Assembly: GCA_964291405.2 (NCBI GenBank)
Contig: OZ219926.1
Location: 1,600,001-1,664,000 of the forward strand
Length of the DNA stretch: 64,000 nucleotides
Reading direction: 5' to 3'
Source of the DNA: Thermodesulfobacteriota bacterium
Lineage (GTDB): Bacteria; Desulfobacterota; Binatia; Bin18
The notes beneath the pieces were generated by a model that saw only the letters and a program-made list of their open reading frames with translations, searched no databases and was not told the DNA's origin. Below, piece by piece: positions 1 through 64,000 of this stretch (positions are counted from its first letter, which is position 1; each line of letters begins with the position of its first letter). A program made the position numbers and the translations under genes.

Positions 1-348
1 ATAGAGGATTTTATTGGCGCGGCGTATTGGGACAAAAACCTCAAAAGCCTCACGCTTGGCGGCCGTCTGGTTCTCGTCGGTGTAATGGGCGGAGTCAAGG
101 TAGAGACGAATCTGGGGTTGATTCTGAGAAAACGCCTCCAGGTGTTCGGCTCCGTGCTGCGCACTCGCACCCTGGAGGATAAGATCGATATCACCCGTCG
201 TTTTCAGACGAACTGGCTGCCGCTTTTAACCGCAGGCAGAATCAAGCCCATTATTGATTGCCGCTTTCCCTTGGAGCAGGCAGCCGAGGCGCACCAATAC
301 ATGGAGGACAATAAGAATTTCGGCAAGATTATTCTGGAAGTCCCCTAA
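1..348 (+). CDS. NAD(P)H-quinone oxidoreductase (zeta-crystallin/MDR family), 5' truncated by window edge
   Basis: Frame open from base 1 (IEDFIGAAYWDKNLKSLTLGGRLVLVGVMGG); C-terminus AAEAHQYMEDNKNFGKIIL is typical of the family. Confidence 0.85.
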   Translation: MEDFIGAAYWDKNLKSLTLGGRLVLVGVMGGVKVETNLGLILRKRLQVFGSVLRTRTLEDKIDITRRFQTNWLPLLTAGRIKPIIDCRFPLEQAAEAHQYMEDNKNFGKIILEVP

Positions 349-393
349 GCGCGGCCTCAGGCAGGGACGGCCTCAGCCGCCCCTCACCCACGT

Positions 394-1986
394 CTAGGCC
401 CGCTTCAGCGTCAGTACGCTCCCCTCGCCGTCGGCGGCAATATAGACCGTCCCGTCTCCACCTACGGCCAAGCCGGAGAATGGCGTGAGCGGTCCCTGGA
501 TCAGACCGGCAATCCCCATGAGGATTTGCGGTGTCACCCCAGGCTGGGCACCGACCGGCAGGCCGGAAGCAATCGTCTGTTGCTGTTTTGTGCCAAGCGA
601 CACCGCGATGAGTTCTTTGCTGCCTGTATCAACAATCAGGAGCTGATCGCCAAGCAGGCCGAGGCCCTGGGGCGACGACAAGCCCTCGACCACGGCTGAG
701 CTGCCACCATTCACATGCGACACCTGGCCTTTGTCGGGCTCGCTGACATAGCACGAGCCGTCATCGGCCACGACCACGCCATTCGGTCGGCCAAGACCAC
801 GGGCTAAGACGGTGACGTTGCCGTCCGAGGTCACCTTGAGCAGGCGTCCCTCGCCGCCCTCTGCGACCACAACCGCCCCGTCCTGGACCGGCGCCAGGCT
901 GTAGAGTTCGTTGAGTTCGCCGACCAGAATCTGCGATTCACGCGTGCCGAAATTATACAAGACGACTTCGCCGGCTGAGGTCGTCACATACACATTGTTA
1001 TCCGGACCGGCGGCAATACCGCGGATAAAACCGGGGTAGCCCTCCTGGGTAAACATCGTCGGGCGGCTGACCTGCCCGTCCCGGCTGACGGATATCATAC
1101 TCATGCCATCGGCCGCATAAACAGTGCCGTCACCGGTCACGGTGATACCGAACGGACCGAGCAAACCCGCAGGCACCAGGATGCGCTCGGTTCCGTCTGC
1201 CAGAATCTCGGCCACCCCACCGTCCACAAAGTGGGAAATAAAGAGTCGGTTGTCATCCGCAAAGGCCAGATTGTCGATCCCTGGGCGGACATTGGCGACA
1301 ACGGTCTTTTCTCCGCTTTGGATATCGATCCTTGTCACCTCCCCGCTGGCGGCCTGGGTTGTTGTCAGCAGGCCGTTCTGGTCAAACTTGACTGCGGTCG
1401 GAACGGCAAAGCCAGACATGAAGCGCTCAGGTGCTCCACCTTCGAGCGGGCAACGCCAGATTTCACCTGCTGCGATCTGCGGGAAATACAGCTTGCCATC
1501 AGGCCCAACCGAGAGCGCATTGGGCAGCGGCAGGTTCTCGGCTATTACCCGCGGCTCTCGACCGTCCGGATACAGCTCAAACAGGCGTCCGCCGGGCCGG
1601 CACTCGTCCATGAACAAGCGGTCCTGATGGGCGGTGATGCCGTTTGCCGCGGGTACATTATCCGCGATGACCCGGACTTCACCGCTGGGTGTGCGTGCGC
1701 TGACCCGCGCGCTCATCACCTCGGTCACATACATGACATCGTGCGAATCAAAGGCGATGTCATCCGGCGCCACAATCGGCCCCCCAACCGGCGAAATCGT
1801 TTCACACGCGCCGCTACCAGTATCGACCGCGCTCACCTGGCTGCCAAACGCCTGGACCACGTAGAGTTTCCCGTCCGAGCCCATGCGCATCCCGTTCGCC
1901 CCGAACAATCCGCTGGGCGACGATAGCCGCGCCAACTGCCAGCCGGCCGCGGCCTGTGGCTGTGTGTTTTCTCCGTACCGATTCAT
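394..1986 (-). CDS. SMP-30/gluconolactonase/LRE family double beta-propeller protein
   Basis: Repeated blade motifs (ANGMRMGSDGKLYV, PDDIAFD, PNALSVGPDGKLY, PNGVVVADDGSCYV); 530 aa. Confidence 0.75.
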   Translation of the reverse strand: MNRYGENTQPQAAAGWQLARLSSPSGLFGANGMRMGSDGKLYVVQAFGSQVSAVDTGSGACETISPVGGPIVAPDDIAFDSHDVMYVTEVMSARVSARTPSGEVRVIADNVPAANGITAHQDRLFMDECRPGGRLFELYPDGREPRVIAENLPLPNALSVGPDGKLYFPQIAAGEIWRCPLEGGAPERFMSGFAVPTAVKFDQNGLLTTTQAASGEVTRIDIQSGEKTVVANVRPGIDNLAFADDNRLFISHFVDGGVAEILADGTERILVPAGLLGPFGITVTGDGTVYAADGMSMISVSRDGQVSRPTMFTQEGYPGFIRGIAAGPDNNVYVTTSAGEVVLYNFGTRESQILVGELNELYSLAPVQDGAVVVAEGGEGRLLKVTSDGNVTVLARGLGRPNGVVVADDGSCYVSEPDKGQVSHVNGGSSAVVEGLSSPQGLGLLGDQLLIVDTGSKELIAVSLGTKQQQTIASGLPVGAQPGVTPQILMGIAGLIQGPLTPFSGLAVGGDGTVYIAADGEGSVLTLKRA

Positions 1987-2007
1987 ATTCCCCTCCTTCA
2001 GTCACTG

Positions 2008-2805
2008 TTATTGTCCTTTGAATACGGGTTTTCTCCGCTCTCGCCAAGCTTTATGGGCCTCGTGACTATCTTCAGTCTGACCGAGCAGCATGAACCGATA
2101 GATGTCGGTCTGAGCTGCCTCTTTGAGCGAGGCGATATCGAGTCCTTTATTCAGCGACTCTTTGGCCATGCGCACCGCAAGAGGCGGCAGGGTGGCGAGC
2201 CGGCGGGCGTAGTCTTGCGCCAAGGGCCTGAGTTCCGGGAGCGGCACGACCTTATTGACCAACCCGACCCGGTAGGCTTCTTGCGCGTGAATACGTTCTC
2301 CAAGCAGCACCATTTCCATCGCTTTTCCACGTCCGACATAGCGCGCGAGTCGAACCGCTCCGCCATAGGCCGGCAGAATACCGAGCGGGACCTGGGGCAA
2401 GCCGAGTTCGGCGTTGTCCGAAGCGAGCAGAATATCGCAGCACAGCGTAATCAGACAGCCGATCCCAACGGCAAAGCCGTTAATCGCAGCAACCACGGGT
2501 TTGGGATAATCAGCGACTGCATTGAATACGGGGAAGCCTTTTGGCGAGACAGAAGCCAAGTGCGCGCCAACGGTGGTGACCTTGTGGGTCTTGGCGTTGC
2601 CCAAATCTGCACCGGCAGAAAACGCCTTGTCCCCGGTCCCGGTCAGGATGGTGACCAAGACTTCCGGGTCGTCTTCCATCGTACCAAAGACATCGATAAT
2701 CTCTTCCGACACCTAGGTGGTCCACGCGTTGCGCTTCTCGGGACGATTAATCGTGACGGTCGCGATACTGTCCTGCTTTTCGTAGAGCAATGTTTCATAT
2801 GGCAT
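2008..2805 (-). pseudogene. Enoyl-CoA hydratase/isomerase family gene interrupted by an in-frame TAG at codon 31
   Basis: RBS AGGAGG, then ATG at 2805: MPYETLLYEKQDSIATVTINRPEKRNAWTT*VSEEIIDVF; crotonase motifs AFSAGAD and KPVVAAING follow in the same frame. Confidence 0.75.
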
Positions 2806-2853
2806 GGGCGGCCCTCCTGTGTGCTATGGGATCACTGCGGCTACTGGTCAAAC

Positions 2854-2881
2854 AAAAATGGGGCGGCTCACCAGCCACCCC
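2854..2881 (-). terminator. Intrinsic-terminator-like hairpin between the HpaB-like gene and the crotonase gene
   Basis: Minus strand GGGGTGGCT-GGTG-AGCCGCCCC followed by ATTTTT. Confidence 0.5.
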
Positions 2882-2919
2882 TGCTATGGTCTCGACCTAA
2901 TATCGGGAAGAGGCAGGCA

Positions 2920-4371
2920 TTATTCCTTACCAATCCGCGCCATTTTGCTGGCGTAGTCGCGCACCCGCTGCCAGTCGTACTCACGGTAAAGCTGCATCTT
3001 TTCAGCTTCCATGGAGCCTTCGGCGTGCAAAGCCAGCACCGCGTTATAACCCCCAAAGTCCGAGGTGGTGATGTCCTGAATCAGGTTGATCACCTGGAGC
3101 CGTTCTTTACCCGACGTGCCCTTCTTACCCTTTAGATATTTCTCAATCAGCGGTCCGGTCTCTTCGCTCCGCAGGTCTTCTACCGCCGGAGCGGTCACCA
3201 GAATACCGCCGGCCAAGTCCTGGACGTGCGACAGAGCTTGGTGGAAATCGGCCGCAAAATGATGCTTGGCAATATTCACGGTCGGAGGGTCGGGGATGAC
3301 CATGTCGAAGTCGGTCTCGCGTGCCTTCATACACGCCATATGGGTCAGCGAGCGGGTGGTTTCGGCATAGCTGGCCAGCCAGAACAGTTTTTCTTTGACA
3401 TGGGCGGCTCTTTCAATGCCATTGTATTCGGCCATCAGACGCCCGGCGCCGGCTAAGAGATCAAGGAAAGGTAATTTATAGGAGATCGCGGTCAGGCGAT
3501 GATACTCAACAAATGACAAAGCCAAAGGACCGGCAAACTGCCATTCGCCCTGTAAGAAAATCCGCTCGTTGGGCACAAATACATCATCAAAGATGGTTAG
3601 CGTTTCGGTCATTTTCACGCCCGAGCTGACCGGATGATCGAAGCTGTTGCGCTGGGTGTACGAGCCGTAGCCACTCATCAGCAGCTTGAGCCCTGGAGTA
3701 TCCAGCGGGATGGCAAAGGAGACCGCGTAATCCTTGTCCTCTTCTCCCATGGCTCGTGTGGGCAGGACGATCATCTCGTTGGCGTGGGTGGTATTTGAGG
3801 TGTGGACCTTGGCCCCACGCACCACAATACCGTCGTCCCGCTCTTCGACAATGCGCAGATACGAATCCGGGTCTTCCTGTTCCGAGGGACGCAAGGCGCG
3901 GTCGCCCTTGGTGTCGGTCTGGGCCAGGGCAAAGCTAACATCTTCTGTGCAGCAGTAATCATAAAAGGCTTTGACCCGTTGGTAGTAGGAGGTTCCGCAG
4001 GCTTCATCTATTTTCTGAGAGATCCGCAACAGGCCAAATAGCGCATCACTGCCGACTACTTTCGCCAGCACGACCAGCGTCCCGCCTTCCCGGCAGGCGG
4101 TTTCGATCAGCTCACTCCGTTTGAGCAGTTGTTCAGCGTTCTGGGGCGGCAGAAAATAGCGGCTCATATCCTCGCCGGTCTCGGGGTTACGGACCACGGC
4201 CAGCTCCCGGTACTGCGGGTCGTGCATGAGCCGATAGTCGGTCGCCTCATGATCGACGGCGGTTTGAATGAGCGGATGCCCGCTTACATCAGGGATGCGC
4301 TGGCCTCGAAAATAGACCTGCCGGTCGTCTTTCAAGCTGTCTTTGTATTGCTCAACCGTACGTAGCGGCAT
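2920..4371 (-). CDS. 4-hydroxyphenylacetate 3-hydroxylase / 4-hydroxybutyryl-CoA dehydratase family flavoprotein
   Basis: Motifs AQTDTKGDRALRPSEQEDPD, IVVRGAKVHTS, FDDVFVPNERIF, LHAEGS. Confidence 0.85.
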   Translation of the reverse strand: MPLRTVEQYKDSLKDDRQVYFRGQRIPDVSGHPLIQTAVDHEATDYRLMHDPQYRELAVVRNPETGEDMSRYFLPPQNAEQLLKRSELIETACREGGTLVVLAKVVGSDALFGLLRISQKIDEACGTSYYQRVKAFYDYCCTEDVSFALAQTDTKGDRALRPSEQEDPDSYLRIVEERDDGIVVRGAKVHTSNTTHANEMIVLPTRAMGEEDKDYAVSFAIPLDTPGLKLLMSGYGSYTQRNSFDHPVSSGVKMTETLTIFDDVFVPNERIFLQGEWQFAGPLALSFVEYHRLTAISYKLPFLDLLAGAGRLMAEYNGIERAAHVKEKLFWLASYAETTRSLTHMACMKARETDFDMVIPDPPTVNIAKHHFAADFHQALSHVQDLAGGILVTAPAVEDLRSEETGPLIEKYLKGKKGTSGKERLQVINLIQDITTSDFGGYNAVLALHAEGSMEAEKMQLYREYDWQRVRDYASKMARIGKE

Positions 4372-4412
4372 AGGATAATCCTCACTTTCAAAATTCCTCT
4401 CTTGTCATAATC

Positions 4413-4781
4413 GTGATGCATCCAAAGCTCAAGGAGGCCGTTCGGCTTTTTAACCGTCGGGAATACTTTGACAGCCACCAGGTACTCGAAGAGGTTTGGC
4501 AGGAGGCCGACGCCACGGACAAAACATTTTACGAAGCCTTGATTCGCTTGGCCACGGGCCTCCATATGCGTTTCAACCGGGGCGGCTCGCAGGGCGCGAT
4601 TAATCTGTTGACCCAAGCCCTCATGCGGCTTGAAGACTTTCGTCCCACCTCACACGGGATTGATGTTGCCCGGCTGTACCGGGATATCGATACCCATGTT
4701 GCAGACCTCAAGGCAGAGGACAAACCCAAGGTTGGTTTCTTCGAGCGCTGGAAGGTCCCCCGGATTTACCCCGCCGACTGA
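4413..4781 (+). CDS. DUF309 family protein
   Basis: LFNRREYFDSHQVLEEVW ... ALIRLATGLH pattern. Confidence 0.8.
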   Translation: MMHPKLKEAVRLFNRREYFDSHQVLEEVWQEADATDKTFYEALIRLATGLHMRFNRGGSQGAINLLTQALMRLEDFRPTSHGIDVARLYRDIDTHVADLKAEDKPKVGFFERWKVPRIYPAD

Positions 4782-4783
4782 GC

Positions 4784-5329
4784 TCAGCGCCGGAGCTGAT
4801 CGATCGAATATGTCCCGGCCGTGGGCTCCAACTCGACCTCGAACGATTCCATAACCCGTGCCACCATGCCGTAGAAACCAATGGCCAAGGTCAACTCGAC
4901 CATCTGCCGCGGCCCCAAATCTTTCTCCAACGCCGCGAACGTCTCGGCCGACGCTTTGACATCCTGCGTGACCTCATCGGTAAAACGGATCACACGCTTT
5001 TCCACCTCGTTAAAAGCGTCCGAGGCGGCTCCCTGAGGAAGAGCCTCTACCTGAGCGTCCGTAACGCCCGTCTCTTTGGCGAGGGGCACATGCTGGGTCC
5101 ACTCATAGTTGGCCCCGGTCAGATGCGCCACCCGCAGGATGGCCAACTCACGCAGATGGTCGTCCAACTCCTGTTTCGTCAGAATGGACTGGCCAAAAAC
5201 GAGTAGCGGTATGGCATTCGTCGGCGCGTTCAGAAACATCTTCATGATATTGAGCGGCGGGAGCTTTTCCGCCGAGACGCGGACCTTCTCCGGTAAATCT
5301 TCAAGATTGGGATAGGGAATACGAGCCAT
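4784..5329 (-). CDS. Carboxymuconolactone decarboxylase / AhpD-like protein
   Basis: LRELAILRVAHLTGANYEWTQH motif. Confidence 0.85.
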   Translation of the reverse strand: MARIPYPNLEDLPEKVRVSAEKLPPLNIMKMFLNAPTNAIPLLVFGQSILTKQELDDHLRELAILRVAHLTGANYEWTQHVPLAKETGVTDAQVEALPQGAASDAFNEVEKRVIRFTDEVTQDVKASAETFAALEKDLGPRQMVELTLAIGFYGMVARVMESFEVELEPTAGTYSIDQLRR

Positions 5330-5465
5330 GCTTCCTCCTTGGTCTCGGTGTCAAACAGGCACCGACCCTAGCCTGTCGAGCAAGCCGAAGTCAATGCGCG
5401 AGCCTGGTTCGATAGCCCTCTCATCTCTGTTACACTCTGACCTCCTACAAGGAGCGTCAACAGTC

Positions 5466-6533
5466 ATGAACATCCCCATCACGCGCATTCAGCAGCCCAA
5501 ACCCAAACCGCCCGATGACGAACTCGGGTTTGGTCAAATCTTTACGGATCATATGTTTCTTCTGGACGGTGTGGCCGATACAGGCTGGTCCAACCCGCGT
5601 ATCGTGCCGTACGGGCCGCTTTCGCTAGAGCCGGCCACCGTCGGTCTGCACTATGCCCAAGCCATCTTTGAAGGCCTCAAGGCATATCGTTCGCCGGACG
5701 ACACAATTCTGCTCTTTCGGCCAGATCGCAATATCGCCCGTTTTAATCGCTCTGCCGTCCGGCTGTGTATCCCACCGATTGACCCGGAACTCTTTCTCTC
5801 GGCACTCAAGCAGTTGGTGAAACTGGACCAGGACTGGGTGCCGCATGCGCCCGGCACCTCTTTGTATATCCGACCGGTTGCCTTTGCCTGCGACCCCGAC
5901 CTGCGGGTGCGGCCATCTCACACCTACCAGTTCTTTATTATTCTTTCGCCGGTCGCCGCCTATTATGCAGAAGGCTTCAAACCGCTCCGTATCCGGGTGG
6001 AAGACCGTTATGTGCGGGCCGTGCGAGGTGGAACCGGGGCCGCGAAAACGGCGGGGAATTATGCCGGTAGTTTATTCGCCGGCGAAGAAGCCCATAAAGA
6101 CGGTTTTGCCCAAGTGTTGTGGCTCGACGGTGTCGAACAGCAGTACATCGAAGAAGTCGGCTCCATGAATATCGCCTTTGTGCTCGGCGATGAGCTCGTC
6201 ACCCCACCAGTCACCGGGACTATCCTCGAAGGCGTGACCCGCGCCTCCGTACTCCAACTCGCCCAGGACTTTGGGATGCGGGTGGCAGAGCGACCTATTA
6301 CCATCACCGAAGTCCTGACCGCAGCGCGGAACGGACTGCTGCGCGAGGTGTTTGGTGCCGGAACCGCAGCCGTTATCTCGCCGGTCAGCGAGCTGTCGTA
6401 TAAAGACGAGCGTATTGTCATCAATGACGGCCAGGTCGGCCCGCTGTCCCAACGCCTGTTTAACGAGTTGTCCGCCATCCAGCGCGGCCTGAAGCCCGAC
6501 CGCCACGGCTGGATGGTGGAGGTTGATTCGTAA
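5466..6533 (+). CDS. ilvE: Branched-chain amino acid aminotransferase
   Basis: LHYAQAIFEGLKAY, PLP lysine in AKTAGNYA, EEVGSMN, ILEGVTR, GTAAVISPV; start placed at the ATG after AAGGAG. Confidence 0.95.
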   Translation: MNIPITRIQQPKPKPPDDELGFGQIFTDHMFLLDGVADTGWSNPRIVPYGPLSLEPATVGLHYAQAIFEGLKAYRSPDDTILLFRPDRNIARFNRSAVRLCIPPIDPELFLSALKQLVKLDQDWVPHAPGTSLYIRPVAFACDPDLRVRPSHTYQFFIILSPVAAYYAEGFKPLRIRVEDRYVRAVRGGTGAAKTAGNYAGSLFAGEEAHKDGFAQVLWLDGVEQQYIEEVGSMNIAFVLGDELVTPPVTGTILEGVTRASVLQLAQDFGMRVAERPITITEVLTAARNGLLREVFGAGTAAVISPVSELSYKDERIVINDGQVGPLSQRLFNELSAIQRGLKPDRHGWMVEVDS

Positions 6534-6667
6534 AACTCTTGTTTGATGAATCCTTGGAGAGAGTAGTCGGCCCGGCCAGCGCAATGACGAAAACGGGCCG
6601 GACTTGAACGCGCTGGATGGGGCAGATACAACGCAGAGACAATTTTTCAGGAAAGGGAGAAAGACCG

Positions 6668-7168
6668 ATGGATGCAGATGCCAAGAAAACAGCTCTCCGC
6701 ATGATCCCCTACGGCCTGTATGTGCTGACCGCGGAAAAAGACGGCGAGATCGCCGCGGCAACCGTGAACTGGGTGACCCAGACCGCCTTTGAGCCACCGC
6801 TGGTCGTGGTTGGCGTCAAGGCCGACGCCAGCGCACACGATGTCATCAAAAAAGCCGGCTCGTTTGCCCTCAACATCCTGGGCAAGGGACAGCAGGGCCC
6901 GGCCTTTGCCTTTTTCAAACCCGTTGAAAAAGACGGCGACACAATCAACGGGGAGGCATACAGCGCAGGCAGTACCGGCGCGCCGGTGCTTGAAAGCGTC
7001 CCGGCTTATGTAGAGTGCTCGTTGGAGCAAACGGTCGAGAACGGCGACCATTCCATTTTTATTGGAAAAGTGGTGAATGCGGCTGTCCAGAAGCAACCCG
7101 AAGGACGCGCAGACCTGGCGACGCTGCACATGGCTGACCTGGGAGACAAGGTCTTCTACGGCGGCTAA
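6668..7168 (+). CDS. Flavin reductase family protein (HpaC/DszD-like)
   Basis: IPYGLYVLT, WVTQTAFEPPLV, GDHSIFIG. Confidence 0.9.
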   Translation: MDADAKKTALRMIPYGLYVLTAEKDGEIAAATVNWVTQTAFEPPLVVVGVKADASAHDVIKKAGSFALNILGKGQQGPAFAFFKPVEKDGDTINGEAYSAGSTGAPVLESVPAYVECSLEQTVENGDHSIFIGKVVNAAVQKQPEGRADLATLHMADLGDKVFYGG

Positions 7169-7189
7169 AAAATCCTGCTCCTGGCTGAC

Positions 7190-7231
7190 AGCCCCTGAGT
7201 CAGACCATGAGGACGACTCAGGGGCTTTTTT
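7190..7231 (+). terminator. Rho-independent terminator
   Basis: AGCCCCTGAGTC...GACTCAGGGGCT followed by a T tract. Confidence 0.8.
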
Positions 7232-7314
7232 GTGCCCGAGCCGCTCAGTACTAACCTTGCGGTCTGTAGAGGAATTTGTTTAATTCGCCGATATTTTAGA
7301 TGCAGGAGGACAGC

Positions 7315-7620
7315 ATGGCCGATTTTGTCAAAGTGGCCTCAACAGGTGACATCCCCGAAGGCGAAGGTCGGTGTTTTGAGGTCAACGATCAACAGGTAGC
7401 CATCTTCAATGTCGATGGCACCTTCTACGCCCTGGACAATGTGTGCCCGCACCAGGGCGGTCCATTGGGCGAGGGCGAGTTGGACGGCAATATGGTCACC
7501 TGCCCGTGGCACGCCTGGGATTTCGATGTCACGACCGGAGAAAACAGTGAAGACCCGGACGAAAAACAAGACACATATGAAGTCAAAGTGGACGGCGACG
7601 ATGTCTTAGTCGCTGTATGA
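7315..7620 (+). CDS. Rieske [2Fe-2S] ferredoxin (NirD/dioxygenase-ferredoxin-like)
   Basis: CPHQGG ... CPWH ligands; RBS AGGAGG. Confidence 0.9.
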   Translation: MADFVKVASTGDIPEGEGRCFEVNDQQVAIFNVDGTFYALDNVCPHQGGPLGEGELDGNMVTCPWHAWDFDVTTGENSEDPDEKQDTYEVKVDGDDVLVAV

Positions 7621-7630
7621 AGCAGCCCGT

Positions 7631-8707
7631 ATGGCGCTCTTTGAACGCATGCAGGCAGAAGACCACGAACAGGTGGTCTTCTGCACGGACCGCAACGCTG
7701 GCCTCACCGCCCTGATTGCCATCCACGATACAACCTTAGGACCCGCTTTGGGTGGCATCCGTATGCGGGCATATGCCAGTGAGGATGACGCGGTAACCGA
7801 TGTCCTGCGCCTCTCCCAGGCCATGACCTATAAAGCCTCCCTGGCCGGTCTGGAGTATGGCGGCGGTAAGGCAGTTGTCGTTTCCCCTGAGACACCTCCC
7901 AAAAGAGAGATAGTGTTTCGTGCGCTGGGCCGCGCCATAGAGTCTTTGGCGGGCCGTTATATTCCAACCGAAGACATGGGTACGACGACCGCAGACATTG
8001 AACACGTCCGGGCAGAGAGTCGGTTCGGGGTCGGACGAGCGGAAGCATTTGGCGGAGGCGGAGACCCCTCCCCCATGACGGCCTGGGGCATCTTCTGTGG
8101 CCTGCGGGCGTGTCTTGAAGAAACGGACGGCAAGGCCGAATTCCAGGGCTTGACCGTAGCCCTGCCCGGTCTGGGGAAAGTCGGCTACTCCCTGGCCCAA
8201 TACCTCCACCAAGCCGGAGTGCGGCTGATAGTCGCGGATGTGGATGCAGCCCGGGCCGACAAAGCCCGAACCGAGCTCAGCGCCGCGATTGTCGATCCGA
8301 CCGATATTCTGACTCAGCAGTGTGACATCCTCGCCCCCTGCGCCGCGGGTGGCATTTTCAATACGGAGACGATCCCCCAACTCCAGTGCCGGATTATCGG
8401 CGGTGGGGCTAACAATCAGTTACTCACCGAGGCTGACGGGGATGCGCTTCACGCGCGCGGCATTCTGTATGCGCCGGACTTTGCGATTAACGCCGGTGGA
8501 CTGATTAACGTCGCGGACGAGTTGGGTCCCGGTGGCTATCGTCGCGAGCGGGCCAAGGCCAAAACCGAGCAGATTTACTCCACCCTGAAAACGCTTTTTG
8601 CCCAAGCCAAGCAGCGAGACGGCCCACCCCATCGTCTGGCCGTTACTCTGGCCCAGGAACGCATCCGGGCTGTGCGGAATTTGCGGCGGCTGAATACGGC
8701 GGCGTGA
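7631..8707 (+). CDS. Glu/Leu/Phe/Val dehydrogenase (leucine dehydrogenase-like)
   Basis: IHDTTLGPALGGIRM, MTYK, GGGKAV, EDMGT, GLGKVG, ANNQL, INAGG. Confidence 0.92.
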   Translation: MALFERMQAEDHEQVVFCTDRNAGLTALIAIHDTTLGPALGGIRMRAYASEDDAVTDVLRLSQAMTYKASLAGLEYGGGKAVVVSPETPPKREIVFRALGRAIESLAGRYIPTEDMGTTTADIEHVRAESRFGVGRAEAFGGGGDPSPMTAWGIFCGLRACLEETDGKAEFQGLTVALPGLGKVGYSLAQYLHQAGVRLIVADVDAARADKARTELSAAIVDPTDILTQQCDILAPCAAGGIFNTETIPQLQCRIIGGGANNQLLTEADGDALHARGILYAPDFAINAGGLINVADELGPGGYRRERAKAKTEQIYSTLKTLFAQAKQRDGPPHRLAVTLAQERIRAVRNLRRLNTAA

Positions 8708-8761
8708 GGGGTCGTTTCCAACCTTTCCTCGCAAATCCCTCTTTGCTATAGCCTACTTACT

Positions 8762-9835
8762 ATGAAAAGCGCTCTCTCTGCCTGGCTTGAAAGCCAGGGC
8801 GCATCGCTCACAGATGATCGCGGCGTTGAACTGCCGAACTCCTTCACCAACCCGCAAGACGAATACGCAGCCGTCTGTGAAAAGGTGGGGCTGATTGACC
8901 TGTCCTTTCGCACCCAGGTGAAATTCACGGGAGAAGATCGCAGCGATTTCCTGCAGGGCATGCTGTCCAACGATGTCAAAGCCCTGCGGCCCGGCGATGG
9001 CTGTCCAGCGACGCTGCTGACGGAGCAGGGACGGATTGTGGCGGACTTGCGTGTCTATGCCGAAGAGTCGGCAATTCTCCTCGACCTTGATACCCGTATC
9101 AAGGAGAAGACGGTTGGAGCCCTCGACCGTTTTATCATTGCCGACGATGTGGAGATCGAAGACCTGAGCGCCCATCAGGTGACCATTGCGGTCCAAGGCC
9201 CGACTGCGGCACAGGTCCTGGTGACAGCCGGTCTCTCTTCCTTGCCGGAGCGAAAATTACAGCATCGGGACACAACGATTGCAGATGTCCAGGTCCGCGT
9301 GATTCGCTCCGACCAGACCGGTAAGGGTGGCTATGAGTTCCACGTTCCCGGCGACCGGGCACCCGTCGTCTGGCAGGCCCTCGCTCAACTCGACGGGCTG
9401 CTTCCCGTCGGCCACACTGCGCTGAATATACTGCGGGTTGAGGCCGGCATTCCGTGGTATGGCCTCGATATGGACGAGGACAGAATCGTGCTGGAGGTTG
9501 GCCTCGACCAAGCCATTAGTTTTAATAAAGGCTGCTATCTGGGCCAAGAAGTCGTTGAGCGGGCTTCTGCACGCGGGCGTATGAATCGTCAACTCAGCGG
9601 GTTTCTGCTGCAAAATGAGGCGCAGGCTGCCTTGCCGACACGAGGCGACCGACTGGTGAAGGACGACAAAGAAGTCGGCTGGCTGACCAGCGTCACAACC
9701 TCCCCAACGCTGGGCCGGTCGATTGCCCTGGGCTATGTCCGGCGCGAACATGGCGAGCCGGGCACCCGGCTGCGGATTGACAGGCCGGATATGGACATGA
9801 TAGCCGAAGTGATCAAGTTACCGTTTCTACAGTAG
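8762..9835 (+). CDS. ygfZ: YgfZ/GcvT family folate-binding aminomethyltransferase-like protein
   Basis: KGCYLGQEVVER signature, LRVEAGIP. Confidence 0.8.
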   Translation: MKSALSAWLESQGASLTDDRGVELPNSFTNPQDEYAAVCEKVGLIDLSFRTQVKFTGEDRSDFLQGMLSNDVKALRPGDGCPATLLTEQGRIVADLRVYAEESAILLDLDTRIKEKTVGALDRFIIADDVEIEDLSAHQVTIAVQGPTAAQVLVTAGLSSLPERKLQHRDTTIADVQVRVIRSDQTGKGGYEFHVPGDRAPVVWQALAQLDGLLPVGHTALNILRVEAGIPWYGLDMDEDRIVLEVGLDQAISFNKGCYLGQEVVERASARGRMNRQLSGFLLQNEAQAALPTRGDRLVKDDKEVGWLTSVTTSPTLGRSIALGYVRREHGEPGTRLRIDRPDMDMIAEVIKLPFLQ

Positions 9836-9873
9836 ATATTACTCGTAGAGGCATATCACGACAGGAGGGATCA

Positions 9874-10014
9874 ATGGCACAACTGGGTAAACGCTATATG
9901 TGTGAAGAGTGCGGGACTGAGGTACTCTGCAACAAGCCGGGCGACGGTGCACTCAACTGCTGCGATAAAGAAATGCCGCTCAAGGAAGCCAAGCCGCTTC
10001 CATCGTCTGACTGA
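9874..10014 (+). CDS. Desulforedoxin-like metal-binding microprotein, 46 aa (absent from ORF track)
   Basis: RBS AGGAGG; MAQLGKRYMCEECGTEVLCNKPGDGALNCCDKEMPLKEAKPLPSSD; C-x2-C-x15-CC spacing. Confidence 0.85.
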   Translation: MAQLGKRYMCEECGTEVLCNKPGDGALNCCDKEMPLKEAKPLPSSD

Positions 10015-10050
10015 TACCGGTCTGTTGCAAACTGTACACCTAACAGTGAG

Positions 10051-10080
10051 GAGCGAGGGAAACCTCGCTCTTTCCTTTTC
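10051..10080 (+). terminator. Hairpin/terminator after the microprotein gene
   Basis: GAGCGAGG-GAAA-CCTCGCTC followed by TTTCCTTTT. Confidence 0.6.
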
Positions 10081-10088
10081 CGGGGGCT

Positions 10089-11636
10089 ATGTCTTCCGCA
10101 CCCCACACGGCTGACCTGCTGCTCTATGGTGGGCATGTTCTCACCTTTGACCCAAACCGGCCTGAAGCCCAGGCCATTGCTATTGCGGCAGGAAAAATCC
10201 TCGCGATTGGCACCGAGGAGGAACTGCGCCCCTTTGTCTCGCCGAAAACACAGGCCTTACCGTGCACCGGGAGAACGGTACTTCCAGGCTTCATCGACCC
10301 TCACCTGCATCTCTTTGCCTGGACGAGCCGCTACTGCGGTGCAGACCTGAGTGCAGCCCGATCAATTGCCGAAATCCAGTCTCAACTCCAGGCACGCCTG
10401 GAGACCCTCGGCTCGCAAGACTGGCTGCGCGGCTATGGCTATGACGAATTCTTTCTCCACGAGAAACGCCCTCCGAATCGACACGACCTTGACGCCATCT
10501 CGACCGAGCAGCCTATCATCCTGCGTCATCGGACCGGCCATGCTGCCGTTCTGAATGGCGAAGCGCTCCGGCAAACCGGCATCCACGCCCAATTCACCCC
10601 TCCAAAGGGCGGAAACGTCGAACGCGACGCCAGTGGAGAACCAACGGGCGTGGTCTACGAATTGGAGTCGTTTCTACGACCTGTCATACCTCCGCTCCCG
10701 GCACAGGAATTTCAGGCCGGATTACAACAGGTCAACAACGAATTACTCAGAAACGGGGTCTGTTCGTTTCACGACGCCAGCGCCGGCAATACGCTTGAGG
10801 CTCTCGGACGCTTCGCCGCCTTACGAGCCAACGGCGTCATACGTCCCCATGCAACCGTTATGGTCGGGGCTGAGGCGTTCTCTCAGGTGCGAGAGGCTGG
10901 CCTCACCGCCTTTGACCGGTCCGGCCAAGTTCGGCTTGGCAGTATTAAAATCATGCTGCATGAAAGCGGAGGCGAGTTGTATCCCGCGCCGGACGACCTG
11001 GCTGAAATGGTCTGGCAGGTGCATCGCCACGGGTTTCAGGTCGCCATCCATGCGGTTGAAGAAGTCCCCGTCTGCGCGGCCCTCGAAGCGATTCAGCAGG
11101 CGCTAGAACGGTTGCCTCGCCACGATCATCGTCATCGGATTGAACACTGCACGCTCTGTCCTCCACCGTTTCTCGACACCCTGGCCGAGACAGGCTGTGC
11201 GGTGGTGATGCAGCCGGGCTTTCTGCATTTTTATGGCGATAAATATGCAGCAGAAGTTGATACAGATGTGCACGATTGGCTGTACCGGGCAAAAAGCCTC
11301 CGGGATCACAACATTTCCGTTGTCGGCAGCTCAGATTGTCCGATCGCCCCACAGGCCCCATTGGTGGCGATTCAGGCTGCCGTTACGCGCCAGTCCCACA
11401 CTGGAATGGTTCTCAATCCCGCCGAACGTTTGTCCTGTCTTGAAGCGCTCAGTCTTTTCACTCAAGCAGGAGCCTGGGTCGGGTTTGAGGAAGATCAGAC
11501 CGGCAGCATCAGCCCTGGTATGCGTGCGGATGTGGTTATCCTCGACGGCGACCTGACGGGGCTCCCGGCTGAAGCGCTCAGCCGGGTAAACGTCCAGACA
11601 ACAATCATTGACGGCCAGATTGTCTATTCGGCATAA
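10089..11636 (+). CDS. Amidohydrolase (YtcJ / amidohydrolase_3 family)
   Basis: PGFIDPHLH, AIHAVEE, HRIEHC, GSSDCP, GSISPGMRADVVIL. Confidence 0.9.
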   Translation: MSSAPHTADLLLYGGHVLTFDPNRPEAQAIAIAAGKILAIGTEEELRPFVSPKTQALPCTGRTVLPGFIDPHLHLFAWTSRYCGADLSAARSIAEIQSQLQARLETLGSQDWLRGYGYDEFFLHEKRPPNRHDLDAISTEQPIILRHRTGHAAVLNGEALRQTGIHAQFTPPKGGNVERDASGEPTGVVYELESFLRPVIPPLPAQEFQAGLQQVNNELLRNGVCSFHDASAGNTLEALGRFAALRANGVIRPHATVMVGAEAFSQVREAGLTAFDRSGQVRLGSIKIMLHESGGELYPAPDDLAEMVWQVHRHGFQVAIHAVEEVPVCAALEAIQQALERLPRHDHRHRIEHCTLCPPPFLDTLAETGCAVVMQPGFLHFYGDKYAAEVDTDVHDWLYRAKSLRDHNISVVGSSDCPIAPQAPLVAIQAAVTRQSHTGMVLNPAERLSCLEALSLFTQAGAWVGFEEDQTGSISPGMRADVVILDGDLTGLPAEALSRVNVQTTIIDGQIVYSA

Positions 11637-11700
11637 AGAGTAAACGTGTCCAGCATCTCATGCTATATTGGAGGACACGTTTACTCTTTAAAGAACATGT

Positions 11701-12420
11701 ATGCCTTCTCCCGCAGTCCTGTACGAAAAAGACGGCAGTGTCGCCGTTGTCAGCCTCAACCGGCCTGACATGCTCAACGCCTATAACGTGGAGATGCGGG
11801 ACGATTTGCACGAAATTCTTCAGGCCGTCCGGGACGACCCTGAGGTCCGGGTCATGATCCTGCGCGGCGAAGGCCCGGCCTTCTCTACCGGCGGAGATGT
11901 TTCAGAGTTCGGTTCAGCGCCCTCTCCGGTGCGGGCGCGTGAAGTGCGCTGGCAACGGGATAACTGGGGGCTGCTGTTACGGCTGCCTCAGCCGACCATT
12001 GCAGCGGTCCACGGCTATACCGTCGGCGGCGGGATGGAAATGGCGCTGCTGTGTGATTTGTGCATTGCCGCGGACGATACGGTCTTTTTTCTACCGGAAA
12101 CCGGTCTGGGCATGATCCCTGGGGTAGGCGGGACGCAGACCGCGCCCCGTGCCATCGGGCTAGGGCGCGCCCTAGACATGGTATTCACCGGAAAGCGACT
12201 GAAGGCCGACCAAGCCCTCCAGATTGGCCTGGTAAATCAGGTGGTTCCCTTGGCTACCCTCTTGACTGAGGCCAAATCTCTGGCATACACACTGTCCCGT
12301 TGTAATCCAACAGTTGTAAGGCTGGCAAAACGGGCCGTCCGACAGGGCGCTGACCTAAATTTATCCGATGGCTTACGACTGGAACAAAATCTATTTGCAC
12401 TGGTAAAGGAGCAGGCATGA
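11701..12420 (+). CDS. Enoyl-CoA hydratase/isomerase
   Basis: LNRPDMLNA, FSTGGD, GGGME, LPETGLGMIPG (both catalytic Glu present). Confidence 0.9.
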   Translation: MPSPAVLYEKDGSVAVVSLNRPDMLNAYNVEMRDDLHEILQAVRDDPEVRVMILRGEGPAFSTGGDVSEFGSAPSPVRAREVRWQRDNWGLLLRLPQPTIAAVHGYTVGGGMEMALLCDLCIAADDTVFFLPETGLGMIPGVGGTQTAPRAIGLGRALDMVFTGKRLKADQALQIGLVNQVVPLATLLTEAKSLAYTLSRCNPTVVRLAKRAVRQGADLNLSDGLRLEQNLFALVKEQA

Positions 12421-13970
12421 ATACGTCACAGTTCATCGGTATTCCGGGCATGATGTTTCCGGACCAAGAGGTCCTGGCTTTCGAAGGTAACCGGTTGACC
12501 TATGGAACACTGCTGGATCGGGTCAAACGGCTGGCCAGCAGTTTGCGCGACCAAGGAATTCAGGCGGGTGATCGTGTGGCGATCTTGCAGACAAACTGCA
12601 ATCAGTACATCGAGGCCTATTATGCCACAGCGATGCTGGGTGCGACTTTTGTGCCGCTGAACTATCGGGCCAAGCCCCCGGAATTGGAATATATGATTAC
12701 CGCGGCGGAGACCAAGCTGCTGTTTGTGGGCGATCGCTATATCGACCTGGTCAATAGCCTCAAGCCCAATCTCGACTGCGTGGAAAAATATGTCACGATC
12801 GAAACGCGGCGTGACGATATGCTGCACTACGACGACTTTATTGAGCAGGGCTCGCCGGACATCGAAGAGGCAGAAGTCGATGAGGGCGACCTGTCCATCC
12901 TAATGTATACCAGTGGCACGACGTCTTTGCCCAAGGGTGTGATGCTGACCTACGGCGGATTCACCAACTACGTCATCGGCACCGTCGAGATGGCGGACGG
13001 GACCCCGCGCGGCACCTCGCTGCTGTGCGCGCCGCTCTATCATATTGCCGGCACGATGAACATCATGACCGCGCTGTGGAACGGCCGAAAGATCGCCATC
13101 CTGCGTCAGTTCGATACCAAGGAGTGGCTGGCGGCCGTTCAGAACGAGCAAGTGACGCACGCCTTTGTCGTGCCCACGATGATGAAACAGCTCATCGATC
13201 ACCCCGAGTTCTCGAACTATGATCTATCGAGTTTGCAGAACGTCTCCTATGGCGGCGCTCCCATGGCCTTTCCCGTCATTCGCAAGGCCATTGATATGTT
13301 CCCGGACTCGACCGGTTTTGTGAATGCCTTTGGCCAGACCGAAACAAATTCGACCCTGACCGTCCTCGGACCGGACGACCATAAGCTGAACGGCACGCCG
13401 GAAGAAGTCGAGCGCAACCTGAAGCGTCTGACCTCGGTCGGCAAACCCCTGCCCGACGTGGAAGTCCAGGTTCTTGATGACGATAATAAAGAGATGCCGG
13501 CCAATGAGATCGGCGAGGTAGTCATTCGCACCCCGCGCGTGATGAAGGGCTACGCCAATCAGGAAAGCGCGACCGCCGCCTTGTTGGATGAAAACGGCTG
13601 GCTGCATACTCGCGACATGGGTTATATCGACGAAGACGGCTATGTCTATCTGGTTGGCCGCAAGGACGACATCATCATTCGTGGCGGTGAAAACATTGCA
13701 CCGGCTGAAATCGAAGCGGTCCTGCACGCCCATCCGGCAGTCGACGAGGCGGCCATTATCGGTGTGCCTGACGTCGATTGGGGACAAAAGATCGTGGCCT
13801 TTGTCGCCCTCAAGCCAGGCCAGACAGCTACCGCGGACGAAGTTGGCGACTTCTGTAAGGAACGGCTGGCCAGCTTCAAGAAACCAGGGGAGATCAATTT
13901 CCTGGACGAGTTGCCGAAGAACCCGTTAGGCAAAGTCCTCAAGAAAGAGCTGAAAGCGCAGTACGAATAG
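12417..13970 (+). CDS. Acyl-CoA synthetase (AMP-forming, long-chain-fatty-acid-CoA ligase family)
   Basis: YTSGTTSLPKG, FGQTE, WLHTRD, GRKDDIIIRGGENI, LPKNPLGK; ATGA overlap with the upstream gene. Confidence 0.93.
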   Translation: MNTSQFIGIPGMMFPDQEVLAFEGNRLTYGTLLDRVKRLASSLRDQGIQAGDRVAILQTNCNQYIEAYYATAMLGATFVPLNYRAKPPELEYMITAAETKLLFVGDRYIDLVNSLKPNLDCVEKYVTIETRRDDMLHYDDFIEQGSPDIEEAEVDEGDLSILMYTSGTTSLPKGVMLTYGGFTNYVIGTVEMADGTPRGTSLLCAPLYHIAGTMNIMTALWNGRKIAILRQFDTKEWLAAVQNEQVTHAFVVPTMMKQLIDHPEFSNYDLSSLQNVSYGGAPMAFPVIRKAIDMFPDSTGFVNAFGQTETNSTLTVLGPDDHKLNGTPEEVERNLKRLTSVGKPLPDVEVQVLDDDNKEMPANEIGEVVIRTPRVMKGYANQESATAALLDENGWLHTRDMGYIDEDGYVYLVGRKDDIIIRGGENIAPAEIEAVLHAHPAVDEAAIIGVPDVDWGQKIVAFVALKPGQTATADEVGDFCKERLASFKKPGEINFLDELPKNPLGKVLKKELKAQYE

Positions 13971-13977
13971 TAAGCAG

Positions 13978-14002
13978 GGGCGTCCTTTTGGACGCCCTTT
14001 CT
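13978..14002 (+). terminator. Intergenic hairpin, weak terminator or stabiliser
   Basis: GGGCGTCC-TTTT-GGACGCCC followed by TTTCT. Confidence 0.5.
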
Positions 14003-14010
14003 GTTAAGGT

Positions 14011-14778
14011 TTGGGTGTGTCCGATCTGGTGTATGAGATTCAAGGGAAAGTGGCTTGGCTGCGCTTGTCGTGTCCGGGTCAGGGCAATCGGCTCACGCCC
14101 AGGATGGATCAGGAGATAGCATCCGTCTGCCAGGCCATCGAGGAGGCCGAGCCGGTCGAAATCGCTGTCCTGACCGGCTCGGTCCACAGCTTTTGTGAGG
14201 GCCTGACACAAACGGCCAACACCGCGCAGAGAATTCGGGAGCAGTTCGGTTCCATCCAGTGCGTCGAGGCGCTTGCGGCCATCACAAAACCGACGCTGGC
14301 GGTTCTCAATGGCAACGCGTTCGGACTCGGGCTGGAGTTGGCCCTCGCCTGCGACCTCCGTCTGGCCGTTTCGACGGCCCGGTTCAGCCTCCCCCAGGTT
14401 ACCGAGCAGATGATTCCTTTTGGCGGAGGGACGCAGCGCCTGCCGCGTGTAGTCGGACAGGCCAAGGCGTTGGAGATCATCCTCACCGGCAAACAGCTTG
14501 ACGCCGCTGAGGCGTATCGCATCGGACTGGTCAACGAAGTGATTGCCGCGGACGATCTTTTGACCCGTGTTGACGAGGTCCTGTCCGGTCTGTTAGGGAA
14601 AGGCCCTGTCGCTTTACGACTCGGTAAAGAGGCGGTATACAAAGCAATGGACCTGACGCTCGACCAGGGGGTGCGGTTGGAAGAAGACTTGTATGCCCTT
14701 CTCCAGACAACCCAGGATCGGGCCGAGGGCGTGGAATCTTTCTTAGCCAAGCGGAAACCTCGATTTACCGGACGCTAA
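14011..14778 (+). CDS. Enoyl-CoA hydratase/isomerase, divergent (start may be GTG at 14017)
   Basis: KPTLAVLNG, GLELALACDLR, GGGTQRLPRVVG, KRKPRFTGR. Confidence 0.88.
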   Translation: MGVSDLVYEIQGKVAWLRLSCPGQGNRLTPRMDQEIASVCQAIEEAEPVEIAVLTGSVHSFCEGLTQTANTAQRIREQFGSIQCVEALAAITKPTLAVLNGNAFGLGLELALACDLRLAVSTARFSLPQVTEQMIPFGGGTQRLPRVVGQAKALEIILTGKQLDAAEAYRIGLVNEVIAADDLLTRVDEVLSGLLGKGPVALRLGKEAVYKAMDLTLDQGVRLEEDLYALLQTTQDRAEGVESFLAKRKPRFTGR

Positions 14779-14800
14779 GAGAAAAACAGGAGGCAACAGT

Positions 14801-14917
14801 ATGGCAACCCAACTCGGGAAAATGTATCTGTGTGGAAGCTGCGGTGTGCAGGTCATCGTGACCAAAGGTGGCGATGGCTCGCTCAAGTGCTGCGGAGCCG
14901 AGATGCAGAAAAAATAG
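14801..14917 (+). CDS. Desulforedoxin-like metal-binding microprotein, 38 aa (absent from ORF track)
   Basis: RBS AGGAGG; MATQLGKMYLCGSCGVQVIVTKGGDGSLKCCGAEMQKK; C-x2-C-x15-CC spacing. Confidence 0.85.
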   Translation: MATQLGKMYLCGSCGVQVIVTKGGDGSLKCCGAEMQKK

Positions 14918-14978
14918 TCTCTCGTGTGTAGCTCTCAGGGAGAGCAAAGGACAGGGAGCACGATTGCACTCTCGATAC

Positions 14979-15008
14979 AGGGCACCGCTTGCAGGGTGCC
15001 CTTTTTTT
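14979..15008 (+). terminator. Rho-independent terminator
   Basis: AGGGCACC...GGTGCCCT followed by a T tract. Confidence 0.8.
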
Positions 15009-15133
15009 ATCACGACGCCCAGAAGCGACCTTGCAAGACCGCTAGACACTCAGATAGCATGGCCTGCACTGCTCAGGGTCATGACAAATAACCGCTCGCA
15101 TGAATCCCGAGTGAAGCGTGGAGGTTGACAGCC

Positions 15134-15430
15134 ATGCCGGCCCCTATTTCCGCCGATGAAATACAGTCCCGCATTGTCGCGGCCCTACCTGACGCGCAGG
15201 TGCACATTCGCGATTACACTGGTGGTGGGGATCACTACGAAGCCGTTGTCGTGTCCGCGGCGTTCGACGGCAAGAATGCCGTCGCCCGGCACCGCCTGGT
15301 GTATGGCGCCCTCCAGGAGGCTATGGTTGAACGCATTCATGCCTTAGCCCTCAAGACTATGACCCCACAAGAATTTGAGGCCGATACCCGGCAGTCCGGC
15401 CTGGTGAATATCGAAACGCACAAATCATAA
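15134..15430 (+). CDS. bolA: BolA family protein
   Basis: [25 protein letters not shown]; adjacent to grxD. Confidence 0.9.
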
Positions 15431-15455
15431 GCTACGAACCCACGAGGAGGAAAAA

Positions 15456-15779
15456 ATGGCAGACGGCGTACAAGCGCATATTGACGAGACCGTGAAGAAC
15501 AACAAAGTCCTCATCTATATGAAGGGCAATCGCACCTTCCCGATGTGCGGCTTCTCAGCCGCAACCATTCAGATTTTCGACTCTTTGGGTATGCCGTACG
15601 AGACCGTCGACGTATTGCAGGACCCTGCCGTACGCGACGGCATCAAGCGCTATTCAAACTGGCCGACCATTCCGCAGGTGTATGTGAACGGCGAATTTAT
15701 CGGTGGCTGCGACATCATCCAGGAAATGCACAGCCGCGGCGAGCTTGAGCCCATCGTGCGGGCTGCCCTCGAAGGCTAA
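15456..15779 (+). CDS. grxD: Monothiol glutaredoxin Grx4
   Basis: CGFS, WPTIPQVY, GGCD. Confidence 0.95.
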   Translation: MADGVQAHIDETVKNNKVLIYMKGNRTFPMCGFSAATIQIFDSLGMPYETVDVLQDPAVRDGIKRYSNWPTIPQVYVNGEFIGGCDIIQEMHSRGELEPIVRAALEG

Positions 15780-15826
15780 GCCAAAAACCTCTCCTGGCGG
15801 TATATGCCGCCAGGGGGGAAAACGCA

Positions 15827-16033
15827 ATGCGCTACAAGATTGCCCTGTACCAGTCTGAAGAAGGCTATAGCGTTTCCTGCCCTGGTCTCCCGGGTTGCTG
15901 GTCGCAAGGCGCAACCGAAGCGGAGGCCCTGGAGAATATTCAGGATGCCATCAGAGAATATCTCACCGCTGTCGAAGAGTTACTTCAGGACACGCCCAAC
16001 ACCGAAGTACGAGAAGTAGACATTGCCGTGTAA
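15827..16033 (+). CDS. hicB: HicB family antitoxin (short form)
   Basis: YSVSCPGLPGCWSQGATEAEALENIQDAI. Confidence 0.9.
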   Translation: MRYKIALYQSEEGYSVSCPGLPGCWSQGATEAEALENIQDAIREYLTAVEELLQDTPNTEVREVDIAV

Positions 16034-16035
16034 CG

Positions 16036-16248
16036 ATGCCAAAGCTGTCTGGGGTCAACCATCAGCAGGCCATCCGCGCGTTGGAGAAGTCTGGTTTTCG
16101 TATCATTCGCCAAGGGAATCACGTCGTGATGTCAGACGGCGTCCGCATTCTCACTATCCCACGACATAATCCTGTCCATGCCATTACCATGGGCGGTATC
16201 GTACGGGACGCGGGGTTCACCGTTGAAGAGTTCCGAAGATTATTGTAA
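16036..16248 (+). CDS. hicA: HicA family mRNA interferase toxin
   Basis: ALEKSGFRIIRQGNHVVM ... TIPRH ... IVRDAG. Confidence 0.88.
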   Translation: MPKLSGVNHQQAIRALEKSGFRIIRQGNHVVMSDGVRILTIPRHNPVHAITMGGIVRDAGFTVEEFRRLL

Positions 16249-16293
16249 GGCGCGTCCAAAAGCTGTCGATCCGAAAATAGAGGAGACCGTGGC

Positions 16294-16899
16294 ATGCTTC
16301 TGTCGAACATTCCTGAACTTCGTAATTATCCGAAAGTCTTAGATTTCGTTGAAAACCATCTTTCGATGCAATTCGGGGATATCCGCTCCATGCTGCGGCT
16401 TCCGCTTCCAAGGCTTAGCATAGATAATGGCTGCAATTTCGCCGTAGCGGCGGTCCTATGTAACCTTGTCAGCGGGATTTCGGTGACGATCTTCATGCCC
16501 ACGAACTCTACTCGGATAAATCGTAAAGGAAACAAAATATGGATTGGTCCAGGCGAGGCTTTCAAAAAATTACTCGAAAATTACTACCCTTGGGAGTCGG
16601 GAGATAACCCAACGGACGGAGCCAAAGCCTTGTATGACTTGTTCCGAAACCCTCTTGCCCATGCGCTTGGAGTCCACAGCAAGTCTTCTTATCAAATTCA
16701 CATTAGGAAGAACCCTCTCCAAAACTGGTTAAGTCCGGGTATTTCCGGGTCTGGAATAAAATGGGAGGTTGTTGCTGAAGGCTTTTACAGAGACGTATTT
16801 CATATGTTCTGGAATCTGACCAAAGATAATCAGCAGATGACGGATGCAGAGCAAAGATTTTCAAATAGGAATATCATGTGGAGGGAAGGAAAACCCTAA
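16294..16899 (+). CDS. Hypothetical protein with a HEPN-like R-x4-H motif
   Basis: RBS AGGAG; low GC; LYDLFRNPLAHALG. Confidence 0.6.
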   Translation: MLLSNIPELRNYPKVLDFVENHLSMQFGDIRSMLRLPLPRLSIDNGCNFAVAAVLCNLVSGISVTIFMPTNSTRINRKGNKIWIGPGEAFKKLLENYYPWESGDNPTDGAKALYDLFRNPLAHALGVHSKSSYQIHIRKNPLQNWLSPGISGSGIKWEVVAEGFYRDVFHMFWNLTKDNQQMTDAEQRFSNRNIMWREGKP

Positions 16900-16979
16900 G
16901 TTGTAGGGATAAAAAGGAAACCTGGGACATCTCTGAGCGAGAGCACGATTCAGATTGCGGACTAACAGGTAGATACACA

Positions 16980-17951
16980 ATGACAAAAATCGCAATACCC
17001 TACACTCCGCCCGACCTTGGACCAAACTCTGATTTCCAAGACAAGATTTTTCGGAAGAACAGAGAATCTGTCTTGAGCGAATTACGTTGTCTGTCCGGCA
17101 TTCCTGAGATTGTAAGGACTTTGAATCCGGATACCGTGTATAAGATTGTCTGCTCTCCAGAAGGAGGGAAACTCTATACGGATACCGCCGGCAATCTAAA
17201 AGGGGTGTTCTATAAAGATAGGAAGATTATACAGCACGCCAAATTACGGGTTGTTGGACCATCTCTTGTCAAATGCGCTACAGCAATAGGCTCCCAGATT
17301 CTTCTGATAAGCATCGCCATGCAATTAAATCGCATAGAGAAAGAGATCCACAAAATAATCGAAGGTCAGCATGATGATAGAATATCTGAGATTTATTCGG
17401 GGGTAAGTCAGTACAAGCTGGCGATGAGAGCGCGAGATATTGAACGGCAGTCAAGGCTAGTTGAGAACGCAATCCAAACAGTGACCACAGGTATCGAAAA
17501 AACAGCCCGATCATTAAAAAGACAAATAGCGGAGATGCCCAAAACTGAATATGGTTTGAGGGATGATTGGCCAATCTTTGATAAAGATAGAACTAAATGG
17601 GCTGAAGAGAAGTTCAGGTTCGTCGAAGAATCATTTCAAGCTTGCATTATCGGAATTCAAACCCTGGCCGAATGTTACGCGGCAATCAATGAACCACAGA
17701 TAGCGGTGGTGGCGTTGAAAGAGAATATAGACAAGCTAAGCGATAGTGAAATTGCACTGGCGGCTAAAAAAGCCCGATTGATCCCATTCCGAGAAAGAAA
17801 AGGGTTACCTGAACAGCCCTTGAGAGCTTTCCTGGACAGCAAACGCTTGCTTCTTGATAACATAGAAAGATGCGGTCTTTTGGCAAACAACGAACCCGAT
17901 TGTATAGAGATAGAGATCAAACCTGTTGAGCTACTGGAAGGAGGGAAATGA
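16980..17951 (+). CDS. Hypothetical helical/coiled-coil protein
   Basis: 323-codon low-GC ORF; hydrophobic patch AIGSQILLISIAM followed by a charged helical region. Confidence 0.7.
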   Translation: MTKIAIPYTPPDLGPNSDFQDKIFRKNRESVLSELRCLSGIPEIVRTLNPDTVYKIVCSPEGGKLYTDTAGNLKGVFYKDRKIIQHAKLRVVGPSLVKCATAIGSQILLISIAMQLNRIEKEIHKIIEGQHDDRISEIYSGVSQYKLAMRARDIERQSRLVENAIQTVTTGIEKTARSLKRQIAEMPKTEYGLRDDWPIFDKDRTKWAEEKFRFVEESFQACIIGIQTLAECYAAINEPQIAVVALKENIDKLSDSEIALAAKKARLIPFRERKGLPEQPLRAFLDSKRLLLDNIERCGLLANNEPDCIEIEIKPVELLEGGK

Positions 17952-18127
17952 TGCGCGTTTGTCCAAAGCCAGGGTGTGAGCGTACCTTGGAGCCGGGAGA
18001 AAAGCTCTGCCCTTCTTGTCGATCAAAGAGAAGCCGTTTTTGGAAGAGAGTCGTAGAAGTCGGAACAACAGTGGCAGTGGTGATAATAGGAGCTTTGACT
18101 AAAGGAGGCCGTGGAAAAGGGATATAG
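17948..18127 (+). CDS. Zinc-ribbon microprotein with a C-terminal hydrophobic helix, 59 aa (absent from ORF track)
   Basis: ATGA overlap with the upstream stop and GGAGGG RBS; CPKPGC-x10-CPSC then VVEVGTTVAVVIIGAL. Confidence 0.65.
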   Translation: MMRVCPKPGCERTLEPGEKLCPSCRSKRSRFWKRVVEVGTTVAVVIIGALTKGGRGKGI

Positions 18128-18227
18128 GCTCTCTGGCGCTATCGTTACTCCTCGCAGAGTACTCCTGATCATGGTTGTCTCGACCAATGCCCAATTGCTG
18201 TACTGGAGTTGTGAGCATCAGCGAGCA

Positions 18228-18347
18228 GGTACCAATTTAGTCCTGCTGGACCCGGATATTACGCAAGCGTTTGCGAATAACGCGGAAGCCATTAACGAAG
18301 CTTTGCGGTTGGTGTTTCAGTTGACCAAGCTGCCGACAAATAGATAG
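18228..18347 (+). pseudogene. C-terminal remnant of a BrnA-like (ribbon-helix-helix) antitoxin
   Basis: GTNLVLLDPDITQAF...EAINEALRLV resembles the antitoxins paired with BrnT toxins; N-terminus and toxin are absent. Confidence 0.45.
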
Positions 18348-18442
18348 CCCGGACCTGCAGAAGACGGAGAGCGGCAGCGGAGTACTCAATAGGATATTCC
18401 CCATCCAATCGTCCTGCCTAGCTTCAAACAAGTCCTGAAGAC

Positions 18443-19249
18443 ATGGCAACTGCTCACCGGTTCCTCCGACTCTTCCTGCACGTTTCAGCCCTCGTGCTCC
18501 TGCTGACGGCCTCGCCGGCGGCGGCCCTTGTCGAGTGGAGCACGACGGAGATGCATTTTCAGTATGGACATCTCGAAAACCCGTTCTCGGACGCCAACCA
18601 GGATACCTTCATCCTGACTGTGCAGAACGCCCTGGGCTGGAAGTACGGCGAGAGCTTCTTCTTTGCCGACTTCATCGAGGACGTGGAGCACGACGGCTTC
18701 AACCATACTGAAATCTACGGTGAATGGTATCTGTCCCTGAGCCTGGGCAGGATTCTGAAGAAGGATTTGAAGGTCGGACCGATCAAGGATTTCTCTCTGA
18801 TCGGTGGAGTCAACGGCAGCGTAGACGCCAAGGTCATCAAGTTCCTGCCCGGCCTGCGCGCGTCCTGGGATCTGCCCGGCTTCGCCTTTCTGAATACCGA
18901 CCTGACCGCTTACATCGATGCCAGCCGAGGAGTCTCGAACGGGGGTGCTCCAAAAGAGTCGGACAGCTTTATGCTCGACATCAACTGGGCCTATCCCTTC
19001 AATATCGGCAAGCTGTCCTTCTCCATCGAAGGCCATGCCGAGTACATCCATTGCCGGACCAACGAGTTCGGCGGTCGGGTCAGAAGCTGGTTTTATACCC
19101 AGCCGCAGTTCCGCCTGGACCTGGGCAAGCTGTTAAGGGAAGAGGCAAATCGGCTTTTTATCGGCATGGAATACCAATTCTGGCACCATAAACTGGGGAC
19201 CAAGAACGACGAAAGCGTACCGCAGTTTCTGCTGGCCTGGCGCTTCTGA
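18443..19249 (+). CDS. Tsx-like outer membrane channel protein
   Basis: Signal peptide; GWKYGESFFFAD, YGEW, EYQFWHHKLG; terminal WRF. Confidence 0.8.
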   Translation: MATAHRFLRLFLHVSALVLLLTASPAAALVEWSTTEMHFQYGHLENPFSDANQDTFILTVQNALGWKYGESFFFADFIEDVEHDGFNHTEIYGEWYLSLSLGRILKKDLKVGPIKDFSLIGGVNGSVDAKVIKFLPGLRASWDLPGFAFLNTDLTAYIDASRGVSNGGAPKESDSFMLDINWAYPFNIGKLSFSIEGHAEYIHCRTNEFGGRVRSWFYTQPQFRLDLGKLLREEANRLFIGMEYQFWHHKLGTKNDESVPQFLLAWRF

Positions 19250-19256
19250 GGAAGCG

Positions 19257-20222
19257 CTAGGGTCCAACGGCTACGCCCCAGGGGATCTTCCCGACCGCAA
19301 TCGTCTTGAGCAGCGTATCGGTAGTGGTATCGATCACCGCTACGCCGTCGGATCGGCCCATGGTGGCGTAGAGTTTTTTGCCGTCCGGGGTCAGGGCCGA
19401 CCACCAGCAGCGCTTGCCGCCCAGGGCGATGGTCTTGGTCACGGTGTTGGTAGCCGGGTCGATCACGCGCACATCGTTGGCCCGGCCGTGGACGACGTAG
19501 ACCTTTGAGCCATCGGGCAGCACCGAGATACCGACCGGACGTTCGCCCATACTGAGCGTCTCGGTCACGGCCAGTTGTTCGACATCGACCACCGAGACGG
19601 TATGCGTCCGCTCATTACTCACATAGGCGGTTTTCCCGTCCGGCATAAAGGCCACACCGCGCGGATTCTCGCCAACCTTGATCGAACTGAGGACTTTATA
19701 GGTCTGAGTGTCAACGACTGTCACGTCGTGCGAAGTCTCGTTCGGCACAAAGGCCAGCTTGCCATCGGGCGAGATCACTACGGTCTCCGGCTCTATACCG
19801 GCCTGAATCGTGGCAACGATCTCCTTGCTTGCCAGGTCGACGACGCGCATCACACCTTCGTTCTCATTCACGACAAACAGCAGTTTTTCGTCGTTGCTGA
19901 GGTCGATTCCCTCGGGATCAATGCCGACCGGAAAGGTCTCCACAACCGTATTGGTTGCCGCATCAATGACCGAAATGTCATTAGAGTTGCCATTGGCGGC
20001 ATACACCCGCGAGCCGTCAGCCGAGACCAGCACTCCGCGCGGGCGGTCGCCGACCGGGACTTTGGCTACGACCTCGTCCGTTTGGGTGTCAATCACCCAC
20101 ACGTCGTTCGACTCCTCGTGCGTGACATAGGCGAACGGCTGGGCGAAGGCCGGAACAGAAAAAACCACAAAGCACAGGATCACATACGCATAGACACTCA
20201 TAAGACAGTGACGGGATTTCAT
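19257..20222 (-). CDS. YVTN-type beta-propeller protein, PQQ-dehydrogenase-associated
   Basis: Signal peptide; seven repeats of the type AYVTHE-SNDVWVID-VG-P-G. Confidence 0.85.
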   Translation of the reverse strand: MKSRHCLMSVYAYVILCFVVFSVPAFAQPFAYVTHEESNDVWVIDTQTDEVVAKVPVGDRPRGVLVSADGSRVYAANGNSNDISVIDAATNTVVETFPVGIDPEGIDLSNDEKLLFVVNENEGVMRVVDLASKEIVATIQAGIEPETVVISPDGKLAFVPNETSHDVTVVDTQTYKVLSSIKVGENPRGVAFMPDGKTAYVSNERTHTVSVVDVEQLAVTETLSMGERPVGISVLPDGSKVYVVHGRANDVRVIDPATNTVTKTIALGGKRCWWSALTPDGKKLYATMGRSDGVAVIDTTTDTLLKTIAVGKIPWGVAVGP

Positions 20223-20231
20223 AACAGCTCC

Positions 20232-20657
20232 TTACTGATGAGCGGACATTGCCGCGTCCGGCGCGGCGCCAGCGGCCGCTGCGTCTGCGCTCGATTCACA
20301 TTTTGAGGCGGCCCGCACATAGGCTAAAATCTGCCAGATCATATCATCAGGCAGTTGTCCGGCAAAACCGACCATCTCCGTCTTGGGGACACCGTCGCTA
20401 ACGACCTTGAACATTTCCGCGTCCGTTCCTGAACCATTTACCCAATCGCAGTCGAACAGATTCGGGCATTTGCCGTCCCGGTCAGCCTCCGCTTGCACAT
20501 GGCAGTAGCCGGAACATACGGCCTGGAAGAGGAATCCACCTTCCTCAATCGCCGCAGCATCACCGGCAACAGGGTTTGTCATTTCCTCGTCAGCCAGCCC
20601 ACTCGTCGGGATACACATCAGCAGACCGACCAACAGCACACCATACACTCGTCTCAT
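20232..20657 (-). CDS. Periplasmic c-type cytochrome (PQQ-dehydrogenase electron acceptor-like)
   Basis: RBS AGGAGG; signal peptide; CSGYCH; GKCPNL; MVGF; WQILAYVR. Confidence 0.8.
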   Translation of the reverse strand: MRRVYGVLLVGLLMCIPTSGLADEEMTNPVAGDAAAIEEGGFLFQAVCSGYCHVQAEADRDGKCPNLFDCDWVNGSGTDAEMFKVVSDGVPKTEMVGFAGQLPDDMIWQILAYVRAASKCESSADAAAAGAAPDAAMSAHQ

Positions 20658-20727
20658 GGACCTCCTCATTTCTGTACGGCAAAGAGTGAACGTGCCCTTC
20701 ACATCTCCAAAGCAAGGCTGGGCGCGT

Positions 20728-21633
20728 TTACTCTTTTGCTCGGGAGAGTCGAAACATCTCCATGACGTCATAGGTTTTCTCAAAGGGAGGATAAAACGGC
20801 ACGCCATACCGCTGCGCGATGGCCTTGAGCTCTCCGCTCCTTCTCAGCGTTGTCAGGGCCGCATCTAGTGCCGTGCGGAGCGCCTGGTCTTCTTCGCGCG
20901 TGGCAACATGCTCGTTCCAGCGCGCCACCGAGATCGGCTCGGCTGTGGCAAACGTCAGCTTCGTCCCAGGCTCCTGCTTTGCATACCAGCCCGCGGTCGG
21001 ACCCCAGACAAAGGCTAACTCTGCGTCTCCCGTTGCCACGGCAGCCAGCGATTCCTCGGTTGAGAAAAACGTCTGCATCGAAATTTTAAGAGACTCCAGA
21101 ATAAAGCTGGCAATCGTTTGGGCTTGGACCGCAACGACCTGGTGCTCAATATCGTGCAAGGACGCCGGCGTCTGCCCCTCGCGTCCCAGGAGCTCGAAAG
21201 CCGCCCCATAGTAAGCGTTGCCGACAGTCACGTTGCTGGCCTCGCGCACGGCATCTCGACCGGGCACGCTCAAGATAGCGTCACATTCGTTTCGTGATAG
21301 TCGACGAAGCGGAAAGTCACTCTCATCAACCTCGGTTATCCGCTCGTCATTTCTGACCCAGACAGGGACAAGTGTCCGTCCCATGGTCTTGGCGACAGCC
21401 CGCGCCACATCGACGTCGAACCCACGCTCGTCATGCTGAGAAGAGAATGGCAGATTATTCCCCAGAAAGCAGACCCGGAGTTGCGCTCCCTCCGCCGCGA
21501 AGAGCGGCCCCGACAAGGCCAGACAGAAGAGGTAACTGAGCGCGGGAACAACCGCGCTTCTCCTCCGTTTTCTCCACGCAGCCGCTCCAGTGGAGACCCA
21601 AGCGCTCAGCATCATACAGTACAGCAGCCTCAC
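20728..21633 (-). CDS. MxaJ/XoxJ-like periplasmic binding protein
   Basis: LRVC...NNLPFS...GFD, AFVWGP, RYGVP; lies between the dehydrogenase and the cytochrome. Confidence 0.8.
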   Translation of the reverse strand: MRLLYCMMLSAWVSTGAAAWRKRRRSAVVPALSYLFCLALSGPLFAAEGAQLRVCFLGNNLPFSSQHDERGFDVDVARAVAKTMGRTLVPVWVRNDERITEVDESDFPLRRLSRNECDAILSVPGRDAVREASNVTVGNAYYGAAFELLGREGQTPASLHDIEHQVVAVQAQTIASFILESLKISMQTFFSTEESLAAVATGDAELAFVWGPTAGWYAKQEPGTKLTFATAEPISVARWNEHVATREEDQALRTALDAALTTLRRSGELKAIAQRYGVPFYPPFEKTYDVMEMFRLSRAKE

Positions 21634-21653
21634 TCTTCGTCTACTCCGCGAAT

Positions 21654-23447
21654 TTATTCCGGCAGGGCAAATACGAGCAACGCGCTGCCCTTACTCGTCA
21701 GCGGTGGCTCGCCAGCCAGGGTGACGGCCAAACCTCCGCCACCGCTGGGGATGGCCACATACTGCCGCCCTCCGGCCTTATAGGTGATGGGCTGAGCGCG
21801 CATGGATGAGCCGGTCTGAAATTGCCATAACAGCTCGCCGGTCGCGTCATCAAAGGCCAAGGCTAAGCCCTCAAGGTTACCGGAAAACACCAGACCACCA
21901 GCAGTCGCAAGGGCACCGCCCATCATGGGATATTCGTCCTGATAGCGCCATTTGATCTCGCCGGTGGAGGGGTCTATGGCAGACAGATGGCCATAGGATG
22001 AGCCGTCATCGCCCTGGGTTTTTCCCGGTCCGCCACCCCAGAATGGGATGCCCTTGATAAAGATGGACGCTGACTTCTTCATCTGCCAGCAGCTCTCCAC
22101 CACCGGTACATACATCAGCTTGGTCAACGGGCTATAGGCCGCGGTGTACGAGCCGTTTTTTCCACCAACGGAACCGGGGCAGATGAATTCCTTGCCTTCT
22201 GCAGTGGGAACGAACTGAGGATCGACAATCGGCCGGCCAGCCTCATCCAGCCCTTTTGACCAATTCAGCTTGTCGACATATTGGGTGCCGTGCAGATACT
22301 TGCCCGAGGTGCGGTCCAGGACATAGACGTAGCCGTTTCGGTTGGGCTGGGCCAGGGCTTTGACCGTCGCCCCACTACGTTCGACATTGACCAGGAACAG
22401 ATCGGTGTTGCCGTCATAGTCCCAGATATCATGAGGCGTGAACTGGAAATACCATTTGATCTCCCCCGTATCCGGGTCAAGGGCCAGTACGGAATCCGCG
22501 TAGAGGTTATCCCCTTTGCGGACATCGCCGTTCCAGTCCGGGGCGGTATTGCCCGTCGCCCAATACAGCAAATCCTCATCAGGGTCGTATGATCCCGTCA
22601 CCCAGGTTGGGGCACCGCCATGTTTCCAGGAGTCGCCGGCCCAGGTCTCGGAGCCCGGCTCACCGGCTTCCGGGATGGTATAGCGACGCCACTTCCGTTC
22701 GCCTGTGTTGATATCATAGGAATCAATATAGCCGCGGATACCATATTCGCCCCCGGCGATGCCGACAATCAGGTTATCCCGGACGACCAGGGGGGCAACG
22801 GTCGCACTGAATCCGTCGCTATGACGGTCCATCTCAGTGTTCCAGACAACGGCCCCGGTTTTGCGATTCAGAGCAACCACATGGGCATCGAGCGTTGCCA
22901 TAAAGATCAGATCTCCGGCAACGGCCGCCCCTTTATTCGACGGCCCGCAGCACACGCGCATGTCGTCCGGTAGCTCGTGCTCATAGCGCCACAGCAACTC
23001 ACCCGTAACCGCATCCAGGGCAAAGAGATGGTTGTATGCAGCAGTCAGATAGATGATCCCATCGGCAACAATAGGCGAGGCCTGCATTTGGGACGGGATA
23101 CCGGTCTGGAACATCCAGGCCGCCTTCAGGTTTTTGACATTATCCCGGTTAATGTCCTTGAGTGGGCTGAACCGCCAACCAGCGTAATTGCCACCGTACA
23201 TCAGCCAATAGTTTGGGTCGTCCGTCCCCTGGAGCAGGTGGTCCTGAGTGATGGATTGAAAAGTATATCCCTCGAGGCCGCCGTTCGAGGCTGGACTGGC
23301 TGCGGCGGAGGCGGCCGCCGGCTGATTCTTGGCGGGTTCGGGTTGAGTATCCGCACGCCCGCCAACCGCCTGAGCGTGGTGGGGGACGCCGAGCAGCGTC
23401 AGACAACACATCCCTATGAGCATTCCCTGCAACCAATATGTGTGCAT
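21654..23447 (-). CDS. PQQ-dependent dehydrogenase, methanol/ethanol family (type I, no fused heme)
   Basis: RBS AGGAGG; signal peptide; RFSPL, vicinal CC, GGEYG, QFTPHDIWDYDG, RNGY, tryptophan-docking repeats. Confidence 0.93.
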   Translation of the reverse strand: MHTYWLQGMLIGMCCLTLLGVPHHAQAVGGRADTQPEPAKNQPAAASAAASPASNGGLEGYTFQSITQDHLLQGTDDPNYWLMYGGNYAGWRFSPLKDINRDNVKNLKAAWMFQTGIPSQMQASPIVADGIIYLTAAYNHLFALDAVTGELLWRYEHELPDDMRVCCGPSNKGAAVAGDLIFMATLDAHVVALNRKTGAVVWNTEMDRHSDGFSATVAPLVVRDNLIVGIAGGEYGIRGYIDSYDINTGERKWRRYTIPEAGEPGSETWAGDSWKHGGAPTWVTGSYDPDEDLLYWATGNTAPDWNGDVRKGDNLYADSVLALDPDTGEIKWYFQFTPHDIWDYDGNTDLFLVNVERSGATVKALAQPNRNGYVYVLDRTSGKYLHGTQYVDKLNWSKGLDEAGRPIVDPQFVPTAEGKEFICPGSVGGKNGSYTAAYSPLTKLMYVPVVESCWQMKKSASIFIKGIPFWGGGPGKTQGDDGSSYGHLSAIDPSTGEIKWRYQDEYPMMGGALATAGGLVFSGNLEGLALAFDDATGELLWQFQTGSSMRAQPITYKAGGRQYVAIPSGGGGLAVTLAGEPPLTSKGSALLVFALPE

Positions 23448-23710
23448 ATACTTCCCTCCTTTACGTGTGAAATTCCACGTAAACCCTCGGTATAGCGCGG
23501 TCGAAAAGTACTTGCTTTTCAGTATCCGGTCAAGGAAGGCAACAAGAGGAACGATGGCCCTGTTTTGATCCAGAATACGCTGAGTGCAGGCTGCGGTACT
23601 CCTCTCATACGAACACCAGCAGCTCTGAAAAGCCCTCCGTCTTGTCTGTCCCAAAACTCTGCTATACACCCCCCAATAAGGCCAGAGAGAGGGAGCAATA
23701 GAGGACCATC

Positions 23711-24541
23711 ATGAAGTACTATCCACACATCGACTGTGCCAGAGCCATTCTCCTATTGCATTCGATTCTTCTTTTTAGCGCATGTGGCGGACAGGACAAT
23801 AACGGTCAGACAGCCCCGCAGGCTCCAGCCAGACAGGAGACATCAGAGCAGAAGGCCGACCCACCTCCGACCGAACCACCTGCTCCGGCGCCGGCAGACT
23901 CGGACGCACGAGGCACTCTTGTCGGACGCGTGGTGCTTGACGGGGATATGCCACAGCCACAGGCGCTGACGGTCAGTAAGGATGTTGAAGTGTGTGGGAA
24001 GACAGAAAAATTTCCCGAAGCGCTGCTCGTCGGTCCGGACAGGGGCATCAAAAACGCGGTTGTCTTCCTCCGGGCGGTTGCCAGTGGAATCTCTCTCTCA
24101 CGACCCGAGTCGAATCCAACGATTGACCAGCGTGACTGTGTCTACGCTCCCCACGTCCTGCTTGTTCCGGCCGGGGCCACGGTTGATATCAAAAACAGTG
24201 ACGGCATCCTGCACAATATTCACACCTATAGCGAGAAAAATCCGGCTTTTAATACGGCCCAGCCGAAGTTCAAAACCGTCGTCTCGAAAACCTTTACCCA
24301 GCCGGAGATGATTCGCGTGACCTGTGATGTACACGACTGGATGACCGCCTGGATCGTCGTGCAAGATCACCCCTATTACGCCCTCACCAACGCAACTGGG
24401 GCCTTTCGGCTCAGCGATGTTCCCGCAGGCGAGTACGAACTGAAGGTCTGGCATGAGGAACTCGGAGAGCACTCTCGTTCGGTATCAGTCACGGCGAATC
24501 AAGAGTCCTCTGTGGAAATCACGCTCGCCCATGCTGGCTGA
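23711..24541 (+). CDS. Lipoprotein with carboxypeptidase-regulatory-like / cupredoxin-like domain
   Basis: Lipobox FSAC; DQRDCVYAPHV, NSDGILHNIH, CDVHDWM, WHE. Confidence 0.75.
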   Translation: MKYYPHIDCARAILLLHSILLFSACGGQDNNGQTAPQAPARQETSEQKADPPPTEPPAPAPADSDARGTLVGRVVLDGDMPQPQALTVSKDVEVCGKTEKFPEALLVGPDRGIKNAVVFLRAVASGISLSRPESNPTIDQRDCVYAPHVLLVPAGATVDIKNSDGILHNIHTYSEKNPAFNTAQPKFKTVVSKTFTQPEMIRVTCDVHDWMTAWIVVQDHPYYALTNATGAFRLSDVPAGEYELKVWHEELGEHSRSVSVTANQESSVEITLAHAG

Positions 24542-24611
24542 ACAGAAACAGATAAGATATGGAGAATACCCTCGCGTCGCACGGGGAGAAGGCGCTGCGA
24601 GATAGGGTTCT

Positions 24612-25202
24612 ATGCAGTTTCCTATACATTCGCTGTCGGTTTTTCGGATCGTCCTGCTTATTGTAGTATTCCTCGCCGGGCTGTCGGCAGTGCAGTATCG
24701 CCCCGATGTGAGCGGTCGGGTGTGGCGAGCCGGCAAAGCAGCGTGGTGGGATTACAAACTGCTCGACCTGGGGCTGACGGGTTGGGGACGATCTCCCAAA
24801 CAGCCGATTGCCTTCAGTCATGCACTCCACGCCGGTGAATATGGCCTGGACTGCCTGTACTGCCACAGTGCGGCGCGCGTCTCACCAGTGGCCCACGTCC
24901 CGCCGGTCCAGACGTGTATGGGCTGCCACGCCAGGCCAACACCGAATCCGGAAATCAAGAAAATCCAGACTTACTGGAAAGACCAAGAGCCGATTCCGTG
25001 GGTTCGTGTGCACGCCCTGCCCGCTTTCACCCGCTTTAATCACAAGCGCCATGTCCGGGCCGGGGTCGCCTGCCAGTCCTGTCACGGTGAGGTCCAACGC
25101 ATGCAACGCGTGGAACAGGTGTCTTCGCTCAAGATGGGCTGGTGCGTGAGCTGTCATGATGCCCATCAAGCGAGTAAAGACTGCCTGGTGTGTCACTATT
25201 GA
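24612..25202 (+). CDS. actA: Alternative complex III pentaheme cytochrome c subunit
   Basis: N-terminal TM helix; QPIAFSHALHAG; five CxxCH motifs (CLYCH, CMGCH, CQSCH, CVSCH, CLVCH). Confidence 0.88.
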   Translation: MQFPIHSLSVFRIVLLIVVFLAGLSAVQYRPDVSGRVWRAGKAAWWDYKLLDLGLTGWGRSPKQPIAFSHALHAGEYGLDCLYCHSAARVSPVAHVPPVQTCMGCHARPTPNPEIKKIQTYWKDQEPIPWVRVHALPAFTRFNHKRHVRAGVACQSCHGEVQRMQRVEQVSSLKMGWCVSCHDAHQASKDCLVCHY

Positions 25203-25218
25203 GGTGGAAGAACTGAAC

Positions 25219-28146
25219 ATGGCAAACGGACTCGACAGAAGAAATTTTCTAAAACTGCTTGGGGCGAGTGCAGCCGCACCAGTCGTCGGTTGTGCCTCAA
25301 AGCCGGTGGAAACCATTATTCCCTATGTGGTTCAGCCCGAGGAGATCACGCCAGGGGTGGCCACATACTACGCTACCGTCTGCCAGGAATGCCCGGCCGG
25401 CTGTGGCATGGTCGTGCGGACCAGAGAGGGGCGGGCCGTCAAAGTCGAAGGCAATCCCTCCCACCCGGTCAATCAGGGGACGTTGTGCGCACGCGGACAG
25501 GCGTCCTTGCAGGGACTGTACAATCCGGATCGTATCCGCCAGCCGCTGTATCGTAATGAAGCCGGAGAACTCACCCCTCTATCGTGGTCGGAGGCGGAGG
25601 CCCTGCTGGCCGGACGCCTGCAAAAAATCCGGGCGGAGGGCCAGGCGGACAAGATTACGTTTCTCGCCGGCCAGCTCCCGGACAGTGTGTATCGGTTGGC
25701 CACGCAGTGGCTTGAGACCCTGGGCTCAAATCGCCTGGTGACCTATGAACCGTTTGGTTTCGAGGCGTTGAGACAGGCGAATCGAGTCTGCTTTCAGCAG
25801 GCTTCGATTCCAACCCATGATCTGACCAAGGCCCGATTTCTCATTGGCCTGGGGGCTGATTTTCTGGAGACGTGGCGTTCCCCGACGTACTATGCCAGGG
25901 CATTTAGCCAGATGCGGAGTCCAACGGCGGCGGGGAAATTCGTCCAGGTCGAATCCCGCATGTCGCTCACCGGAGCGAATGCGGACGAATGGATTGCGAT
26001 CAAGCCGGGTCGGGAAGCCTTTTTCGCGCTGGGGCTGGCGCATCTGATTCTCCCGGACAGTGCAGTTCCTGCTGAAGAAAAGACGCGGCTCAGCCAACTG
26101 CTGGAGCCCTATTCGCCGGACCAGGTTGCTTCGGTGACGGAGGTGCCGGTCGAGACGATCAAACGACTGGCCCAGGGATTTGTCAGCCACGGGCCGAGCC
26201 TGGCCCTCGGAGGTGGTATAGCTACAAGTTCCCGGCAGGAGACGGCCAGCCTGATTGCGGTCAATCTGCTGAATTATATCGCAGGCAATATCGGCGAGAC
26301 CGTCCATTTTCATGAAGTCCAAGAGCGGCCGCAGGCCAGCTCGTATGCAGCGCTGTTATCCCTGATTGACGAGATACGGCGCGGCGCAGTACCTCTCCTC
26401 CTACTTGCTAACACCAATCCTGCCTTTAGCTTACCCCCATCTTTGGGTCTTGCTGAGGCGCTCACCCACGTACCTTTTGTAGTTAGCTTTTCGTCCTTCC
26501 CGGATGAAACAACCGAACAGGCAGACCTGATTTTACCCGATCATACGCCCCTGGAGAGCTGGGGAGACTCCCATCCCGAGGCTGGCGTGTATGGTCTGAT
26601 GCAGCCCGTCATGCCACCCGTGTTTGAGACCCAAGCGCTGGGCGAGACCTTATTGTCTGTCGCCACACAGGTTGACGAGGCGCTCTCGGAATCGTTGTCC
26701 TGGAAGAACTTTTTCGAGTATTTGCAGGCGTTGTGGAAAGAACGGCACGGCGAGAGTGGTGAGCCGGGCGACTTTGACGCCTTCTGGCGTCACGCCCTGC
26801 AACAAGGTGGGGTATGGCAGGCCAGAGAGCCGCTCCCGGTTCAGCTCTCCTCAGCTGTCTTTGAGGTAAGCTTTTCCGAGCCGACCTTTGACCGGGCAGG
26901 CGAAGACGCACTGACGTTCATTGCCTACCCCTCGTCACGCTATTACGACGGCCGCGGCGCCAACAAGCCCTGGCTGCAAGAGCTGCCCGACCCCATCACG
27001 CAGGCGGTCTGGGATTCCTGGCTTGAGATTCACCCCGAGACCGCCGAACGCCTGGGGATCGCGGAGGGCGACCTGCTGACGATCACCTCCCCACATGGGA
27101 CTATCGAGGCGAGCGCCTATTTCTACGCTGGGCTGCGGCGTGATGCGGTGGCTATGCCGATCGGCCTGGGCCATAGCGGTTATGGTCGTTACGCCCAGGG
27201 ACGCGGCTCCAACCCGGTCCAGTTGCTTTCGGCCCAACCCGAAACGGCCTCGGGCGGTTTCCCCTGGCTTTCGACCACAGTCCGACTCACTCGAACCGGC
27301 AAACGGACGCCGCTGGTCACAACGGACGGCAGTCGCCAGCAGCTCGACCGCGGTATCGCCCAAGCGGTGACGGCAGGACAGCACAACGAACCGCACCACG
27401 CCGAGCACCCCGTCCGCGATATGTACCCGGAGGTGGAGTACGCCGAGTACCGCTGGGGCATGAGTATCGATCTGTCGGCCTGCATCGGCTGTGGGGCCTG
27501 CGTTACGGCCTGCTATGCGGAAAATAATATCCCAGTGGTGGGCGAGGACATGGTGTCACAGGGCCGGGAAATGTCCTGGCTGCGGATTGAGCGCTATTTC
27601 GAGGAGTCACAGCCAGGAGCGGACGCTCCCGAAGTCCGCTTTGCTCCTATGCTGTGTCAGCACTGCGGCAACGCGCCCTGCGAGCCGGTCTGCCCGGTGT
27701 ATGCCACCTATCACAACCCGGAGGGACTCAACGCCCAGATCTATAACCGTTGTGTCGGCACTCGATATTGCGCCAACAACTGTTCCTATAAGGTGCGACG
27801 TTTTAACTGGGGCGAGGCGGACTGGCCGGCACCGCTCAACCTTCAACTCAACCCGGATGTCACCATACGTGAATCGGGCGTCATGGAGAAATGCACCTTT
27901 TGTGTCCAGCGCATTCAGGAGGGCAAAGACCGCGCCAAAGACGAAGACCGTCCGGTGCGCGACGGCGAGGTCACGCCAGCCTGTGCCCAGACCTGCCCGA
28001 CACAGGCCCTGACGTTTGGCAATCTGCAAGACCCCACTAGCCGCGTTTCTCTGCAATCGCACGACCCCCGCGGGTATAAAGTCTTCGAGTCATTGAACAC
28101 CAGACCCGCGATTACCTATCTCAAAAAAGTCCGCCGCAATACGTAA
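25219..28146 (+). CDS. actB: Alternative complex III molybdopterin-oxidoreductase-like / Fe-S fusion subunit
   Basis: Tat motif DRRNFLK; ANKPWLQELPDP; CIGCGACVTAC, CQHCGNAPCEPVCP, CVGTRYCANNC, EKCTFC. Confidence 0.92.
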   Translation: MANGLDRRNFLKLLGASAAAPVVGCASKPVETIIPYVVQPEEITPGVATYYATVCQECPAGCGMVVRTREGRAVKVEGNPSHPVNQGTLCARGQASLQGLYNPDRIRQPLYRNEAGELTPLSWSEAEALLAGRLQKIRAEGQADKITFLAGQLPDSVYRLATQWLETLGSNRLVTYEPFGFEALRQANRVCFQQASIPTHDLTKARFLIGLGADFLETWRSPTYYARAFSQMRSPTAAGKFVQVESRMSLTGANADEWIAIKPGREAFFALGLAHLILPDSAVPAEEKTRLSQLLEPYSPDQVASVTEVPVETIKRLAQGFVSHGPSLALGGGIATSSRQETASLIAVNLLNYIAGNIGETVHFHEVQERPQASSYAALLSLIDEIRRGAVPLLLLANTNPAFSLPPSLGLAEALTHVPFVVSFSSFPDETTEQADLILPDHTPLESWGDSHPEAGVYGLMQPVMPPVFETQALGETLLSVATQVDEALSESLSWKNFFEYLQALWKERHGESGEPGDFDAFWRHALQQGGVWQAREPLPVQLSSAVFEVSFSEPTFDRAGEDALTFIAYPSSRYYDGRGANKPWLQELPDPITQAVWDSWLEIHPETAERLGIAEGDLLTITSPHGTIEASAYFYAGLRRDAVAMPIGLGHSGYGRYAQGRGSNPVQLLSAQPETASGGFPWLSTTVRLTRTGKRTPLVTTDGSRQQLDRGIAQAVTAGQHNEPHHAEHPVRDMYPEVEYAEYRWGMSIDLSACIGCGACVTACYAENNIPVVGEDMVSQGREMSWLRIERYFEESQPGADAPEVRFAPMLCQHCGNAPCEPVCPVYATYHNPEGLNAQIYNRCVGTRYCANNCSYKVRRFNWGEADWPAPLNLQLNPDVTIRESGVMEKCTFCVQRIQEGKDRAKDEDRPVRDGEVTPACAQTCPTQALTFGNLQDPTSRVSLQSHDPRGYKVFESLNTRPAITYLKKVRRNT

Positions 28147-28165
28147 CGACGCTGACTACAATTCC

Positions 28166-30055
28166 ATGCAGACCAGCCTCAGCTATCTTCAGGTCAATCG
28201 CGACCTGCTCAAAAATCTGCTCAGCTCGCCAACGCGTATCTGGTATGGCTTGCTCGGCTGTGACTTGGTGGTGTTGGCTTTTGGCCTGTACTGCTGGATC
28301 TATCAGATTCACTCAGGACTGGGCGTGACCGGTCTGGCTCACCCGGTCGGCTGGGGTGTGTATATCACCAACTTCGTCTTCTGGGTCGGTATTGCCCACT
28401 CGGGCACGCTGATTTCCGCGGTACTCTTTTTATTTCGGGCCCGCTGGCGTACGCCCATTGCCCGCAGCGCCGAGGCCATGACGATTTTTGCCGTGATGAC
28501 CGCCGGCCTGTTTCCCATTATCCATCTTGGACGGGCGTGGAATTTCTATTGGCTGCTGCCCTATCCCAATCAGCGTCAGCTCTGGGTCAATTTTCAGTCA
28601 CCCCTGGTCTGGGATGCGTTTGCGATCACTACTTATTTCACGGTGAGTTTTCTGTTCTGGTATACCGGTCTGATCCCCGACCTGGGGGCGGCGCGCGACC
28701 GCACCGCAGGGCTGCGCCGTAAACTCTACGCCCTCTTCTCGCTCGGCTGGCAGGGCACGGACCGGCAGTGGCATCACTATCTGAGCGCCTATGGATTTTT
28801 TGCAGCCCTGGCCACCCCGCTCGTGGTGTCCGTGCATAGCGTGGTGTCCTGGGATTTTGCCATGTCCATCGTGCCCGGCTGGCACAGCACCATCTTTGCC
28901 CCCTATTTTGTCGCCGGCGCCATCTTCTCCGGCCTGGCTATGGTCCTGACCCTGCTCATTCCGCTCCGCAGAATTTTCGGCCTCGAGGCCTATATCACCG
29001 ACTACCACTTCGACAATCTGGGCAAAATGATTATTCTCACCTCGCTGATTCTGAGCTATTCCTACGCCAGCGAATTCTTTATTGCCTGGTATAGCGCCAA
29101 TCCATACGAACGAAGCATCTTCTGGTATCGCGCGGTCGGCGACTATGCTCCGCTGTTCTGGCTGATGGTCGCCTGCAACTGCGTCGTCCCCATGCTGCTG
29201 TGGTGGAAGTCGATCCGCACCAGCACGCTGTGGCTATTCGGCATTGCCCTGCTGGTCAATGTCGGGATGTGGCTTGAGCGCTTTGTCATTATCGTGAGTT
29301 CATTATCGCACGAGTTCGATCCTTCGGCTTGGGGCCTGTACCAGCCTTCGTGGGTTGAAGTGGGTATGACGGTCGGCAGTTTTGCCTGGTTCTTTTTGTT
29401 CTTCCTGCTCTTCGTGAAATTCCTGCCGCTCGTGTCCTTGGCCGAAGTCAAGGAACACCTGCCGCCTGCGGATGCCGGTCCGTCGGCAGTCGAAACAGAC
29501 GAATCCGAACGTCCCCTTACGCCGTCCAACGAAACGGCTCGTGTCGGACGTGGAGCCGGCTTGGTTGGCGTTTTTACGAACCTGGAAAAGCTCGTCGCCG
29601 TGGTCCGCTCTCTGCGGCGAGACGGCTATAAAAACCTCAGCGTCGTCTCTCCGTTTCCGAGCCCTGCGCTGGAAGAAGCCCTCGGCACGCGCAAAAGTCC
29701 GGTTCGCTATTTTACGCTAATCGGCGGTCTGCTGGGCTGCGCCATCGGCTTTGCCTTACCCACCTACACGGCCTTGGACTGGCCGCTCCAAACCAGTGCC
29801 AAGCCCATTGTGGCTTTACCGGCCTTTGCCATTATCGCCTTTGAGCTGACCATTCTCTTTGGGGCGATTGCCACCCTGATTGGACTACTCGTCAACGCCC
29901 GGCTGCCAGCGCGTTCGGTTGCGATCACGCACGACCCACGTTTTTCAGAGGACCGCTTTGGCCTGCTCGTCCCGTGTACCGCCGAGCAGACCGGCACTGT
30001 CCGGCGACTGATTACGGCCGGCGGCGCAGAGGAGGTCTATGGCCAAGGTGGGTAG
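28166..30055 (+). CDS. actC: Alternative complex III NrfD-type quinol subunit ActC fused to an ActD (DUF3341)-like domain
   Basis: NFVFWVGIAHSGTLIS, IIHLGR, SVHSVVSWDFA; the last ~170 aa carry SPFP, IAFELTILF, DPRFSEDRFG. Confidence 0.9.
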   Translation: MQTSLSYLQVNRDLLKNLLSSPTRIWYGLLGCDLVVLAFGLYCWIYQIHSGLGVTGLAHPVGWGVYITNFVFWVGIAHSGTLISAVLFLFRARWRTPIARSAEAMTIFAVMTAGLFPIIHLGRAWNFYWLLPYPNQRQLWVNFQSPLVWDAFAITTYFTVSFLFWYTGLIPDLGAARDRTAGLRRKLYALFSLGWQGTDRQWHHYLSAYGFFAALATPLVVSVHSVVSWDFAMSIVPGWHSTIFAPYFVAGAIFSGLAMVLTLLIPLRRIFGLEAYITDYHFDNLGKMIILTSLILSYSYASEFFIAWYSANPYERSIFWYRAVGDYAPLFWLMVACNCVVPMLLWWKSIRTSTLWLFGIALLVNVGMWLERFVIIVSSLSHEFDPSAWGLYQPSWVEVGMTVGSFAWFFLFFLLFVKFLPLVSLAEVKEHLPPADAGPSAVETDESERPLTPSNETARVGRGAGLVGVFTNLEKLVAVVRSLRRDGYKNLSVVSPFPSPALEEALGTRKSPVRYFTLIGGLLGCAIGFALPTYTALDWPLQTSAKPIVALPAFAIIAFELTILFGAIATLIGLLVNARLPARSVAITHDPRFSEDRFGLLVPCTAEQTGTVRRLITAGGAEEVYGQGG

Positions 30056-30611
30056 GCATTACGCCGGCACGGGCATCCGTAACCGGTCATGGAGTCTCGT
30101 CAGTCTCGCTCTGGGTCTGGGGTTCTTCTACGTGACCTTTGCCCATGCTCTGCCCTGGAATGACGATATGTATTGGCAGCCCGAACTCGAGGCTGGAACC
30201 GCCGCTCAACCGCCCGTGGCCAACAGCGTGCCAACAACGGGCATTGAGCCGCCTATGTCGTCGCGTATTACCGAGCGCATAAGGGCCGGCCTGCGCGTAC
30301 GGAATCCGGTTGAACCCACCCCCCAGTCCATCCAGAACGGAGAAGGATTATTTCGGATTTACTGCACGATGTGCCACGGCGAGCAGGGTAGAGGCGACGG
30401 CCAGATGGTTGGCAAGGTCGTTCCCTCTTCGGATCTTCATACAGAGAGAATCAGAAACCAAAAAGACGGGTATTTGTACGCCACCATCCGGAGTGGTGGA
30501 CTGGTGATGCCTGCCTATCAACACGCGCTTTCAACCGCAGAGCGGTGGGACCTTGTGAATTACGTCCGCCATCTCCAACAACAGGAAGCCCAGCGGGATC
30601 AGTCACAATGA
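30039..30611 (+). CDS. actE: Alternative complex III monoheme cytochrome c
   Basis: DMYWQP, CTMCH, MPAY, RWDLVNYVRHLQ. Confidence 0.85.
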   Translation: MAKVGRHYAGTGIRNRSWSLVSLALGLGFFYVTFAHALPWNDDMYWQPELEAGTAAQPPVANSVPTTGIEPPMSSRITERIRAGLRVRNPVEPTPQSIQNGEGLFRIYCTMCHGEQGRGDGQMVGKVVPSSDLHTERIRNQKDGYLYATIRSGGLVMPAYQHALSTAERWDLVNYVRHLQQQEAQRDQSQ

Positions 30612-31795
30612 GTGCCGAGACCCTCACAGGAGTGTCCCAGAGCGTATCTCCAGAGACGCCCTCTCGCCCTTTTACCCTTAGCCTGTGGGCCCTGGCCGGG
30701 CTGGGTCTGATCACTTTTCTCATGGGTGTTACCGGGGAGAACGCCCAACGGGCGTGGCAGGCATATTTGGTCAACTGGCTTTTCTGGTCGGGACTGGCGC
30801 TCAGCGGACTGACGTTTTCAGCCCTTCTTCGGGTCACAAAAGCGGAATGGGCTGGACCGTTGCGGCAGCTCGCCGAGGCGCTGGCCGCTTTTCTGCCGAT
30901 CTCCTTTTTTCTTCTTCTTTTCCTCTTTCTGGGCAGTGAGCAACTCTTCTCGTGGATATCTGACCCGATAGCGGCCAAACAAGCCTGGTTAAATAAGCCC
31001 TTTTTGATGCTCCGTACTCTCTTTGGTTGCGTTCTCCTCTACGGCTGCGGGTTCGCCCTGCTGCGGGTTTCACTCCGAGCAAGTCGCACTCTCCCTCGTG
31101 TCCTGGTCCCGTTTGTTTCTCACGAGAACGTCGCGAATAGAGCCAAGCGGCAGCGGCAGCTCGCGATCCTCTCGTCTCTTTTTCTTGTGCTCTATGCGAT
31201 TGTCTTCAGCCTGTTTGCTTTTGATCTGGTGATGGCGCTTGAACCGCACTGGATCAGTACTTTATTCGGTGCCTATTTTTGTATCGGGAATCTGTATGCG
31301 GGGCTCAGCCTCCTCGCCATTCTCGCCGTGCCGAGACGCGCATCCACTCTTTTTTCTGCTGAACGCAGCCACGACCTTGGCAAGCTTATCTTTGGCTTTT
31401 GTGTCTTATGGACCTATCTGTTCTGGTGTCAATATTTACCGATCTGGTATGGCAATCTGCCGGAGGAGACCGGTTTTCTCGCCGTCCGCTTGTTTGACGA
31501 GCCGTGGACAACGATCAGTTTTTTTGTCTTGCTCCTCAATTTTCTCCTGCCTTTCCCCATCCTGCTGCTGCAATGGGTCAAGCGTGCCCCGGTCGCTTTG
31601 GCCTGTATCAGTGCCCTTATCCTGGTCGGCATGTGGCTTGAGCGCTATGTCCTGGTTGTCCCCTCCATCTGGCAGGAAGACTGGCTCCCGCTGGGCTGGA
31701 TAGAATTGGGGGTGCTGCTGGGTTTCTTTGCCCTGTTCACACTGGCCTTTCGAGCCTGGATGAGGATATTTCCCATACGGATTCCTGCAGCCTAA
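30608..31795 (+). CDS. actF: Alternative complex III membrane subunit
   Basis: FDLVMALEPHWISTLFG, HDLGKL, QYLPIWYGNLPEE. Confidence 0.88.
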   Translation: MSAETLTGVSQSVSPETPSRPFTLSLWALAGLGLITFLMGVTGENAQRAWQAYLVNWLFWSGLALSGLTFSALLRVTKAEWAGPLRQLAEALAAFLPISFFLLLFLFLGSEQLFSWISDPIAAKQAWLNKPFLMLRTLFGCVLLYGCGFALLRVSLRASRTLPRVLVPFVSHENVANRAKRQRQLAILSSLFLVLYAIVFSLFAFDLVMALEPHWISTLFGAYFCIGNLYAGLSLLAILAVPRRASTLFSAERSHDLGKLIFGFCVLWTYLFWCQYLPIWYGNLPEETGFLAVRLFDEPWTTISFFVLLLNFLLPFPILLLQWVKRAPVALACISALILVGMWLERYVLVVPSIWQEDWLPLGWIELGVLLGFFALFTLAFRAWMRIFPIRIPAA

Positions 31796-31827
31796 CCGTT
31801 CGGCCTGGGGCTACGGAAACAAGTCAG

Positions 31828-31847
31828 GGGCTCACAGGTGAGCCCTT
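31828..31847 (+). terminator. Hairpin after actF
   Basis: GGGCTCAC-AG-GTGAGCCC. Confidence 0.4.
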
Positions 31848-31889
31848 CAGCAAGTTTTTGAGACAGAGTAAGGAGCTGAACTACCGACC

Positions 31890-32507
31890 ATGCGTATCCT
31901 TCAACACGCCAAATATCTGGGGTGTATTGGTCTGTTGCTGCTCCTGCTTATTGGCATTTTCGATATCTACGGCGTGCAGATGACCCAACTGTCCCGCGAT
32001 CCTTTACAACGGCTACAGCTGCCGGTCTATCTCGGCCTGCTATCCTATCTCGGCGTCCTGGCGTGGTGTGCCGCCTCTGCCATTATGCTCTTCTCCGCCT
32101 TTCTCCTTCGCCAAGGCCACCCTGACAGCCTACCGGCTCGCTTCCTGGTCTGGATGGGCATATTGGCAGCCATCCTTTTTCTCGACGATCTGTTTATGGT
32201 GCACGACACGATTGTGCCCGTACACCTGCACCTCCCCGAGATGAGCTTTTACCTCGTCTATGCAGGGTATACAGGTTGGCTTCTTTTTCGGTTCTGGAGG
32301 TTCATCCTTGAACAGACCGACTATATACTTTTCCTCCTTGCCGGTGTTTGTTTTGGCTCCAGTGTGGCCATTGATATCGACCTCATCCCTGGAAAGATTG
32401 GCACTGAAGACACGCTCAAGATGTTCGGGATTATGATCCACTGTTATTACTGTATCCTGACCGCTGTACGCGCAGTCCGCTCAGCCCCTCCTCCTGGCCC
32501 ACGCTAA
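31890..32507 (+). CDS. Hypothetical membrane protein
   Basis: RBS AGGAG; about six hydrophobic segments; LDDLFMVHD and EDTLK motifs. Confidence 0.7.
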   Translation: MRILQHAKYLGCIGLLLLLLIGIFDIYGVQMTQLSRDPLQRLQLPVYLGLLSYLGVLAWCAASAIMLFSAFLLRQGHPDSLPARFLVWMGILAAILFLDDLFMVHDTIVPVHLHLPEMSFYLVYAGYTGWLLFRFWRFILEQTDYILFLLAGVCFGSSVAIDIDLIPGKIGTEDTLKMFGIMIHCYYCILTAVRAVRSAPPPGPR

Positions 32508-32700
32508 CTGTTCTCCCGTTCTAGCCTGACAATCTCCAAATGAATGTTCCCACAGGGTTGTACCTTTTCGCATTTCACGTCATACTGCCGACCTTCCAGT
32601 ACCGGTTTGTCATTAAGGTTGCATTTCAACTTGGCCGTTACGGCCACGGGAACTCCGCACCGGCTGATGCTGGTGTGGACTGACCCGAGAGGAGGTCATC

Positions 32701-33081
32701 ATCGGAAACAAGATTTTTGTTGGAAACTTGAACTTTGACACCACACGGGGCGAGCTGGAAGCGCTTTTTTCTGAAGTGGGTGAACTCGTCGAAGTTTTTC
32801 TCCCGTCTGACAGGGCGACCGGCCGACCGCGGGGATTTGCCTTTGTCGAATTCACCGACCCCGCCTCTATTCCTGCTGCGGTAGAGCGCTTCGACGGGTA
32901 CGAACTCGACGGTAGAAACCTCCGGGTCAACCAGGCAGAGGATCGTCCACCTCGACGGCCCTCACATCCTTCGGGTGGCGGTGGTGAGCGTTCTTTTGAA
33001 CGACCGTGGGGGGGACCGAGGGGCGGCGCAAAGCCAAAGGGCAGTCGTCGCAATCTTCGTAGAGGAAAGCGCAGTTTGTAG
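32701..33081 (+). CDS. RRM (RNP-1) RNA-binding protein with an apparent ATC start
   Basis: GGAGG five nt before ATC GGA AAC AAG ATT TTT GTT GGA AAC; RNP2 KIFVGNL; RNP1 RGFAFVEF; Gly/Arg-rich tail. Confidence 0.88.
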   Translation: MGNKIFVGNLNFDTTRGELEALFSEVGELVEVFLPSDRATGRPRGFAFVEFTDPASIPAAVERFDGYELDGRNLRVNQAEDRPPRRPSHPSGGGGERSFERPWGGPRGGAKPKGSRRNLRRGKRSL

Positions 33082-33106
33082 ATTTCGTCTTCTCAGCTGT
33101 AACGTG

Positions 33107-33135
33107 GCGGCGGGCTCAACAGCCCGCCGTTTTTG
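33107..33135 (+). terminator. Rho-independent terminator
   Basis: GCGGCGGGCT-CAAC-AGCCCGCCGT followed by TTTT. Confidence 0.7.
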
Positions 33136-33318
33136 CGCTTGACCCCTGCGCTGCTCGACCCCAATGGCAGGCGGACCGTCCACACTCCCCGGCTAGAAAG
33201 ATAAACGTACCCAGCACCTTCTGTCTGGTGGAGGACACGTTTACCCTTTACCTCATATCCAATACCTGACATTGTGGTCCGCATATCGACGCGTGCCAAA
33301 GCGTAACAGGAGGGACGT

Positions 33319-34089
33319 ATGCTTCAAGTTTTCTCTATGCCAGTGGGCTTTCTCGAATTCGACAGTCGGCTCTTCTTTCCGCAGGACGAGCAGGGAGAGC
33401 AGATCACTATTCCCGTACCGAGCTATTTGATCACGCACCCCAAAGGGAATGTAGTCTTTGACACCGGCGTACACTGCTCTTGCATAGACGACGCCAAGGG
33501 CCGTCTTGGCGATATTGCCGATGCGTTTGCCCCCCGCGCCAAACCGGGCGAGGAAATTGTCAGCCAGTTAGCGAAATTCAAGCTCACCCCGGATGATATC
33601 ACCTATGTGGCTAACTCGCACTTCCACTTCGATCATGCGGGTGGGAACGAGTTTTTTCCGCACTCGACCTTTCTCGTCCAGAAAAACGAGCTTGAGGCGT
33701 CAAAAGACCCGGCCCTCCGAGAAAAGGCGTTTTTTGACCCCCAGGACTACGATCACCCGCTCAACTATCAGCCCGTAAACGGTGAACTGGACATCTTTGA
33801 TGACGGTACGCTGGTACTTTTTCCAACTCATGGCCATACTCCAGGCCACCAGTCCATGCGTATTCGTATCACCAAAGGCACAGACATCGTGGTGACCGCG
33901 GATGCTTGTTACACCAAGCGCAATATGGATGAGAACATGTTGCCGTCGATTGCCTATGATACGGATGAGATGTATCGCTCGCTCGGTACGCTACGCGACC
34001 TGAGAGACAAACAAGGCGCAACGATTCTCTACGGCCACGACCCGGCCCAGTGGCAGCAGGTCAAACACGCCCCTGAGCCGCTGGCATAA
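33319..34089 (+). CDS. N-acyl homoserine lactonase family metallo-beta-lactamase
   Basis: PVPSYLITHPKG, FDTG, SHFHFDHAG, GHTPGHQS, DACY, GHD. Confidence 0.85.
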   Translation: MLQVFSMPVGFLEFDSRLFFPQDEQGEQITIPVPSYLITHPKGNVVFDTGVHCSCIDDAKGRLGDIADAFAPRAKPGEEIVSQLAKFKLTPDDITYVANSHFHFDHAGGNEFFPHSTFLVQKNELEASKDPALREKAFFDPQDYDHPLNYQPVNGELDIFDDGTLVLFPTHGHTPGHQSMRIRITKGTDIVVTADACYTKRNMDENMLPSIAYDTDEMYRSLGTLRDLRDKQGATILYGHDPAQWQQVKHAPEPLA

Positions 34090-34098
34090 CCATCGAGA

Positions 34099-34124
34099 AC
34101 CGGGGCTCGGGTTTGAGCCCCGGT
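34099..34124. terminator. Hairpin between convergent genes
   Basis: ACCGGGGCTC-GGGTTT-GAGCCCCGGT. Confidence 0.55.
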
Positions 34125-34465
34125 CAGGACCAGGTTTTCCAGACCTCGGGGCAATGCCCGACCGTTGCTTCCTTGCCGTTGCGGACAACGGGCGTGCGCA
34201 TGAGAAGGGCGTCTTCAAGGAGCAGGGTTTCGATCCGGGCAGCGTTCAGCGAGGCGTGCGTCAGTCCTTTTTCAACAAAGCGCTTGCCGGCTGTATCGAT
34301 TAAATCCTTCAACGGGACACGCGCCGCCACCGAGCGCAGTTCGCCCTTAGACATTTCTTTTTGGCTGAGATCAATAAAATGAAAAGGAATGCGGCGCTCC
34401 TTGAAAAAGCGCTGGGCCTTACGGGTCTCAGAACATTTTTTCAGGCCAAAAATCTGAATATTCAT
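34124..34465 (-). CDS. ArsC/Spx/MgsR family protein
   Basis: IQIFGLKKCSETRKAQRFFKER, LMRTPVVRNG. Confidence 0.85.
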   Translation of the reverse strand: MNIQIFGLKKCSETRKAQRFFKERRIPFHFIDLSQKEMSKGELRSVAARVPLKDLIDTAGKRFVEKGLTHASLNAARIETLLLEDALLMRTPVVRNGKEATVGHCPEVWKTWS

Positions 34466-34588
34466 CGATTACTCCTTCTCCCGCGCCCACGGTCGGTAGA
34501 GGCCGGATCAGGCATTCTCCTTACTTGACAGAATCCTCAAATCACCCATAGGCTATACGCCCTCTTGTCCTACCAATCGGAGGGAGTT

Positions 34589-36709
34589 TTGTACAATAAG
34601 ACCTTTGTTCTTCTCTTTACCCTCTTCTTACTGGGGGAGTTTTTAGTCTTGCGCACCCAGGCACTCGCCCAGGAGCAGCAGTCGCCGGGATCCTCAGACA
34701 CGCCCAGTACCCAGACCCGGCCATTGAGCCCAACCGAGCTTGAGCCCATCGTCGTTACCGCGACCCGGAGCAATACCTCCCTGGCCGAGGTACCGGCAGC
34801 GGTGAGCGTCATTGACCGTTCAGATATCCAACTCGGGCTACCGACTGTCGGCTTTGAGGAGCCGCTCAGCCGTATCCCCGGCGTTTTTGCCCAGAACAGC
34901 GCGAATTTTGCCCAAGATTTCCGTCTCTCAATTCGTGGCTTTGGTACCCGGACCGCTTTTGGGGTGCGTGAGGTCAAGGTGCTGGTTGATGGCATCCCAG
35001 AGACCTCCCCGGACGGGCAAACCCAGCTTGATAATATCGATCTCGGGGCGGCCCAACGGATCGAGGTTTTGCGCGGGCCATCGTCTTCGCTGTACGGCAA
35101 TGCGTCCGGGGGCGTCATCAACATCATTACCGAGGACGGTCCAACCACACCGTTTCTTGAGACGCGCCTGATGGGAGGATCGTTTGGCCTCCAGAAATAT
35201 CAGGCAAAAACAGGGGGGCAGGCCGGCAAGCTGAATTATATGCTGAATGCCTCGTATCTGTCTCTGGGTGGTTTCCGGAATCATAGCCGCGCGCAAAATG
35301 TTTTGCTGACCGGCAAGCTGAAATACACGCTCAGCCCCACGTCCCATCTCACCACCCTGATGAGCTTTATGGACGCGCCCTTTGCCGACGACCCGGGCGG
35401 TATCACGCGGGCGCAGGTCGATGCGGACCGCGAGCAGGCCCGCGACCGGAATGTCCTGCTCGATTCGGGCGAACGGGTGACCCATGGCCGGCTCGGCTTT
35501 GTGTATCGCAACCAGTTTCTCCCAGGGCACGAACTCACAGTCACGCAGTACTCTGTATTCCGTCAGTTCGAGACCAAGCTACCCATCATTCCCCGCTTCG
35601 GTTCCGGTGTGGTCAAATTTGACCGCTTTGGGGTCGGTGGCAGCGTCAAGTACGCGCATGACGGTCGGTTCTTCGGGTTTCGGAATCGTTTTATGCTAGG
35701 CGTTGACGTCGAGTTGCAGGCCGATAATCGCCGCCGGTTTGATAATAACGAGGGGGATGTTGGTCAGCGCCGCTTCCACCAAGACGAAGACGTGCGCAGC
35801 GTCGGCCCGTTCCTGCACGACGTCTTCTATCTGCGCGACAATCTCCAGCTCAGTTTTGGGCTGCGCTACGACGATGTCCGTTTTTCGGTGAATGATCAGT
35901 TTCTCGAAGACGGCGACCAGTCCGGCGTGCAGACCTTCGATCACATCAGTCCCATGGGAGGCATTCTGTACAGCCCGCTTGAGAATCTGCACGTGTATGC
36001 CAATGTCTCCACCGCATTCCAGGTGCCGACCACGACCGAGTTGGCCCGGCCCGACGAAGGGGGAGGCTTCAATAACGACCTGAATCCGCAGCAAGCTCTG
36101 AATTACGAAATCGGGGCACGCGGCAATATCTGGAGCCGCCTCACGTATAATTTTGCCCTGTTCTGGATTGTCATCGATGACGAACTGGTGGCGTTTGAGA
36201 GCGAATCGGGCCGGAACTTCTTTCGCAACGCGGGCCGTTCTGAGCGGAAGGGGCTGGAACTCGCGTTTGATATCACCCTGATGGAAGGTCTCCGCTGGAC
36301 CCTGGCCTATAGTTTCCTCGATGCTGAATTTGACCGTTTTATTACCCCGAGCGGTCGCTTTGATAATAAAGACGAGCCCGGCATTCCCCCGCATCAACTC
36401 TTTACCGAACTCTTCTACGCTCATCCCTCCGGCTTCTACGGCGCGTTGAGCATTCAGCACGTGGATGACTTCTATGTGAATAACGCCAACTCGGCAGAGA
36501 ACGATGCGTACACCGTGCTGAATCTGCGCATGGGCTATGAAATGATGGTGGGGAACAGCCGTATCGCACCCTTTGTCGGTATCCGAAACATTGCCGACGA
36601 CGGCTATAACGGCCTCACCCGTCTGAACGCACTGGGCGGACGTTTCTTCGAGCCCTCAGCCGGTATCAACGCCTACGGTGGCGTGACTGTGAGCTACGAT
36701 TTCTTATAG
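34589..36709 (+). CDS. TonB-dependent receptor
   Basis: Signal peptide; TonB box LEPIVVTATR; plug motif RIEVLRGPSSSLYGNASGGVINI; terminal YDFL. Confidence 0.92.
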   Translation: MYNKTFVLLFTLFLLGEFLVLRTQALAQEQQSPGSSDTPSTQTRPLSPTELEPIVVTATRSNTSLAEVPAAVSVIDRSDIQLGLPTVGFEEPLSRIPGVFAQNSANFAQDFRLSIRGFGTRTAFGVREVKVLVDGIPETSPDGQTQLDNIDLGAAQRIEVLRGPSSSLYGNASGGVINIITEDGPTTPFLETRLMGGSFGLQKYQAKTGGQAGKLNYMLNASYLSLGGFRNHSRAQNVLLTGKLKYTLSPTSHLTTLMSFMDAPFADDPGGITRAQVDADREQARDRNVLLDSGERVTHGRLGFVYRNQFLPGHELTVTQYSVFRQFETKLPIIPRFGSGVVKFDRFGVGGSVKYAHDGRFFGFRNRFMLGVDVELQADNRRRFDNNEGDVGQRRFHQDEDVRSVGPFLHDVFYLRDNLQLSFGLRYDDVRFSVNDQFLEDGDQSGVQTFDHISPMGGILYSPLENLHVYANVSTAFQVPTTTELARPDEGGGFNNDLNPQQALNYEIGARGNIWSRLTYNFALFWIVIDDELVAFESESGRNFFRNAGRSERKGLELAFDITLMEGLRWTLAYSFLDAEFDRFITPSGRFDNKDEPGIPPHQLFTELFYAHPSGFYGALSIQHVDDFYVNNANSAENDAYTVLNLRMGYEMMVGNSRIAPFVGIRNIADDGYNGLTRLNALGGRFFEPSAGINAYGGVTVSYDFL

Positions 36710-36754
36710 ACCGCAGCGTATACAGACGGATCGAAAGCTTACGGGAGTTGGGAC

Positions 36755-36841
36755 ATGGATATTATCGTCTCCCTGGTTTTTCTGGCGTTTGTCGGCACGC
36801 TGATCTATTGCGCCCTTGATGCGCTACGCCGAACCAAGTAG
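36755..36841 (+). CDS. Putative single-helix membrane microprotein, 28 aa
   Basis: GGGAG upstream; MDIIVSLVFLAFVGTLIYCALDALRRTK. Confidence 0.45.
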   Translation: MDIIVSLVFLAFVGTLIYCALDALRRTK

Positions 36842-37957
36842 CTACCTTTCCCCCAGGCCCTCAAACCACGGCATCACCAGCGTCTCGTTGATCGAGTACG
36901 GATAGGCGTGGCCCCAATCCGGCAGTTCCTTATAGGTCACGTTGTAGCCCAGCTTTGTCAGTCCATCGTGCGTCTGTCGGGTGACATCAACGGCAAAGAT
37001 CGGGTCCTGTTCGCCATGCACGATAAAGATGGGCAGGTCTTTGCCCTGACCGCGCCTCAAGAGATGATTGATCGCGGGATGAATCCGCCCGGCCACCGGG
37101 GCAATGCCAGCAAAAATATCCGCATACGCGAGCCCGAGGACATAGGTAAAAATTCCCCCGTCAGAGAATCCGGTGAGATACACGCGCCCGCGGTCCACCG
37201 CATAGGTATCCCACACCTCTTCCAGCATCGTGAGGATAGAGCGGCGGTCCAGAACGGGATTCGGAGGGATGCCGGGCAAACGAATAGCCGACCAGGTTTC
37301 CCGCACCGACTTCGGGGCGAGCAGCATATAGCCCTTGCTCTTTGCGGCCCGGAGCCACGTCAGCAGATAGTCGTCTTCCCGGCTGTAGCCGCTGTGGAGA
37401 CAAACAATGAGTGGCCATTCGGTGTGCGGCGTATAATTCTCGGGCACATATAAGGCATAGGCCGAGCGTTGCTCCTCTCGTTCTTTGCGGATGATGCCGA
37501 CCGGGACGTCCAGGTCCGGCGTTTGCATTTCCAAGGCCGGGAGAGATGTCAGGACATCCGGGAAAACCCAGTGTTGTTGGAGGATGGGCAGCCCGGCCCG
37601 CAGTTCGTACAACAGATGTTTCCCCCGGCAGAACTCATACCGCCCTTTCAGGAAATCCATGGCAAATTCTTGGCCGGTGAAAAGCAACAGGAACGCATAG
37701 GCGTCGGCACAATGCTGAACCGCTTTGCTGAACGTGGTGTGAAACTCTTGAAGCGGCTCCGGTGGAGAAAAGAGTGCTAGGTCTGCCTGTAATGCCTCGA
37801 CCGTCTCCCCGAGTCTATCTTTCAACTGGGCATTCTGTTCGGCCAGGCGATGGATATGGAGCCCTTCGAGATGAGCTTCGATTGTCCGCAGGAAGTCCAG
37901 GAGCCGTTGCTCAGCTTGCCGCATTCCAGCGGTGTATTGATCGCCCTGTGTTTCCAT
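36842..37957 (-). CDS. Phospholipase/carboxylesterase (alpha/beta hydrolase) with an N-terminal helical extension
   Basis: GFSDGG nucleophile motif, HGEQD, WGHAYP. Confidence 0.8.
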   Translation of the reverse strand: METQGDQYTAGMRQAEQRLLDFLRTIEAHLEGLHIHRLAEQNAQLKDRLGETVEALQADLALFSPPEPLQEFHTTFSKAVQHCADAYAFLLLFTGQEFAMDFLKGRYEFCRGKHLLYELRAGLPILQQHWVFPDVLTSLPALEMQTPDLDVPVGIIRKEREEQRSAYALYVPENYTPHTEWPLIVCLHSGYSREDDYLLTWLRAAKSKGYMLLAPKSVRETWSAIRLPGIPPNPVLDRRSILTMLEEVWDTYAVDRGRVYLTGFSDGGIFTYVLGLAYADIFAGIAPVAGRIHPAINHLLRRGQGKDLPIFIVHGEQDPIFAVDVTRQTHDGLTKLGYNVTYKELPDWGHAYPYSINETLVMPWFEGLGER

Positions 37958-38102
37958 GGCCCCCTCCCTTTTGGACATGGATGACCGAAATCAAGATCAG
38001 ACCTGACAAGGTAGCCCTGGTCCCCTTCTCCTTGACAGCGAAGAAAGAGTCATGTTTCTCTGCTGCAACCGTCGATCACCAGACTGTCATATCAGGCTTT
38101 AT

Positions 38103-39413
38103 ATGGAAAACACACAAGCGATTCCCGCTATAGAGACACCCACCTCAAACGCAGAAGACAGTCAGCTCTCCCGCCTGCTCAAAACCCTGGGGCCGGGCCT
38201 GCTGTTTGCCAGCACCGCTATCGGCGTCTCACATCTGGTGCAGTCAACCCGTGCGGGAGCCAGCTATGGCTATGCCCTGCTGTGGGCGATCATTATCGCC
38301 AATCTCTTGAAGTACCCGTCCTTTGAGTATGGTTCGCGGTACGCGAACGCGACCGGAGAAAGCCTGATCGATGGCTATAAGCGATTTGGGAACTGGGCCC
38401 TCTACCTCTACCTGTTCATTACGGTCAGCCCGATGTCCATCATTATCGCGGCCATCTGTTTTACCACCGCCGGACTGCTGAACAATCTGCTCGCCCTCGA
38501 CCTGCCCGTTATCCACACCGCCCTGTTCCTGATCGTTGGCTGCGTCAGCATTTTGCTGGTCGGGAAATACAGCGCCCTGGACAGTCTCATTAAAGTCATT
38601 TGTACGGTGCTGTTTCTCTCCACCCTGACTGCCTTTATCCTGACCCTCTTGCGTGGTCCGACCGCGCCGGTGCTCTTCTACTCGTCCGAGGTCTGGACCG
38701 CCTCGGGCTTTGCCTTTCTGATTGCCCTCATGGGCTGGATGCCGGCCCCCCTGGATTTATCGGCCCTCAACAGTCTCTGGACGCTTGAGCGTTTTCAGCA
38801 GACCGGCTACCGGCCGACCCTGCGGGAGACCCTACTCGACTTTAATGTTGCGTATGTGATGACGGCGTTTTTGGCTGTCTGTTTTATGACGCTGGGGGCC
38901 TTCATCATGTACGGTTCCGGGCAGTCCTTCTCGAATCAGAGCGGGACGCAGTTCACGCATGAGGTGATTCGGCTCTACACCGCCACGCTTGGAGACTGGA
39001 GCTATCTCATTATCGCCTCTTCGGCTTTTTCCGTCATGTTCGGCACCGCCCTAGTCATCTTTGACGGCTATGCCAGGGCCATGGATCGCACCTGGGCGTT
39101 GTTGTTTTCCCGTCGCCAGGACGGACAGGGTAGCCGTACGGTCTATAACGCCTGGCTCCTCATTGGCGCGGTTGGCGGCTATCTGATTATTGCGCTGTTT
39201 CTCACCAGTTTTACCACCTTAATCGACTTGGCCACGGTTATCTCCTTTCTGGTCGCGCCGATTATTGCCCTGGCCAATCATCGGCTCGTCCTCAGCCCCC
39301 ACGTACCACAAGCCGCGCATCCTCCGCACTGGCTGCGAATGCTGAGTTGGACCGGCATCGTCTTTCTGACGGTCTTTACCCTGGTATACATCGGTATGCG
39401 CCTCATGCCGTGA
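38103..39413 (+). CDS. Nramp/MntH-related divalent cation transporter
   Basis: GPGLLFASTAIGVSHLVQSTRAGA, ALMGWMPAP; about 11 TM segments. Confidence 0.8.
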   Translation: MENTQAIPAIETPTSNAEDSQLSRLLKTLGPGLLFASTAIGVSHLVQSTRAGASYGYALLWAIIIANLLKYPSFEYGSRYANATGESLIDGYKRFGNWALYLYLFITVSPMSIIIAAICFTTAGLLNNLLALDLPVIHTALFLIVGCVSILLVGKYSALDSLIKVICTVLFLSTLTAFILTLLRGPTAPVLFYSSEVWTASGFAFLIALMGWMPAPLDLSALNSLWTLERFQQTGYRPTLRETLLDFNVAYVMTAFLAVCFMTLGAFIMYGSGQSFSNQSGTQFTHEVIRLYTATLGDWSYLIIASSAFSVMFGTALVIFDGYARAMDRTWALLFSRRQDGQGSRTVYNAWLLIGAVGGYLIIALFLTSFTTLIDLATVISFLVAPIIALANHRLVLSPHVPQAAHPPHWLRMLSWTGIVFLTVFTLVYIGMRLMP

Positions 39414-39484
39414 TAAGATGTCAACGTCCGCAACGACTGAAGAGTTACAATCTGAGCGCCAAATCCGTAGCGGGAGAGGAAGGC

Positions 39485-41053
39485 ATGAGCCAAGTGGCCC
39501 AACACGCGCGGCCGGACGGCAGACCCGGCTACGGGAGCGGTCGGAGCGCTACCCGGATCTCGGGTCTGGATATCGACAAGGCGGTCTTCCCGGTTTCCGC
39601 ACTCACCATCGGCGTCTTTGTCCTCGGCGCGCTGCTGTTCCCGGAGAGGGCGACACAAGTCTTTGGGGATACCCGGACTTGGCTCGCCACCCGGTTCGAC
39701 TGGCTGTTCCTGCTCACCGCCAACTTCGTCGTGCTGTTCTGCCTATTTGTGGCGATCTCCCCGCTCGGCAAGGTGCGGCTCGGCGGACGGGAGGCCGTCC
39801 CCGAGTATTCCTCTGTCAGTTGGTTCGCTATGCTCTTTGCAGCCGGCATAGGTATCGGGCTGATGTTCTTCGGGGTGCTGGAGCCGGTCCAACACTTTCT
39901 GCATCCCCCGCTCGGTATTGAGACCGCCGCCATCGAGACGGCCCGCACCCTCGGCATCGCTGCGGCGACTTTTCACTGGGGTGTGCACGGTTGGGCCATC
40001 TACGCGCTTGTGGGTCTCGCCCTGGCATTCTTCAGCTATAACCGGGGCCTGCCGCTCACGATTCGCTCCGCCTTCTATCCCCTGCTCGGTGACCGCATCT
40101 GGGGCTGGGCCGGCCACCTGATTGATACGCTGGCCGTCTTTACAACCGTGTTTGGTCTTGCCACCTCGCTCGGCTTGGGTGCCAATCAGGTGACGGGTGG
40201 CCTCCACTACCTGTTCGGGATTCCGGCCACCGATCTTACCAAGGTGGTGCTTATTGTGCTGATCACCGCCGTGGCGACAGGCTCGGTGCTGACCGGGCTT
40301 AATGTCGGCATCAAGCGTCTCAGCGAGTTGAACGCGATTCTGGCGGTGTTGCTACTGGTGTGCATTATCGGGATCGGACCAACCCTCTATATCTGGGCTG
40401 GCTTCTTCAGCGGGCTTGGCAGCTACCTGACCGCAATAGTGCCGCTCAGCAACTGGGTAGGCCGGCAGGACACCGCCTTCCTGCACGACTGGACCACCTT
40501 CTACCTAGCCTGGTGGCTCTCCTGGGCACCGTTCGTCGGTATTTTCATCGCCCGCATTTCCAAGGGCCGGACAGTCCGCGAGTTCTTAATCTGCGTACTC
40601 CTCCTGCCGACCCTGTTCGGTTTACTGTGGATGAGTGCTTTTGGCGGGACCGCCGTCCACCAATATCTCACCGACGGCTACACCGGCGTGATCGATACCG
40701 TTACCGCGTGGACACCGGAGTTGGCGCTGTTCAAAATGCTCGAACCACTGCCGCTGGCAGGTCTGCTTTCTCTCGTCGCTCTCGTCCTGATCGTCATCTT
40801 CTTCGTCACCTCATCGGACTCCGGCTCGCTGGTCGTCGCGACCATCACCGCCGGCGGCAATGTCAACGTCCCGGTTATGCAGTGCATGTTCTGGTGCGTG
40901 CTCGAAGGGCTGGTCGCCATTGCGCTCCTGCTCGGCGGTGGTCTGCTTTCCTTGCAGGCCGCCGCGCTCGCGGCGGGTTTCCCGTTCACTCTGGTCCTCA
41001 TCGGGATGGCCCTCACAACTTGGGTAGAACTGCGCCGCGAAGTGCGTGAATGA
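39485..41053 (+). CDS. BCCT family transporter (betaine/choline/carnitine)
   Basis: SWFAMLFAAGIGIGLMF, FHWG, WWLSWAPFVGIFIARISKGRT, FFVTSSDSG. Confidence 0.93.
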   Translation: MSQVAQHARPDGRPGYGSGRSATRISGLDIDKAVFPVSALTIGVFVLGALLFPERATQVFGDTRTWLATRFDWLFLLTANFVVLFCLFVAISPLGKVRLGGREAVPEYSSVSWFAMLFAAGIGIGLMFFGVLEPVQHFLHPPLGIETAAIETARTLGIAAATFHWGVHGWAIYALVGLALAFFSYNRGLPLTIRSAFYPLLGDRIWGWAGHLIDTLAVFTTVFGLATSLGLGANQVTGGLHYLFGIPATDLTKVVLIVLITAVATGSVLTGLNVGIKRLSELNAILAVLLLVCIIGIGPTLYIWAGFFSGLGSYLTAIVPLSNWVGRQDTAFLHDWTTFYLAWWLSWAPFVGIFIARISKGRTVREFLICVLLLPTLFGLLWMSAFGGTAVHQYLTDGYTGVIDTVTAWTPELALFKMLEPLPLAGLLSLVALVLIVIFFVTSSDSGSLVVATITAGGNVNVPVMQCMFWCVLEGLVAIALLLGGGLLSLQAAALAAGFPFTLVLIGMALTTWVELRREVRE

Positions 41054-41195
41054 TGGAAATTGTCGAGCTTTTATTCGTAATTCTCAATTGTGCGTTGGGA
41101 ACGAGACATGCTGACTCAAGACGGGGGTCGGCGGGACATTGACGCGTGCTGCACGGTGATGTTTACAGGGAGGAGAAAGACGGTAGGAAGACGTT

Positions 41196-44100
41196 ATGAT
41201 CAAATCACAAGTTGTCATGGGCAAGGATAAAAATCCGGCACTCGTCACGACTCGGTGGCGGGCGTGCAAACGCTTGGCCGCCATTATCACAGCGCTGGCA
41301 CTGACCGGTGCCGGCTCTGGACTGGTCAGCGCGGCCGACGCCGATCAGGCGGTCACTGAGCAGCCGCAAGCCAAAGTCGGCGAAAAGCCGGAGGCTGAAG
41401 CTCGCCAGGAGCCGCAGAAACTGGAGGCCCTGGAAGAGATGATCGTGACCACCGGGTCGCGTCTCCAGCAGGCGGCCGACCAGGTCGAGCTCGGCCCGAT
41501 CGTCAGCGTTGACGCCGAAGAACTGCTGCACCAGGGGACCGTCCGGGTAGAAGAGCTGGTCCGCTCCCTGCCCTCGGTGTTTACCGGCGGTCAGGATGCC
41601 TCCAACGCTAACGGCGCCAGCGGGATCGCCACCCTGAACCTACGCCACCTGGGTTCGTCGCGCACCCTGGTGCTGATCAACGGTCGCCGCATGCCGGCAG
41701 GCTCGCCCTGGGGAGGGACCGGCAACGAGGACATCAACCAGATTCCGGGTGCCCTGCTCAAGCGTGTCGATGTGCTGACCGGCGGCTCCTCGGTCACCTA
41801 TGGTTCGGATGCGGTCGCCGGTGTGATCAACTTTGTATTGATCGACAATTTCGAGGGCATCAAGCTGGATTACCAGTTCAGCCAGCACCAGCACGATAAC
41901 GACAACCGCAGACTGAAACGGCTGATCTCCGACCAAGGCTATGAGGTTGCCGACGACGCCACAGCGGACGGCGAGCTGTCCAACGTGTCGGTCATCCTGG
42001 GCAAAAACCTGGGCGGTAACCGCGGCAATATCACCGCCTATGCGACCTGGCGTGACGGCGGGAAGGTGCTCCGGGGCAACCGAGACCACGCAAGTTGCGA
42101 TTTGGCCCCCGACGTCTCCGATAGGTGCATCGGCTCGGGCACGATACCGAAGGGCCTGTTTGCCGACTTCGGCACCCACAAGAGCGGGCCTGGACATGAC
42201 CCAGGACCACCGTTCTTCTATCAGGTCGAAGGGGACAAGTTCACAAACTGGGACGGTCGCTTCTACAACTATGCGCCTGTGAATCACTACCAACGGCCCG
42301 ATGTCCGCTGGACCGCGGGCGCCTTTGCCCACTATGACCTGCACGAGTCCGTTGAGGCCTACACCGAACTGATGTTCATGGACGACCGCACCACTGCTCA
42401 GATTGCGCCCTCGGGCTCGTTCTTCAGGACGCGCTCTCTGCACTGCGGCAACGCGTTGCTGTCCGAGCAGCAGTTTCAGGCCCTGTGCGGCCAGTACGGC
42501 TTGACACGGGAAGACATCCAGAATGTGTATATCGGCCGGCGCAGCGTGGAGAGCGGCAATCGCAAGAATTACCTGCACCACACCTCCTATCGTGGCGTGT
42601 TCGGACTGCGCGGCGAGATTGCCGATATCTGGCGCTACAATCTGTACTACCAATACGCCGAGGTGCGCGCGCTGAGCAAAAACGTCAACAACTTGTCGGC
42701 CAGCCGGATCAACCGCGCCCTGGATGCGGTGTACGACCCGGTGAGCGGGGATATCGTGTGCCGGTCCGCGCTGAGCGGGGCCGACCCGAACTGTGTCCCC
42801 TGGAACATCTTTCGGGAGGGTGCGGTCACCAAAGGCATGACCGACTATATCGCCGGAACGTACACGACCCGCGGCAGCACCAACCAGCATGTAGTGTCCG
42901 GCCAGATCGCGGCCAATCTCGGCCGCTACGGCCTGATATCTCCGTTTGCCACCACCGGCATCGACATCGCCCTGGGCGTCGAGTGGCGCGAGGAAAACCT
43001 GAAATACAAGCCCGACCTCGGGAGCCAGAGCGGTGACGGAGCCGGCTTTGGCGGCGCACGTCAGCCCCTCAAGGGTGGGTTCGACGTACCGGCGGTTTTC
43101 TTTGAAGCCGGTATTCCGCTCATCCAAGACGTTCCGTTTATCCAGCAACTGATCGTCAATGGCGGCTATCGCTCTTCCTGGTACGGCGTGCAGACCGATA
43201 CATACGGCATCCGGGCCGGCTGGGCCATCAACTATGACATCAGTCTGCGCGGCAGCTACCAGCGGGCGGTGCGCGCCCCGAGCATCCGGGAACAGTTCCT
43301 GCCCCAGCGGTTGGGCTTGGTCTATATGGCGACCGACCCATGTGCCGGCGAGGTGGTTGACGGCAAAACCGCGGCCGGTCGCAGCTTTGAGGAGTGTGCC
43401 CGCAGCGGGGTGACCGCCGAGCAGTTCGGCAACATTTCCGATTCACCGGCCCGTCAGTACAACTTCCTGATAGGGGGTAATCCGGACTTACTTCCTGAAG
43501 ATGCGGATACCTACTCGTTCGGCCTGACCTTTACGCCCCGATTTCTTGAGGGCCTCACCGTTGCCATGGATTACTACGACATCGAACTCAAGGGTGGCGT
43601 TGGTGCGCTGTCACCCGAGCTTGTCCTGCACCACTGCCTGGACGGGAAAACCTCTCAGTGCGATAAGGTCAAGCGCGGGCCGGGCGGCGACCTATGGCTG
43701 GGTTCCAACACAATCGAGACGACCGGCCATATTGAGGCCGTGCTGGAGAACTTGGCCATCGCCAAGGTCCGTGGCTACGACTTCAGCGTTGACTACGTGC
43801 TCAACCTTGGCCGTTACGGCTCCGTCAGTTTTACGGATCGGCTTTCCTTTCTCGATACATTTAATGTACAGGCAGCCGCGGATATTCCGAAGATTGCCTG
43901 CGCGGGCAGTTGGGGCCAGTCATGCGGCACCCCGACCCCGAGAATCCGCAATATTCTGCGAACCACCTGGATAAGCCCTTGGGGGCTGCAACCCAGTCTG
44001 ATGTGGCGCTACATCAGCACCAGCACGGAGACCGACCCGGACCGTCCCGTCCCGGTGAATGCCCGGCACTATTTCGACCTGTCGCTGCTCTGGGAGGTCA

Positions 44101-44252
44101 ACCAGTACGCCAGTCTGCGTATCGGCGTCCGCAACCTGTTTGACAAGGAACCCCCTATCGTCGGTGATTCCAGAGGTGGCAACACCTTCCCCGGCCTGTA
44201 CGATGCCCTGGGCCGCTACTGGTTCGTCGGAATGAGTGTCGGCATCTCCTGA
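41196..44252 (+). CDS. Large TonB-dependent receptor, paralog 1
   Basis: EEMIVTTGSR, RTLVLINGRR, VDVLTGGSSVTYGSDAVAGVINF, VRAPS, GNPDL, YDALGR. Confidence 0.92.
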   Translation: MIKSQVVMGKDKNPALVTTRWRACKRLAAIITALALTGAGSGLVSAADADQAVTEQPQAKVGEKPEAEARQEPQKLEALEEMIVTTGSRLQQAADQVELGPIVSVDAEELLHQGTVRVEELVRSLPSVFTGGQDASNANGASGIATLNLRHLGSSRTLVLINGRRMPAGSPWGGTGNEDINQIPGALLKRVDVLTGGSSVTYGSDAVAGVINFVLIDNFEGIKLDYQFSQHQHDNDNRRLKRLISDQGYEVADDATADGELSNVSVILGKNLGGNRGNITAYATWRDGGKVLRGNRDHASCDLAPDVSDRCIGSGTIPKGLFADFGTHKSGPGHDPGPPFFYQVEGDKFTNWDGRFYNYAPVNHYQRPDVRWTAGAFAHYDLHESVEAYTELMFMDDRTTAQIAPSGSFFRTRSLHCGNALLSEQQFQALCGQYGLTREDIQNVYIGRRSVESGNRKNYLHHTSYRGVFGLRGEIADIWRYNLYYQYAEVRALSKNVNNLSASRINRALDAVYDPVSGDIVCRSALSGADPNCVPWNIFREGAVTKGMTDYIAGTYTTRGSTNQHVVSGQIAANLGRYGLISPFATTGIDIALGVEWREENLKYKPDLGSQSGDGAGFGGARQPLKGGFDVPAVFFEAGIPLIQDVPFIQQLIVNGGYRSSWYGVQTDTYGIRAGWAINYDISLRGSYQRAVRAPSIREQFLPQRLGLVYMATDPCAGEVVDGKTAAGRSFEECARSGVTAEQFGNISDSPARQYNFLIGGNPDLLPEDADTYSFGLTFTPRFLEGLTVAMDYYDIELKGGVGALSPELVLHHCLDGKTSQCDKVKRGPGGDLWLGSNTIETTGHIEAVLENLAIAKVRGYDFSVDYVLNLGRYGSVSFTDRLSFLDTFNVQAAADIPKIACAGSWGQSCGTPTPRIRNILRTTWISPWGLQPSLMWRYISTSTETDPDRPVPVNARHYFDLSLLWEVNQYASLRIGVRNLFDKEPPIVGDSRGGNTFPGLYDALGRYWFVGMSVGIS

Positions 44253-44285
44253 CCCGATACTCCAGACAGTAACAAAGGGGTTCTC

Positions 44286-47246
44286 ATGACAAAAAGAACG
44301 TTGCTGCGGAGCGTGCTGGTTCTACTGCTAGCCAGCCTCACCGCGTCAGCCCTGGCCGCAGATGCCGAGCAGCCGAGCGCCGAGCAGTCGGACACTGAAT
44401 CTCGCCAGGAGCCGTCAGAATTGGAAGCCCTGGTCGTGACCGGCTCACGTATCCAAAGGGCGAATTTGGTCAGTTCCAGCCCAGTTATCCAGATTGAGGC
44501 CGAAGACCTGGCCTTCCAGGGCACCGTCCGGGTAGAGGACATGCTGCGCACCCTGCCGCAGGTGTACTCCACCCAGAATGGTAGCCAAGCGTACGGCGCC
44601 ACCGGTACCGCGACCCTGAATCTGCGCAACCTGGGCGCGGAACGGACCCTGGTGCTGGTCAACGGCCGGCGTCTACCGGCCGGCTCACCGCTGCAAGGAG
44701 GAGTCGGTGCCGATATCAACCAGATTCCGGGCGCGCTGATCAAGAACGTTGAGGTATTGACCGGCGGCTCCTCGGCCACCTACGGGTCCGATGCGGTCGC
44801 CGGCGTGGTCAACTTCCTGATGGTCGACGACTTCGAGGGCATCAAGCTGGACTACCAGTTCAGCCAGTACCAGCACGACAACGGCAGCGACCGGTGGCAA
44901 CGGATTGTTCGGGACGCCGGATACGAGGTCGCCGACGGCTCGGTATGGGATGGTGATATCTCGAATGTCTCACTGATCCTGGGCAAAAATCTGGACCGCG
45001 GCAATGTCACGGTCTACGGGACCTACCGCGATATTGACCCGGTGCTCCAGGCCGACCGCGATTACAGTTCGTGTGCCTTGAGCAATGACCTCACCAAGTG
45101 CTCCGGCTCGGCCACTCAGCCCAAGGGCACCTTTTCTGATTTCGGCCTGCTGCGGGGTCAGGGTTTGGAGAGCTTTGACTATAAGGTAGAAGGCGACCGC
45201 TTTGTGCCCCGCCAGGGGACTCTGTTCAATTACGCTCCATCGAACTATTATCAGCGCCCCGACCGGCGCTGGACCGTCGGTCTGTTTGCCCACTACGACC
45301 TGCATGACCGGGTCGAGGCTTACTCCGAGTTCATGTTCATGGACAATCGCTCGGTCGCCCAGATCGCTCCCTCGGGTGCGTTCTTTGTGACCGATACGCT
45401 GGGCTGCGGCAACCCATTCCTGTCCCAGCAACAGTTTGAAGCCCTGTGCGGCGCGTATGGATTGACGCGAGACGACCGCCAGCAGGTCTTTATCGGCCGC
45501 CGAAATGTAGAGGGCGGGAACCGGCAAAACGACCTGCACCACACCTCGTATCGGGGCGTGGCCGGGTTGCGCGGCGACCTCAATGATACGTGGCGCTACG
45601 ACCTGTACTATCAATACTCTGAGGTTCGCATGCAGAACACCTATCTGAACGACCTGTCGGTTACCCGGATCGGGCGGGCGCTGGACGCGGCCAGAGACCC
45701 CGCAACAGGTCGAATCGTCTGCCGTTCTGTGCTGGATGGCTCCGACCCGAACTGCGTCCCCTGGAACATCTTTCGGGAGGGCGCGGTAACCCAAGAGATG
45801 ATCGACTATCTGACCCTGCCCCTATCCGCCCGCGGAGCGACCGACCAGACAGTCGTGTCCGGCTATATCGCCGGGAATCTCGGGCGCTACGGTCTCCGGT
45901 CGCCGTTCGCAGCTACGGGCGTGGACGTAGTCCTGGGCGGCGAATACCGCGACGACAATCTCAAATTCAAACCCGACCAGGCCTACCGCAGCGGCGATGG
46001 GGCCGGCCAGGGCGGTGCCAGCCAGCCTGTCAGCGGGGGGTCTGATGTAAAGGAGTTTTTCATCGAAGCCGGTATCCCGCTGATCGACGGCGCACGCTTT
46101 GCGGAAGAATTTGGACTGGATGGGGGCTATCGCTATTCCGACTACGATTACGGCGAGCAGACCAACACCTTTGGCGTCCGCGCGGGCTGGGCACTCAATG
46201 CCGACATCCGGCTGCGGGCCAGTTTTCAGCGAGCGATTCGCGGACCGAATGTGCGGGAACGCTTCCTGCCGCAGGGTTTCAATCTGTTCGATATGAACGC
46301 CGACCCGTGTGCCGGTCCCGTCACCAACGGCAGGACGGCTGAGGGCCGCACTCTTGAGGAATGCGCCCGCAGTGGCGTGACCGCTACCCAGTTCGGCAAT
46401 ATCGAAAATTCACCGGCGGCCCAGTATAATTTTCGGCAAGGCGGCAATCCGGACTTGGCGCCCGAGGAATCTGACACCTACTCCTTCGGCCTGGTGTGGA
46501 CGCCCGGCTTTATCCCAGGCTTCAACTTCAGTCTGGACTATTATTCGATCGAAATCAGCCAAGGCATCAGCACCCTGACGCCGGAGTTCATCCTCAACGA
46601 ATGTCTGGACGGTAACGACTCGCAGTGTGCCAAGGTCAAACGCGGGCGGAGCGGCGACCTGTGGCTGGGTTCCGACATTGACAACAGCGGCCATGTTGTG
46701 TCTCTGCTCGACAACCTGGCCATCGAGGAAGTGCAAGGCTTCGACATCACCGTCGGCTATGATCTCCCTCTTAGTGTCATAGGAATGGGCCGCTGGGGGC
46801 GGCTGCGCTTCAGCGATATCCTGTCGATCACCTCCACCTGGGACCAGCAGGAGTTACAAGGGGCGCGCAAGGTAGACTGCGCCGGCAACTGGGGTGCCAC
46901 CTGCGGTTTTCCGACCCCGGACATTCGGAACAATCTGCGCGCCACCTGGGTGACACCGTGGGGGGTACGGCCCAGTCTCATGTGGCGCTACATCAGCAGT
47001 GTCGAAGACCTCAACTCCACCCAGATCGATCTCGGGGCGCGACACTACTTCGACCTGGCCGCGATCTGGAATTACAACGAATACACCAGCCTCCGCGTCG
47101 GCGTGAACAACCTGTTCGATAAGGCCCCGCCGCTGGCGGGCAACGCGGCGGGACCGTCCTTCGCCGGCAACGGCAACACCTTCCCCGGCCTGTACGACGG
47201 GTTGGGCCGGTATTGGTTCGTGGGGGTGAGCGTCGGGTTCTCCTAG
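44286..47246 (+). CDS. Large TonB-dependent receptor, paralog 2
   Basis: EALVVTGSRI, VEVLTGGSSATYGSDAVAGVVNF, GNPDL, YDGLGR; collinear with paralog 1. Confidence 0.93.
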   Translation: MTKRTLLRSVLVLLLASLTASALAADAEQPSAEQSDTESRQEPSELEALVVTGSRIQRANLVSSSPVIQIEAEDLAFQGTVRVEDMLRTLPQVYSTQNGSQAYGATGTATLNLRNLGAERTLVLVNGRRLPAGSPLQGGVGADINQIPGALIKNVEVLTGGSSATYGSDAVAGVVNFLMVDDFEGIKLDYQFSQYQHDNGSDRWQRIVRDAGYEVADGSVWDGDISNVSLILGKNLDRGNVTVYGTYRDIDPVLQADRDYSSCALSNDLTKCSGSATQPKGTFSDFGLLRGQGLESFDYKVEGDRFVPRQGTLFNYAPSNYYQRPDRRWTVGLFAHYDLHDRVEAYSEFMFMDNRSVAQIAPSGAFFVTDTLGCGNPFLSQQQFEALCGAYGLTRDDRQQVFIGRRNVEGGNRQNDLHHTSYRGVAGLRGDLNDTWRYDLYYQYSEVRMQNTYLNDLSVTRIGRALDAARDPATGRIVCRSVLDGSDPNCVPWNIFREGAVTQEMIDYLTLPLSARGATDQTVVSGYIAGNLGRYGLRSPFAATGVDVVLGGEYRDDNLKFKPDQAYRSGDGAGQGGASQPVSGGSDVKEFFIEAGIPLIDGARFAEEFGLDGGYRYSDYDYGEQTNTFGVRAGWALNADIRLRASFQRAIRGPNVRERFLPQGFNLFDMNADPCAGPVTNGRTAEGRTLEECARSGVTATQFGNIENSPAAQYNFRQGGNPDLAPEESDTYSFGLVWTPGFIPGFNFSLDYYSIEISQGISTLTPEFILNECLDGNDSQCAKVKRGRSGDLWLGSDIDNSGHVVSLLDNLAIEEVQGFDITVGYDLPLSVIGMGRWGRLRFSDILSITSTWDQQELQGARKVDCAGNWGATCGFPTPDIRNNLRATWVTPWGVRPSLMWRYISSVEDLNSTQIDLGARHYFDLAAIWNYNEYTSLRVGVNNLFDKAPPLAGNAAGPSFAGNGNTFPGLYDGLGRYWFVGVSVGFS

Positions 47247-47250
47247 TCGG

Positions 47251-47598
47251 CTAGTTCTTGGGGCCGGTCAGGACATGGCCCATACCGTCGAAAAACTGCT
47301 TGATCCAGTGCGTACCCTTTTGCGCGGATATGGCTTCCAGTTCGCCCTTGTCAAGCCACATGCCCTGGCACGGCCCGCACTCGTCAATCTCGACTTCTTC
47401 AATGAGCCGAGTGGTCAGCTGGATTCCGCACTTGGGACAACGATTCAGGGCCAGCACACGTATCTCTTCCTCGTGCTCGGCCTCACGCTGCTCTTTCATC
47501 TTGTTGATCAACTCACGGTCGCGCTCCGCAAAATAGCGGCTTTCCTCGGCCTTCTCTTTTTGTTGCAACTTGGTTCCCAGACGGTCTTTGTCTTCCAT
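47251..47598 (-). CDS. zf-TFIIB-type zinc-finger protein
   Basis: CPKC ... IDECGPCQGMWLDKGELE. Confidence 0.8.
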   Translation of the reverse strand: MEDKDRLGTKLQQKEKAEESRYFAERDRELINKMKEQREAEHEEEIRVLALNRCPKCGIQLTTRLIEEVEIDECGPCQGMWLDKGELEAISAQKGTHWIKQFFDGMGHVLTGPKN

Positions 47599-47674
47599 GA
47601 GGTCTCCTCCTCGCGGGTATGATCACTTACTCTAATGGTGTCGGTCTTTCGTGCCCAGTATCAATCGACAACCC

Positions 47675-48082
47675 TCAGGCCATATCTACCACGACTTGTA
47701 GCATATCGGTCTCGGTCACAATGCCAACCAGCCGGTCGTCTTCCAAGACAGGTAAGCAACCAATTTTGTGCTCCATCATCAGCCGAGCGGCGTCCTGAAC
47801 CGTTGCGTCCGGGCCGATGGAAATCGGATCGACCATGATCTCTTTGACTGCGACGCTTTCCAAAAAGGCGCGCTGGGCTTTTTCTCCATATTGCATGACC
47901 GTGCCGAGCGAGGCCCGGTAGAGGTCACGCTGACTGACAACTCCGACCAATTCGTCGTCCTCCACGACCGGAAAATGCCGGATGCGACCCAGGTTCATAA
48001 TATCTTTCGCCAGCAGCAGCGTGTCGTTCCGTCCCAGCGTGGTCACCTCGGCGCTCATAATGTCCCGTACGGTCTGTGCCAT
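47675..48082 (-). CDS. CBS domain pair protein
   Basis: VRDIMS, IRHFPVV, IGCLPV, LVGIVTETD. Confidence 0.9.
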   Translation of the reverse strand: MAQTVRDIMSAEVTTLGRNDTLLLAKDIMNLGRIRHFPVVEDDELVGVVSQRDLYRASLGTVMQYGEKAQRAFLESVAVKEIMVDPISIGPDATVQDAARLMMEHKIGCLPVLEDDRLVGIVTETDMLQVVVDMA

Positions 48083-48225
48083 AGTCTTTACCTCCTGTCC
48101 GCCCGCCTCCTACAAGCGGCCTGTCTTACGTCACACAGTGTAACCCACCCAGGTCTGTCCGTAAATCGCAACCCTTGCCAACATAGGGCGCAGGGGCATA
48201 TATCAGGCACCAGAAAGGAACACTC

Positions 48226-49101
48226 GTGGAATCACGCACCTCTCACGTTATTGATGAAGTTGAAGCCGCCAATCGGATCGAGGACGGCATGACGGTTGCC
48301 ATCGGTTCCCCGACCCCGATGGCCCTTGTGCACCAGATCATCAGGCGCGGTCTGAAAGACCTGACGGTTGTCGATGTCGGCCTGTCGCTGGACATGCTCA
48401 TTGCCGCCGGCTGCGTCAGAAAAGTCGTCAGTTATTACGCGGGCGGCGGTTTTGGGGTGCCGGTTGCTCCGGCCTTTCGCCGGGCCGCGGAGCGCGGTGA
48501 AATCGAGGTCTGGGAATGTGAAGAGGGCATTCTGACCTCGGGCCTCCAGGCGGCGGCCCAGGGTCTGCCCTTCCTGCCGTGGCGCGGCGGCGTCGGAACT
48601 TCCCTGCCCGAAGTCAACCCTGACCTCAAGGTCTTCACCGACCCGATTCGGGACGAGACTCTGCTGGCCGTCCCGCCGATCAAGCCCGACGTGACCCTCT
48701 TGCACGCGGCCGTTTCCGACGCGTATGGCAATGTCCAGCACGTTGGCGGACCGGGCTGGATAGACCTATTCATGCAGCGTGCCGCGGACCATACCATTGT
48801 CCAGGTGGAAAAAGTCGTGGCCAACGAGGACATCCGCAAGGACCCGTGGGCCACAACGATTGCCGGTGCCGATGCTATCGTGCGCGTCCCCTACGGTGCC
48901 CATCCGTTCTATAGCCGGGGTTATTACGTCCAGGACAACGCCCATCTCAAAGACTATCTGGACGCCTCAACCGCCGCGGCCAAGGGCGACCCTGCGGCCC
49001 TGGACGCGTATTTCGCCCGCTACTGCCGAGGACCGGCAACCCATGCCGACTATTTGGAACAGATCGGCATCAGGCGGCTGCTGGAACTGCACGAGTACTA
49101 A
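48226..49101 (+). CDS. Class I CoA-transferase-fold protein, subunit A (GctA/IpdA-like)
   Basis: IEDGMTVAIG, AAAQGLPFLP, PDVTLLHA...DAYGN, PYGAHP. Confidence 0.85.
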   Translation: MESRTSHVIDEVEAANRIEDGMTVAIGSPTPMALVHQIIRRGLKDLTVVDVGLSLDMLIAAGCVRKVVSYYAGGGFGVPVAPAFRRAAERGEIEVWECEEGILTSGLQAAAQGLPFLPWRGGVGTSLPEVNPDLKVFTDPIRDETLLAVPPIKPDVTLLHAAVSDAYGNVQHVGGPGWIDLFMQRAADHTIVQVEKVVANEDIRKDPWATTIAGADAIVRVPYGAHPFYSRGYYVQDNAHLKDYLDASTAAAKGDPAALDAYFARYCRGPATHADYLEQIGIRRLLELHEY

Positions 49102-49123
49102 CGCATCCCCCGAGGAAAAAATT

Positions 49124-49930
49124 ATGCCGAACGATGTTTCTGCCCAGGACCTTTCTCCGCAAGAGATCATGGCCGTTTTTCTTGCCCGCGACCTGAAAGA
49201 CCGGGAACATTTGATGGTCGGAGTGGCCATGCCCATTGTTGAAGCCGCGGTGCGTCTGGCCCATCTGCTGCACGGCCCCAACATGGAGTTGATCTTCTTT
49301 GGCACCCGTATGAATGTTGCCGACCGGTATACCCTCCCCCTGCCGGCCTTTGCCTGGGATAACCGGGTGGTGCGCTGGGCGGAGTCGTTCAGCGACACGG
49401 GCCATCGTTTTGAAGATGTCAAGCACTGGCATAAGCGCGTGTTTTTTATTGGCGGGGTCCAGGTTGACCCGCACGGCAATACCAACTTGATCGGCGTTGG
49501 GCCCGACTATGCCACACTCCGCTTTCGTGGCCCTGGCTCGGTCGGTACGCCAACGCTCAGCACCCACGTTGGTCGCTATTATATCGTTCTCAATTCCCAC
49601 TCGCCGCGGATTCTGGTTGAACGCTGCGATTATATGAGCACCTATGGCTGGGGCAGCGGTGGGGCTGATGCCCGTAAAAAACTGGGGCTGCCCGGCGGGG
49701 GGCCCAAGTATTGTGTCACACCCTTATGCGTCATGGATTTTGACGAAGAAGACAAGCATATGCGCCTGCATTCCCTCCACCCAGGGGTGACGCCAGAAGA
49801 AGTACAGGCCCAAACCGGCTTTGCCCTCAAAATACCACTCCAGGTCCCAACCACCCCCGTACCAACCCCGGAAGAACTGCACGTGCTGCGCACTCGGGTC
49901 GATCCTGAGGGCCGTTTGAGGAAGATGTAG
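49124..49930 (+). CDS. Class I CoA-transferase-fold protein, subunit B (GctB/IpdB-like)
   Basis: GGVQVDPHGNTN, RGPGSVG, TPLCVMDF, LHPGVT, VDPEG. Confidence 0.85.
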   Translation: MPNDVSAQDLSPQEIMAVFLARDLKDREHLMVGVAMPIVEAAVRLAHLLHGPNMELIFFGTRMNVADRYTLPLPAFAWDNRVVRWAESFSDTGHRFEDVKHWHKRVFFIGGVQVDPHGNTNLIGVGPDYATLRFRGPGSVGTPTLSTHVGRYYIVLNSHSPRILVERCDYMSTYGWGSGGADARKKLGLPGGGPKYCVTPLCVMDFDEEDKHMRLHSLHPGVTPEEVQAQTGFALKIPLQVPTTPVPTPEELHVLRTRVDPEGRLRKM

Positions 49931-49994
49931 CCGAAGCAGGGGATGGCAACTACACGGTCTTCCCCACCCCAACACGTTCATTTGCATCACACGT

Positions 49995-50044
49995 CCTGGG
50001 AGAGCGGCCATCCTGGCCGCTTGCGGGCTGGAAGCCCGCACTCC
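49995..50044. repeat. REP-like palindromic doublet
   Basis: GCGGCCA-TCC-TGGCCGC and TGCGGGCT-GGA-AGCCCGCA, flanked by GGAG...CTCC. Confidence 0.55.
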
Positions 50045-50154
50045 TATAAGGAGAAGAGAGACGCACTAGGCCCCGCTCTCTTGATTTCCTGTCTCTGCCA
50101 AACTGTCGGGGCCTCAGCCCAGGGGGCGAGGGGTTGGGGTGAGGGCTCCTTACA

Positions 50155-50463
50155 CTATTCCGCCTCTCCGCTTTCAAACAGACCGGGCATCTCTTCTTCG
50201 GCAATAACGAGCGCCGAGGTGGGTCGTAGCGCGATACCGCTGGCCTCCCCGCCCGTCGCACTGCCGTCCATATTAATATGTTCCAGGCGAGCCGTGCAGG
50301 TGCCGTCGCGTTGGGTGTCGTATCCGACGACACGAAAAGGCAGCAGGATCAGGGTGCCGACCGGCTCTGGCTCTACCGGCTCACGCACCGTCTCGGTCAT
50401 CCCCGGCCCAATCACCTGGACTCGGTAATTCTCTTCTTTTGAAACATCCCGTACTGGTCGCAT
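50155..50463 (-). CDS. Hypothetical protein
   Basis: RBS AAGGAG before ATG; 102 aa; no motif recognised. Confidence 0.55.
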   Translation of the reverse strand: MRPVRDVSKEENYRVQVIGPGMTETVREPVEPEPVGTLILLPFRVVGYDTQRDGTCTARLEHINMDGSATGGEASGIALRPTSALVIAEEEMPGLFESGEAE

Positions 50464-50732
50464 CCCTGTCTCTCCTTCATGCTGCTCGAAGGTATAGTTT
50501 TATCGTCCTCGCAAGCAGGCATGTACATAGCAAACCACGCCTAACCTGACATCCGCCTCTGAGGAACTTTCCGGTCCCGGCGTCACACGCTTTTCACACC
50601 TGTGGCCCTTTACTCTTTTCGCAGAAGCGTTTATCTTCCCGGCGTACCGCTTCGGGTGTGGTTTTCGTGCGCCGGCACCCTGCGGAGGGCAGTCATTCAG
50701 TATTCCCAGAGACGAGGAGGATAAACGAAAAC

Positions 50733-52805
50733 ATGGACATCAACTCTGATGCGGTGTCTCTCTACGCAATGATTCTCGGCGTGATCGGGCTCATCGTGGC
50801 GTTTATTATTTTCAAGTCCGTTTCCAGTCAGCCTAGCGGCAGTGACCGCATGCAGGAGATTGCCAGCTCTATCTATGAAGGGGCCATGGCTTTTCTCAGG
50901 CGTGAATATCGAATCCTGATCATCTTCGTGCTGGTCGTCTTCGGCCTGCTCGCCTGGCAGGTCGCGCTTGAGACCGGTATCGCCTTTCTGACCGGTGCGA
51001 TCTGTTCTGCGCTGGCCGGCTATCTCGGTATGCAGTCGGCCACCAAGGCGAACGTCCGCACCTCTGAGGCCGCCAGGGCAGAGGGCGAGGGAGCCGCGCT
51101 GCTGGTGGCCTTCAATGGCGGGGCGGTCATGGGCCTGTCGGTCGCCAGCCTCGGCCTGCTCGGGGTCGGCGCTTTTCTCAGCCTGTACTCTGACCCGGCA
51201 ACCTCAACATACATCAGTGGCTTTGCCATGGGCGCGAGTTCCATCGCTCTGTTTGCTCGGGTCGGGGGCGGTATTTATACCAAAGCCGCGGACGTCGGCA
51301 GCGACCTGGTCGGCAAGGTTGAGGCCGGTATCCCCGAAGATGACCCCCGTAATCCCGGTGTGATTGCCGATAATGTCGGGGATAATGTCGGCGATGTGGC
51401 TGGTATGGGCGCGGATATTTTCGAGTCCTATGTGGGTTCCATCATTGCCACGATTGCGATCGGCGCGACGGTCATCGTGGGAAGCGATGTCTGGAACAAA
51501 CTAGGCGACGCGGGGGTGGAAGAAGCCGTGTTGCGCAATGCCCTCATGGCCCTGCCACTCAGCATGGCTGTCGTCGGCCTGCTGGCCTCCTTTCTGGGCA
51601 TCTTCTCGATGAAGGCGCTCAAGAACGTCGGGCCGCAGAACGCGCTGCGCTATTCCGGGTTCATTGCCGCGGGTGTGTTCATTATTGCGGCGCTCGTTCT
51701 GGTGAATGTCCTTCCCGTGGCGACCGGTATTTTCTGGGCGGTGGCGTCGGGTTGCGTAGTCGGTGTCGGAATCGGCCTGATCACCGAGTACTACACCTCG
51801 GCCTCGCCCGTAGCCCGGGTGGCAGAAGCCAGCAAGACGGGCTATGCCACCAACATCATTCACGGCCTGGCGGTCGGTCTGGAAAGCTGCGCACTGCCCG
51901 TCCTGGCCATTTGCGCTGCTATTTTTATTGCCAACCACTTTGCCGGCCTGTACGGCATTGGGATTGCCGGCGTCGGCATGCTGGCGACCGTAGGCGTTAC
52001 CATGTCTGTCGACGCCTACGGCCCCGTGGCAGACAACGCGGGTGGTATTTCCGAGATGGCCGAACTCGGCCCGGACGTCCGCAAGATTACTGACGGCCTG
52101 GACGCCCTGGGTAATACCACTGCAGCAATGGGAAAAGGCTTTGCAATCGGCTCTGCCGCCCTGACTGCCCTGGCCCTGTTTTCCGCGTTCACCCAAGCTG
52201 TTGACCAGAATCGACTGGCGGCGGGAATGGACCCGCTGCTCATCGTGGTAACCGATCCGGTCGTGGTCATTGGTCTGCTTCTGGGCGGGATTCTGCCGTT
52301 CTTTATCGGAGCCCTGACCATGACCGCGGTGGGCCGGGCAGCCGGTCAGATGGTAGATGAAATCCGGCGGCAGTTCCGCGAAATTCCCGGCCTGCTCGAA
52401 GGCAAGGAAGGCGCTCGGCCGGACGCGGCCCGCTGCGTGGATATTTCAACCGCAGCCGCCCTCAAGGAAATGATTCTGCCCGGTCTGACCGCGGTGATCG
52501 CTCCGGTCGTGGTCGGTCTGGTTCTTGGCGCCGCGGCTCTGGGTGGCATGCTCGCCGGGGCAACTGTTACCGGCGTGTTGCTGGCCCTGTTTATGGCCAA
52601 CGCGGGCGGCGCCTGGGACAACGCCAAAAAATCGATCGAAAAGGGCGAGGTTGAGGGCGAGGCCAAAGGCTCGGAAGCCCACAAGGCCACCGTCGTGGGC
52701 GACACGGTCGGCGACCCGCTGAAAGACACCTCGGGCCCCTCGCTCAACATCCTGATCAAGCTGATGGCGGTCGTGGCCCTGGTGATTGCGCCGCTGCTGG
52801 TATAG
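50733..52805 (+). CDS. hppA: Membrane-bound cation-translocating pyrophosphatase, K+-dependent type (probably Na+-pumping)
   Basis: [41 protein letters not shown] (Ala at the K+-dependence position), [14 protein letters not shown]. Confidence 0.95.
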
Positions 52806-52829
52806 CCGTCGTTTTACCGTGCAGCATCT

Positions 52830-52860
52830 AAGGGCGGGTACCAGGTACCCGCCCTTTTTT
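52830..52860 (+). terminator. Rho-independent terminator
   Basis: AAGGGCGGGTACC-A-GGTACCCGCCCTT followed by a T tract. Confidence 0.85.
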
Positions 52861-52886
52861 GTTTGGGGTGTTGGCGGGCAAACTTA

Positions 52887-52957
52887 TTGACAAAGCAAGC
52901 CAATCGTATAGTCTTGGCTTCCCTAGTTGAAATTGATATTCATTATCAACTAGGGAA
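52887..52957 (+). promoter_or_regulatory. Sigma70-like promoter followed by a Fur-like box
   Basis: TTGACA at 52887 and TAGTCT at 52909 (16-nt spacer); GAAATTGATATTCATTATC matches the E. coli Fur consensus at 16/19. Confidence 0.8.
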
Positions 52958-53062
52958 AGAGACGGTAGAAATTGCGGCCAAGAAGGCCGCTAACCAATCG
53001 TTGAGGCCCGAGGTTCCCACACCCAGAGCCCGTAAGGACAGCAATCCTTGCGGGCTTTTTTT
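52921..53062 (+). ncRNA. Candidate iron-regulated leader RNA or sRNA, copy 1
   Basis: Bounded by a promoter and a 12-bp terminator AGCCCGTAAGGA/TCCTTGCGGGCT with T tract; homologous to 62195-62290. Confidence 0.55.
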
Positions 53063-53102
53063 ATGTCTCAGAGTCATTCGTCCGGTGCGAGGTATTGGCC
53101 CC

Positions 53103-53786
53103 ATGTATGCTGAATTGACAAGATTTTTAAGTGTCGGCGGGCCGGTTATCGGCCTGCTTATTTGCCTGTCGGTGGGTGCCCTGACCGTCATTCTGATCAA
53201 GCTGTGGCAATGGCGGCGGCAGCGACCCTGGCCGCGTGACATCACGGAACAGGCCCTTGCGAATCTGGAATACGGTGAGCGGACTCTGGCCATCAACCTG
53301 TTACAGGGTCAGCGGAACTATCAGGCTCGACTCATCAGCCACACGCTGCAACTGCTCGAAACCGGCGCGCTCTCCATTGAGGAGCTCAAGGATGAATCCA
53401 GGCGATTGGCACGTTCGTTCGTCGCCAAGCTGGACAGTTACGTACGCATCCTGGAAGTAATCGCGTCGTTAGCCCCCCTGCTGGGATTATTTGGAACCGT
53501 CCTCGGCATGATTGACGCCTTTCAGGCCATGGAGGCCGCGGGCACACAGGTCAATCCGAGCGTCCTTTCGGGTGGTATCTGGAAGGCATTGCTCACAACC
53601 GCAGCCGGACTCGCCATCGCCATTCCGGTCTCAATGGCGAACAGTTGGTTTGAACGCAGGATTGAGGTTGAGGCAACCGCCATGCTGGACCGGCTGGAGC
53701 GTATTTTCACTCTTGAGGCGAAAAAGCGGGCCGAACACAGGGTCGAACATCTGCACGTGCAGCCCGGCTCCCGGCTGGCAGGATGA
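53103..53786 (+). CDS. exbB: MotA/TolQ/ExbB proton channel
   Basis: APLLGLFGTVLGMI, GGIWKALLTTAAGLAIAIP. Confidence 0.92.
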   Translation: MYAELTRFLSVGGPVIGLLICLSVGALTVILIKLWQWRRQRPWPRDITEQALANLEYGERTLAINLLQGQRNYQARLISHTLQLLETGALSIEELKDESRRLARSFVAKLDSYVRILEVIASLAPLLGLFGTVLGMIDAFQAMEAAGTQVNPSVLSGGIWKALLTTAAGLAIAIPVSMANSWFERRIEVEATAMLDRLERIFTLEAKKRAEHRVEHLHVQPGSRLAG

Positions 53787-54196
53787 ACGAGACGCCGCTG
53801 TATTATCCACGCCGCCAGCCCATCAGCCTTACCCCGCTGATCGATGTGGTGTTCATTTTGCTGATGTTCTTCATGTTGACGTCTACTTTTACGCGCTGGA
53901 AGGCGGTTGACCTGCGGTTGCCCGTCGCCAGTTCCGACGCCAGCCCGAAGAAACCCCAGGCGTTACTCCTGTATACGGATGGCTCGATCTCGTTGCGCGG
54001 ACGCCCGTTTCAGCTTTCGGACCCCGACGCGGAAGCGGCTCTCTCCGTCGCCCTTGATCCCGCTCGACCGGTCGTTGTGTTTCCCGAAGCCGACACCCGC
54101 GTGCAAACCATTATCTCCACCTTCGAGGGGCTCACCGCGGCAGGTGTTTCGGGCGCCGTTTTGGGAGTAGCCCTGGAACGGGAGGCAGAAGATTGA
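53783..54196 (+). CDS. exbD: ExbD/TolR protein
   Basis: LTPLIDVVFILLMFFML. Confidence 0.9.
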   Translation: MNETPLYYPRRQPISLTPLIDVVFILLMFFMLTSTFTRWKAVDLRLPVASSDASPKKPQALLLYTDGSISLRGRPFQLSDPDAEAALSVALDPARPVVVFPEADTRVQTIISTFEGLTAAGVSGAVLGVALEREAED

Positions 54197-54639
54197 ATCC
54201 TCGTCGGGCCGACATCCTCCTCACACACGTCAATCTACGCCGAGGACGGAGCAGTGATATTGGCGTGATTCCGCTGATAAACATCGTCCTGCTGCTGCTG
54301 ATTTTCTTTTTGATTGCCGGCCAAATGGCCGACCGGCGGGACCAACAGGGCTTCCAACCTCCGACTTCCGTCAGCAACAAACCCATCCGCCACCAACCCA
54401 TTACGCTGTCGCTGAATACACGCCGACAGCCTGCCCTCAACGGAAAGGAGCTTTCGTTCGAGGCCCTCGGTTCGGCCCTGCAAGTCGCGCTGGCCGACGA
54501 CACCCAACAGGTGGCACTGAAAATAGACCGGGACGTAACGGCCGGCACGCTCGACAAGCTCCTGGATGTCATTCGCTCCCACAATGTCACGACGGTAATG
54601 CTGTACAGCGTGAATGCGGAGGACCGGAGCCAGCCATGA
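54193..54639 (+). CDS. exbD: Second ExbD/TolR protein (Asn in place of the conserved TM Asp)
   Basis: VIPLINIVLLLLIFFLIAG, LKID. Confidence 0.85.
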   Translation: MNPRRADILLTHVNLRRGRSSDIGVIPLINIVLLLLIFFLIAGQMADRRDQQGFQPPTSVSNKPIRHQPITLSLNTRRQPALNGKELSFEALGSALQVALADDTQQVALKIDRDVTAGTLDKLLDVIRSHNVTTVMLYSVNAEDRSQP

Positions 54640-55511
54640 AATACCTGCACTGGGGTTTCGCGTTCGGGGCCGCGCTCGGAATTCATCTCGTGAGTGCGTA
54701 TGCATATTTCAATTGGGTCCCCCAACAGTCCCAACCGCGTGGGGCGATTGACTTGGGTGAAGGCGGGGTCGAGATCGGCCTGGGCCGGATTGGCTCGTAT
54801 GCAGACCTGACCGAGCGACCCGTAGTGCCGTCCGTATCCGACCAAGCCAAAACCAACGCCGCGCAGCAGGAAACAGATCCGGGGTCACAAAACGTCGAGG
54901 TCAAACCGTCTCCCCCTGCACAACCCCTGCCGGATATGAAGCCGGTAGAGGTTCCCGCTCCCGAGCCTCCGGTCGTCCCGGTCGAAAAACAGGCAGTGGT
55001 GGCTAAACGACCACCGGTCGAACCGTCAGAAACCCTCCCCCGTCCTCCCGAACCTGAGCAACCGATGCAGACAAAGCCGAGTCCCCAATATGAGGCTGCG
55101 TCCAGTCTACCGACCAGCCCTGACGTATCGACCCAAGCCGCGCCCAGCCCACGCTCATCCGTGGCGATGCGCGCGACTGGAAAACGGCAACGTCCGACTT
55201 TAGGCGGACGGGTCGGCAACCCAAAAGACTATTTCAGCTTGCTCATCGCTTGGCTAAACCAACACAAAGACTATCCCCCCGCGGTCAAGAAGAAAAAACA
55301 GCAGGGCACGGTAGTCTTGGCGTTTTCCATTGACCGCAGCGGCACCGTGCTCACCTCCCGCGTCCAAGAAAGTTCCGGCTATCCGTTATTGGATCAGGCT
55401 GCGCTCGACATGCTGGCCCGAGCCAACCCGCTGCCGGCCATGCCCGACTCCATGCCGCGCCAACGCCTGCGCCTGGCGGTGCCCATCGAATATTCGCTGG
55501 TAACGGAATAG
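54636..55511 (+). CDS. tonB: Energy transducer TonB
   Basis: TM anchor with His, Pro-rich linker, KDYP...QGTV...SSGYPLLDQAA. Confidence 0.9.
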   Translation: MKYLHWGFAFGAALGIHLVSAYAYFNWVPQQSQPRGAIDLGEGGVEIGLGRIGSYADLTERPVVPSVSDQAKTNAAQQETDPGSQNVEVKPSPPAQPLPDMKPVEVPAPEPPVVPVEKQAVVAKRPPVEPSETLPRPPEPEQPMQTKPSPQYEAASSLPTSPDVSTQAAPSPRSSVAMRATGKRQRPTLGGRVGNPKDYFSLLIAWLNQHKDYPPAVKKKKQQGTVVLAFSIDRSGTVLTSRVQESSGYPLLDQAALDMLARANPLPAMPDSMPRQRLRLAVPIEYSLVTE

Positions 55512-55534
55512 CGCCAGAATAACGGACGCGGCGC

Positions 55535-56134
55535 ATGAACGTGGACACACGCAATTTGAATCCCCCTCCGCCACGCAGACACTTGGTTGTCACCTGTCTC
55601 GTGGCTGTTGCGTTAGCGCTGAATGTTGTCCTTGTGATGTTGGCTCCCCCGGTCTCAGCCCAAGAAGCTCAGGCCACGATCACCCTGGACGTCCTCCACA
55701 TTCAGGGCCGCGTCATTGGAGAGCCCGACTGCATCACGTTTCGACACAGTCGAGCTCGTGACAGCTTCTGTGTCAGCCTTCACACACCTGACTACCGACC
55801 AAGGAGACGGTCCGGTCAACAACCCGAAGCAAAGGCTGCGCGCCCAGGCGACTACCCAAGCCAGCTTCTGGCACGGCTGAGCCAATACAAAAACTATCTG
55901 CCAGCACTGCGAAAAAAGCGGCAACAGGGCACCGTGGTGTTGGCGTTCTGCATTGACCGCAGCGGCTCAGTGCTCGCCTCCCATGTCCGAGAAAGTTCGG
56001 ACCATCCGCTGCTGGACCAAACCGCACTTGACCTGTTGGTCAAAGCCAGTCCACTACCGGCCATGCCGGATTCCACAACGCACGAGCGCCTGCATTTCGT
56101 GCTGCCAGTCAAGTTCTCCCTGACCACACGATGA
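55535..56134 (+). CDS. Short TonB C-terminal-domain paralog with an atypical N-terminus
   Basis: C-terminal ~90 aa closely copy the upstream TonB domain; no Pro-rich linker. Confidence 0.65.
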   Translation: MNVDTRNLNPPPPRRHLVVTCLVAVALALNVVLVMLAPPVSAQEAQATITLDVLHIQGRVIGEPDCITFRHSRARDSFCVSLHTPDYRPRRRSGQQPEAKAARPGDYPSQLLARLSQYKNYLPALRKKRQQGTVVLAFCIDRSGSVLASHVRESSDHPLLDQTALDLLVKASPLPAMPDSTTHERLHFVLPVKFSLTTR

Positions 56135-56163
56135 CAAATGTCCACACACGGAAGGAGCAAAGC

Positions 56164-57567
56164 ATGAAGCACAAGAAAAAGAGAGCAGGAAAGGTGAAGA
56201 AACCGCTGGAACCGTGCCGGTCCGCCACCTCTACTATGACCAATAATGCGGTCGCCCTGAGCATTTCCGCAGTGATGTTGGGTGGCACGGCCCTGGCCCA
56301 GGAGGCCCAGGACGAAGAGGAGGCCGTCTTGCTGGACAAAGTCCAGATTCAGGACCGTACAATCGATACCAACCCCTATGCCGAGTCCGGCGTGCCGTAT
56401 AAGGCCCGCGTCTCGGGTGACCTGCGCCGCCTGGAGGAACTGGCCGACACGCCCCAGACCATGACCGTACTGACCCAGACCCAGATCGAAGATTCAGGCA
56501 AATCCGATTTGCGTGAGATATTATCCGCTCAGCCCGGTATCACCTTGGGAACGGGTGAGGGCGGCAACGCCTTTGGCGACCGTTATATCATTCGTGGTCA
56601 CGAAGCCCGTAGCGACGTGTTCGTAGACGGCATGCGCGACCCCGGCATGACCATCCGCGAGAGCTTCGCTCTGGAACAGGTCGAAATCACCAAAGGTCCC
56701 AGCTCGACCTTTGCCGGTCGCGGCTCGACGGGTGGGGCCATCAACGGCATCACCAAACAGGCCAGCAGCGAATACGATTTCGTCAAGTTTCAAGGCGGCC
56801 TGGGTACCGACGAGTATTACCGGGTGCATCTGGACGCCAATAAACGTTTCACCGATGAACTGGCCGTACGGGCCAACCTGCTGTACGCCAACGAGGAAGT
56901 GCCGGACCGGGCACCCGCAGAACGTTTGCGCCGCGGCGCGGCGGTGTCCGGCAGATACGACCCCACGGACAATAAGTTCTACCTGTCCTTTGATTATTAT
57001 TTTCTTGATGCGGAGGACGACCCTGACCTCGGGACCCAGATTGAACAGTTCGGCAACCCCTTTGATGATATTCCGGTCTATCTGCAAAAGGACCGCGATT
57101 TTCTCAAGTCGGAGGTGCATACTTTTACGTTTCGGGGCGGCTATGAATTCAACGATAATTTCCGGCTGGAAAGCGTCACCCGCTATGGATTCACCGACAA
57201 CGGCTACGTGCTGACCGGAACCAGCGCCTTCTGGAAGCTGACCGGCACGGATCAAGTGGCGTGGCGGTTGAGCCAAAAAGACGGCTGGCAGGAGGTGGAC
57301 TATGTTGCCACCCAACTCAATGCCTTTCTGGACACTGGTCTGAGTTTTACCCAGCACGGTCTACTCTTGGGTGTGGAGTACTCGGAACATAATGTGCTCA
57401 ACGGACGCTATAATGTCGACCCCAGAGGCACACCCAATTGCGATGTCGAGGGGGTCTGGCGCGGCACGCTGTACAGCCGCCCCGGCAGTTATTGCATGTA
57501 CGATAACAGCGGCAATCTGACCGCCAACCTGAACAGCTTCATGGACCTCGCCATCAGCCGGGGCGAC
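56164..57567 (+). pseudogene. TonB-dependent siderophore receptor (Fiu/PiuA-like), C-terminally truncated
   Basis: DTPQT, GTGEGGNAFGDR, EQVEITKGPSS; after ~57567 the frame is just the antisense of hmuU. Confidence 0.8.
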
Positions 57568-58500
57568 AACGGTGCGAGCCAGCGTGTCGGCCACCAGCAG
57601 CAGGGTCGCACCCAGCAGAGCGGAGGCCGGAATCAACAGGCGGTGGTCCGGCCCGATGGTGAGGCGGATCATATGCGGTACGACCAGGCCCACGAAGCCG
57701 ATGATCCCGCTCGTTGCTACCGCAGCGCCGACCGCAAGGGCGACACAGATGGTCACGTTGCGTTTCAGCTGTTCACTATTGATACCGAGATAGCGCGCTT
57801 CATCCTCGCCGAGCAGCAGGATATTCAGTTTTTGGGCATTCCGAATCAGCAGCAGCGTTGCCGGCAGGACGAGCGTGGTGGCCACACTGAGTGTGGGCCA
57901 GAGGGCCGCGCCGAGGCTACCCATGGTCCAGAACGTCAAGGCGCGCAACTGGGTATCGTCGCTCAGATAGGTCAGGAAGCCGGTTCCGGCTCCGCTCAGC
58001 GCGTTGATGGCAATACCGGCCAGCAGCATATAGGTGACGGAAAAGGTTTCCATCTGTCGGGCCAGCCGAAAAATCAGCAGACAGGCCAGCAGCCCGCCGA
58101 TAAAGGCGGCGATACTCAGCCCGTACAAGCCCAGCGTACCCGTCAGAGGTCCGGCCCAGACGATCATGACCGCAACGGCCAGGGCCGCGCCGCTGGCAAT
58201 GCCGATCAGGCCGGGGTCGGCCAGAGGGTTGCGGAACAAGCCCTGCAAGGCCGCACCGGAAACGGCCAGGGCCGCGCCGACAACGCTGGCCAGCAGCACA
58301 CGCGGCAGCCGGATGGAGAAGAGGACGGCTTCCTGCTGCGTATTCAGGCTGCCGTCGAACAGCGCAACGACCGGCACGGACACCGCACCGATGCATGCAG
58401 CCGTAAGGGCAGTCAGGACGAATACCCCGCCCAGCAGCACCAACACGATCGCCCGAAGCCGCAGGAAGGGCAATACCACTGGTTTCGCTGCCCCGCTCAC
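57554..58500 (-). pseudogene. hmuU: Heme ABC transporter permease, last helix missing
   Basis: IRLPRVL, QGLFRNPLADPG, GIIGFVGLVVPH, ADTLARTVVAPA, then sequence antisense to the receptor instead of the usual ELPxG helix. Confidence 0.8.
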
Positions 58501-59348
58501 AAGCCCTGATACGCCTCGTGCAGTGTGGCCGCAGCTTGCACGGTACGCGGGCCAAACCCCAGCAACAGCAGGGCATCCATGACGATCAGGCTGCCGGTCC
58601 TGGCGGCCGGCGTGAGGGACAGCCCTGGAGCGGTCAGCAGGGCGTCCTTGCCGCCGGCCTGCGCAAGCCCCCGGGCCGTGGTGAGAATCACGTCCGGCTG
58701 CAGGGCGGCCGCGGCCTCCGGCGTAAGGGGCTTGTAGCCGGCATAGCCGGAGACGGCGTTCCGGGCACCCGAGAGTCTGATGATGCTGTCCGCGGCAGTC
58801 TCTCGGCCGGCCGCCATCGGCGCGCCGCCGCCATGCTGGAGAATGAAAAGTACCCGTTTGTCAGTCGGGTGCCCGGCCGTGACTTTTGCCAACTCGGCAG
58901 TCTGATGGTCAATGGCATCAGTCAGGGCGCTACCCGCTCGTTCTTTTTTCAGGGCGCTGGCAATCACCCGGATGGCGTCCCGTACATCCGCCAGCGAACG
59001 GCCGGCCCTCAGACTCAGGATCGGAATATTGGCCGCCTGCAACTGTGCCAGCACGGCCGGCGGTCCAGCTTCTTCGGTCAGAATCACGAGGTCGGGATAC
59101 AGCGAGACAATCCCCTCCGCGGACAGGGTGCGCTGATAACCGACCTTAGGCAGGCGTTCGGCTTCCGGCGGATAATAACTGGTGGTGTCGTTACCGACCA
59201 GCATCTCCTGCGCTTCCAGCGCATAGACGATTTCCGTCAGGGCTCCGCCAATGGTGACAACGCGGCGCGGCGCCTCGGCAAGGGCCGGCAACGCAAAAAA
59301 GATCAACCCCCAGGCCAGAATGAGACGCCGAACGGAGTCCGCTACCAT
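58497..59348 (-). CDS. hmuT: Heme ABC transporter periplasmic binding protein
   Basis: RVVTIGGALTEIVYAL, VGYQRTLSAEG (Tyr ligand), GYKPL, LLGFGPR. Confidence 0.9.
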   Translation of the reverse strand: MVADSVRRLILAWGLIFFALPALAEAPRRVVTIGGALTEIVYALEAQEMLVGNDTTSYYPPEAERLPKVGYQRTLSAEGIVSLYPDLVILTEEAGPPAVLAQLQAANIPILSLRAGRSLADVRDAIRVIASALKKERAGSALTDAIDHQTAELAKVTAGHPTDKRVLFILQHGGGAPMAAGRETAADSIIRLSGARNAVSGYAGYKPLTPEAAAALQPDVILTTARGLAQAGGKDALLTAPGLSLTPAARTGSLIVMDALLLLGFGPRTVQAAATLHEAYQGL

Positions 59349-61558
59349 TGGTACGACACCCGCGTGACAAAACTGCGGCCTTCTTCCAGCAAACTGGCGA
59401 AGCGTTTGGTGTATGCCTTATCCGCGATATTCTCGATTCCGAAGTCCACAGTCACCGCTCCCGATCCTTGGCCGGTCGGCGTCCAGTGCTGATGCGGGGT
59501 CCAGCGGAAGTAGAGGTCGTGCACGCCATAGCCGTCGGTCGGCACGTCGTTGTCGCCCACACGGTCATTTCTCTCGGCAAACCGGCCACGCCAGCCGATC
59601 ACGCCGTTGAGCGCGTCTATCCGAAACTCGACCCCTGCAACAATCGTCAGCGGCACATTGTTGAGCAGATATTCACCGGTATCGTCGTTCTTCGCCTTGA
59701 CGTAGGACAGCCCCAGTCGGGCGGTGACCAGTTCCAGTTCGTAGCGGCCCTCCGCTTCCCAGCCCATCAGGTCGGCGTCCGGGATGTTCAGGATTTTTGT
59801 CGTTCCGGCCCGGACATCGACTTCTGGGGTAATGAAGTCGTCTCCCTCGCTGGTGAACCATGACCCTTTCACGGTCACGCGGTCGTTCGCCGCCAGGACA
59901 CTCTCGAAGTTCAGCCCCGCCCCCACCTCGATTGTAGTGACGGTTTCCGGCTTCAAATCCGGATTCGGCACGAAGCGGTTGTCCGGGGCAAAAGCGGTGG
60001 GGGCGAGCACTGGGCTGCCATCGGGTCTGAGCACCGGCACCTGCACCGGACGGCCATCAGGGCCGATTACCGGGCGACCGTCCGGGCCGATTTCCGGTCT
60101 GGTCAACGGCCCGAACTCAAACGGAAACCCGCCCGGAAAATGCAGGCCAGCCGGATACAGCTCTGTCAGATTGGGAGCTCGGAACGCTTGAGCCCAGCTC
60201 CCGAACAGCATGAGGTTCTCAATCGGCTTGTAGCTCAGCGACACTTTTGGCGACACTTCGTGTTCGTTCTGCGAGTTCCCGATTTCGTCGTCGCTCTCGT
60301 AATGGTCGAAGCGCAGGGCCGGAATGAACAGCACCTCACCGATAGGGGTGTGGAGGGCGACTTCATCCTGGAGATAAAAGCCCAGCGTCAGGGCCTCGGC
60401 ATCCGGTACGCCGCTCCGCTTTCCGTCCGGGGTGGCCGAACTCTTGCCGACTTGGTCGTTCGTGTAGATTTCAAGTCCGTACGAAAACGTGTGTCCGTGC
60501 ATACCGCTCACCGCCCAGCGGGTCTGATTATCGATGGTAAAGCCGAGCGTCTCCATCTCCCGCGTCTGCACCCGACCGACGCGCCGACCGGTCACGTCTT
60601 CTTCCTCCACTTCGGTGTCGTTGTAATACAGGTGAAGTTTCGGACTCAGCCAGCGATTGGCCGGATTATCGAAGGCGTAGCGCAGGCTGAACTGGTTGTC
60701 CTGCACTTCCTTATTCACAATGATGTTGGACAGCGCCGAGCTGGCACTGGCACCGTTATTGGGCTCCTGCCCGTCGTTATTGAACACCTGCGCCTGAAAC
60801 TTGAGCGTGTGGAAGTCCTTCAGGGTATAGCCGGCTTTGAACAGGCCGGACAGCAGGCGATCGTCCGTATCCAGCTCGTTGCCGTTGCCCTGTTCTATAT
60901 CACCCGAATCGCGTAAGGAGAAATTGGCCAGGAGATCCCAGCCACGGTAACGGCCAAACCCCGTCAGGGTCGGGGCATATTCAGCGCTCGCGTTGCGATA
61001 GCCGAAAGAGGCCAGGGCACCCACGCTCTGGCCTGGAGCCAGCAGGTCCGCAGCGTCCTTTGTTTCAAAGGCCACCACGCCACCAATGCCGCCTCCCCCA
61101 TATATGGCCGAGGACGCTCCTTTGACCACTTCGATCGACTTCAGCAGCGAGGGATCAACATAGAAACGGCCGTCATGCCCGGACTCGAAATTCTGGCGGC
61201 GACCATCCATGAGCGTGATGATCGCCTCATCGTCAAAACCGCGGATGGAGATCGTCTGTCCGTTCCGCCGCGGGCCGTTATCCACTTCTACACCTGGGGT
61301 GAATTCCAGCAGGTCCGCCACGTCACCGGCCAGGGCGTTGCCTGGAGCATCCGTCTCCACCTGAGAGATAAGTGCCGGGACATCAAACGTCGGTTGCGGG
61401 CTGCGGGTGGCGTAAGAGGATATCGTGATCTTATCCAGCAATGTGGGTGGTTCCTCGTCTTGCGCATGCACCACGAGGCCAGCGCTTGTCCACAGAAAAC
61501 AGACAGCAACGAGTGCTATCGCTCCCTTGGCGATCAGTCTTGGGCGTTGAACTGCCAC
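59342..61558 (-). CDS. TonB-dependent heme/hemoglobin receptor (HmuR/ChuA-like)
   Basis: RQNFESGHDGR (plug His), FRAP, NPDLKPE, terminal SYQW. Confidence 0.9.
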   Translation of the reverse strand: MAVQRPRLIAKGAIALVAVCFLWTSAGLVVHAQDEEPPTLLDKITISSYATRSPQPTFDVPALISQVETDAPGNALAGDVADLLEFTPGVEVDNGPRRNGQTISIRGFDDEAIITLMDGRRQNFESGHDGRFYVDPSLLKSIEVVKGASSAIYGGGGIGGVVAFETKDAADLLAPGQSVGALASFGYRNASAEYAPTLTGFGRYRGWDLLANFSLRDSGDIEQGNGNELDTDDRLLSGLFKAGYTLKDFHTLKFQAQVFNNDGQEPNNGASASSALSNIIVNKEVQDNQFSLRYAFDNPANRWLSPKLHLYYNDTEVEEEDVTGRRVGRVQTREMETLGFTIDNQTRWAVSGMHGHTFSYGLEIYTNDQVGKSSATPDGKRSGVPDAEALTLGFYLQDEVALHTPIGEVLFIPALRFDHYESDDEIGNSQNEHEVSPKVSLSYKPIENLMLFGSWAQAFRAPNLTELYPAGLHFPGGFPFEFGPLTRPEIGPDGRPVIGPDGRPVQVPVLRPDGSPVLAPTAFAPDNRFVPNPDLKPETVTTIEVGAGLNFESVLAANDRVTVKGSWFTSEGDDFITPEVDVRAGTTKILNIPDADLMGWEAEGRYELELVTARLGLSYVKAKNDDTGEYLLNNVPLTIVAGVEFRIDALNGVIGWRGRFAERNDRVGDNDVPTDGYGVHDLYFRWTPHQHWTPTGQGSGAVTVDFGIENIADKAYTKRFASLLEEGRSFVTRVSYQW

Positions 61559-61631
61559 GTCTTATCTCCTTACCCGGTTTCGCGCCTCAAATAGGCGATA
61601 CTCTTTAGTCCGTCACGAACCAGCCTGCCCC

Positions 61632-62171
61632 CTACACGACAAAGGCCAGAATCAGGCAAACGGCCAGACCGACGACACCGGTGGCGATGGTTCTGGCCCG
61701 CAGCCCCGCGCTGGACAGCCCCAGCCACAATCCGCTGAAGACAATAAACAATACGCCAACCGCCAGAACTTTCTGAAAATCCTTGAACCACAACGGACCG
61801 TGTCCCTTGTGGAGTTCGATCAGACGCTTTTGCAGGTCCGGGACGTTACGCTTCACGGTTACAGGGTCATCGGCGACCGAAATCTCATAGTGAGTCCGCG
61901 AGGTCGGACGGGTATACAGCGTATTCCCGCTCTTCTTCACGTATTCAAAGTCATGCGTGATACCGATATCGTGCAGCAGGGCCCGCACGTCGGCCTCAAG
62001 AGAAGCGGAAGCCGGATTAACGACAACACCGGAGGGCACGGTCACCGGGGTGCTGGTCACGGTACCCTTGATGCCAACGAGATAGAGTCCCCCGGAAATG
62101 GCGACGAACAACAGGGCCAGCACAAAAAACGCCGCCGCGTACAGATGCAGACTGATCCAAAAGTTACGCAT
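61632..62171 (-). CDS. PepSY-associated TM domain protein
   Basis: LHLYAAAFF...ISGG, LIELHKGHG, SGLW. Confidence 0.75.
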   Translation of the reverse strand: MRNFWISLHLYAAAFFVLALLFVAISGGLYLVGIKGTVTSTPVTVPSGVVVNPASASLEADVRALLHDIGITHDFEYVKKSGNTLYTRPTSRTHYEISVADDPVTVKRNVPDLQKRLIELHKGHGPLWFKDFQKVLAVGVLFIVFSGLWLGLSSAGLRARTIATGVVGLAVCLILAFVV

Positions 62172-62194
62172 GATGACAACGAGCCCCAGAGACG

Positions 62195-62290
62195 AAAAAA
62201 GCCCATAAGGAGGACACTCCTTATGGGCTCTGCGCTTAGTGGCGGCTGGCCTCTCAACTTATAAGTGATTTTGAAATTCAATTTCAATAG
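62195..62290 (-). ncRNA. Candidate iron-regulated leader RNA or sRNA, copy 2
   Basis: Promoter, Fur-like box, then terminator AGCCCATAAGGA/TCCTTATGGGCT with T tract; homologous to copy 1. Confidence 0.55.
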
Positions 62291-62320
62291 GATGATACAC
62301 AACCTTTATGGTTCAGTCAA
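62266..62320 (-). promoter_or_regulatory. Sigma70 promoter with adjacent Fur-like box
   Basis: TTGACT-17 nt-TATCAT, then the perfect inverted repeat TTGAAATT-G-AATTTCAA. Confidence 0.8.
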
Positions 62321-62406
62321 TCCGTACCGTAGAGCGAGGGGGAGAGGTCTAATGCTACGAATATCCGGTAGCGAAAATAAAGCGAAAGTGCTAGGCTTCC
62401 CGTCGG

Positions 62407-63672
62407 ATGGACGGCCCTATACAACACCCTATCACCCGGCTCAAGGGGCGTGGTACGCCCCGCAATCCGACTAATCGCTTTGAGACCATCGCCTATGAGC
62501 CTGATCCTGAAATGCTGGATTCGGACCCAGACCAGCCCGGCCCGAAAACCCGTCTTCTGCGCGACCCCTCACGGACCATCCTCAGCTATAACACCAGCCC
62601 GGATGTCGGCTTTCGGGTCAGCCTCAACCCCTACCGCGGGTGTGAGCACGGTTGCATCTATTGTTACGCCCGTCCGACCCATGAGTGGCTCGGATTCTCA
62701 GCCGGCCTGGACTTTGAAACAAATCTTCTGGTCAAACAGGACGCGCCCCAACTGCTGGACAAAGCGCTGGCCGCGCCGTCCTGGCAGCCCCAGCCGATCT
62801 TTTTCAGCGGTATCACCGACGCCTACCAGCCGGTTGAGCGCCAGCTTGAGTTGACCCGTGGCTGTCTCAAGGTGCTGGCTGCCTATCACAACCCGGTCTG
62901 TATTGTGACCAAGAGTACCCTGGTGACCCGCGACTGTGACCTGCTGGCTCAACTGGCCGAAGACCAAGCCGCCTGGGTGAGTGTATCGCTGACCACGCTC
63001 AACGCCGAACTGGCTCGTCGTCTCGAACCGCGGACCTCGACTCCGGTGCGGCGCCTGGCCGCTATTGCCGCTCTGGCCGAGGCGGGCATTCCGGTGGGTG
63101 TGATGATCGCTCCCATCATCCCCGGACTGACCGACCACGAAATCCCGGCTCTGCTCAAGACTGCCGCCCAAGCTGGCGCGCAGTTCGCCGGGCATACCAT
63201 TGTGCGGCTGCCGTATGGCGTGTCCGAACTCTTCAGCCAGTGGCTGGAAGACCACTATCCCGAACGAAAAAACAAGGTCTTGCACCGGATTCGCTCAATG
63301 CGGCAGGGAAAGCTGAACGACGCGCGATGGAAGACGCGAATGCGGGGGGAGGGGGTGTTTGCCGAGTCGATTCATGGTTTGTTTGCCACGATGAGCCGCA
63401 AAGCCGGGCTGGATGGGCCCTTCCCCCAACTGTCAACTGCGGCCTTCCGGCGGCCCAGCCAGACACGTCAGCTGGCCTGTTCAGCGCTCGCTAGACGTGG
63501 GGGTCGCTGGGCCAGACACGTCAGTTGGCTCTGTTTGCGGATCGGAAGTGTCCGCACGAGCTGGGCCGGCGACGCCGGTCACATCGCGTCCTTGCGAATC
63601 AACCCCTTCAGGTCGTCTTCCCAGGGCGGCAGTTCGCGGCTGGCCGGAACCTCGACGAGATGGAGCCGGTGA
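62407..63672 (+). CDS. PA0069/Rv2578c family radical SAM protein (SplB-like); 3' end probably frameshifted
   Basis: NPYRGCEHGCIYCYAR, TDAYQPVE, LEPR, APIIPGLTDHE. Confidence 0.9.
   Translation: MDGPIQHPITRLKGRGTPRNPTNRFETIAYEPDPEMLDSDPDQPGPKTRLLRDPSRTILSYNTSPDVGFRVSLNPYRGCEHGCIYCYARPTHEWLGFSAGLDFETNLLVKQDAPQLLDKALAAPSWQPQPIFFSGITDAYQPVERQLELTRGCLKVLAAYHNPVCIVTKSTLVTRDCDLLAQLAEDQAAWVSVSLTTLNAELARRLEPRTSTPVRRLAAIAALAEAGIPVGVMIAPIIPGLTDHEIPALLKTAAQAGAQFAGHTIVRLPYGVSELFSQWLEDHYPERKNKVLHRIRSMRQGKLNDARWKTRMRGEGVFAESIHGLFATMSRKAGLDGPFPQLSTAAFRRPSQTRQLACSALARRGGRWARHVSWLCLRIGSVRTSWAGDAGHIASLRINPFRSSSQGGSSRLAGTSTRWSR
63458..63535 (+). repeat. Imperfect 24/25-bp direct repeat
   Basis: GCCAGACACGTCAGCTGGC-CTGTT at 63458 and GCCAGACACGTCAGTTGGCTCTGTT at 63511. 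Confidence 0.8.
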
Positions 63673-64000
63673 TTGCCCTTGGGTCCAGTGCCTTCGCTGA
63701 TATCAATGATGCGGAGTTGATCCGCCAAACCATCAGCCTGAAGGCGCTCCCACTCTTCTTCCCAGAGCAGGATGAAATAGACGGTCTTTGGGGTTGTGGG
63801 CGGGGAATAGAAGGGGATGCGCCGGTCGGCATAATACAGGGCTCCGCTGTCAAAGCTCCGAAAAAAGAAGAGAGGCTGTTCCCCTACCCGCTCGACAACG
63901 CGACCCATAAAGGGCCGAAAGGTCCGTGCGGCGGCAAGAGTGGGCTGAATCACGTGGTTGATGAGCAGGAAGATGCTTGTCGTAAACACCACCAGTCCGC
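63579..64000 (-). CDS. C-terminus of a membrane protein, possibly an ArnT/GT39-like glycosyltransferase (5' part outside the window)
   Basis: End of a TM helix, then RTFRPF...FFFRSFDSGALYYADRRIP. Confidence 0.45.
   Translation of the reverse strand, partial: GLVVFTTSIFLLINHVIQPTLAAARTFRPFMGRVVERVGEQPLFFFRSFDSGALYYADRRIPFYSPPTTPKTVYFILLWEEEWERLQADGLADQLRIIDISEGTGPKGNHRLHLVEVPASRELPPWEDDLKGLIRKDAM

Follow-up and report, generated by a model that had tools for sequence, protein, structure and literature searches.

The window analysed here, a stretch of 64,000 bases from the genome of a Candidatus Binatia bacterium, carries an amidohydrolase, a crotonase (ECH_A), an acyl-CoA-synthetase-type ligase and a second crotonase (ECH_B), flanked on either side by a gene for a desulforedoxin-like microprotein, Dx46 or Dx38 (Table 1). 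This gene order, and an AGGAGG ribosome-binding site before each of the two small genes, had been proposed in the original prediction and were confirmed by the open reading frames, the Pfam matches and the coordinates of the sites. The prediction had overlooked a GcvT-like gene that precedes Dx46 and belongs to the block as it is conserved in Binatia. Downstream of Dx38, the window encodes BolA and a CGFS glutaredoxin. In ECH_B, what we take to be the second catalytic Glu position is occupied by Gln (LPQV). Hairpins had also been predicted after both small genes. The one after Dx38 stands as the terminator of the operon. The one after Dx46 was not called by the terminator scan. Its U tract is weak, and it could act as an attenuator or as a partial terminator; it is not conserved, because 16 of 78 loci have a gap of at most 30 nt before the next gene, too short to accommodate it.

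Table 1. Features of the Dx46–Dx38 block (window coordinates)
Feature	Position	Strand	Details
GcvT-family folate-binding protein, YgfZ/CAF17 signature	8762-9835	+	Pfam GCV_T + GCV_T_C; first gene of Binatia-conserved block
Ribosome-binding site of Dx46, AGGAGG	9863-9868	+	5 nt 5' of ATG at 9874
Dx46, 46-aa desulforedoxin-fold microprotein	9874-10014	+	ATG ORF; invariant C19 and invariant C-terminal tail LKEAKPLPSSD
Hairpin 3' of Dx46, 11-bp	10048-10073	+	-27.4 kcal/mol, z = -2.1; weak U tract
Amidohydro_3 metal-dependent hydrolase	10089-11636	+	Pfam, 267.7 bits; optional block member
ECH_A, crotonase	11701-12420	+	Pfam ECH; stop overlaps ligase start by 4 nt
ANL-superfamily ligase, acyl-CoA synthetase type	12417-13970	+	AMP-binding; NF004837 496 bits vs 476
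ECH_B, crotonase	14011-14778	+	Pfam ECH
Ribosome-binding site of Dx38, AGGAGG	14788-14793	+	7 nt 5' of ATG at 14801
Dx38, 38-aa desulforedoxin-fold microprotein, ends QKK	14801-14917	+	ATG ORF; Dx46 paralogue
Intrinsic terminator ending operon	14979-15009	+	8-bp stem 14979-15002, 6 G-C pairs, then T7

The two peptides were assigned to the desulforedoxin family, as first proposed, by their cysteine spacing and by profile search. When the entire window was scanned in six frames, the spacing C-x2-C-x15-CC was confined to the Dx46 and Dx38 reading frames. Both peptides scored above the curated gathering cut-off of 23 bits for PF06397 (Desulfoferrod_N), with 24.1 bits for Dx46 and 29.6 bits for Dx38, and the family profile aligned, with E values of about 1e-3, to the structures 1vzg (desulfoferrodoxin) and 1cfw (desulforedoxin). 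Both were under the cut-off of 36.05 bits for the stricter NCBIfam model TIGR00319 (desulf_FeS4), scoring 17.9 and 21.9 bits, respectively. The four-cysteine spacing is invariant in 35 Dx46 and 40 Dx38 sequences, and Dx46 has a fifth invariant cysteine, C19, in addition to the four ligands. Entropies at codon positions 1, 2 and 3 are 0.45, 0.29 and 1.19 bits for Dx46 and 0.45, 0.29 and 1.12 bits for Dx38; low entropy at the first two positions together with high entropy at the third indicates purifying selection on both genes. The Dx46 tail LKEAKPLPSSD is invariant over 35 split and 60 fused sequences (see below) and is always at the extreme C-terminus. Its codon-position entropies (0.32, 0.10 and 1.21 bits) place this conservation at the amino-acid rather than the nucleotide level. 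The description of the peptides as unannotated holds only in part. Their exact sequences are already in public collections, some as 'hypothetical protein' and others as 'Desulfoferrodoxin, N-terminal domain', and a single NCBI record names a cluster member 'desulforedoxin'. A search of the ESM Atlas returned unnamed clusters only.

Conservation of the neighbourhood within Binatia was scored on the best 80 of at least 571 matches to Dx46, a set biased towards close relatives, with synteny counted over the 63 of these best-80 loci that had enough flanking sequence. Dx46 was the most conserved gene of the block, with a median identity of 82% across the best 80 of the at least 571 loci. Dx38, whose orthologues were collected from the loci retrieved with Dx46 as query, was retained in 61 of the 63 (median identity 71%), and the ligase in 59 (median identity 59%). 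ECH_A was present in 60 and ECH_B in 61, and the GcvT-like gene lay directly upstream of Dx46 in 59. The amidohydrolase, found in 52, had a median identity of just 35%. BolA and glutaredoxin genes were adjacent in 17 of the 63 best-80 loci, all from near relatives of the window. Two Binatia loci (L046 and L079) kept the GcvT-like gene, Dx46 and the amidohydrolase, with the ligase module missing within 10 kb. In Binatia, a crotonase gene separates each peptide gene from the ligase gene, leaving no direct contact between them. Among the conserved genes of these best-80 loci there was no superoxide reductase, oxidoreductase, thiolase or ATP-grasp enzyme.

Other homologues, of 90–111 amino acids, were found to contain both peptide domains in one protein, with the tail-bearing half last. 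The C-terminal half, scored after removal of the tail, was Dx46-like in 184 of 185 fusions. The N-terminal half was Dx38-like in all 37 members of subtype F1 and in 9 of the 13 fusions that keep the four cysteines; in subtype F2 it is not assignable to Dx38, as 68 of 86 members score slightly higher as Dx46. These natural two-domain proteins, together with the co-occurrence of Dx46 and Dx38 in the best-80 Binatia loci, support a conserved and probably heterodimeric pair, which the original proposal had called possibly heterodimeric. An AlphaFold2 model of one fused form (P0147; pLDDT 93.9, pTM 0.82) is a single body whose two halves share one three-strand pattern, and in which the tail is the sole part of low confidence, at about 60. 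A Foldseek comparison of the fused-form model with the PDB gave no match at E ≤0.001 (best 1.3). As desulforedoxin consists of two chains of only 36 residues that dimerize, this result carries no information. The fused forms matched no Pfam or NCBIfam family. A separate candidate, a 408-aa fusion of Dx46 to an amidohydrolase (P0124) that occurs as one member on one contig, was rejected as a sequencing or read-through artefact, since its C-terminal part looks frameshifted.

The majority of the fused forms have lost the metal cysteines and kept the tail. Subtypes F1 and F2 are without C-x2-C and CC and retain GKRY, E.L..K.G.G and LKEAKPLPSSD, and the tail invariably closes with D or E, a rule that extends to distant relatives with an otherwise different tail. 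The original prediction had described a Zn/Fe module and had not mentioned the tail; the loss of the ligands in fused homologues argues instead that the metal site is probably not the conserved function. The same observation bears on whether Dx46 and Dx38 are genuine desulforedoxins, that is, one-electron carriers with an Fe(Cys)4 centre that act in defence against oxidative stress or for a redox enzyme, with an acyl-CoA neighbourhood that reflects descent only. Membership of PF06397, the exact ligand spacing and the one NCBI record so named would fit this explanation. However, close homologues dispense with the cysteines while keeping both tail and ligase neighbour, the desulf_FeS4 cut-off is reached by neither peptide, and the Binatia block has no conserved oxidoreductase. 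In line with the original prediction, no superoxide reductase domain was found by profile search among the window's 60 open reading frames of at least 75 aa, and the organism encodes components of aerobic respiration. We regard this as the least probable of the alternatives considered.

Plasmids from Rhodococcus, Mycobacterium, Streptomyces and sphingomonads (Actinomycetota and Alphaproteobacteria) were found to carry fused genes. In 15 of 17 plasmid loci the fused gene was 2–59 nt from an ANL ligase of the window clade, a raw count from plasmids rich in acyl-CoA genes. A same-strand class I adenylate-forming enzyme lay beside the fused gene in 12 of 13 annotated loci and, by tblastn, in 3 of 4 unannotated ones; the loci L092 and L097 had no ligase within 4 kb. 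The linkage of this small family to one ligase clade thus extends over three phyla, and the tabulation of homologues' neighbours, which had been set as a check on the original prediction, returned the ligase in both the Binatia and the plasmid sets. The further proposal of a module dedicated to ligase and crotonases alike held for the ligase but not for the crotonases, which were not constant and occurred in 6 of the 13 annotated plasmid loci in the stretch shown. The amidohydrolase was near the fused gene in 4 of 17 loci. Neighbours other than the ligase varied and were CoA-thioester enzymes such as acyl-CoA dehydrogenases, CoA-transferases and thiolases. In some plasmid loci DUF35-type 'OB-fold' genes were present separately, beside thiolases, and are therefore a component distinct from the fused family.

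The plasmid loci also bear on a role in iron or Fe-S trafficking, in which the peptides would act with the upstream GcvT/YgfZ-like protein and the downstream BolA and monothiol glutaredoxin. The GcvT-like protein has the signature of YgfZ/CAF17 (77.7 bits with TIGR03317, whose cut-off is 49) and its gene adjoins Dx46 in most of the Binatia loci, the two loci without the ligase module keep precisely this gene beside Dx46 and the amidohydrolase, and BolA and glutaredoxin follow Dx38 in the window and its near relatives. Their adjacency is limited to those relatives, however, and the GcvT-like protein resembles true aminomethyltransferases (137 bits to 1yx2) far more than it does E. coli YgfZ (33 bits to 1nrk). 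The annotation of the 13 annotated plasmid loci includes no GcvT-like gene, tblastn found none in L092 and L094–L097, and fused forms poor in cysteine would be unable to bind iron. Such a role is accordingly judged very improbable.

The partner ligases themselves were then compared. Those encoded next to fused genes scored 282–339 bits against the window ligase, and two non-adjacent ANL ligases 155–166 bits. The window ligase has a clade-specific segment, LGPDDHK...RL, at about residues 317–338. The motif GP[DE][DE]H[RK] within it was found in 46 of 48 Binatia orthologues, in 10 of 12 plasmid partners (a looser pattern gave 11 of 12) and in neither of the two non-partner sequences that make up the entire negative control. 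When the Binatia flanks were searched for more ANL paralogues without a partner, nothing but fragments of the block ligase came up. In the AlphaFold2 model of the ligase (mean pLDDT 81.6), the pLDDT of residues 305–318, where the clade-specific segment starts, falls below 50, and a helix is predicted at 328–337. A loop that depends on a partner would agree with these features of the model, but they are no evidence that it exists. In FAALs, the fatty acyl-AMP ligases, a specific insertion within the N-terminal domain affects CoA use (PMC8460268). The passages on the insertion do not state its position, so no equivalence with the window ligase segment is claimed.

Given the fusions, the retention of the tail and the adjacency to the ligase, Dx46 and Dx38 are therefore best read as the separately encoded halves of a small two-domain family that forms a heterodimeric, non-catalytic partner of this ANL clade, a reading to which we assign a probability of roughly 55%. 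The key steps would be as follows. Each peptide would fold as a desulforedoxin-like knuckle around a Cys4 site, holding Zn or Fe in a structural rather than a redox role, and the pair would assemble as a desulforedoxin-type heterodimer. This heterodimer would bind the ligase encoded between the two genes as an accessory subunit. The working element would be the Dx46 tail (...KPLPSSD-COOH), which is flexible, invariant and acidic. It would most likely reach a surface of the ligase, possibly the basic, clade-specific segment that follows motif A5, and this contact may support folding, activity or gating of the ligase.

The same linkage to the ligase would be expected if the pair were a regulatory pseudo-substrate, with the dicarboxylate end of the tail filling the carboxylate or pantetheine site and inhibiting the enzyme until the true substrate comes. 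A terminal Asp or Glu would offer two carboxylates, the group that ANL enzymes bind. Inhibition is not separable from activation by the present data, and a constitutive 1:1 operon partner would be unusual for an inhibitor; we consider this reading improbable.

A strictly conserved acidic residue at the terminus would be no less expected of a carrier or a substrate than of a docking element. The ligase might adenylate the C-terminal Asp/Glu carboxylate or acylate a tail residue, tethering a pathway intermediate that the crotonases modify and the amidohydrolase releases. A precedent is LysW, in which a zinc-ribbon-like globular domain has an acidic C-terminal extension whose terminal Glu carries alpha-aminoadipate. 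In keeping with such a carrier, the tail is flexible in the fused-form model, always terminal and always closed by D or E; the amidohydrolase recurs in the Binatia block and near some plasmid copies; and the conservation of Dx46 exceeds that of every enzyme of the block. However, the CoA-thioester enzymes on the plasmids are of the ordinary kind and point to free acyl-CoA as the currency, and the ligase keeps what we take to be the CoA-ligase motifs A8 and A10. The block is also without the ATP-grasp enzyme of LysW systems, and the LysW models (TIGR01206 and PF21344) found nothing in the window peptides and gave the fused protein P0258 15.2 bits (cut-off 53.2) and 16.1 bits (cut-off 27). A carrier of this kind is unlikely, if the most credible of the alternatives. 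Somewhat less credible still is its fullest version, a new protein-based carrier in which the ANL ligase activates or loads the ...SSD end of Dx46 on a desulforedoxin-fold scaffold of 5–10 kDa, to which pathway intermediates stay attached during processing, with release by the amidohydrolase; it would amount to an ANL-driven analogue of the LysW system, in Binatia, Actinomycetota and Pseudomonadota.

FadD/4CL-type acyl-CoA synthetases that stand alone are usually regarded as self-sufficient enzymes. If Dx46 and Dx38 are indeed a ligase partner, a dedicated small partner for one clade would alter that picture and would be the second obligate microprotein companion in the adenylate-forming superfamily, after the MbtH-like proteins. 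It could explain failures to express such ligases in active form, and it would give a function to the 'hypothetical proteins' of about 100 aa in many catabolic clusters. The family would then be a metal-knuckle fold that sheds its metal yet keeps its role, ranging from soil Binatia to cultured Rhodococcus, Mycobacterium, Streptomyces and sphingomonads.

A targeted literature search found no description of such a ligase-linked small protein pair, in agreement with the original prediction; known systems resemble it in part. Desulforedoxin (Dx of Desulfovibrio gigas) and the N-terminal desulfoferrodoxin domain share the PF06397 family, the cysteine spacing and a similar size, and desulforedoxin is built of two chains (its 6 PDB entries contain 12). 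Unlike this homodimer, Dx46 and Dx38 are two distinct, co-occurring paralogues; Dx46 adds an invariant cysteine and an 11-residue invariant tail, and the pair is linked to an ANL ligase instead of a nearby superoxide reductase, with relatives that dispense with the cysteines. LysW and ArgW have the same tiny zinc-ribbon-like domain, flexible C-terminal extension and invariant acidic end, but their partner is an ATP-grasp rather than an ANL ligase, and here the neighbours are CoA-dependent. DUF35/OB-fold zinc-ribbon proteins, the partners of SCP-x-type thiolases, are also small accessory proteins of acyl-CoA catabolic clusters. Kinship with DUF35 or MbtH-like proteins at the sequence level, as might be taken from the original analogy, was not found: the DUF35 models matched neither the window peptides nor eight family members, and the MbtH model matched neither the peptides (E up to 0.1) nor the same eight family members (E up to 1). 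MbtH-like proteins differ in fold, and their partner is an NRPS A domain, whereas the partner here is a stand-alone acyl-CoA-synthetase-type ligase and the family is split or fused into two domains with a terminal tail. MbtH-like proteins are likewise small, highly conserved and non-catalytic, their genes lie next to that of an adenylate-forming ANL enzyme, and like them the Dx46/Dx38 family as a whole tracks an enzyme clade. By this analogy, the pair most likely works as MbtH-like proteins do.

Dx46 and Dx38, the two microproteins, are each encoded by an ATG-initiated ORF with AGGAGG 5-7 nt ahead of the start, in a window from a Candidatus Binatia bacterium whose G+C content is 58.2% over that stretch. 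Both exceeded the Pfam curated cut-off of 23 bits for the desulforedoxin domain PF06397 (24.1 bits for Dx46, 29.6 for Dx38), while scoring below the stricter cut-off of the NCBIfam model TIGR00319, and a profile of the Dx46 family aligned with desulfoferrodoxin 1vzg and desulforedoxin 1cfw at E ~1e-3. In a six-frame scan of the window, the pattern C-x2-C-x13-17-CC was confined to these two ORFs. The ORFs, ribosome-binding sites, domain matches and cysteine pattern confirm the original prediction of two desulforedoxin-like microproteins on either side of an amidohydrolase-crotonase-ligase-crotonase series. Its statement that superoxide reductase is absent was borne out among window ORFs of at least 75 aa, none of which carries that domain. 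Of the hairpins noted downstream of the two genes, that of Dx38 is a canonical terminator, and that of Dx46, also genuine, carries a weak U tract. Both peptides have already been predicted publicly, as 'hypothetical protein', 'Desulfoferrodoxin, N-terminal domain' or 'desulforedoxin'.

A word-indexed search with Dx46 returned 137 clusters of 46-47-aa proteins, with 72-96% identity to Dx46 among the 120 clusters listed; nearly all of these homologues end in LKEAKPLPSSD, here called the tail. Positions invariant in the Dx46 alignment (n = 35) include C10, C13, C19, C29, C30 and L42-D46. In species-representative genomes, at least 571 stretches were confirmed as matches, and the closest 80 were kept. 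Across these 80 loci, codon entropy in Dx46 was 1.19 bits at the third position vs 0.29 at the second (1.21 vs 0.10 within the tail). In Dx38 the values were 1.12 vs 0.29. With the third position free and the second nearly fixed, both genes are therefore under selection as proteins. Orthologues of Dx38 were found in 65 of the 80 loci, at 38-39 aa in 64. Their consensus is ...QVIVTKGG.G..KCCG..M(E/Q)QKK, where Dx46 instead has ...EVLCNK... and the tail; judged by sequence, the two are distinct paralogues, not one gene duplicated.

Nearly all of the best 80 of at least 571 loci are Binatia metagenome-assembled genomes (MAGs), and one, on a Binatia MAG chromosome (L001), is 100% identical to the window over the Dx46 stretch. 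A few are labelled otherwise. Four are titled 'uncultured Enterobacteriaceae bacterium' (L002, L005, L007 and L024), yet carry a Binatia-type block with Dx46 85-100% identical; these third-party assemblies appear to be mislabelled. With Dx46 as the search query, block genes were counted in 63 of the loci, those whose flanks reach at least 1.3 kb upstream and 6.5 kb downstream.

Features of the window, with occurrence of block genes in 63 related loci and median identity to the window
Feature	Coordinates	Strand	Description	Loci	Median identity
Rieske ferredoxin and dehydrogenase	7300-8707		soluble Rieske ferredoxin; ELFV-family amino-acid dehydrogenase		
GcvT-like	8762-9835		GcvT family, YgfZ/CAF17 Fe-S-assembly signature	59/63	44%
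Dx46	9874-10014	+	ATG ORF, 46 aa	query	82%
Amidohydrolase	10089-11636		Amidohydro_3 hydrolase, between Dx46 and Dx38	52/63	35%
ECH_A	11701-12420		crotonase, between Dx46 and Dx38	60/63	61%
Ligase	12417-13970		AMP-binding (ANL), between the two crotonases	59/63	59%
ECH_B	14011-14778		crotonase, between ligase and Dx38	61/63	46%
Dx38	14801-14917	+	ATG ORF, 38 aa	61/63	71%
BolA	15125-15430		BolA	17/63 (with Grx)	
Grx	15456-15779		CGFS monothiol glutaredoxin	17/63 (with BolA)	
HicB/HicA-like pair	15827-16248		68-aa ORF (15827-16033), then HicA_toxin-domain ORF		
Respiratory gene set	21657-31792		PQQ-dependent dehydrogenase, c-type cytochromes, alternative complex III-like cluster		
TonB region	34565-61558		TonB-dependent receptors, ExbB/ExbD, TonB		
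BCCT transporter	39347-41050		betaine/carnitine/choline		

The gene order is fixed on a single strand (GcvT-like, Dx46, an amidohydrolase that is sometimes missing, ECH_A, ligase, ECH_B, Dx38), with median intergenic gaps of 44-71 nt; in the window, the ECH_A stop and the ligase start overlap by 4 nt. Dx46 and Dx38 are the most highly conserved of all block genes, and no conserved genes were found beyond the block ends. The block is complete but split across reading frames in L054, and in L074 the ligase is reduced to a C-terminal remnant. In L046 (10001-11765) and L079 (1475-3218), sulfate-assimilation genes for ATP-sulfurylase and APS kinase come after the GcvT-like gene, Dx46 and the amidohydrolase, and no ECH-ligase-ECH-Dx38 module was found within 10 kb, so Dx46 is separable from the ligase module. 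The second catalytic Glu expected of enoyl-CoA hydratases is present in ECH_A (LPE) and replaced by Gln in ECH_B (LPQV), so ECH_B may be something other than a simple hydratase.

On the flanks of the block, the GcvT-family protein, BolA and the CGFS glutaredoxin are all of Fe-S trafficking types, and a HicB/HicA-like toxin-antitoxin pair lies just past the glutaredoxin. The Rieske ferredoxin and ELFV-family dehydrogenase genes upstream recur in near relatives only; the top NCBIfam match of the dehydrogenase was tryptophan dehydrogenase ScyB, at a score below the cut-off. Further downstream, aerobic respiration is indicated by the PQQ-dependent dehydrogenase, the cytochromes and the alternative complex III-like cluster, which includes a molybdopterin/Fe-S subunit and NrfD/ActD. 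The last region is unusually rich in TonB-system genes, with five for TonB-dependent receptors, ExbB/ExbD and two for TonB, and also contains the BCCT transporter and an H+-pyrophosphatase.

Fused two-domain homologues of the peptides also occur. Among longer proteins, the Dx46 search gave 151 matches, most of them 90-111 aa with two tandem desulforedoxin-like halves, the second ending in the tail. An exhaustive profile search gave 1,143 representative clusters at E <=0.001 (218 at <=1e-10), and none of the best 150 exceeded 142 aa. Some fusions keep four cysteines at both sites and match PF06397 twice (e.g. P0241, P0242, P0258 and P0312). In subtype F1 (~96-97 aa) all four ligands are substituted in each half, while in F2 (~102-104 aa) two Cys remain in the N-terminal half, usually with the C19 equivalent. 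These Cys-poor forms matched no Pfam or NCBIfam family, and the Atlas gives unnamed clusters only. Scored without the tail, the C-terminal half was closer to Dx46 than to Dx38 in 184 of 185 fusions; the N-terminal half was Dx38-like in 37/37 F1 and 9/13 Cys4 fusions, and in F2 it has diverged so as to be assignable to neither. A few family proteins have an unrelated N-terminal extension: among P0295, P0306, P0340 and P0250, some carry a ~65-aa helical-looking one before a single tail-bearing domain, and in P0250, which starts with a hydrophobic N-terminus, the order of the two halves is swapped. AlphaFold2 modelled the F1 protein P0147 with a pLDDT of 93.9 and pTM of 0.82, the same three-strand pattern repeating in each half and confidence falling (~60) only in the last ~8 residues, the tail.

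The fusions favour the view that Dx38 and Dx46 work together as a single heterodimeric unit. Those that are Cys-poor yet keep the tail also speak for a conserved function of the family that does not need metal, with the tail as its invariant functional element. A redox role of the peptides is weakened because relatives lose the cysteines and no superoxide reductase was found among window ORFs of at least 75 aa. A role in Fe-S trafficking is weakened by the same loss and by the absence of GcvT-like genes from the plasmid loci examined outside Binatia; BolA and Grx adjoin the block in only the minority of loci tabulated. The GcvT-like protein itself passes the YgfZ/CAF17 signature model but is far nearer to true aminomethyltransferases. 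Its gene is still part of the Binatia block.

Which neighbour is the partner was judged from plasmids. When annotated plasmids were searched by tblastn with P0226, a fused protein, 19 records were obtained (Rhodococcus 12, Streptomyces 3, Sphingobium 2, Sphingomonas 1, Mycobacterium 1), a set biased to cultured Actinomycetota and sphingomonads; 17 contexts were examined, leaving out H1 and H8, which nearly repeat H2 and H7. The small gene is directly adjoined by a ligase gene (class I adenylate-forming, AMP-binding or fatty-acid-CoA) in 12 of 13 annotated loci, always in the same orientation and 2-59 nt upstream or downstream. Among the four unannotated loci, tblastn placed a ligase directly downstream in three. 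The exceptions have FAD oxidoreductases (L092) or Amidohydro_2 and crotonases (L097). The GcvT-like gene was absent from all plasmid loci examined, and the remaining neighbours differ between loci, among them CoA-transferases, acyl-CoA dehydrogenases, and thiolases accompanied by OB-fold partners. The adjacent ligases matched the window ligase at 282-339 bits (33-39% identity), two other ANL ligases of the same loci at 155-166 bits. After motif A5, the partnered clade shares a segment, LGP[DE]DH[RK]...RL.S.G, where both non-partners (n = 2) have gaps. The strict pattern GP[DE][DE]H[RK] occurs in 46/48 full-length Binatia orthologues, 10/12 plasmid partners (11/12 with a looser pattern) and 0/2 non-partners. 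The ligase is therefore the sole constant companion of the family across three phyla. Of the dedicated module originally proposed for ligase or crotonases, the link to the ligase is largely upheld (15/17 plasmid loci); crotonases occur in only 6/13 annotated stretches.

On the best-supported reading, the heterodimeric pair, or the fused pseudo-dimer, would serve this clade of ligases as a non-catalytic subunit whose flexible acidic tail contacts the enzyme, perhaps at the basic clade-specific segment. In the ligase model, residues 305-318 have pLDDT <50. A bolder and less probable alternative is that the tail may be a ligase substrate or carrier arm, as in LysW, which would fit the strictly kept terminal D/E; against this, the neighbours are CoA-type.

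No description of such an association between ligase and small protein was found in the open full-text literature, PMC8460268 on the FAAL-specific insertion included, and PLPSSD had no match there. Neither the desulforedoxin fold nor the existence of small partners for adenylate-forming enzymes is new; the peptide-ligase pairing, the split, fused and metal-free series and the tail appear undescribed. As a small partner of an adenylate-forming enzyme, the Dx46/Dx38 subunit would be MbtH-like in function.

Follow-up and report, generated by a model that had tools for sequence, protein, structure and literature searches.

Leader architecture at two iron-uptake operons

The window analyzed here, a 64,000-nucleotide stretch of a Thermodesulfobacteriota genome, contains two iron-uptake operons on opposite strands, each preceded by a leader of related design. 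On the forward strand, an operon defined by Pfam matches and ORFs starts with the exbB ATG at 53103; on the reverse strand, a gene for a PepSY_TM-like membrane protein, whose ATG lies at 62171, is followed by a gene for a TonB-dependent receptor (TBDR). Within the exbB operon, two exbD and two tonB paralogues stand in tandem (54636–56134), and a 324-aa ORF without a Pfam match (58518–59492) lies directly 3′ of its TBDR gene. The features of the two leaders, hereafter copy 1 and copy 2, and of their operons are listed below.

52887–53102, + strand: copy 1 leader
52887–52892 and 52907–52912, + strand: copy 1 promoter-like hexamers TTGACA and TATAGT, read from the sequence
52923–52953, + strand: copy 1 Fur-like palindrome CTAGTTGAAATTGATATTCATTATCAACTAG, 31 bp, with a 21-mer core at 52928–52948 that has 2 mismatches relative to the family consensus
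52974–52990, + strand: copy 1 optional extra hairpin GCGGCC-AAGAA-GGCCGC in a variable linker, from the predicted fold
53000–53022, + strand: copy 1 stretch GTTGAGGCCC...CCCAC
53003–53010, + strand: copy 1 box 1, GAGGCCCG
53012–53023, + strand: copy 1 hairpin P1, GGU/ACC with a 6-nt loop
53024–53031, + strand: copy 1 box 2, CAGAGCCC, the 5′ base of the terminator stem
53025–53058, + strand: copy 1 intrinsic-terminator-like hairpin (14 pairs, 6-nt loop), with T7 at 53056–53062, then GTCTC
53103–58509, + strand: operon exbB-exbD-exbD-tonB-tonB-TonB-dependent receptor
62320–62190, − strand: copy 2 leader
62320–62292, − strand: copy 2 promoter-like site TTGACT-17 nt-TATCAT, 10/12 matches in a promoter scan
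62286–62266, − strand: copy 2 Fur-like box, immediately 3′ of the promoter-like site, with 3–4 mismatches relative to the consensus
62253–62246, − strand: copy 2 box 1, GAGGCCAG
62244–62242 with 62235–62233, − strand: copy 2 P1, CGC/GCG, with compensatory changes relative to copy 1
62232–62225, − strand: copy 2 box 2, CAGAGCCC
62231–62198, − strand: copy 2 terminator-like hairpin (15 pairs, 4-nt loop), with T6 at 62200–62195
62171–61632, − strand: PepSY_TM-like membrane protein (Pfam)
61558–59342, − strand: TonB-dependent receptor (Pfam)

Both copies are present in the sequence as the initial annotation described them, and every element that it listed was located, with a qualification that concerns the promoters. 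A sigma70 promoter had been assigned to each operon; the term is more secure for copy 2, in which the hexamers have the canonical 17-nt spacing, than for copy 1, in which they are only 14 nt apart (counted), a spacing that also accounts for their absence from the promoter-scan output. The same 14-nt spacing is conserved in relatives. The Fur-like boxes of the two copies are, as had been claimed, identical at 18 of 22 positions (4 mismatches, counted), and we take their palindrome to resemble the Escherichia coli Fur consensus. An A/T-rich palindrome at iron-gene promoters coincides here with two FUR-family genes in the genome, which is consistent with these sites being Fur boxes. Such sites are few: with up to 4 mismatches, the 21-mer palindrome consensus occurs only ~7 times in the 4.95-Mb genome, at the two window copies and a third RNA copy described below, upstream of feoA, of a porin-like gene, and of a gene for a small zinc-ribbon (Com-like) protein, and at one position that is apparently intra-coding.

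In copy 2, a short linker after the Fur-like box leads into GTTGAGAGGCCAGCCGCCACTAAGCG; in copy 1, the linker carries the extra hairpin, after which the sequence reads GTTGAGGCCCGAGGTTCCCACACC and enters the 14-bp hairpin. Relatives have, at the spot of the copy 1 linker hairpin, either different, covarying hairpins or a deletion. BLAST finds ~15 18-mers similar to this linker hairpin (GCGGCCAAGAAGGCCGC; 94% identity) dispersed through the genome, and the segment at 52974–52990 may itself be a small dispersed palindromic repeat.

Each leader ends in a hairpin with a G+C-rich stem, a short loop and at least five U, the features of an intrinsic (Rho-independent) terminator, and transcription probably stops at the U tract. 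Folded in isolation, the terminator hairpins reach −23.4 kcal/mol (copy 1) and −24.8 kcal/mol (copy 2), and the folding z-scores of the whole leaders relative to shuffles are −5.1 and −4.2, respectively. The terminator was correctly placed ~40 nt before exbB (T7 ends at 53062, and the ATG is at 53103), and the stems of the two copies differ by the G-C to A-U and U-G to U-A changes that had been noted, with unrelated loops. A 15-mer stem pattern, searched with up to 2 mismatches, matches the window three times (copy 1 and both arms of copy 2), against a shuffle mean of 0.26 and with none of 100 shuffles reaching three; thus, the two copies are not due to chance. Nor is the hairpin a generic dispersed repeat, since BLAST against the 4.95-Mb genome returns the two copies only, to which a covariance model adds the weaker third. 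The initial annotation had recognized no known RNA family, and the database search agrees: Rfam 15 at gathering thresholds yields no match in the whole window and none at the third-copy locus, and E-value mode, applied to the window and to both copies, yields only sub-threshold matches (at most 23.6 bits where 59 are needed; ncS01 and SdsR at ~20 bits).

The exbB reading frame (52863–53786) is open upstream through the entire leader and terminator, back to a TTG at 52863, which we judge to be chance. A leader peptide was considered and rejected, as both copies and their relatives have no conserved start codon after the SD-like GAGG.

A conserved RNA module among iron genes

In relatives, with titles such as "uncultured Candidatus Binatia bacterium," the exbB and PepSY genes are likewise preceded by orthologous copies, and the covariance-model search proposed in the initial annotation recovers further copies upstream of iron genes in related genomes. 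All counts include related genomes and are inflated by phylogenetic non-independence. With a first model (built from 14 sequences), 17 of 28 genomes are positive within the genus, some of the weakest matches probably being plain terminators; at the level of the order, 36 of 56 genomes are positive, and 10 of the 11 genera of the family are represented. With a second model, the element is detected in 36 of the 151 genomes that sample the class, across 11 of 19 families. Genomes of the order have up to 5–7 model matches each, often clustered, and the element is also found in metagenome-assembled genomes (MAGs) labelled as other phyla. Of 80 loci fetched with a loose DNA pattern scan of genome contigs, only 23 pass the model, most being chance matches in G+C-rich genomes.

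The consensus comprises R-GGCC-(A/C)-G, one base, a 3-bp stem with a 5–8-nt loop, Y-A, GAGCCCG, a freely varying upper stem, and CGGGCTTTTTT. GGCC of box 1 is retained in 65–66 of 66 distinct copies, and box 2 reads CAGAGCCC in 41/66, with GCCC almost invariant; the near-invariant GGCC and GAGCCC are set beside an upper terminator stem that varies freely and covaries, while the base of that stem never changes. P1 is paired in 99% of cells, taking the forms GGU/ACC, GGC/GCC, CGC/GCG, and AGC/GCU, and its loops differ in length and sequence among copies. Taken together, P1 and the upper terminator stem are 94.6% paired compared with 86.7% after shuffling, and cells in which both partners change number 125 compared with 30. 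Because the alignment had been fitted to the model, P1 pairing was retested in an alignment-free, fixed-register comparison, in which 117 of 191 sequences are fully paired versus 58.6 ± 4.4 with permuted partners. A genome-wide regular expression for the terminator base, GCCC(G/A)...GGGCTTTT, gives 21 loose matches, of which ~5 were judged real hairpins, 3 of those being this element; a base of the GGGCTTTT type is rare in the genome, and the stem base of the element is therefore not that of a generic genome terminator.

Iron-related context accompanies the sequence. A Fur-like palindrome (up to 5 mismatches) lies within 170 nt upstream of 54 of the 67 full-length copies, against a background of ~5e-4 per search window. 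ORFs that start 7–40 nt after the U tract include exbB, PepSY_TM, tonB, TBDR, feoA/feoB, imelysin, an ECF sigma factor, and a di-haem peroxidase. In a census of the 132 ORFs beginning no more than 450 nt 3′ of the 67 full-length model matches, the recurrent products are a ~70-aa protein without a family (23 ORFs), ExbB (10), imelysin-like proteins (9), PepSY_TM (8), and TonB; an epimerase (9 ORFs) recurs ~370 nt after stand-alone copies of the third type.

Two small protein families recur in this context. Members of the ~70-aa family share a pattern like vFxNxxGIxxRVCPxGxVxLxVGHT...dFLxLA with a C-terminal H, have no Pfam, PHROG, or NCBIfam match, usually stand just before an imelysin-like gene, and are encoded by the commonest gene after the element in other genera; examples are L116 2501–2737 and 7767–7970 (contig C3 of the window's own genome, at ~725.0 and ~730.3 kb) and L089 1599–1811. 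A second family of ~95–100 aa (MFRDPFI...) recurs in iron clusters (L116 2867–3151, L088 1571–1870), and its gene in the window's own genome has a terminator-less copy of the module upstream.

The weaker third copy of the window's own genome was identified with the covariance model and stands alone.

C3:732729–732793, extending to 732825 (L076 1501–1640), − strand: third copy

Its perfect Fur-like palindrome is followed by GGCCCACGGCCTTTGAGCCTC and a terminator. The copy sits after a gene for a CDGSH iron–sulfur protein, and ~368–370 nt of conserved, hairpin-rich, non-coding sequence separate it from the nearest long ORF downstream on the same strand (the epimerase). The three copies of this genome have only GGCC(A/C) in common. 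The third copy may represent a free RNA, one that perhaps serves as a decoy for the Com-like protein described below.

Other copies have no terminator at all. Many of those linked to Com-like genes keep box 1, P1, and box 2 without it; they come from another genus of the family and from records with Rokubacteria or Myxococcota labels. The window's own genome has two such copies in Fur/iron loci, one in the 5′ UTR of the porin-like gene that follows a Fur box and the other between two small genes of an iron island. Since box 2 is present in terminator-less copies, it appears to be conserved for recognition and not for terminator folding. The boxes look like a recognition site, and in the window copies a terminator has been built onto box 2.

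These distributions bear on the two readings that the initial annotation had offered, an attenuator or a family of Fur-repressed sRNAs. If the copies were trans-acting sRNA genes of the RyhB/PrrF/NrrF kind, pairing with mRNAs of iron-using proteins, the operons would be reached by leaky read-through. Each copy does have its own promoter-like site, Fur-like box, and strong terminator, from which discrete RNAs of ~95–145 nt would arise, and terminated leader RNAs would exist in any case as by-products; sRNAs of this type often have several paralogues per genome, and, because the third copy stands alone, this explanation retains some weight. It fits the distribution less well than an attenuator does: nearly all copies are sense-oriented and 7–40 nt before iron-uptake ORFs, both window copies abut ORFs, and the module also occurs within operons, where it follows Com-like ORFs, as well as in terminator-less 5′ UTRs. 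Furthermore, the conserved single-stranded stretch of only 6–9 nt is short for a seed, Hfq (PF17209) has no match in the genome (97.5% complete), and no Rfam sRNA family matches. We regard an sRNA family as unlikely, and the attenuator is the favored reading.

The spacing of the boxes raises the question of whether they act as DNA. They resemble a direct repeat ~20 bp apart, CCAG(A/C)GG...CCAGAGCC, downstream of the promoter, as would suit operators at which a Com-like or other protein bound to double-stranded DNA blocks elongation. On the other hand, the 3-bp stem that separates the boxes shows compensatory changes that are meaningful only in RNA, all 20 Com-adjacent model matches described below lie on the sense strand, and the characterized relative, Com, binds RNA (PMC6483171), so that we consider a DNA operator highly improbable. 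An internal sigma-54, ECF, or sigma-70 promoter within the module was likewise considered from the ~17-nt spacing of the boxes; the covarying P1 argues instead for an RNA role.

A Com-like zinc-ribbon protein linked to the module

In other families of the class, the module is not behind a Fur-like box; it lies directly 3′ of a small Cys4 zinc-ribbon ORF with the core RCxCGxLxAR...ELKCRRCKR, which often follows an FTR1 iron-permease gene and precedes cupredoxin-like or porin-like genes. When 80 loci were fetched by means of this protein, 20 had a model match directly downstream, every one on the sense strand, and box 1 occurs within 150 nt of the stop codon in 31 of 78 loci, where ~2 are expected (0.028 per search window). 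The pairing is also found in MAGs labelled Nitrospirota, Dehalococcoidia, Thermoflexus, Myxococcales, and Deltaproteobacteria, taxon labels that are not always reliable on such assemblies. Some of the public MAG records concerned (L173, L223, L299, L313, L350) are titled "uncultured Enterobacteriaceae bacterium," which looks wrong because their sequences resemble Binatia loci.

Profile searches relate the Cys4 protein to the Com protein of phage Mu. Of 18 members, 11 match the PHROG annotated "translational regulator" (best 3e-6) and 11 the one annotated "gpCom control of modification" (best 3e-4), Pfam Zn_ribbon_Com matches 3/18 weakly (best E 0.01), and many of 2647 homologues (E up to 0.001) bear the JGI name "phage FluMu protein Com"; a search of NCBIfam gave no match. 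The AlphaFold model is poor (pLDDT 62), Foldseek with this model returned nothing significant (best E 0.08, in BFVD), and a PDB profile search gave one irrelevant weak match. The likeness to Mu Com is remote.

Across the 151 class genomes, 25 have both module and protein, 11 the module only, 29 the protein only, and 86 neither; the protein is therefore present in 25 of the 36 genomes with the module, compared with 54/151 overall, and in 22 of the 23 whose module match has E below 5e-7. The 11 module-positive genomes in which no Com-like gene was detected have mostly weak matches, several of them resembling generic terminators. Conversely, five complete genomes of the window's genus have the Com-like gene and no detectable module, their weak model matches having been rejected as ordinary gene-end terminators; the protein is therefore not strictly dependent on the RNA.

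The window's own genome encodes a Com-like protein whose ATG (C3:724010) is directly behind a Fur-like box with 2–3 mismatches. The gene belongs to a second iron island that also contains genes for ferritin, imelysin, and a di-haem oxidoreductase, as well as feoAB and the third RNA copy. In this genus, the gene is not directly upstream of the module, unlike in the linked loci of other families, and here the protein would act in trans on several operons. It is the candidate for the antitermination factor that the initial annotation had postulated for its attenuator, an interpretation that the comparative evidence now supports.

The linkage also bears on two other explanations. The boxes and P1 could bind a metal or an iron-linked metabolite and control the terminator as a small riboswitch; in favor of this, leaders of iron genes have conserved nucleotides and a covarying helix just 5′ of their intrinsic terminator. 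Yet the conserved part is ~30 nt with a single 3-bp stem, and, by inspection, no alternative antiterminator pairing or pseudoknot holds across copy types: pairing of box 1 with either terminator arm and of P1 with box 2 was tried, and none holds in the PepSY-type copies. The sole candidate for an enclosing helix, seen in one fold, pairs box 1 with the GTCTC 3′ of the U tract; across 61 copies, its duplex energy (−6.02 kcal/mol) does not improve on that obtained with shuffled flanks (−5.87 ± 0.28 kcal/mol). Tight linkage to a gene of the RNA-binding type indicates a protein ligand instead, and we consider a riboswitch improbable.

Alternatively, the element may be passive, a leaky terminator or 5′ hairpin that lowers basal expression or stabilizes the mRNA, with boxes that serve RNA processing. 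U tracts are interrupted in many copies, and at some homologous promoters the terminator or the whole module is present in one genome and missing in another, indicating that expression does not depend on the module. This explanation leaves unaccounted for the near-invariant GGCC/GAGCCC boxes across phylum-level labels, the covarying P1, and the linkage to Com-like genes; we consider it unlikely.

A candidate antitermination gate and known systems

We propose, with about an even chance of being right in our estimate, that a Fur-controlled Com-like protein binds both boxes and blocks folding of the terminator, leading to antitermination of the iron-uptake operons. The leader RNA would then be a cis-acting gate that operates on these operons after transcription has started. 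Iron limitation would first lift Fur repression at the promoter, and the nascent RNA would expose box 1 (GGCC-A/C-G), the 3-bp hairpin, and box 2 (CAGAGCCC). As the strong terminator uses box 2 for the 5′ side of its stem base, most transcripts would stop by default 20–40 nt before the first gene. The small Cys4 Com-like protein, whose own gene in this genome stands behind a strong Fur-like box, would bind both boxes and keep box 2 single-stranded, so that the terminator would not form and polymerase would enter exbB-exbD-tonB-TBDR and PepSY-TBDR. Overall, this would constitute a feed-forward gate behind Fur. What we observe is the conserved sequence and structure, the association with Fur-like boxes and iron genes, and the genomic linkage to Com-like genes; we infer the binding of the protein to the RNA, the direction of its effect (antitermination as opposed to enhanced termination), and termination itself.

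Accounts of iron uptake normally invoke Fur at the promoter together with sRNAs. A second layer of control would be added by a conserved RNA gate situated between Fur-controlled promoters and uptake genes of the TonB, Feo, and FTR1 types. To our knowledge, the protein family of the Com-like regulator is known only as a phage translational activator; if the proposal is true, a large uncharacterized family of chromosomal "Com" proteins gains a cellular function, and annotation gains a new RNA family together with a compact protein–RNA switch. Leader terminators under protein control and RNA switches of the Com type each have precedents; what is new is their combination, which is chromosomal, iron-linked, widespread across lineages, and multi-copy. 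Full-text literature searches returned no account of this element, nor of iron regulation by a Com-like protein.

A more speculative extension, for which we hold only slim expectations, is that the chromosomal Com-like protein and the GGCC/GAGCCC module form an unrecognized post-initiation iron regulon over several phyla (by MAG label Binatia, Nitrospira, Rokubacteria, Myxococcota, and Chloroflexi). Its Cys4 site would sense metal (Fe versus Zn, apo versus holo), which would place a second iron checkpoint after Fur; the effect would be antitermination in Binatia and translational unmasking in copies that lack a terminator.

Several known systems share parts of this design. Fur-repressed sRNAs (RyhB, PrrF, NrrF, and RusT) likewise have a Fur-type box, a short transcript, and an intrinsic terminator; they differ from the present element, which has no Rfam match, no Hfq found in its genome, a leader position before iron-uptake operons, and a conserved part too short for a seed. 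LoaP and RfaH act at a conserved leader element before the intrinsic terminator of a costly operon (PMC12691694). Antitermination by such a NusG paralogue was rejected here, as PF02357 finds only one NusG-family gene in the window's genome, which therefore has no specialized paralogue. Closer in logic are LicT/SacY with their RAT sites and the ANTAR proteins, whose binding site overlaps the 5′ arm of a leader terminator so that the bound protein prevents termination (PMC5393181, PMC3369931). The Com-like fold differs from theirs, and the module has neither a RAT-like antiterminator hairpin nor the ANTAR dual-hexaloop pattern.

The nearest parallel is the com-mom system of phage Mu. Mu Com binds a short hairpin adjoining a translation-inhibition structure and opens that structure, and SELEX identified two GAG(N)2CC cores on either side of a 3–4-nt stem (PMC6483171). 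Both systems have a small Cys4 zinc-ribbon protein, a regulator gene directly upstream of its RNA target (here in the linked loci of other families), and two boxes of the GAG...CC type around a 3–4-bp stem, beside a hairpin that needs opening (PMC6483171). The boxes are not the same, being G(A/C)GGCC and GAGCCC here and GAG(N)2CC in Mu; the exact Mu core occurs in only 7 of 66 copies, and G[AC]G[GC]CC occurs twice in 46/66. The neighboring hairpin in the window is an intrinsic terminator, whereas that of Mu is a translation-inhibition structure. Finally, the genes described here are chromosomal and iron-linked instead of phage-borne, and the protein of the window's genome would control several operons in trans.
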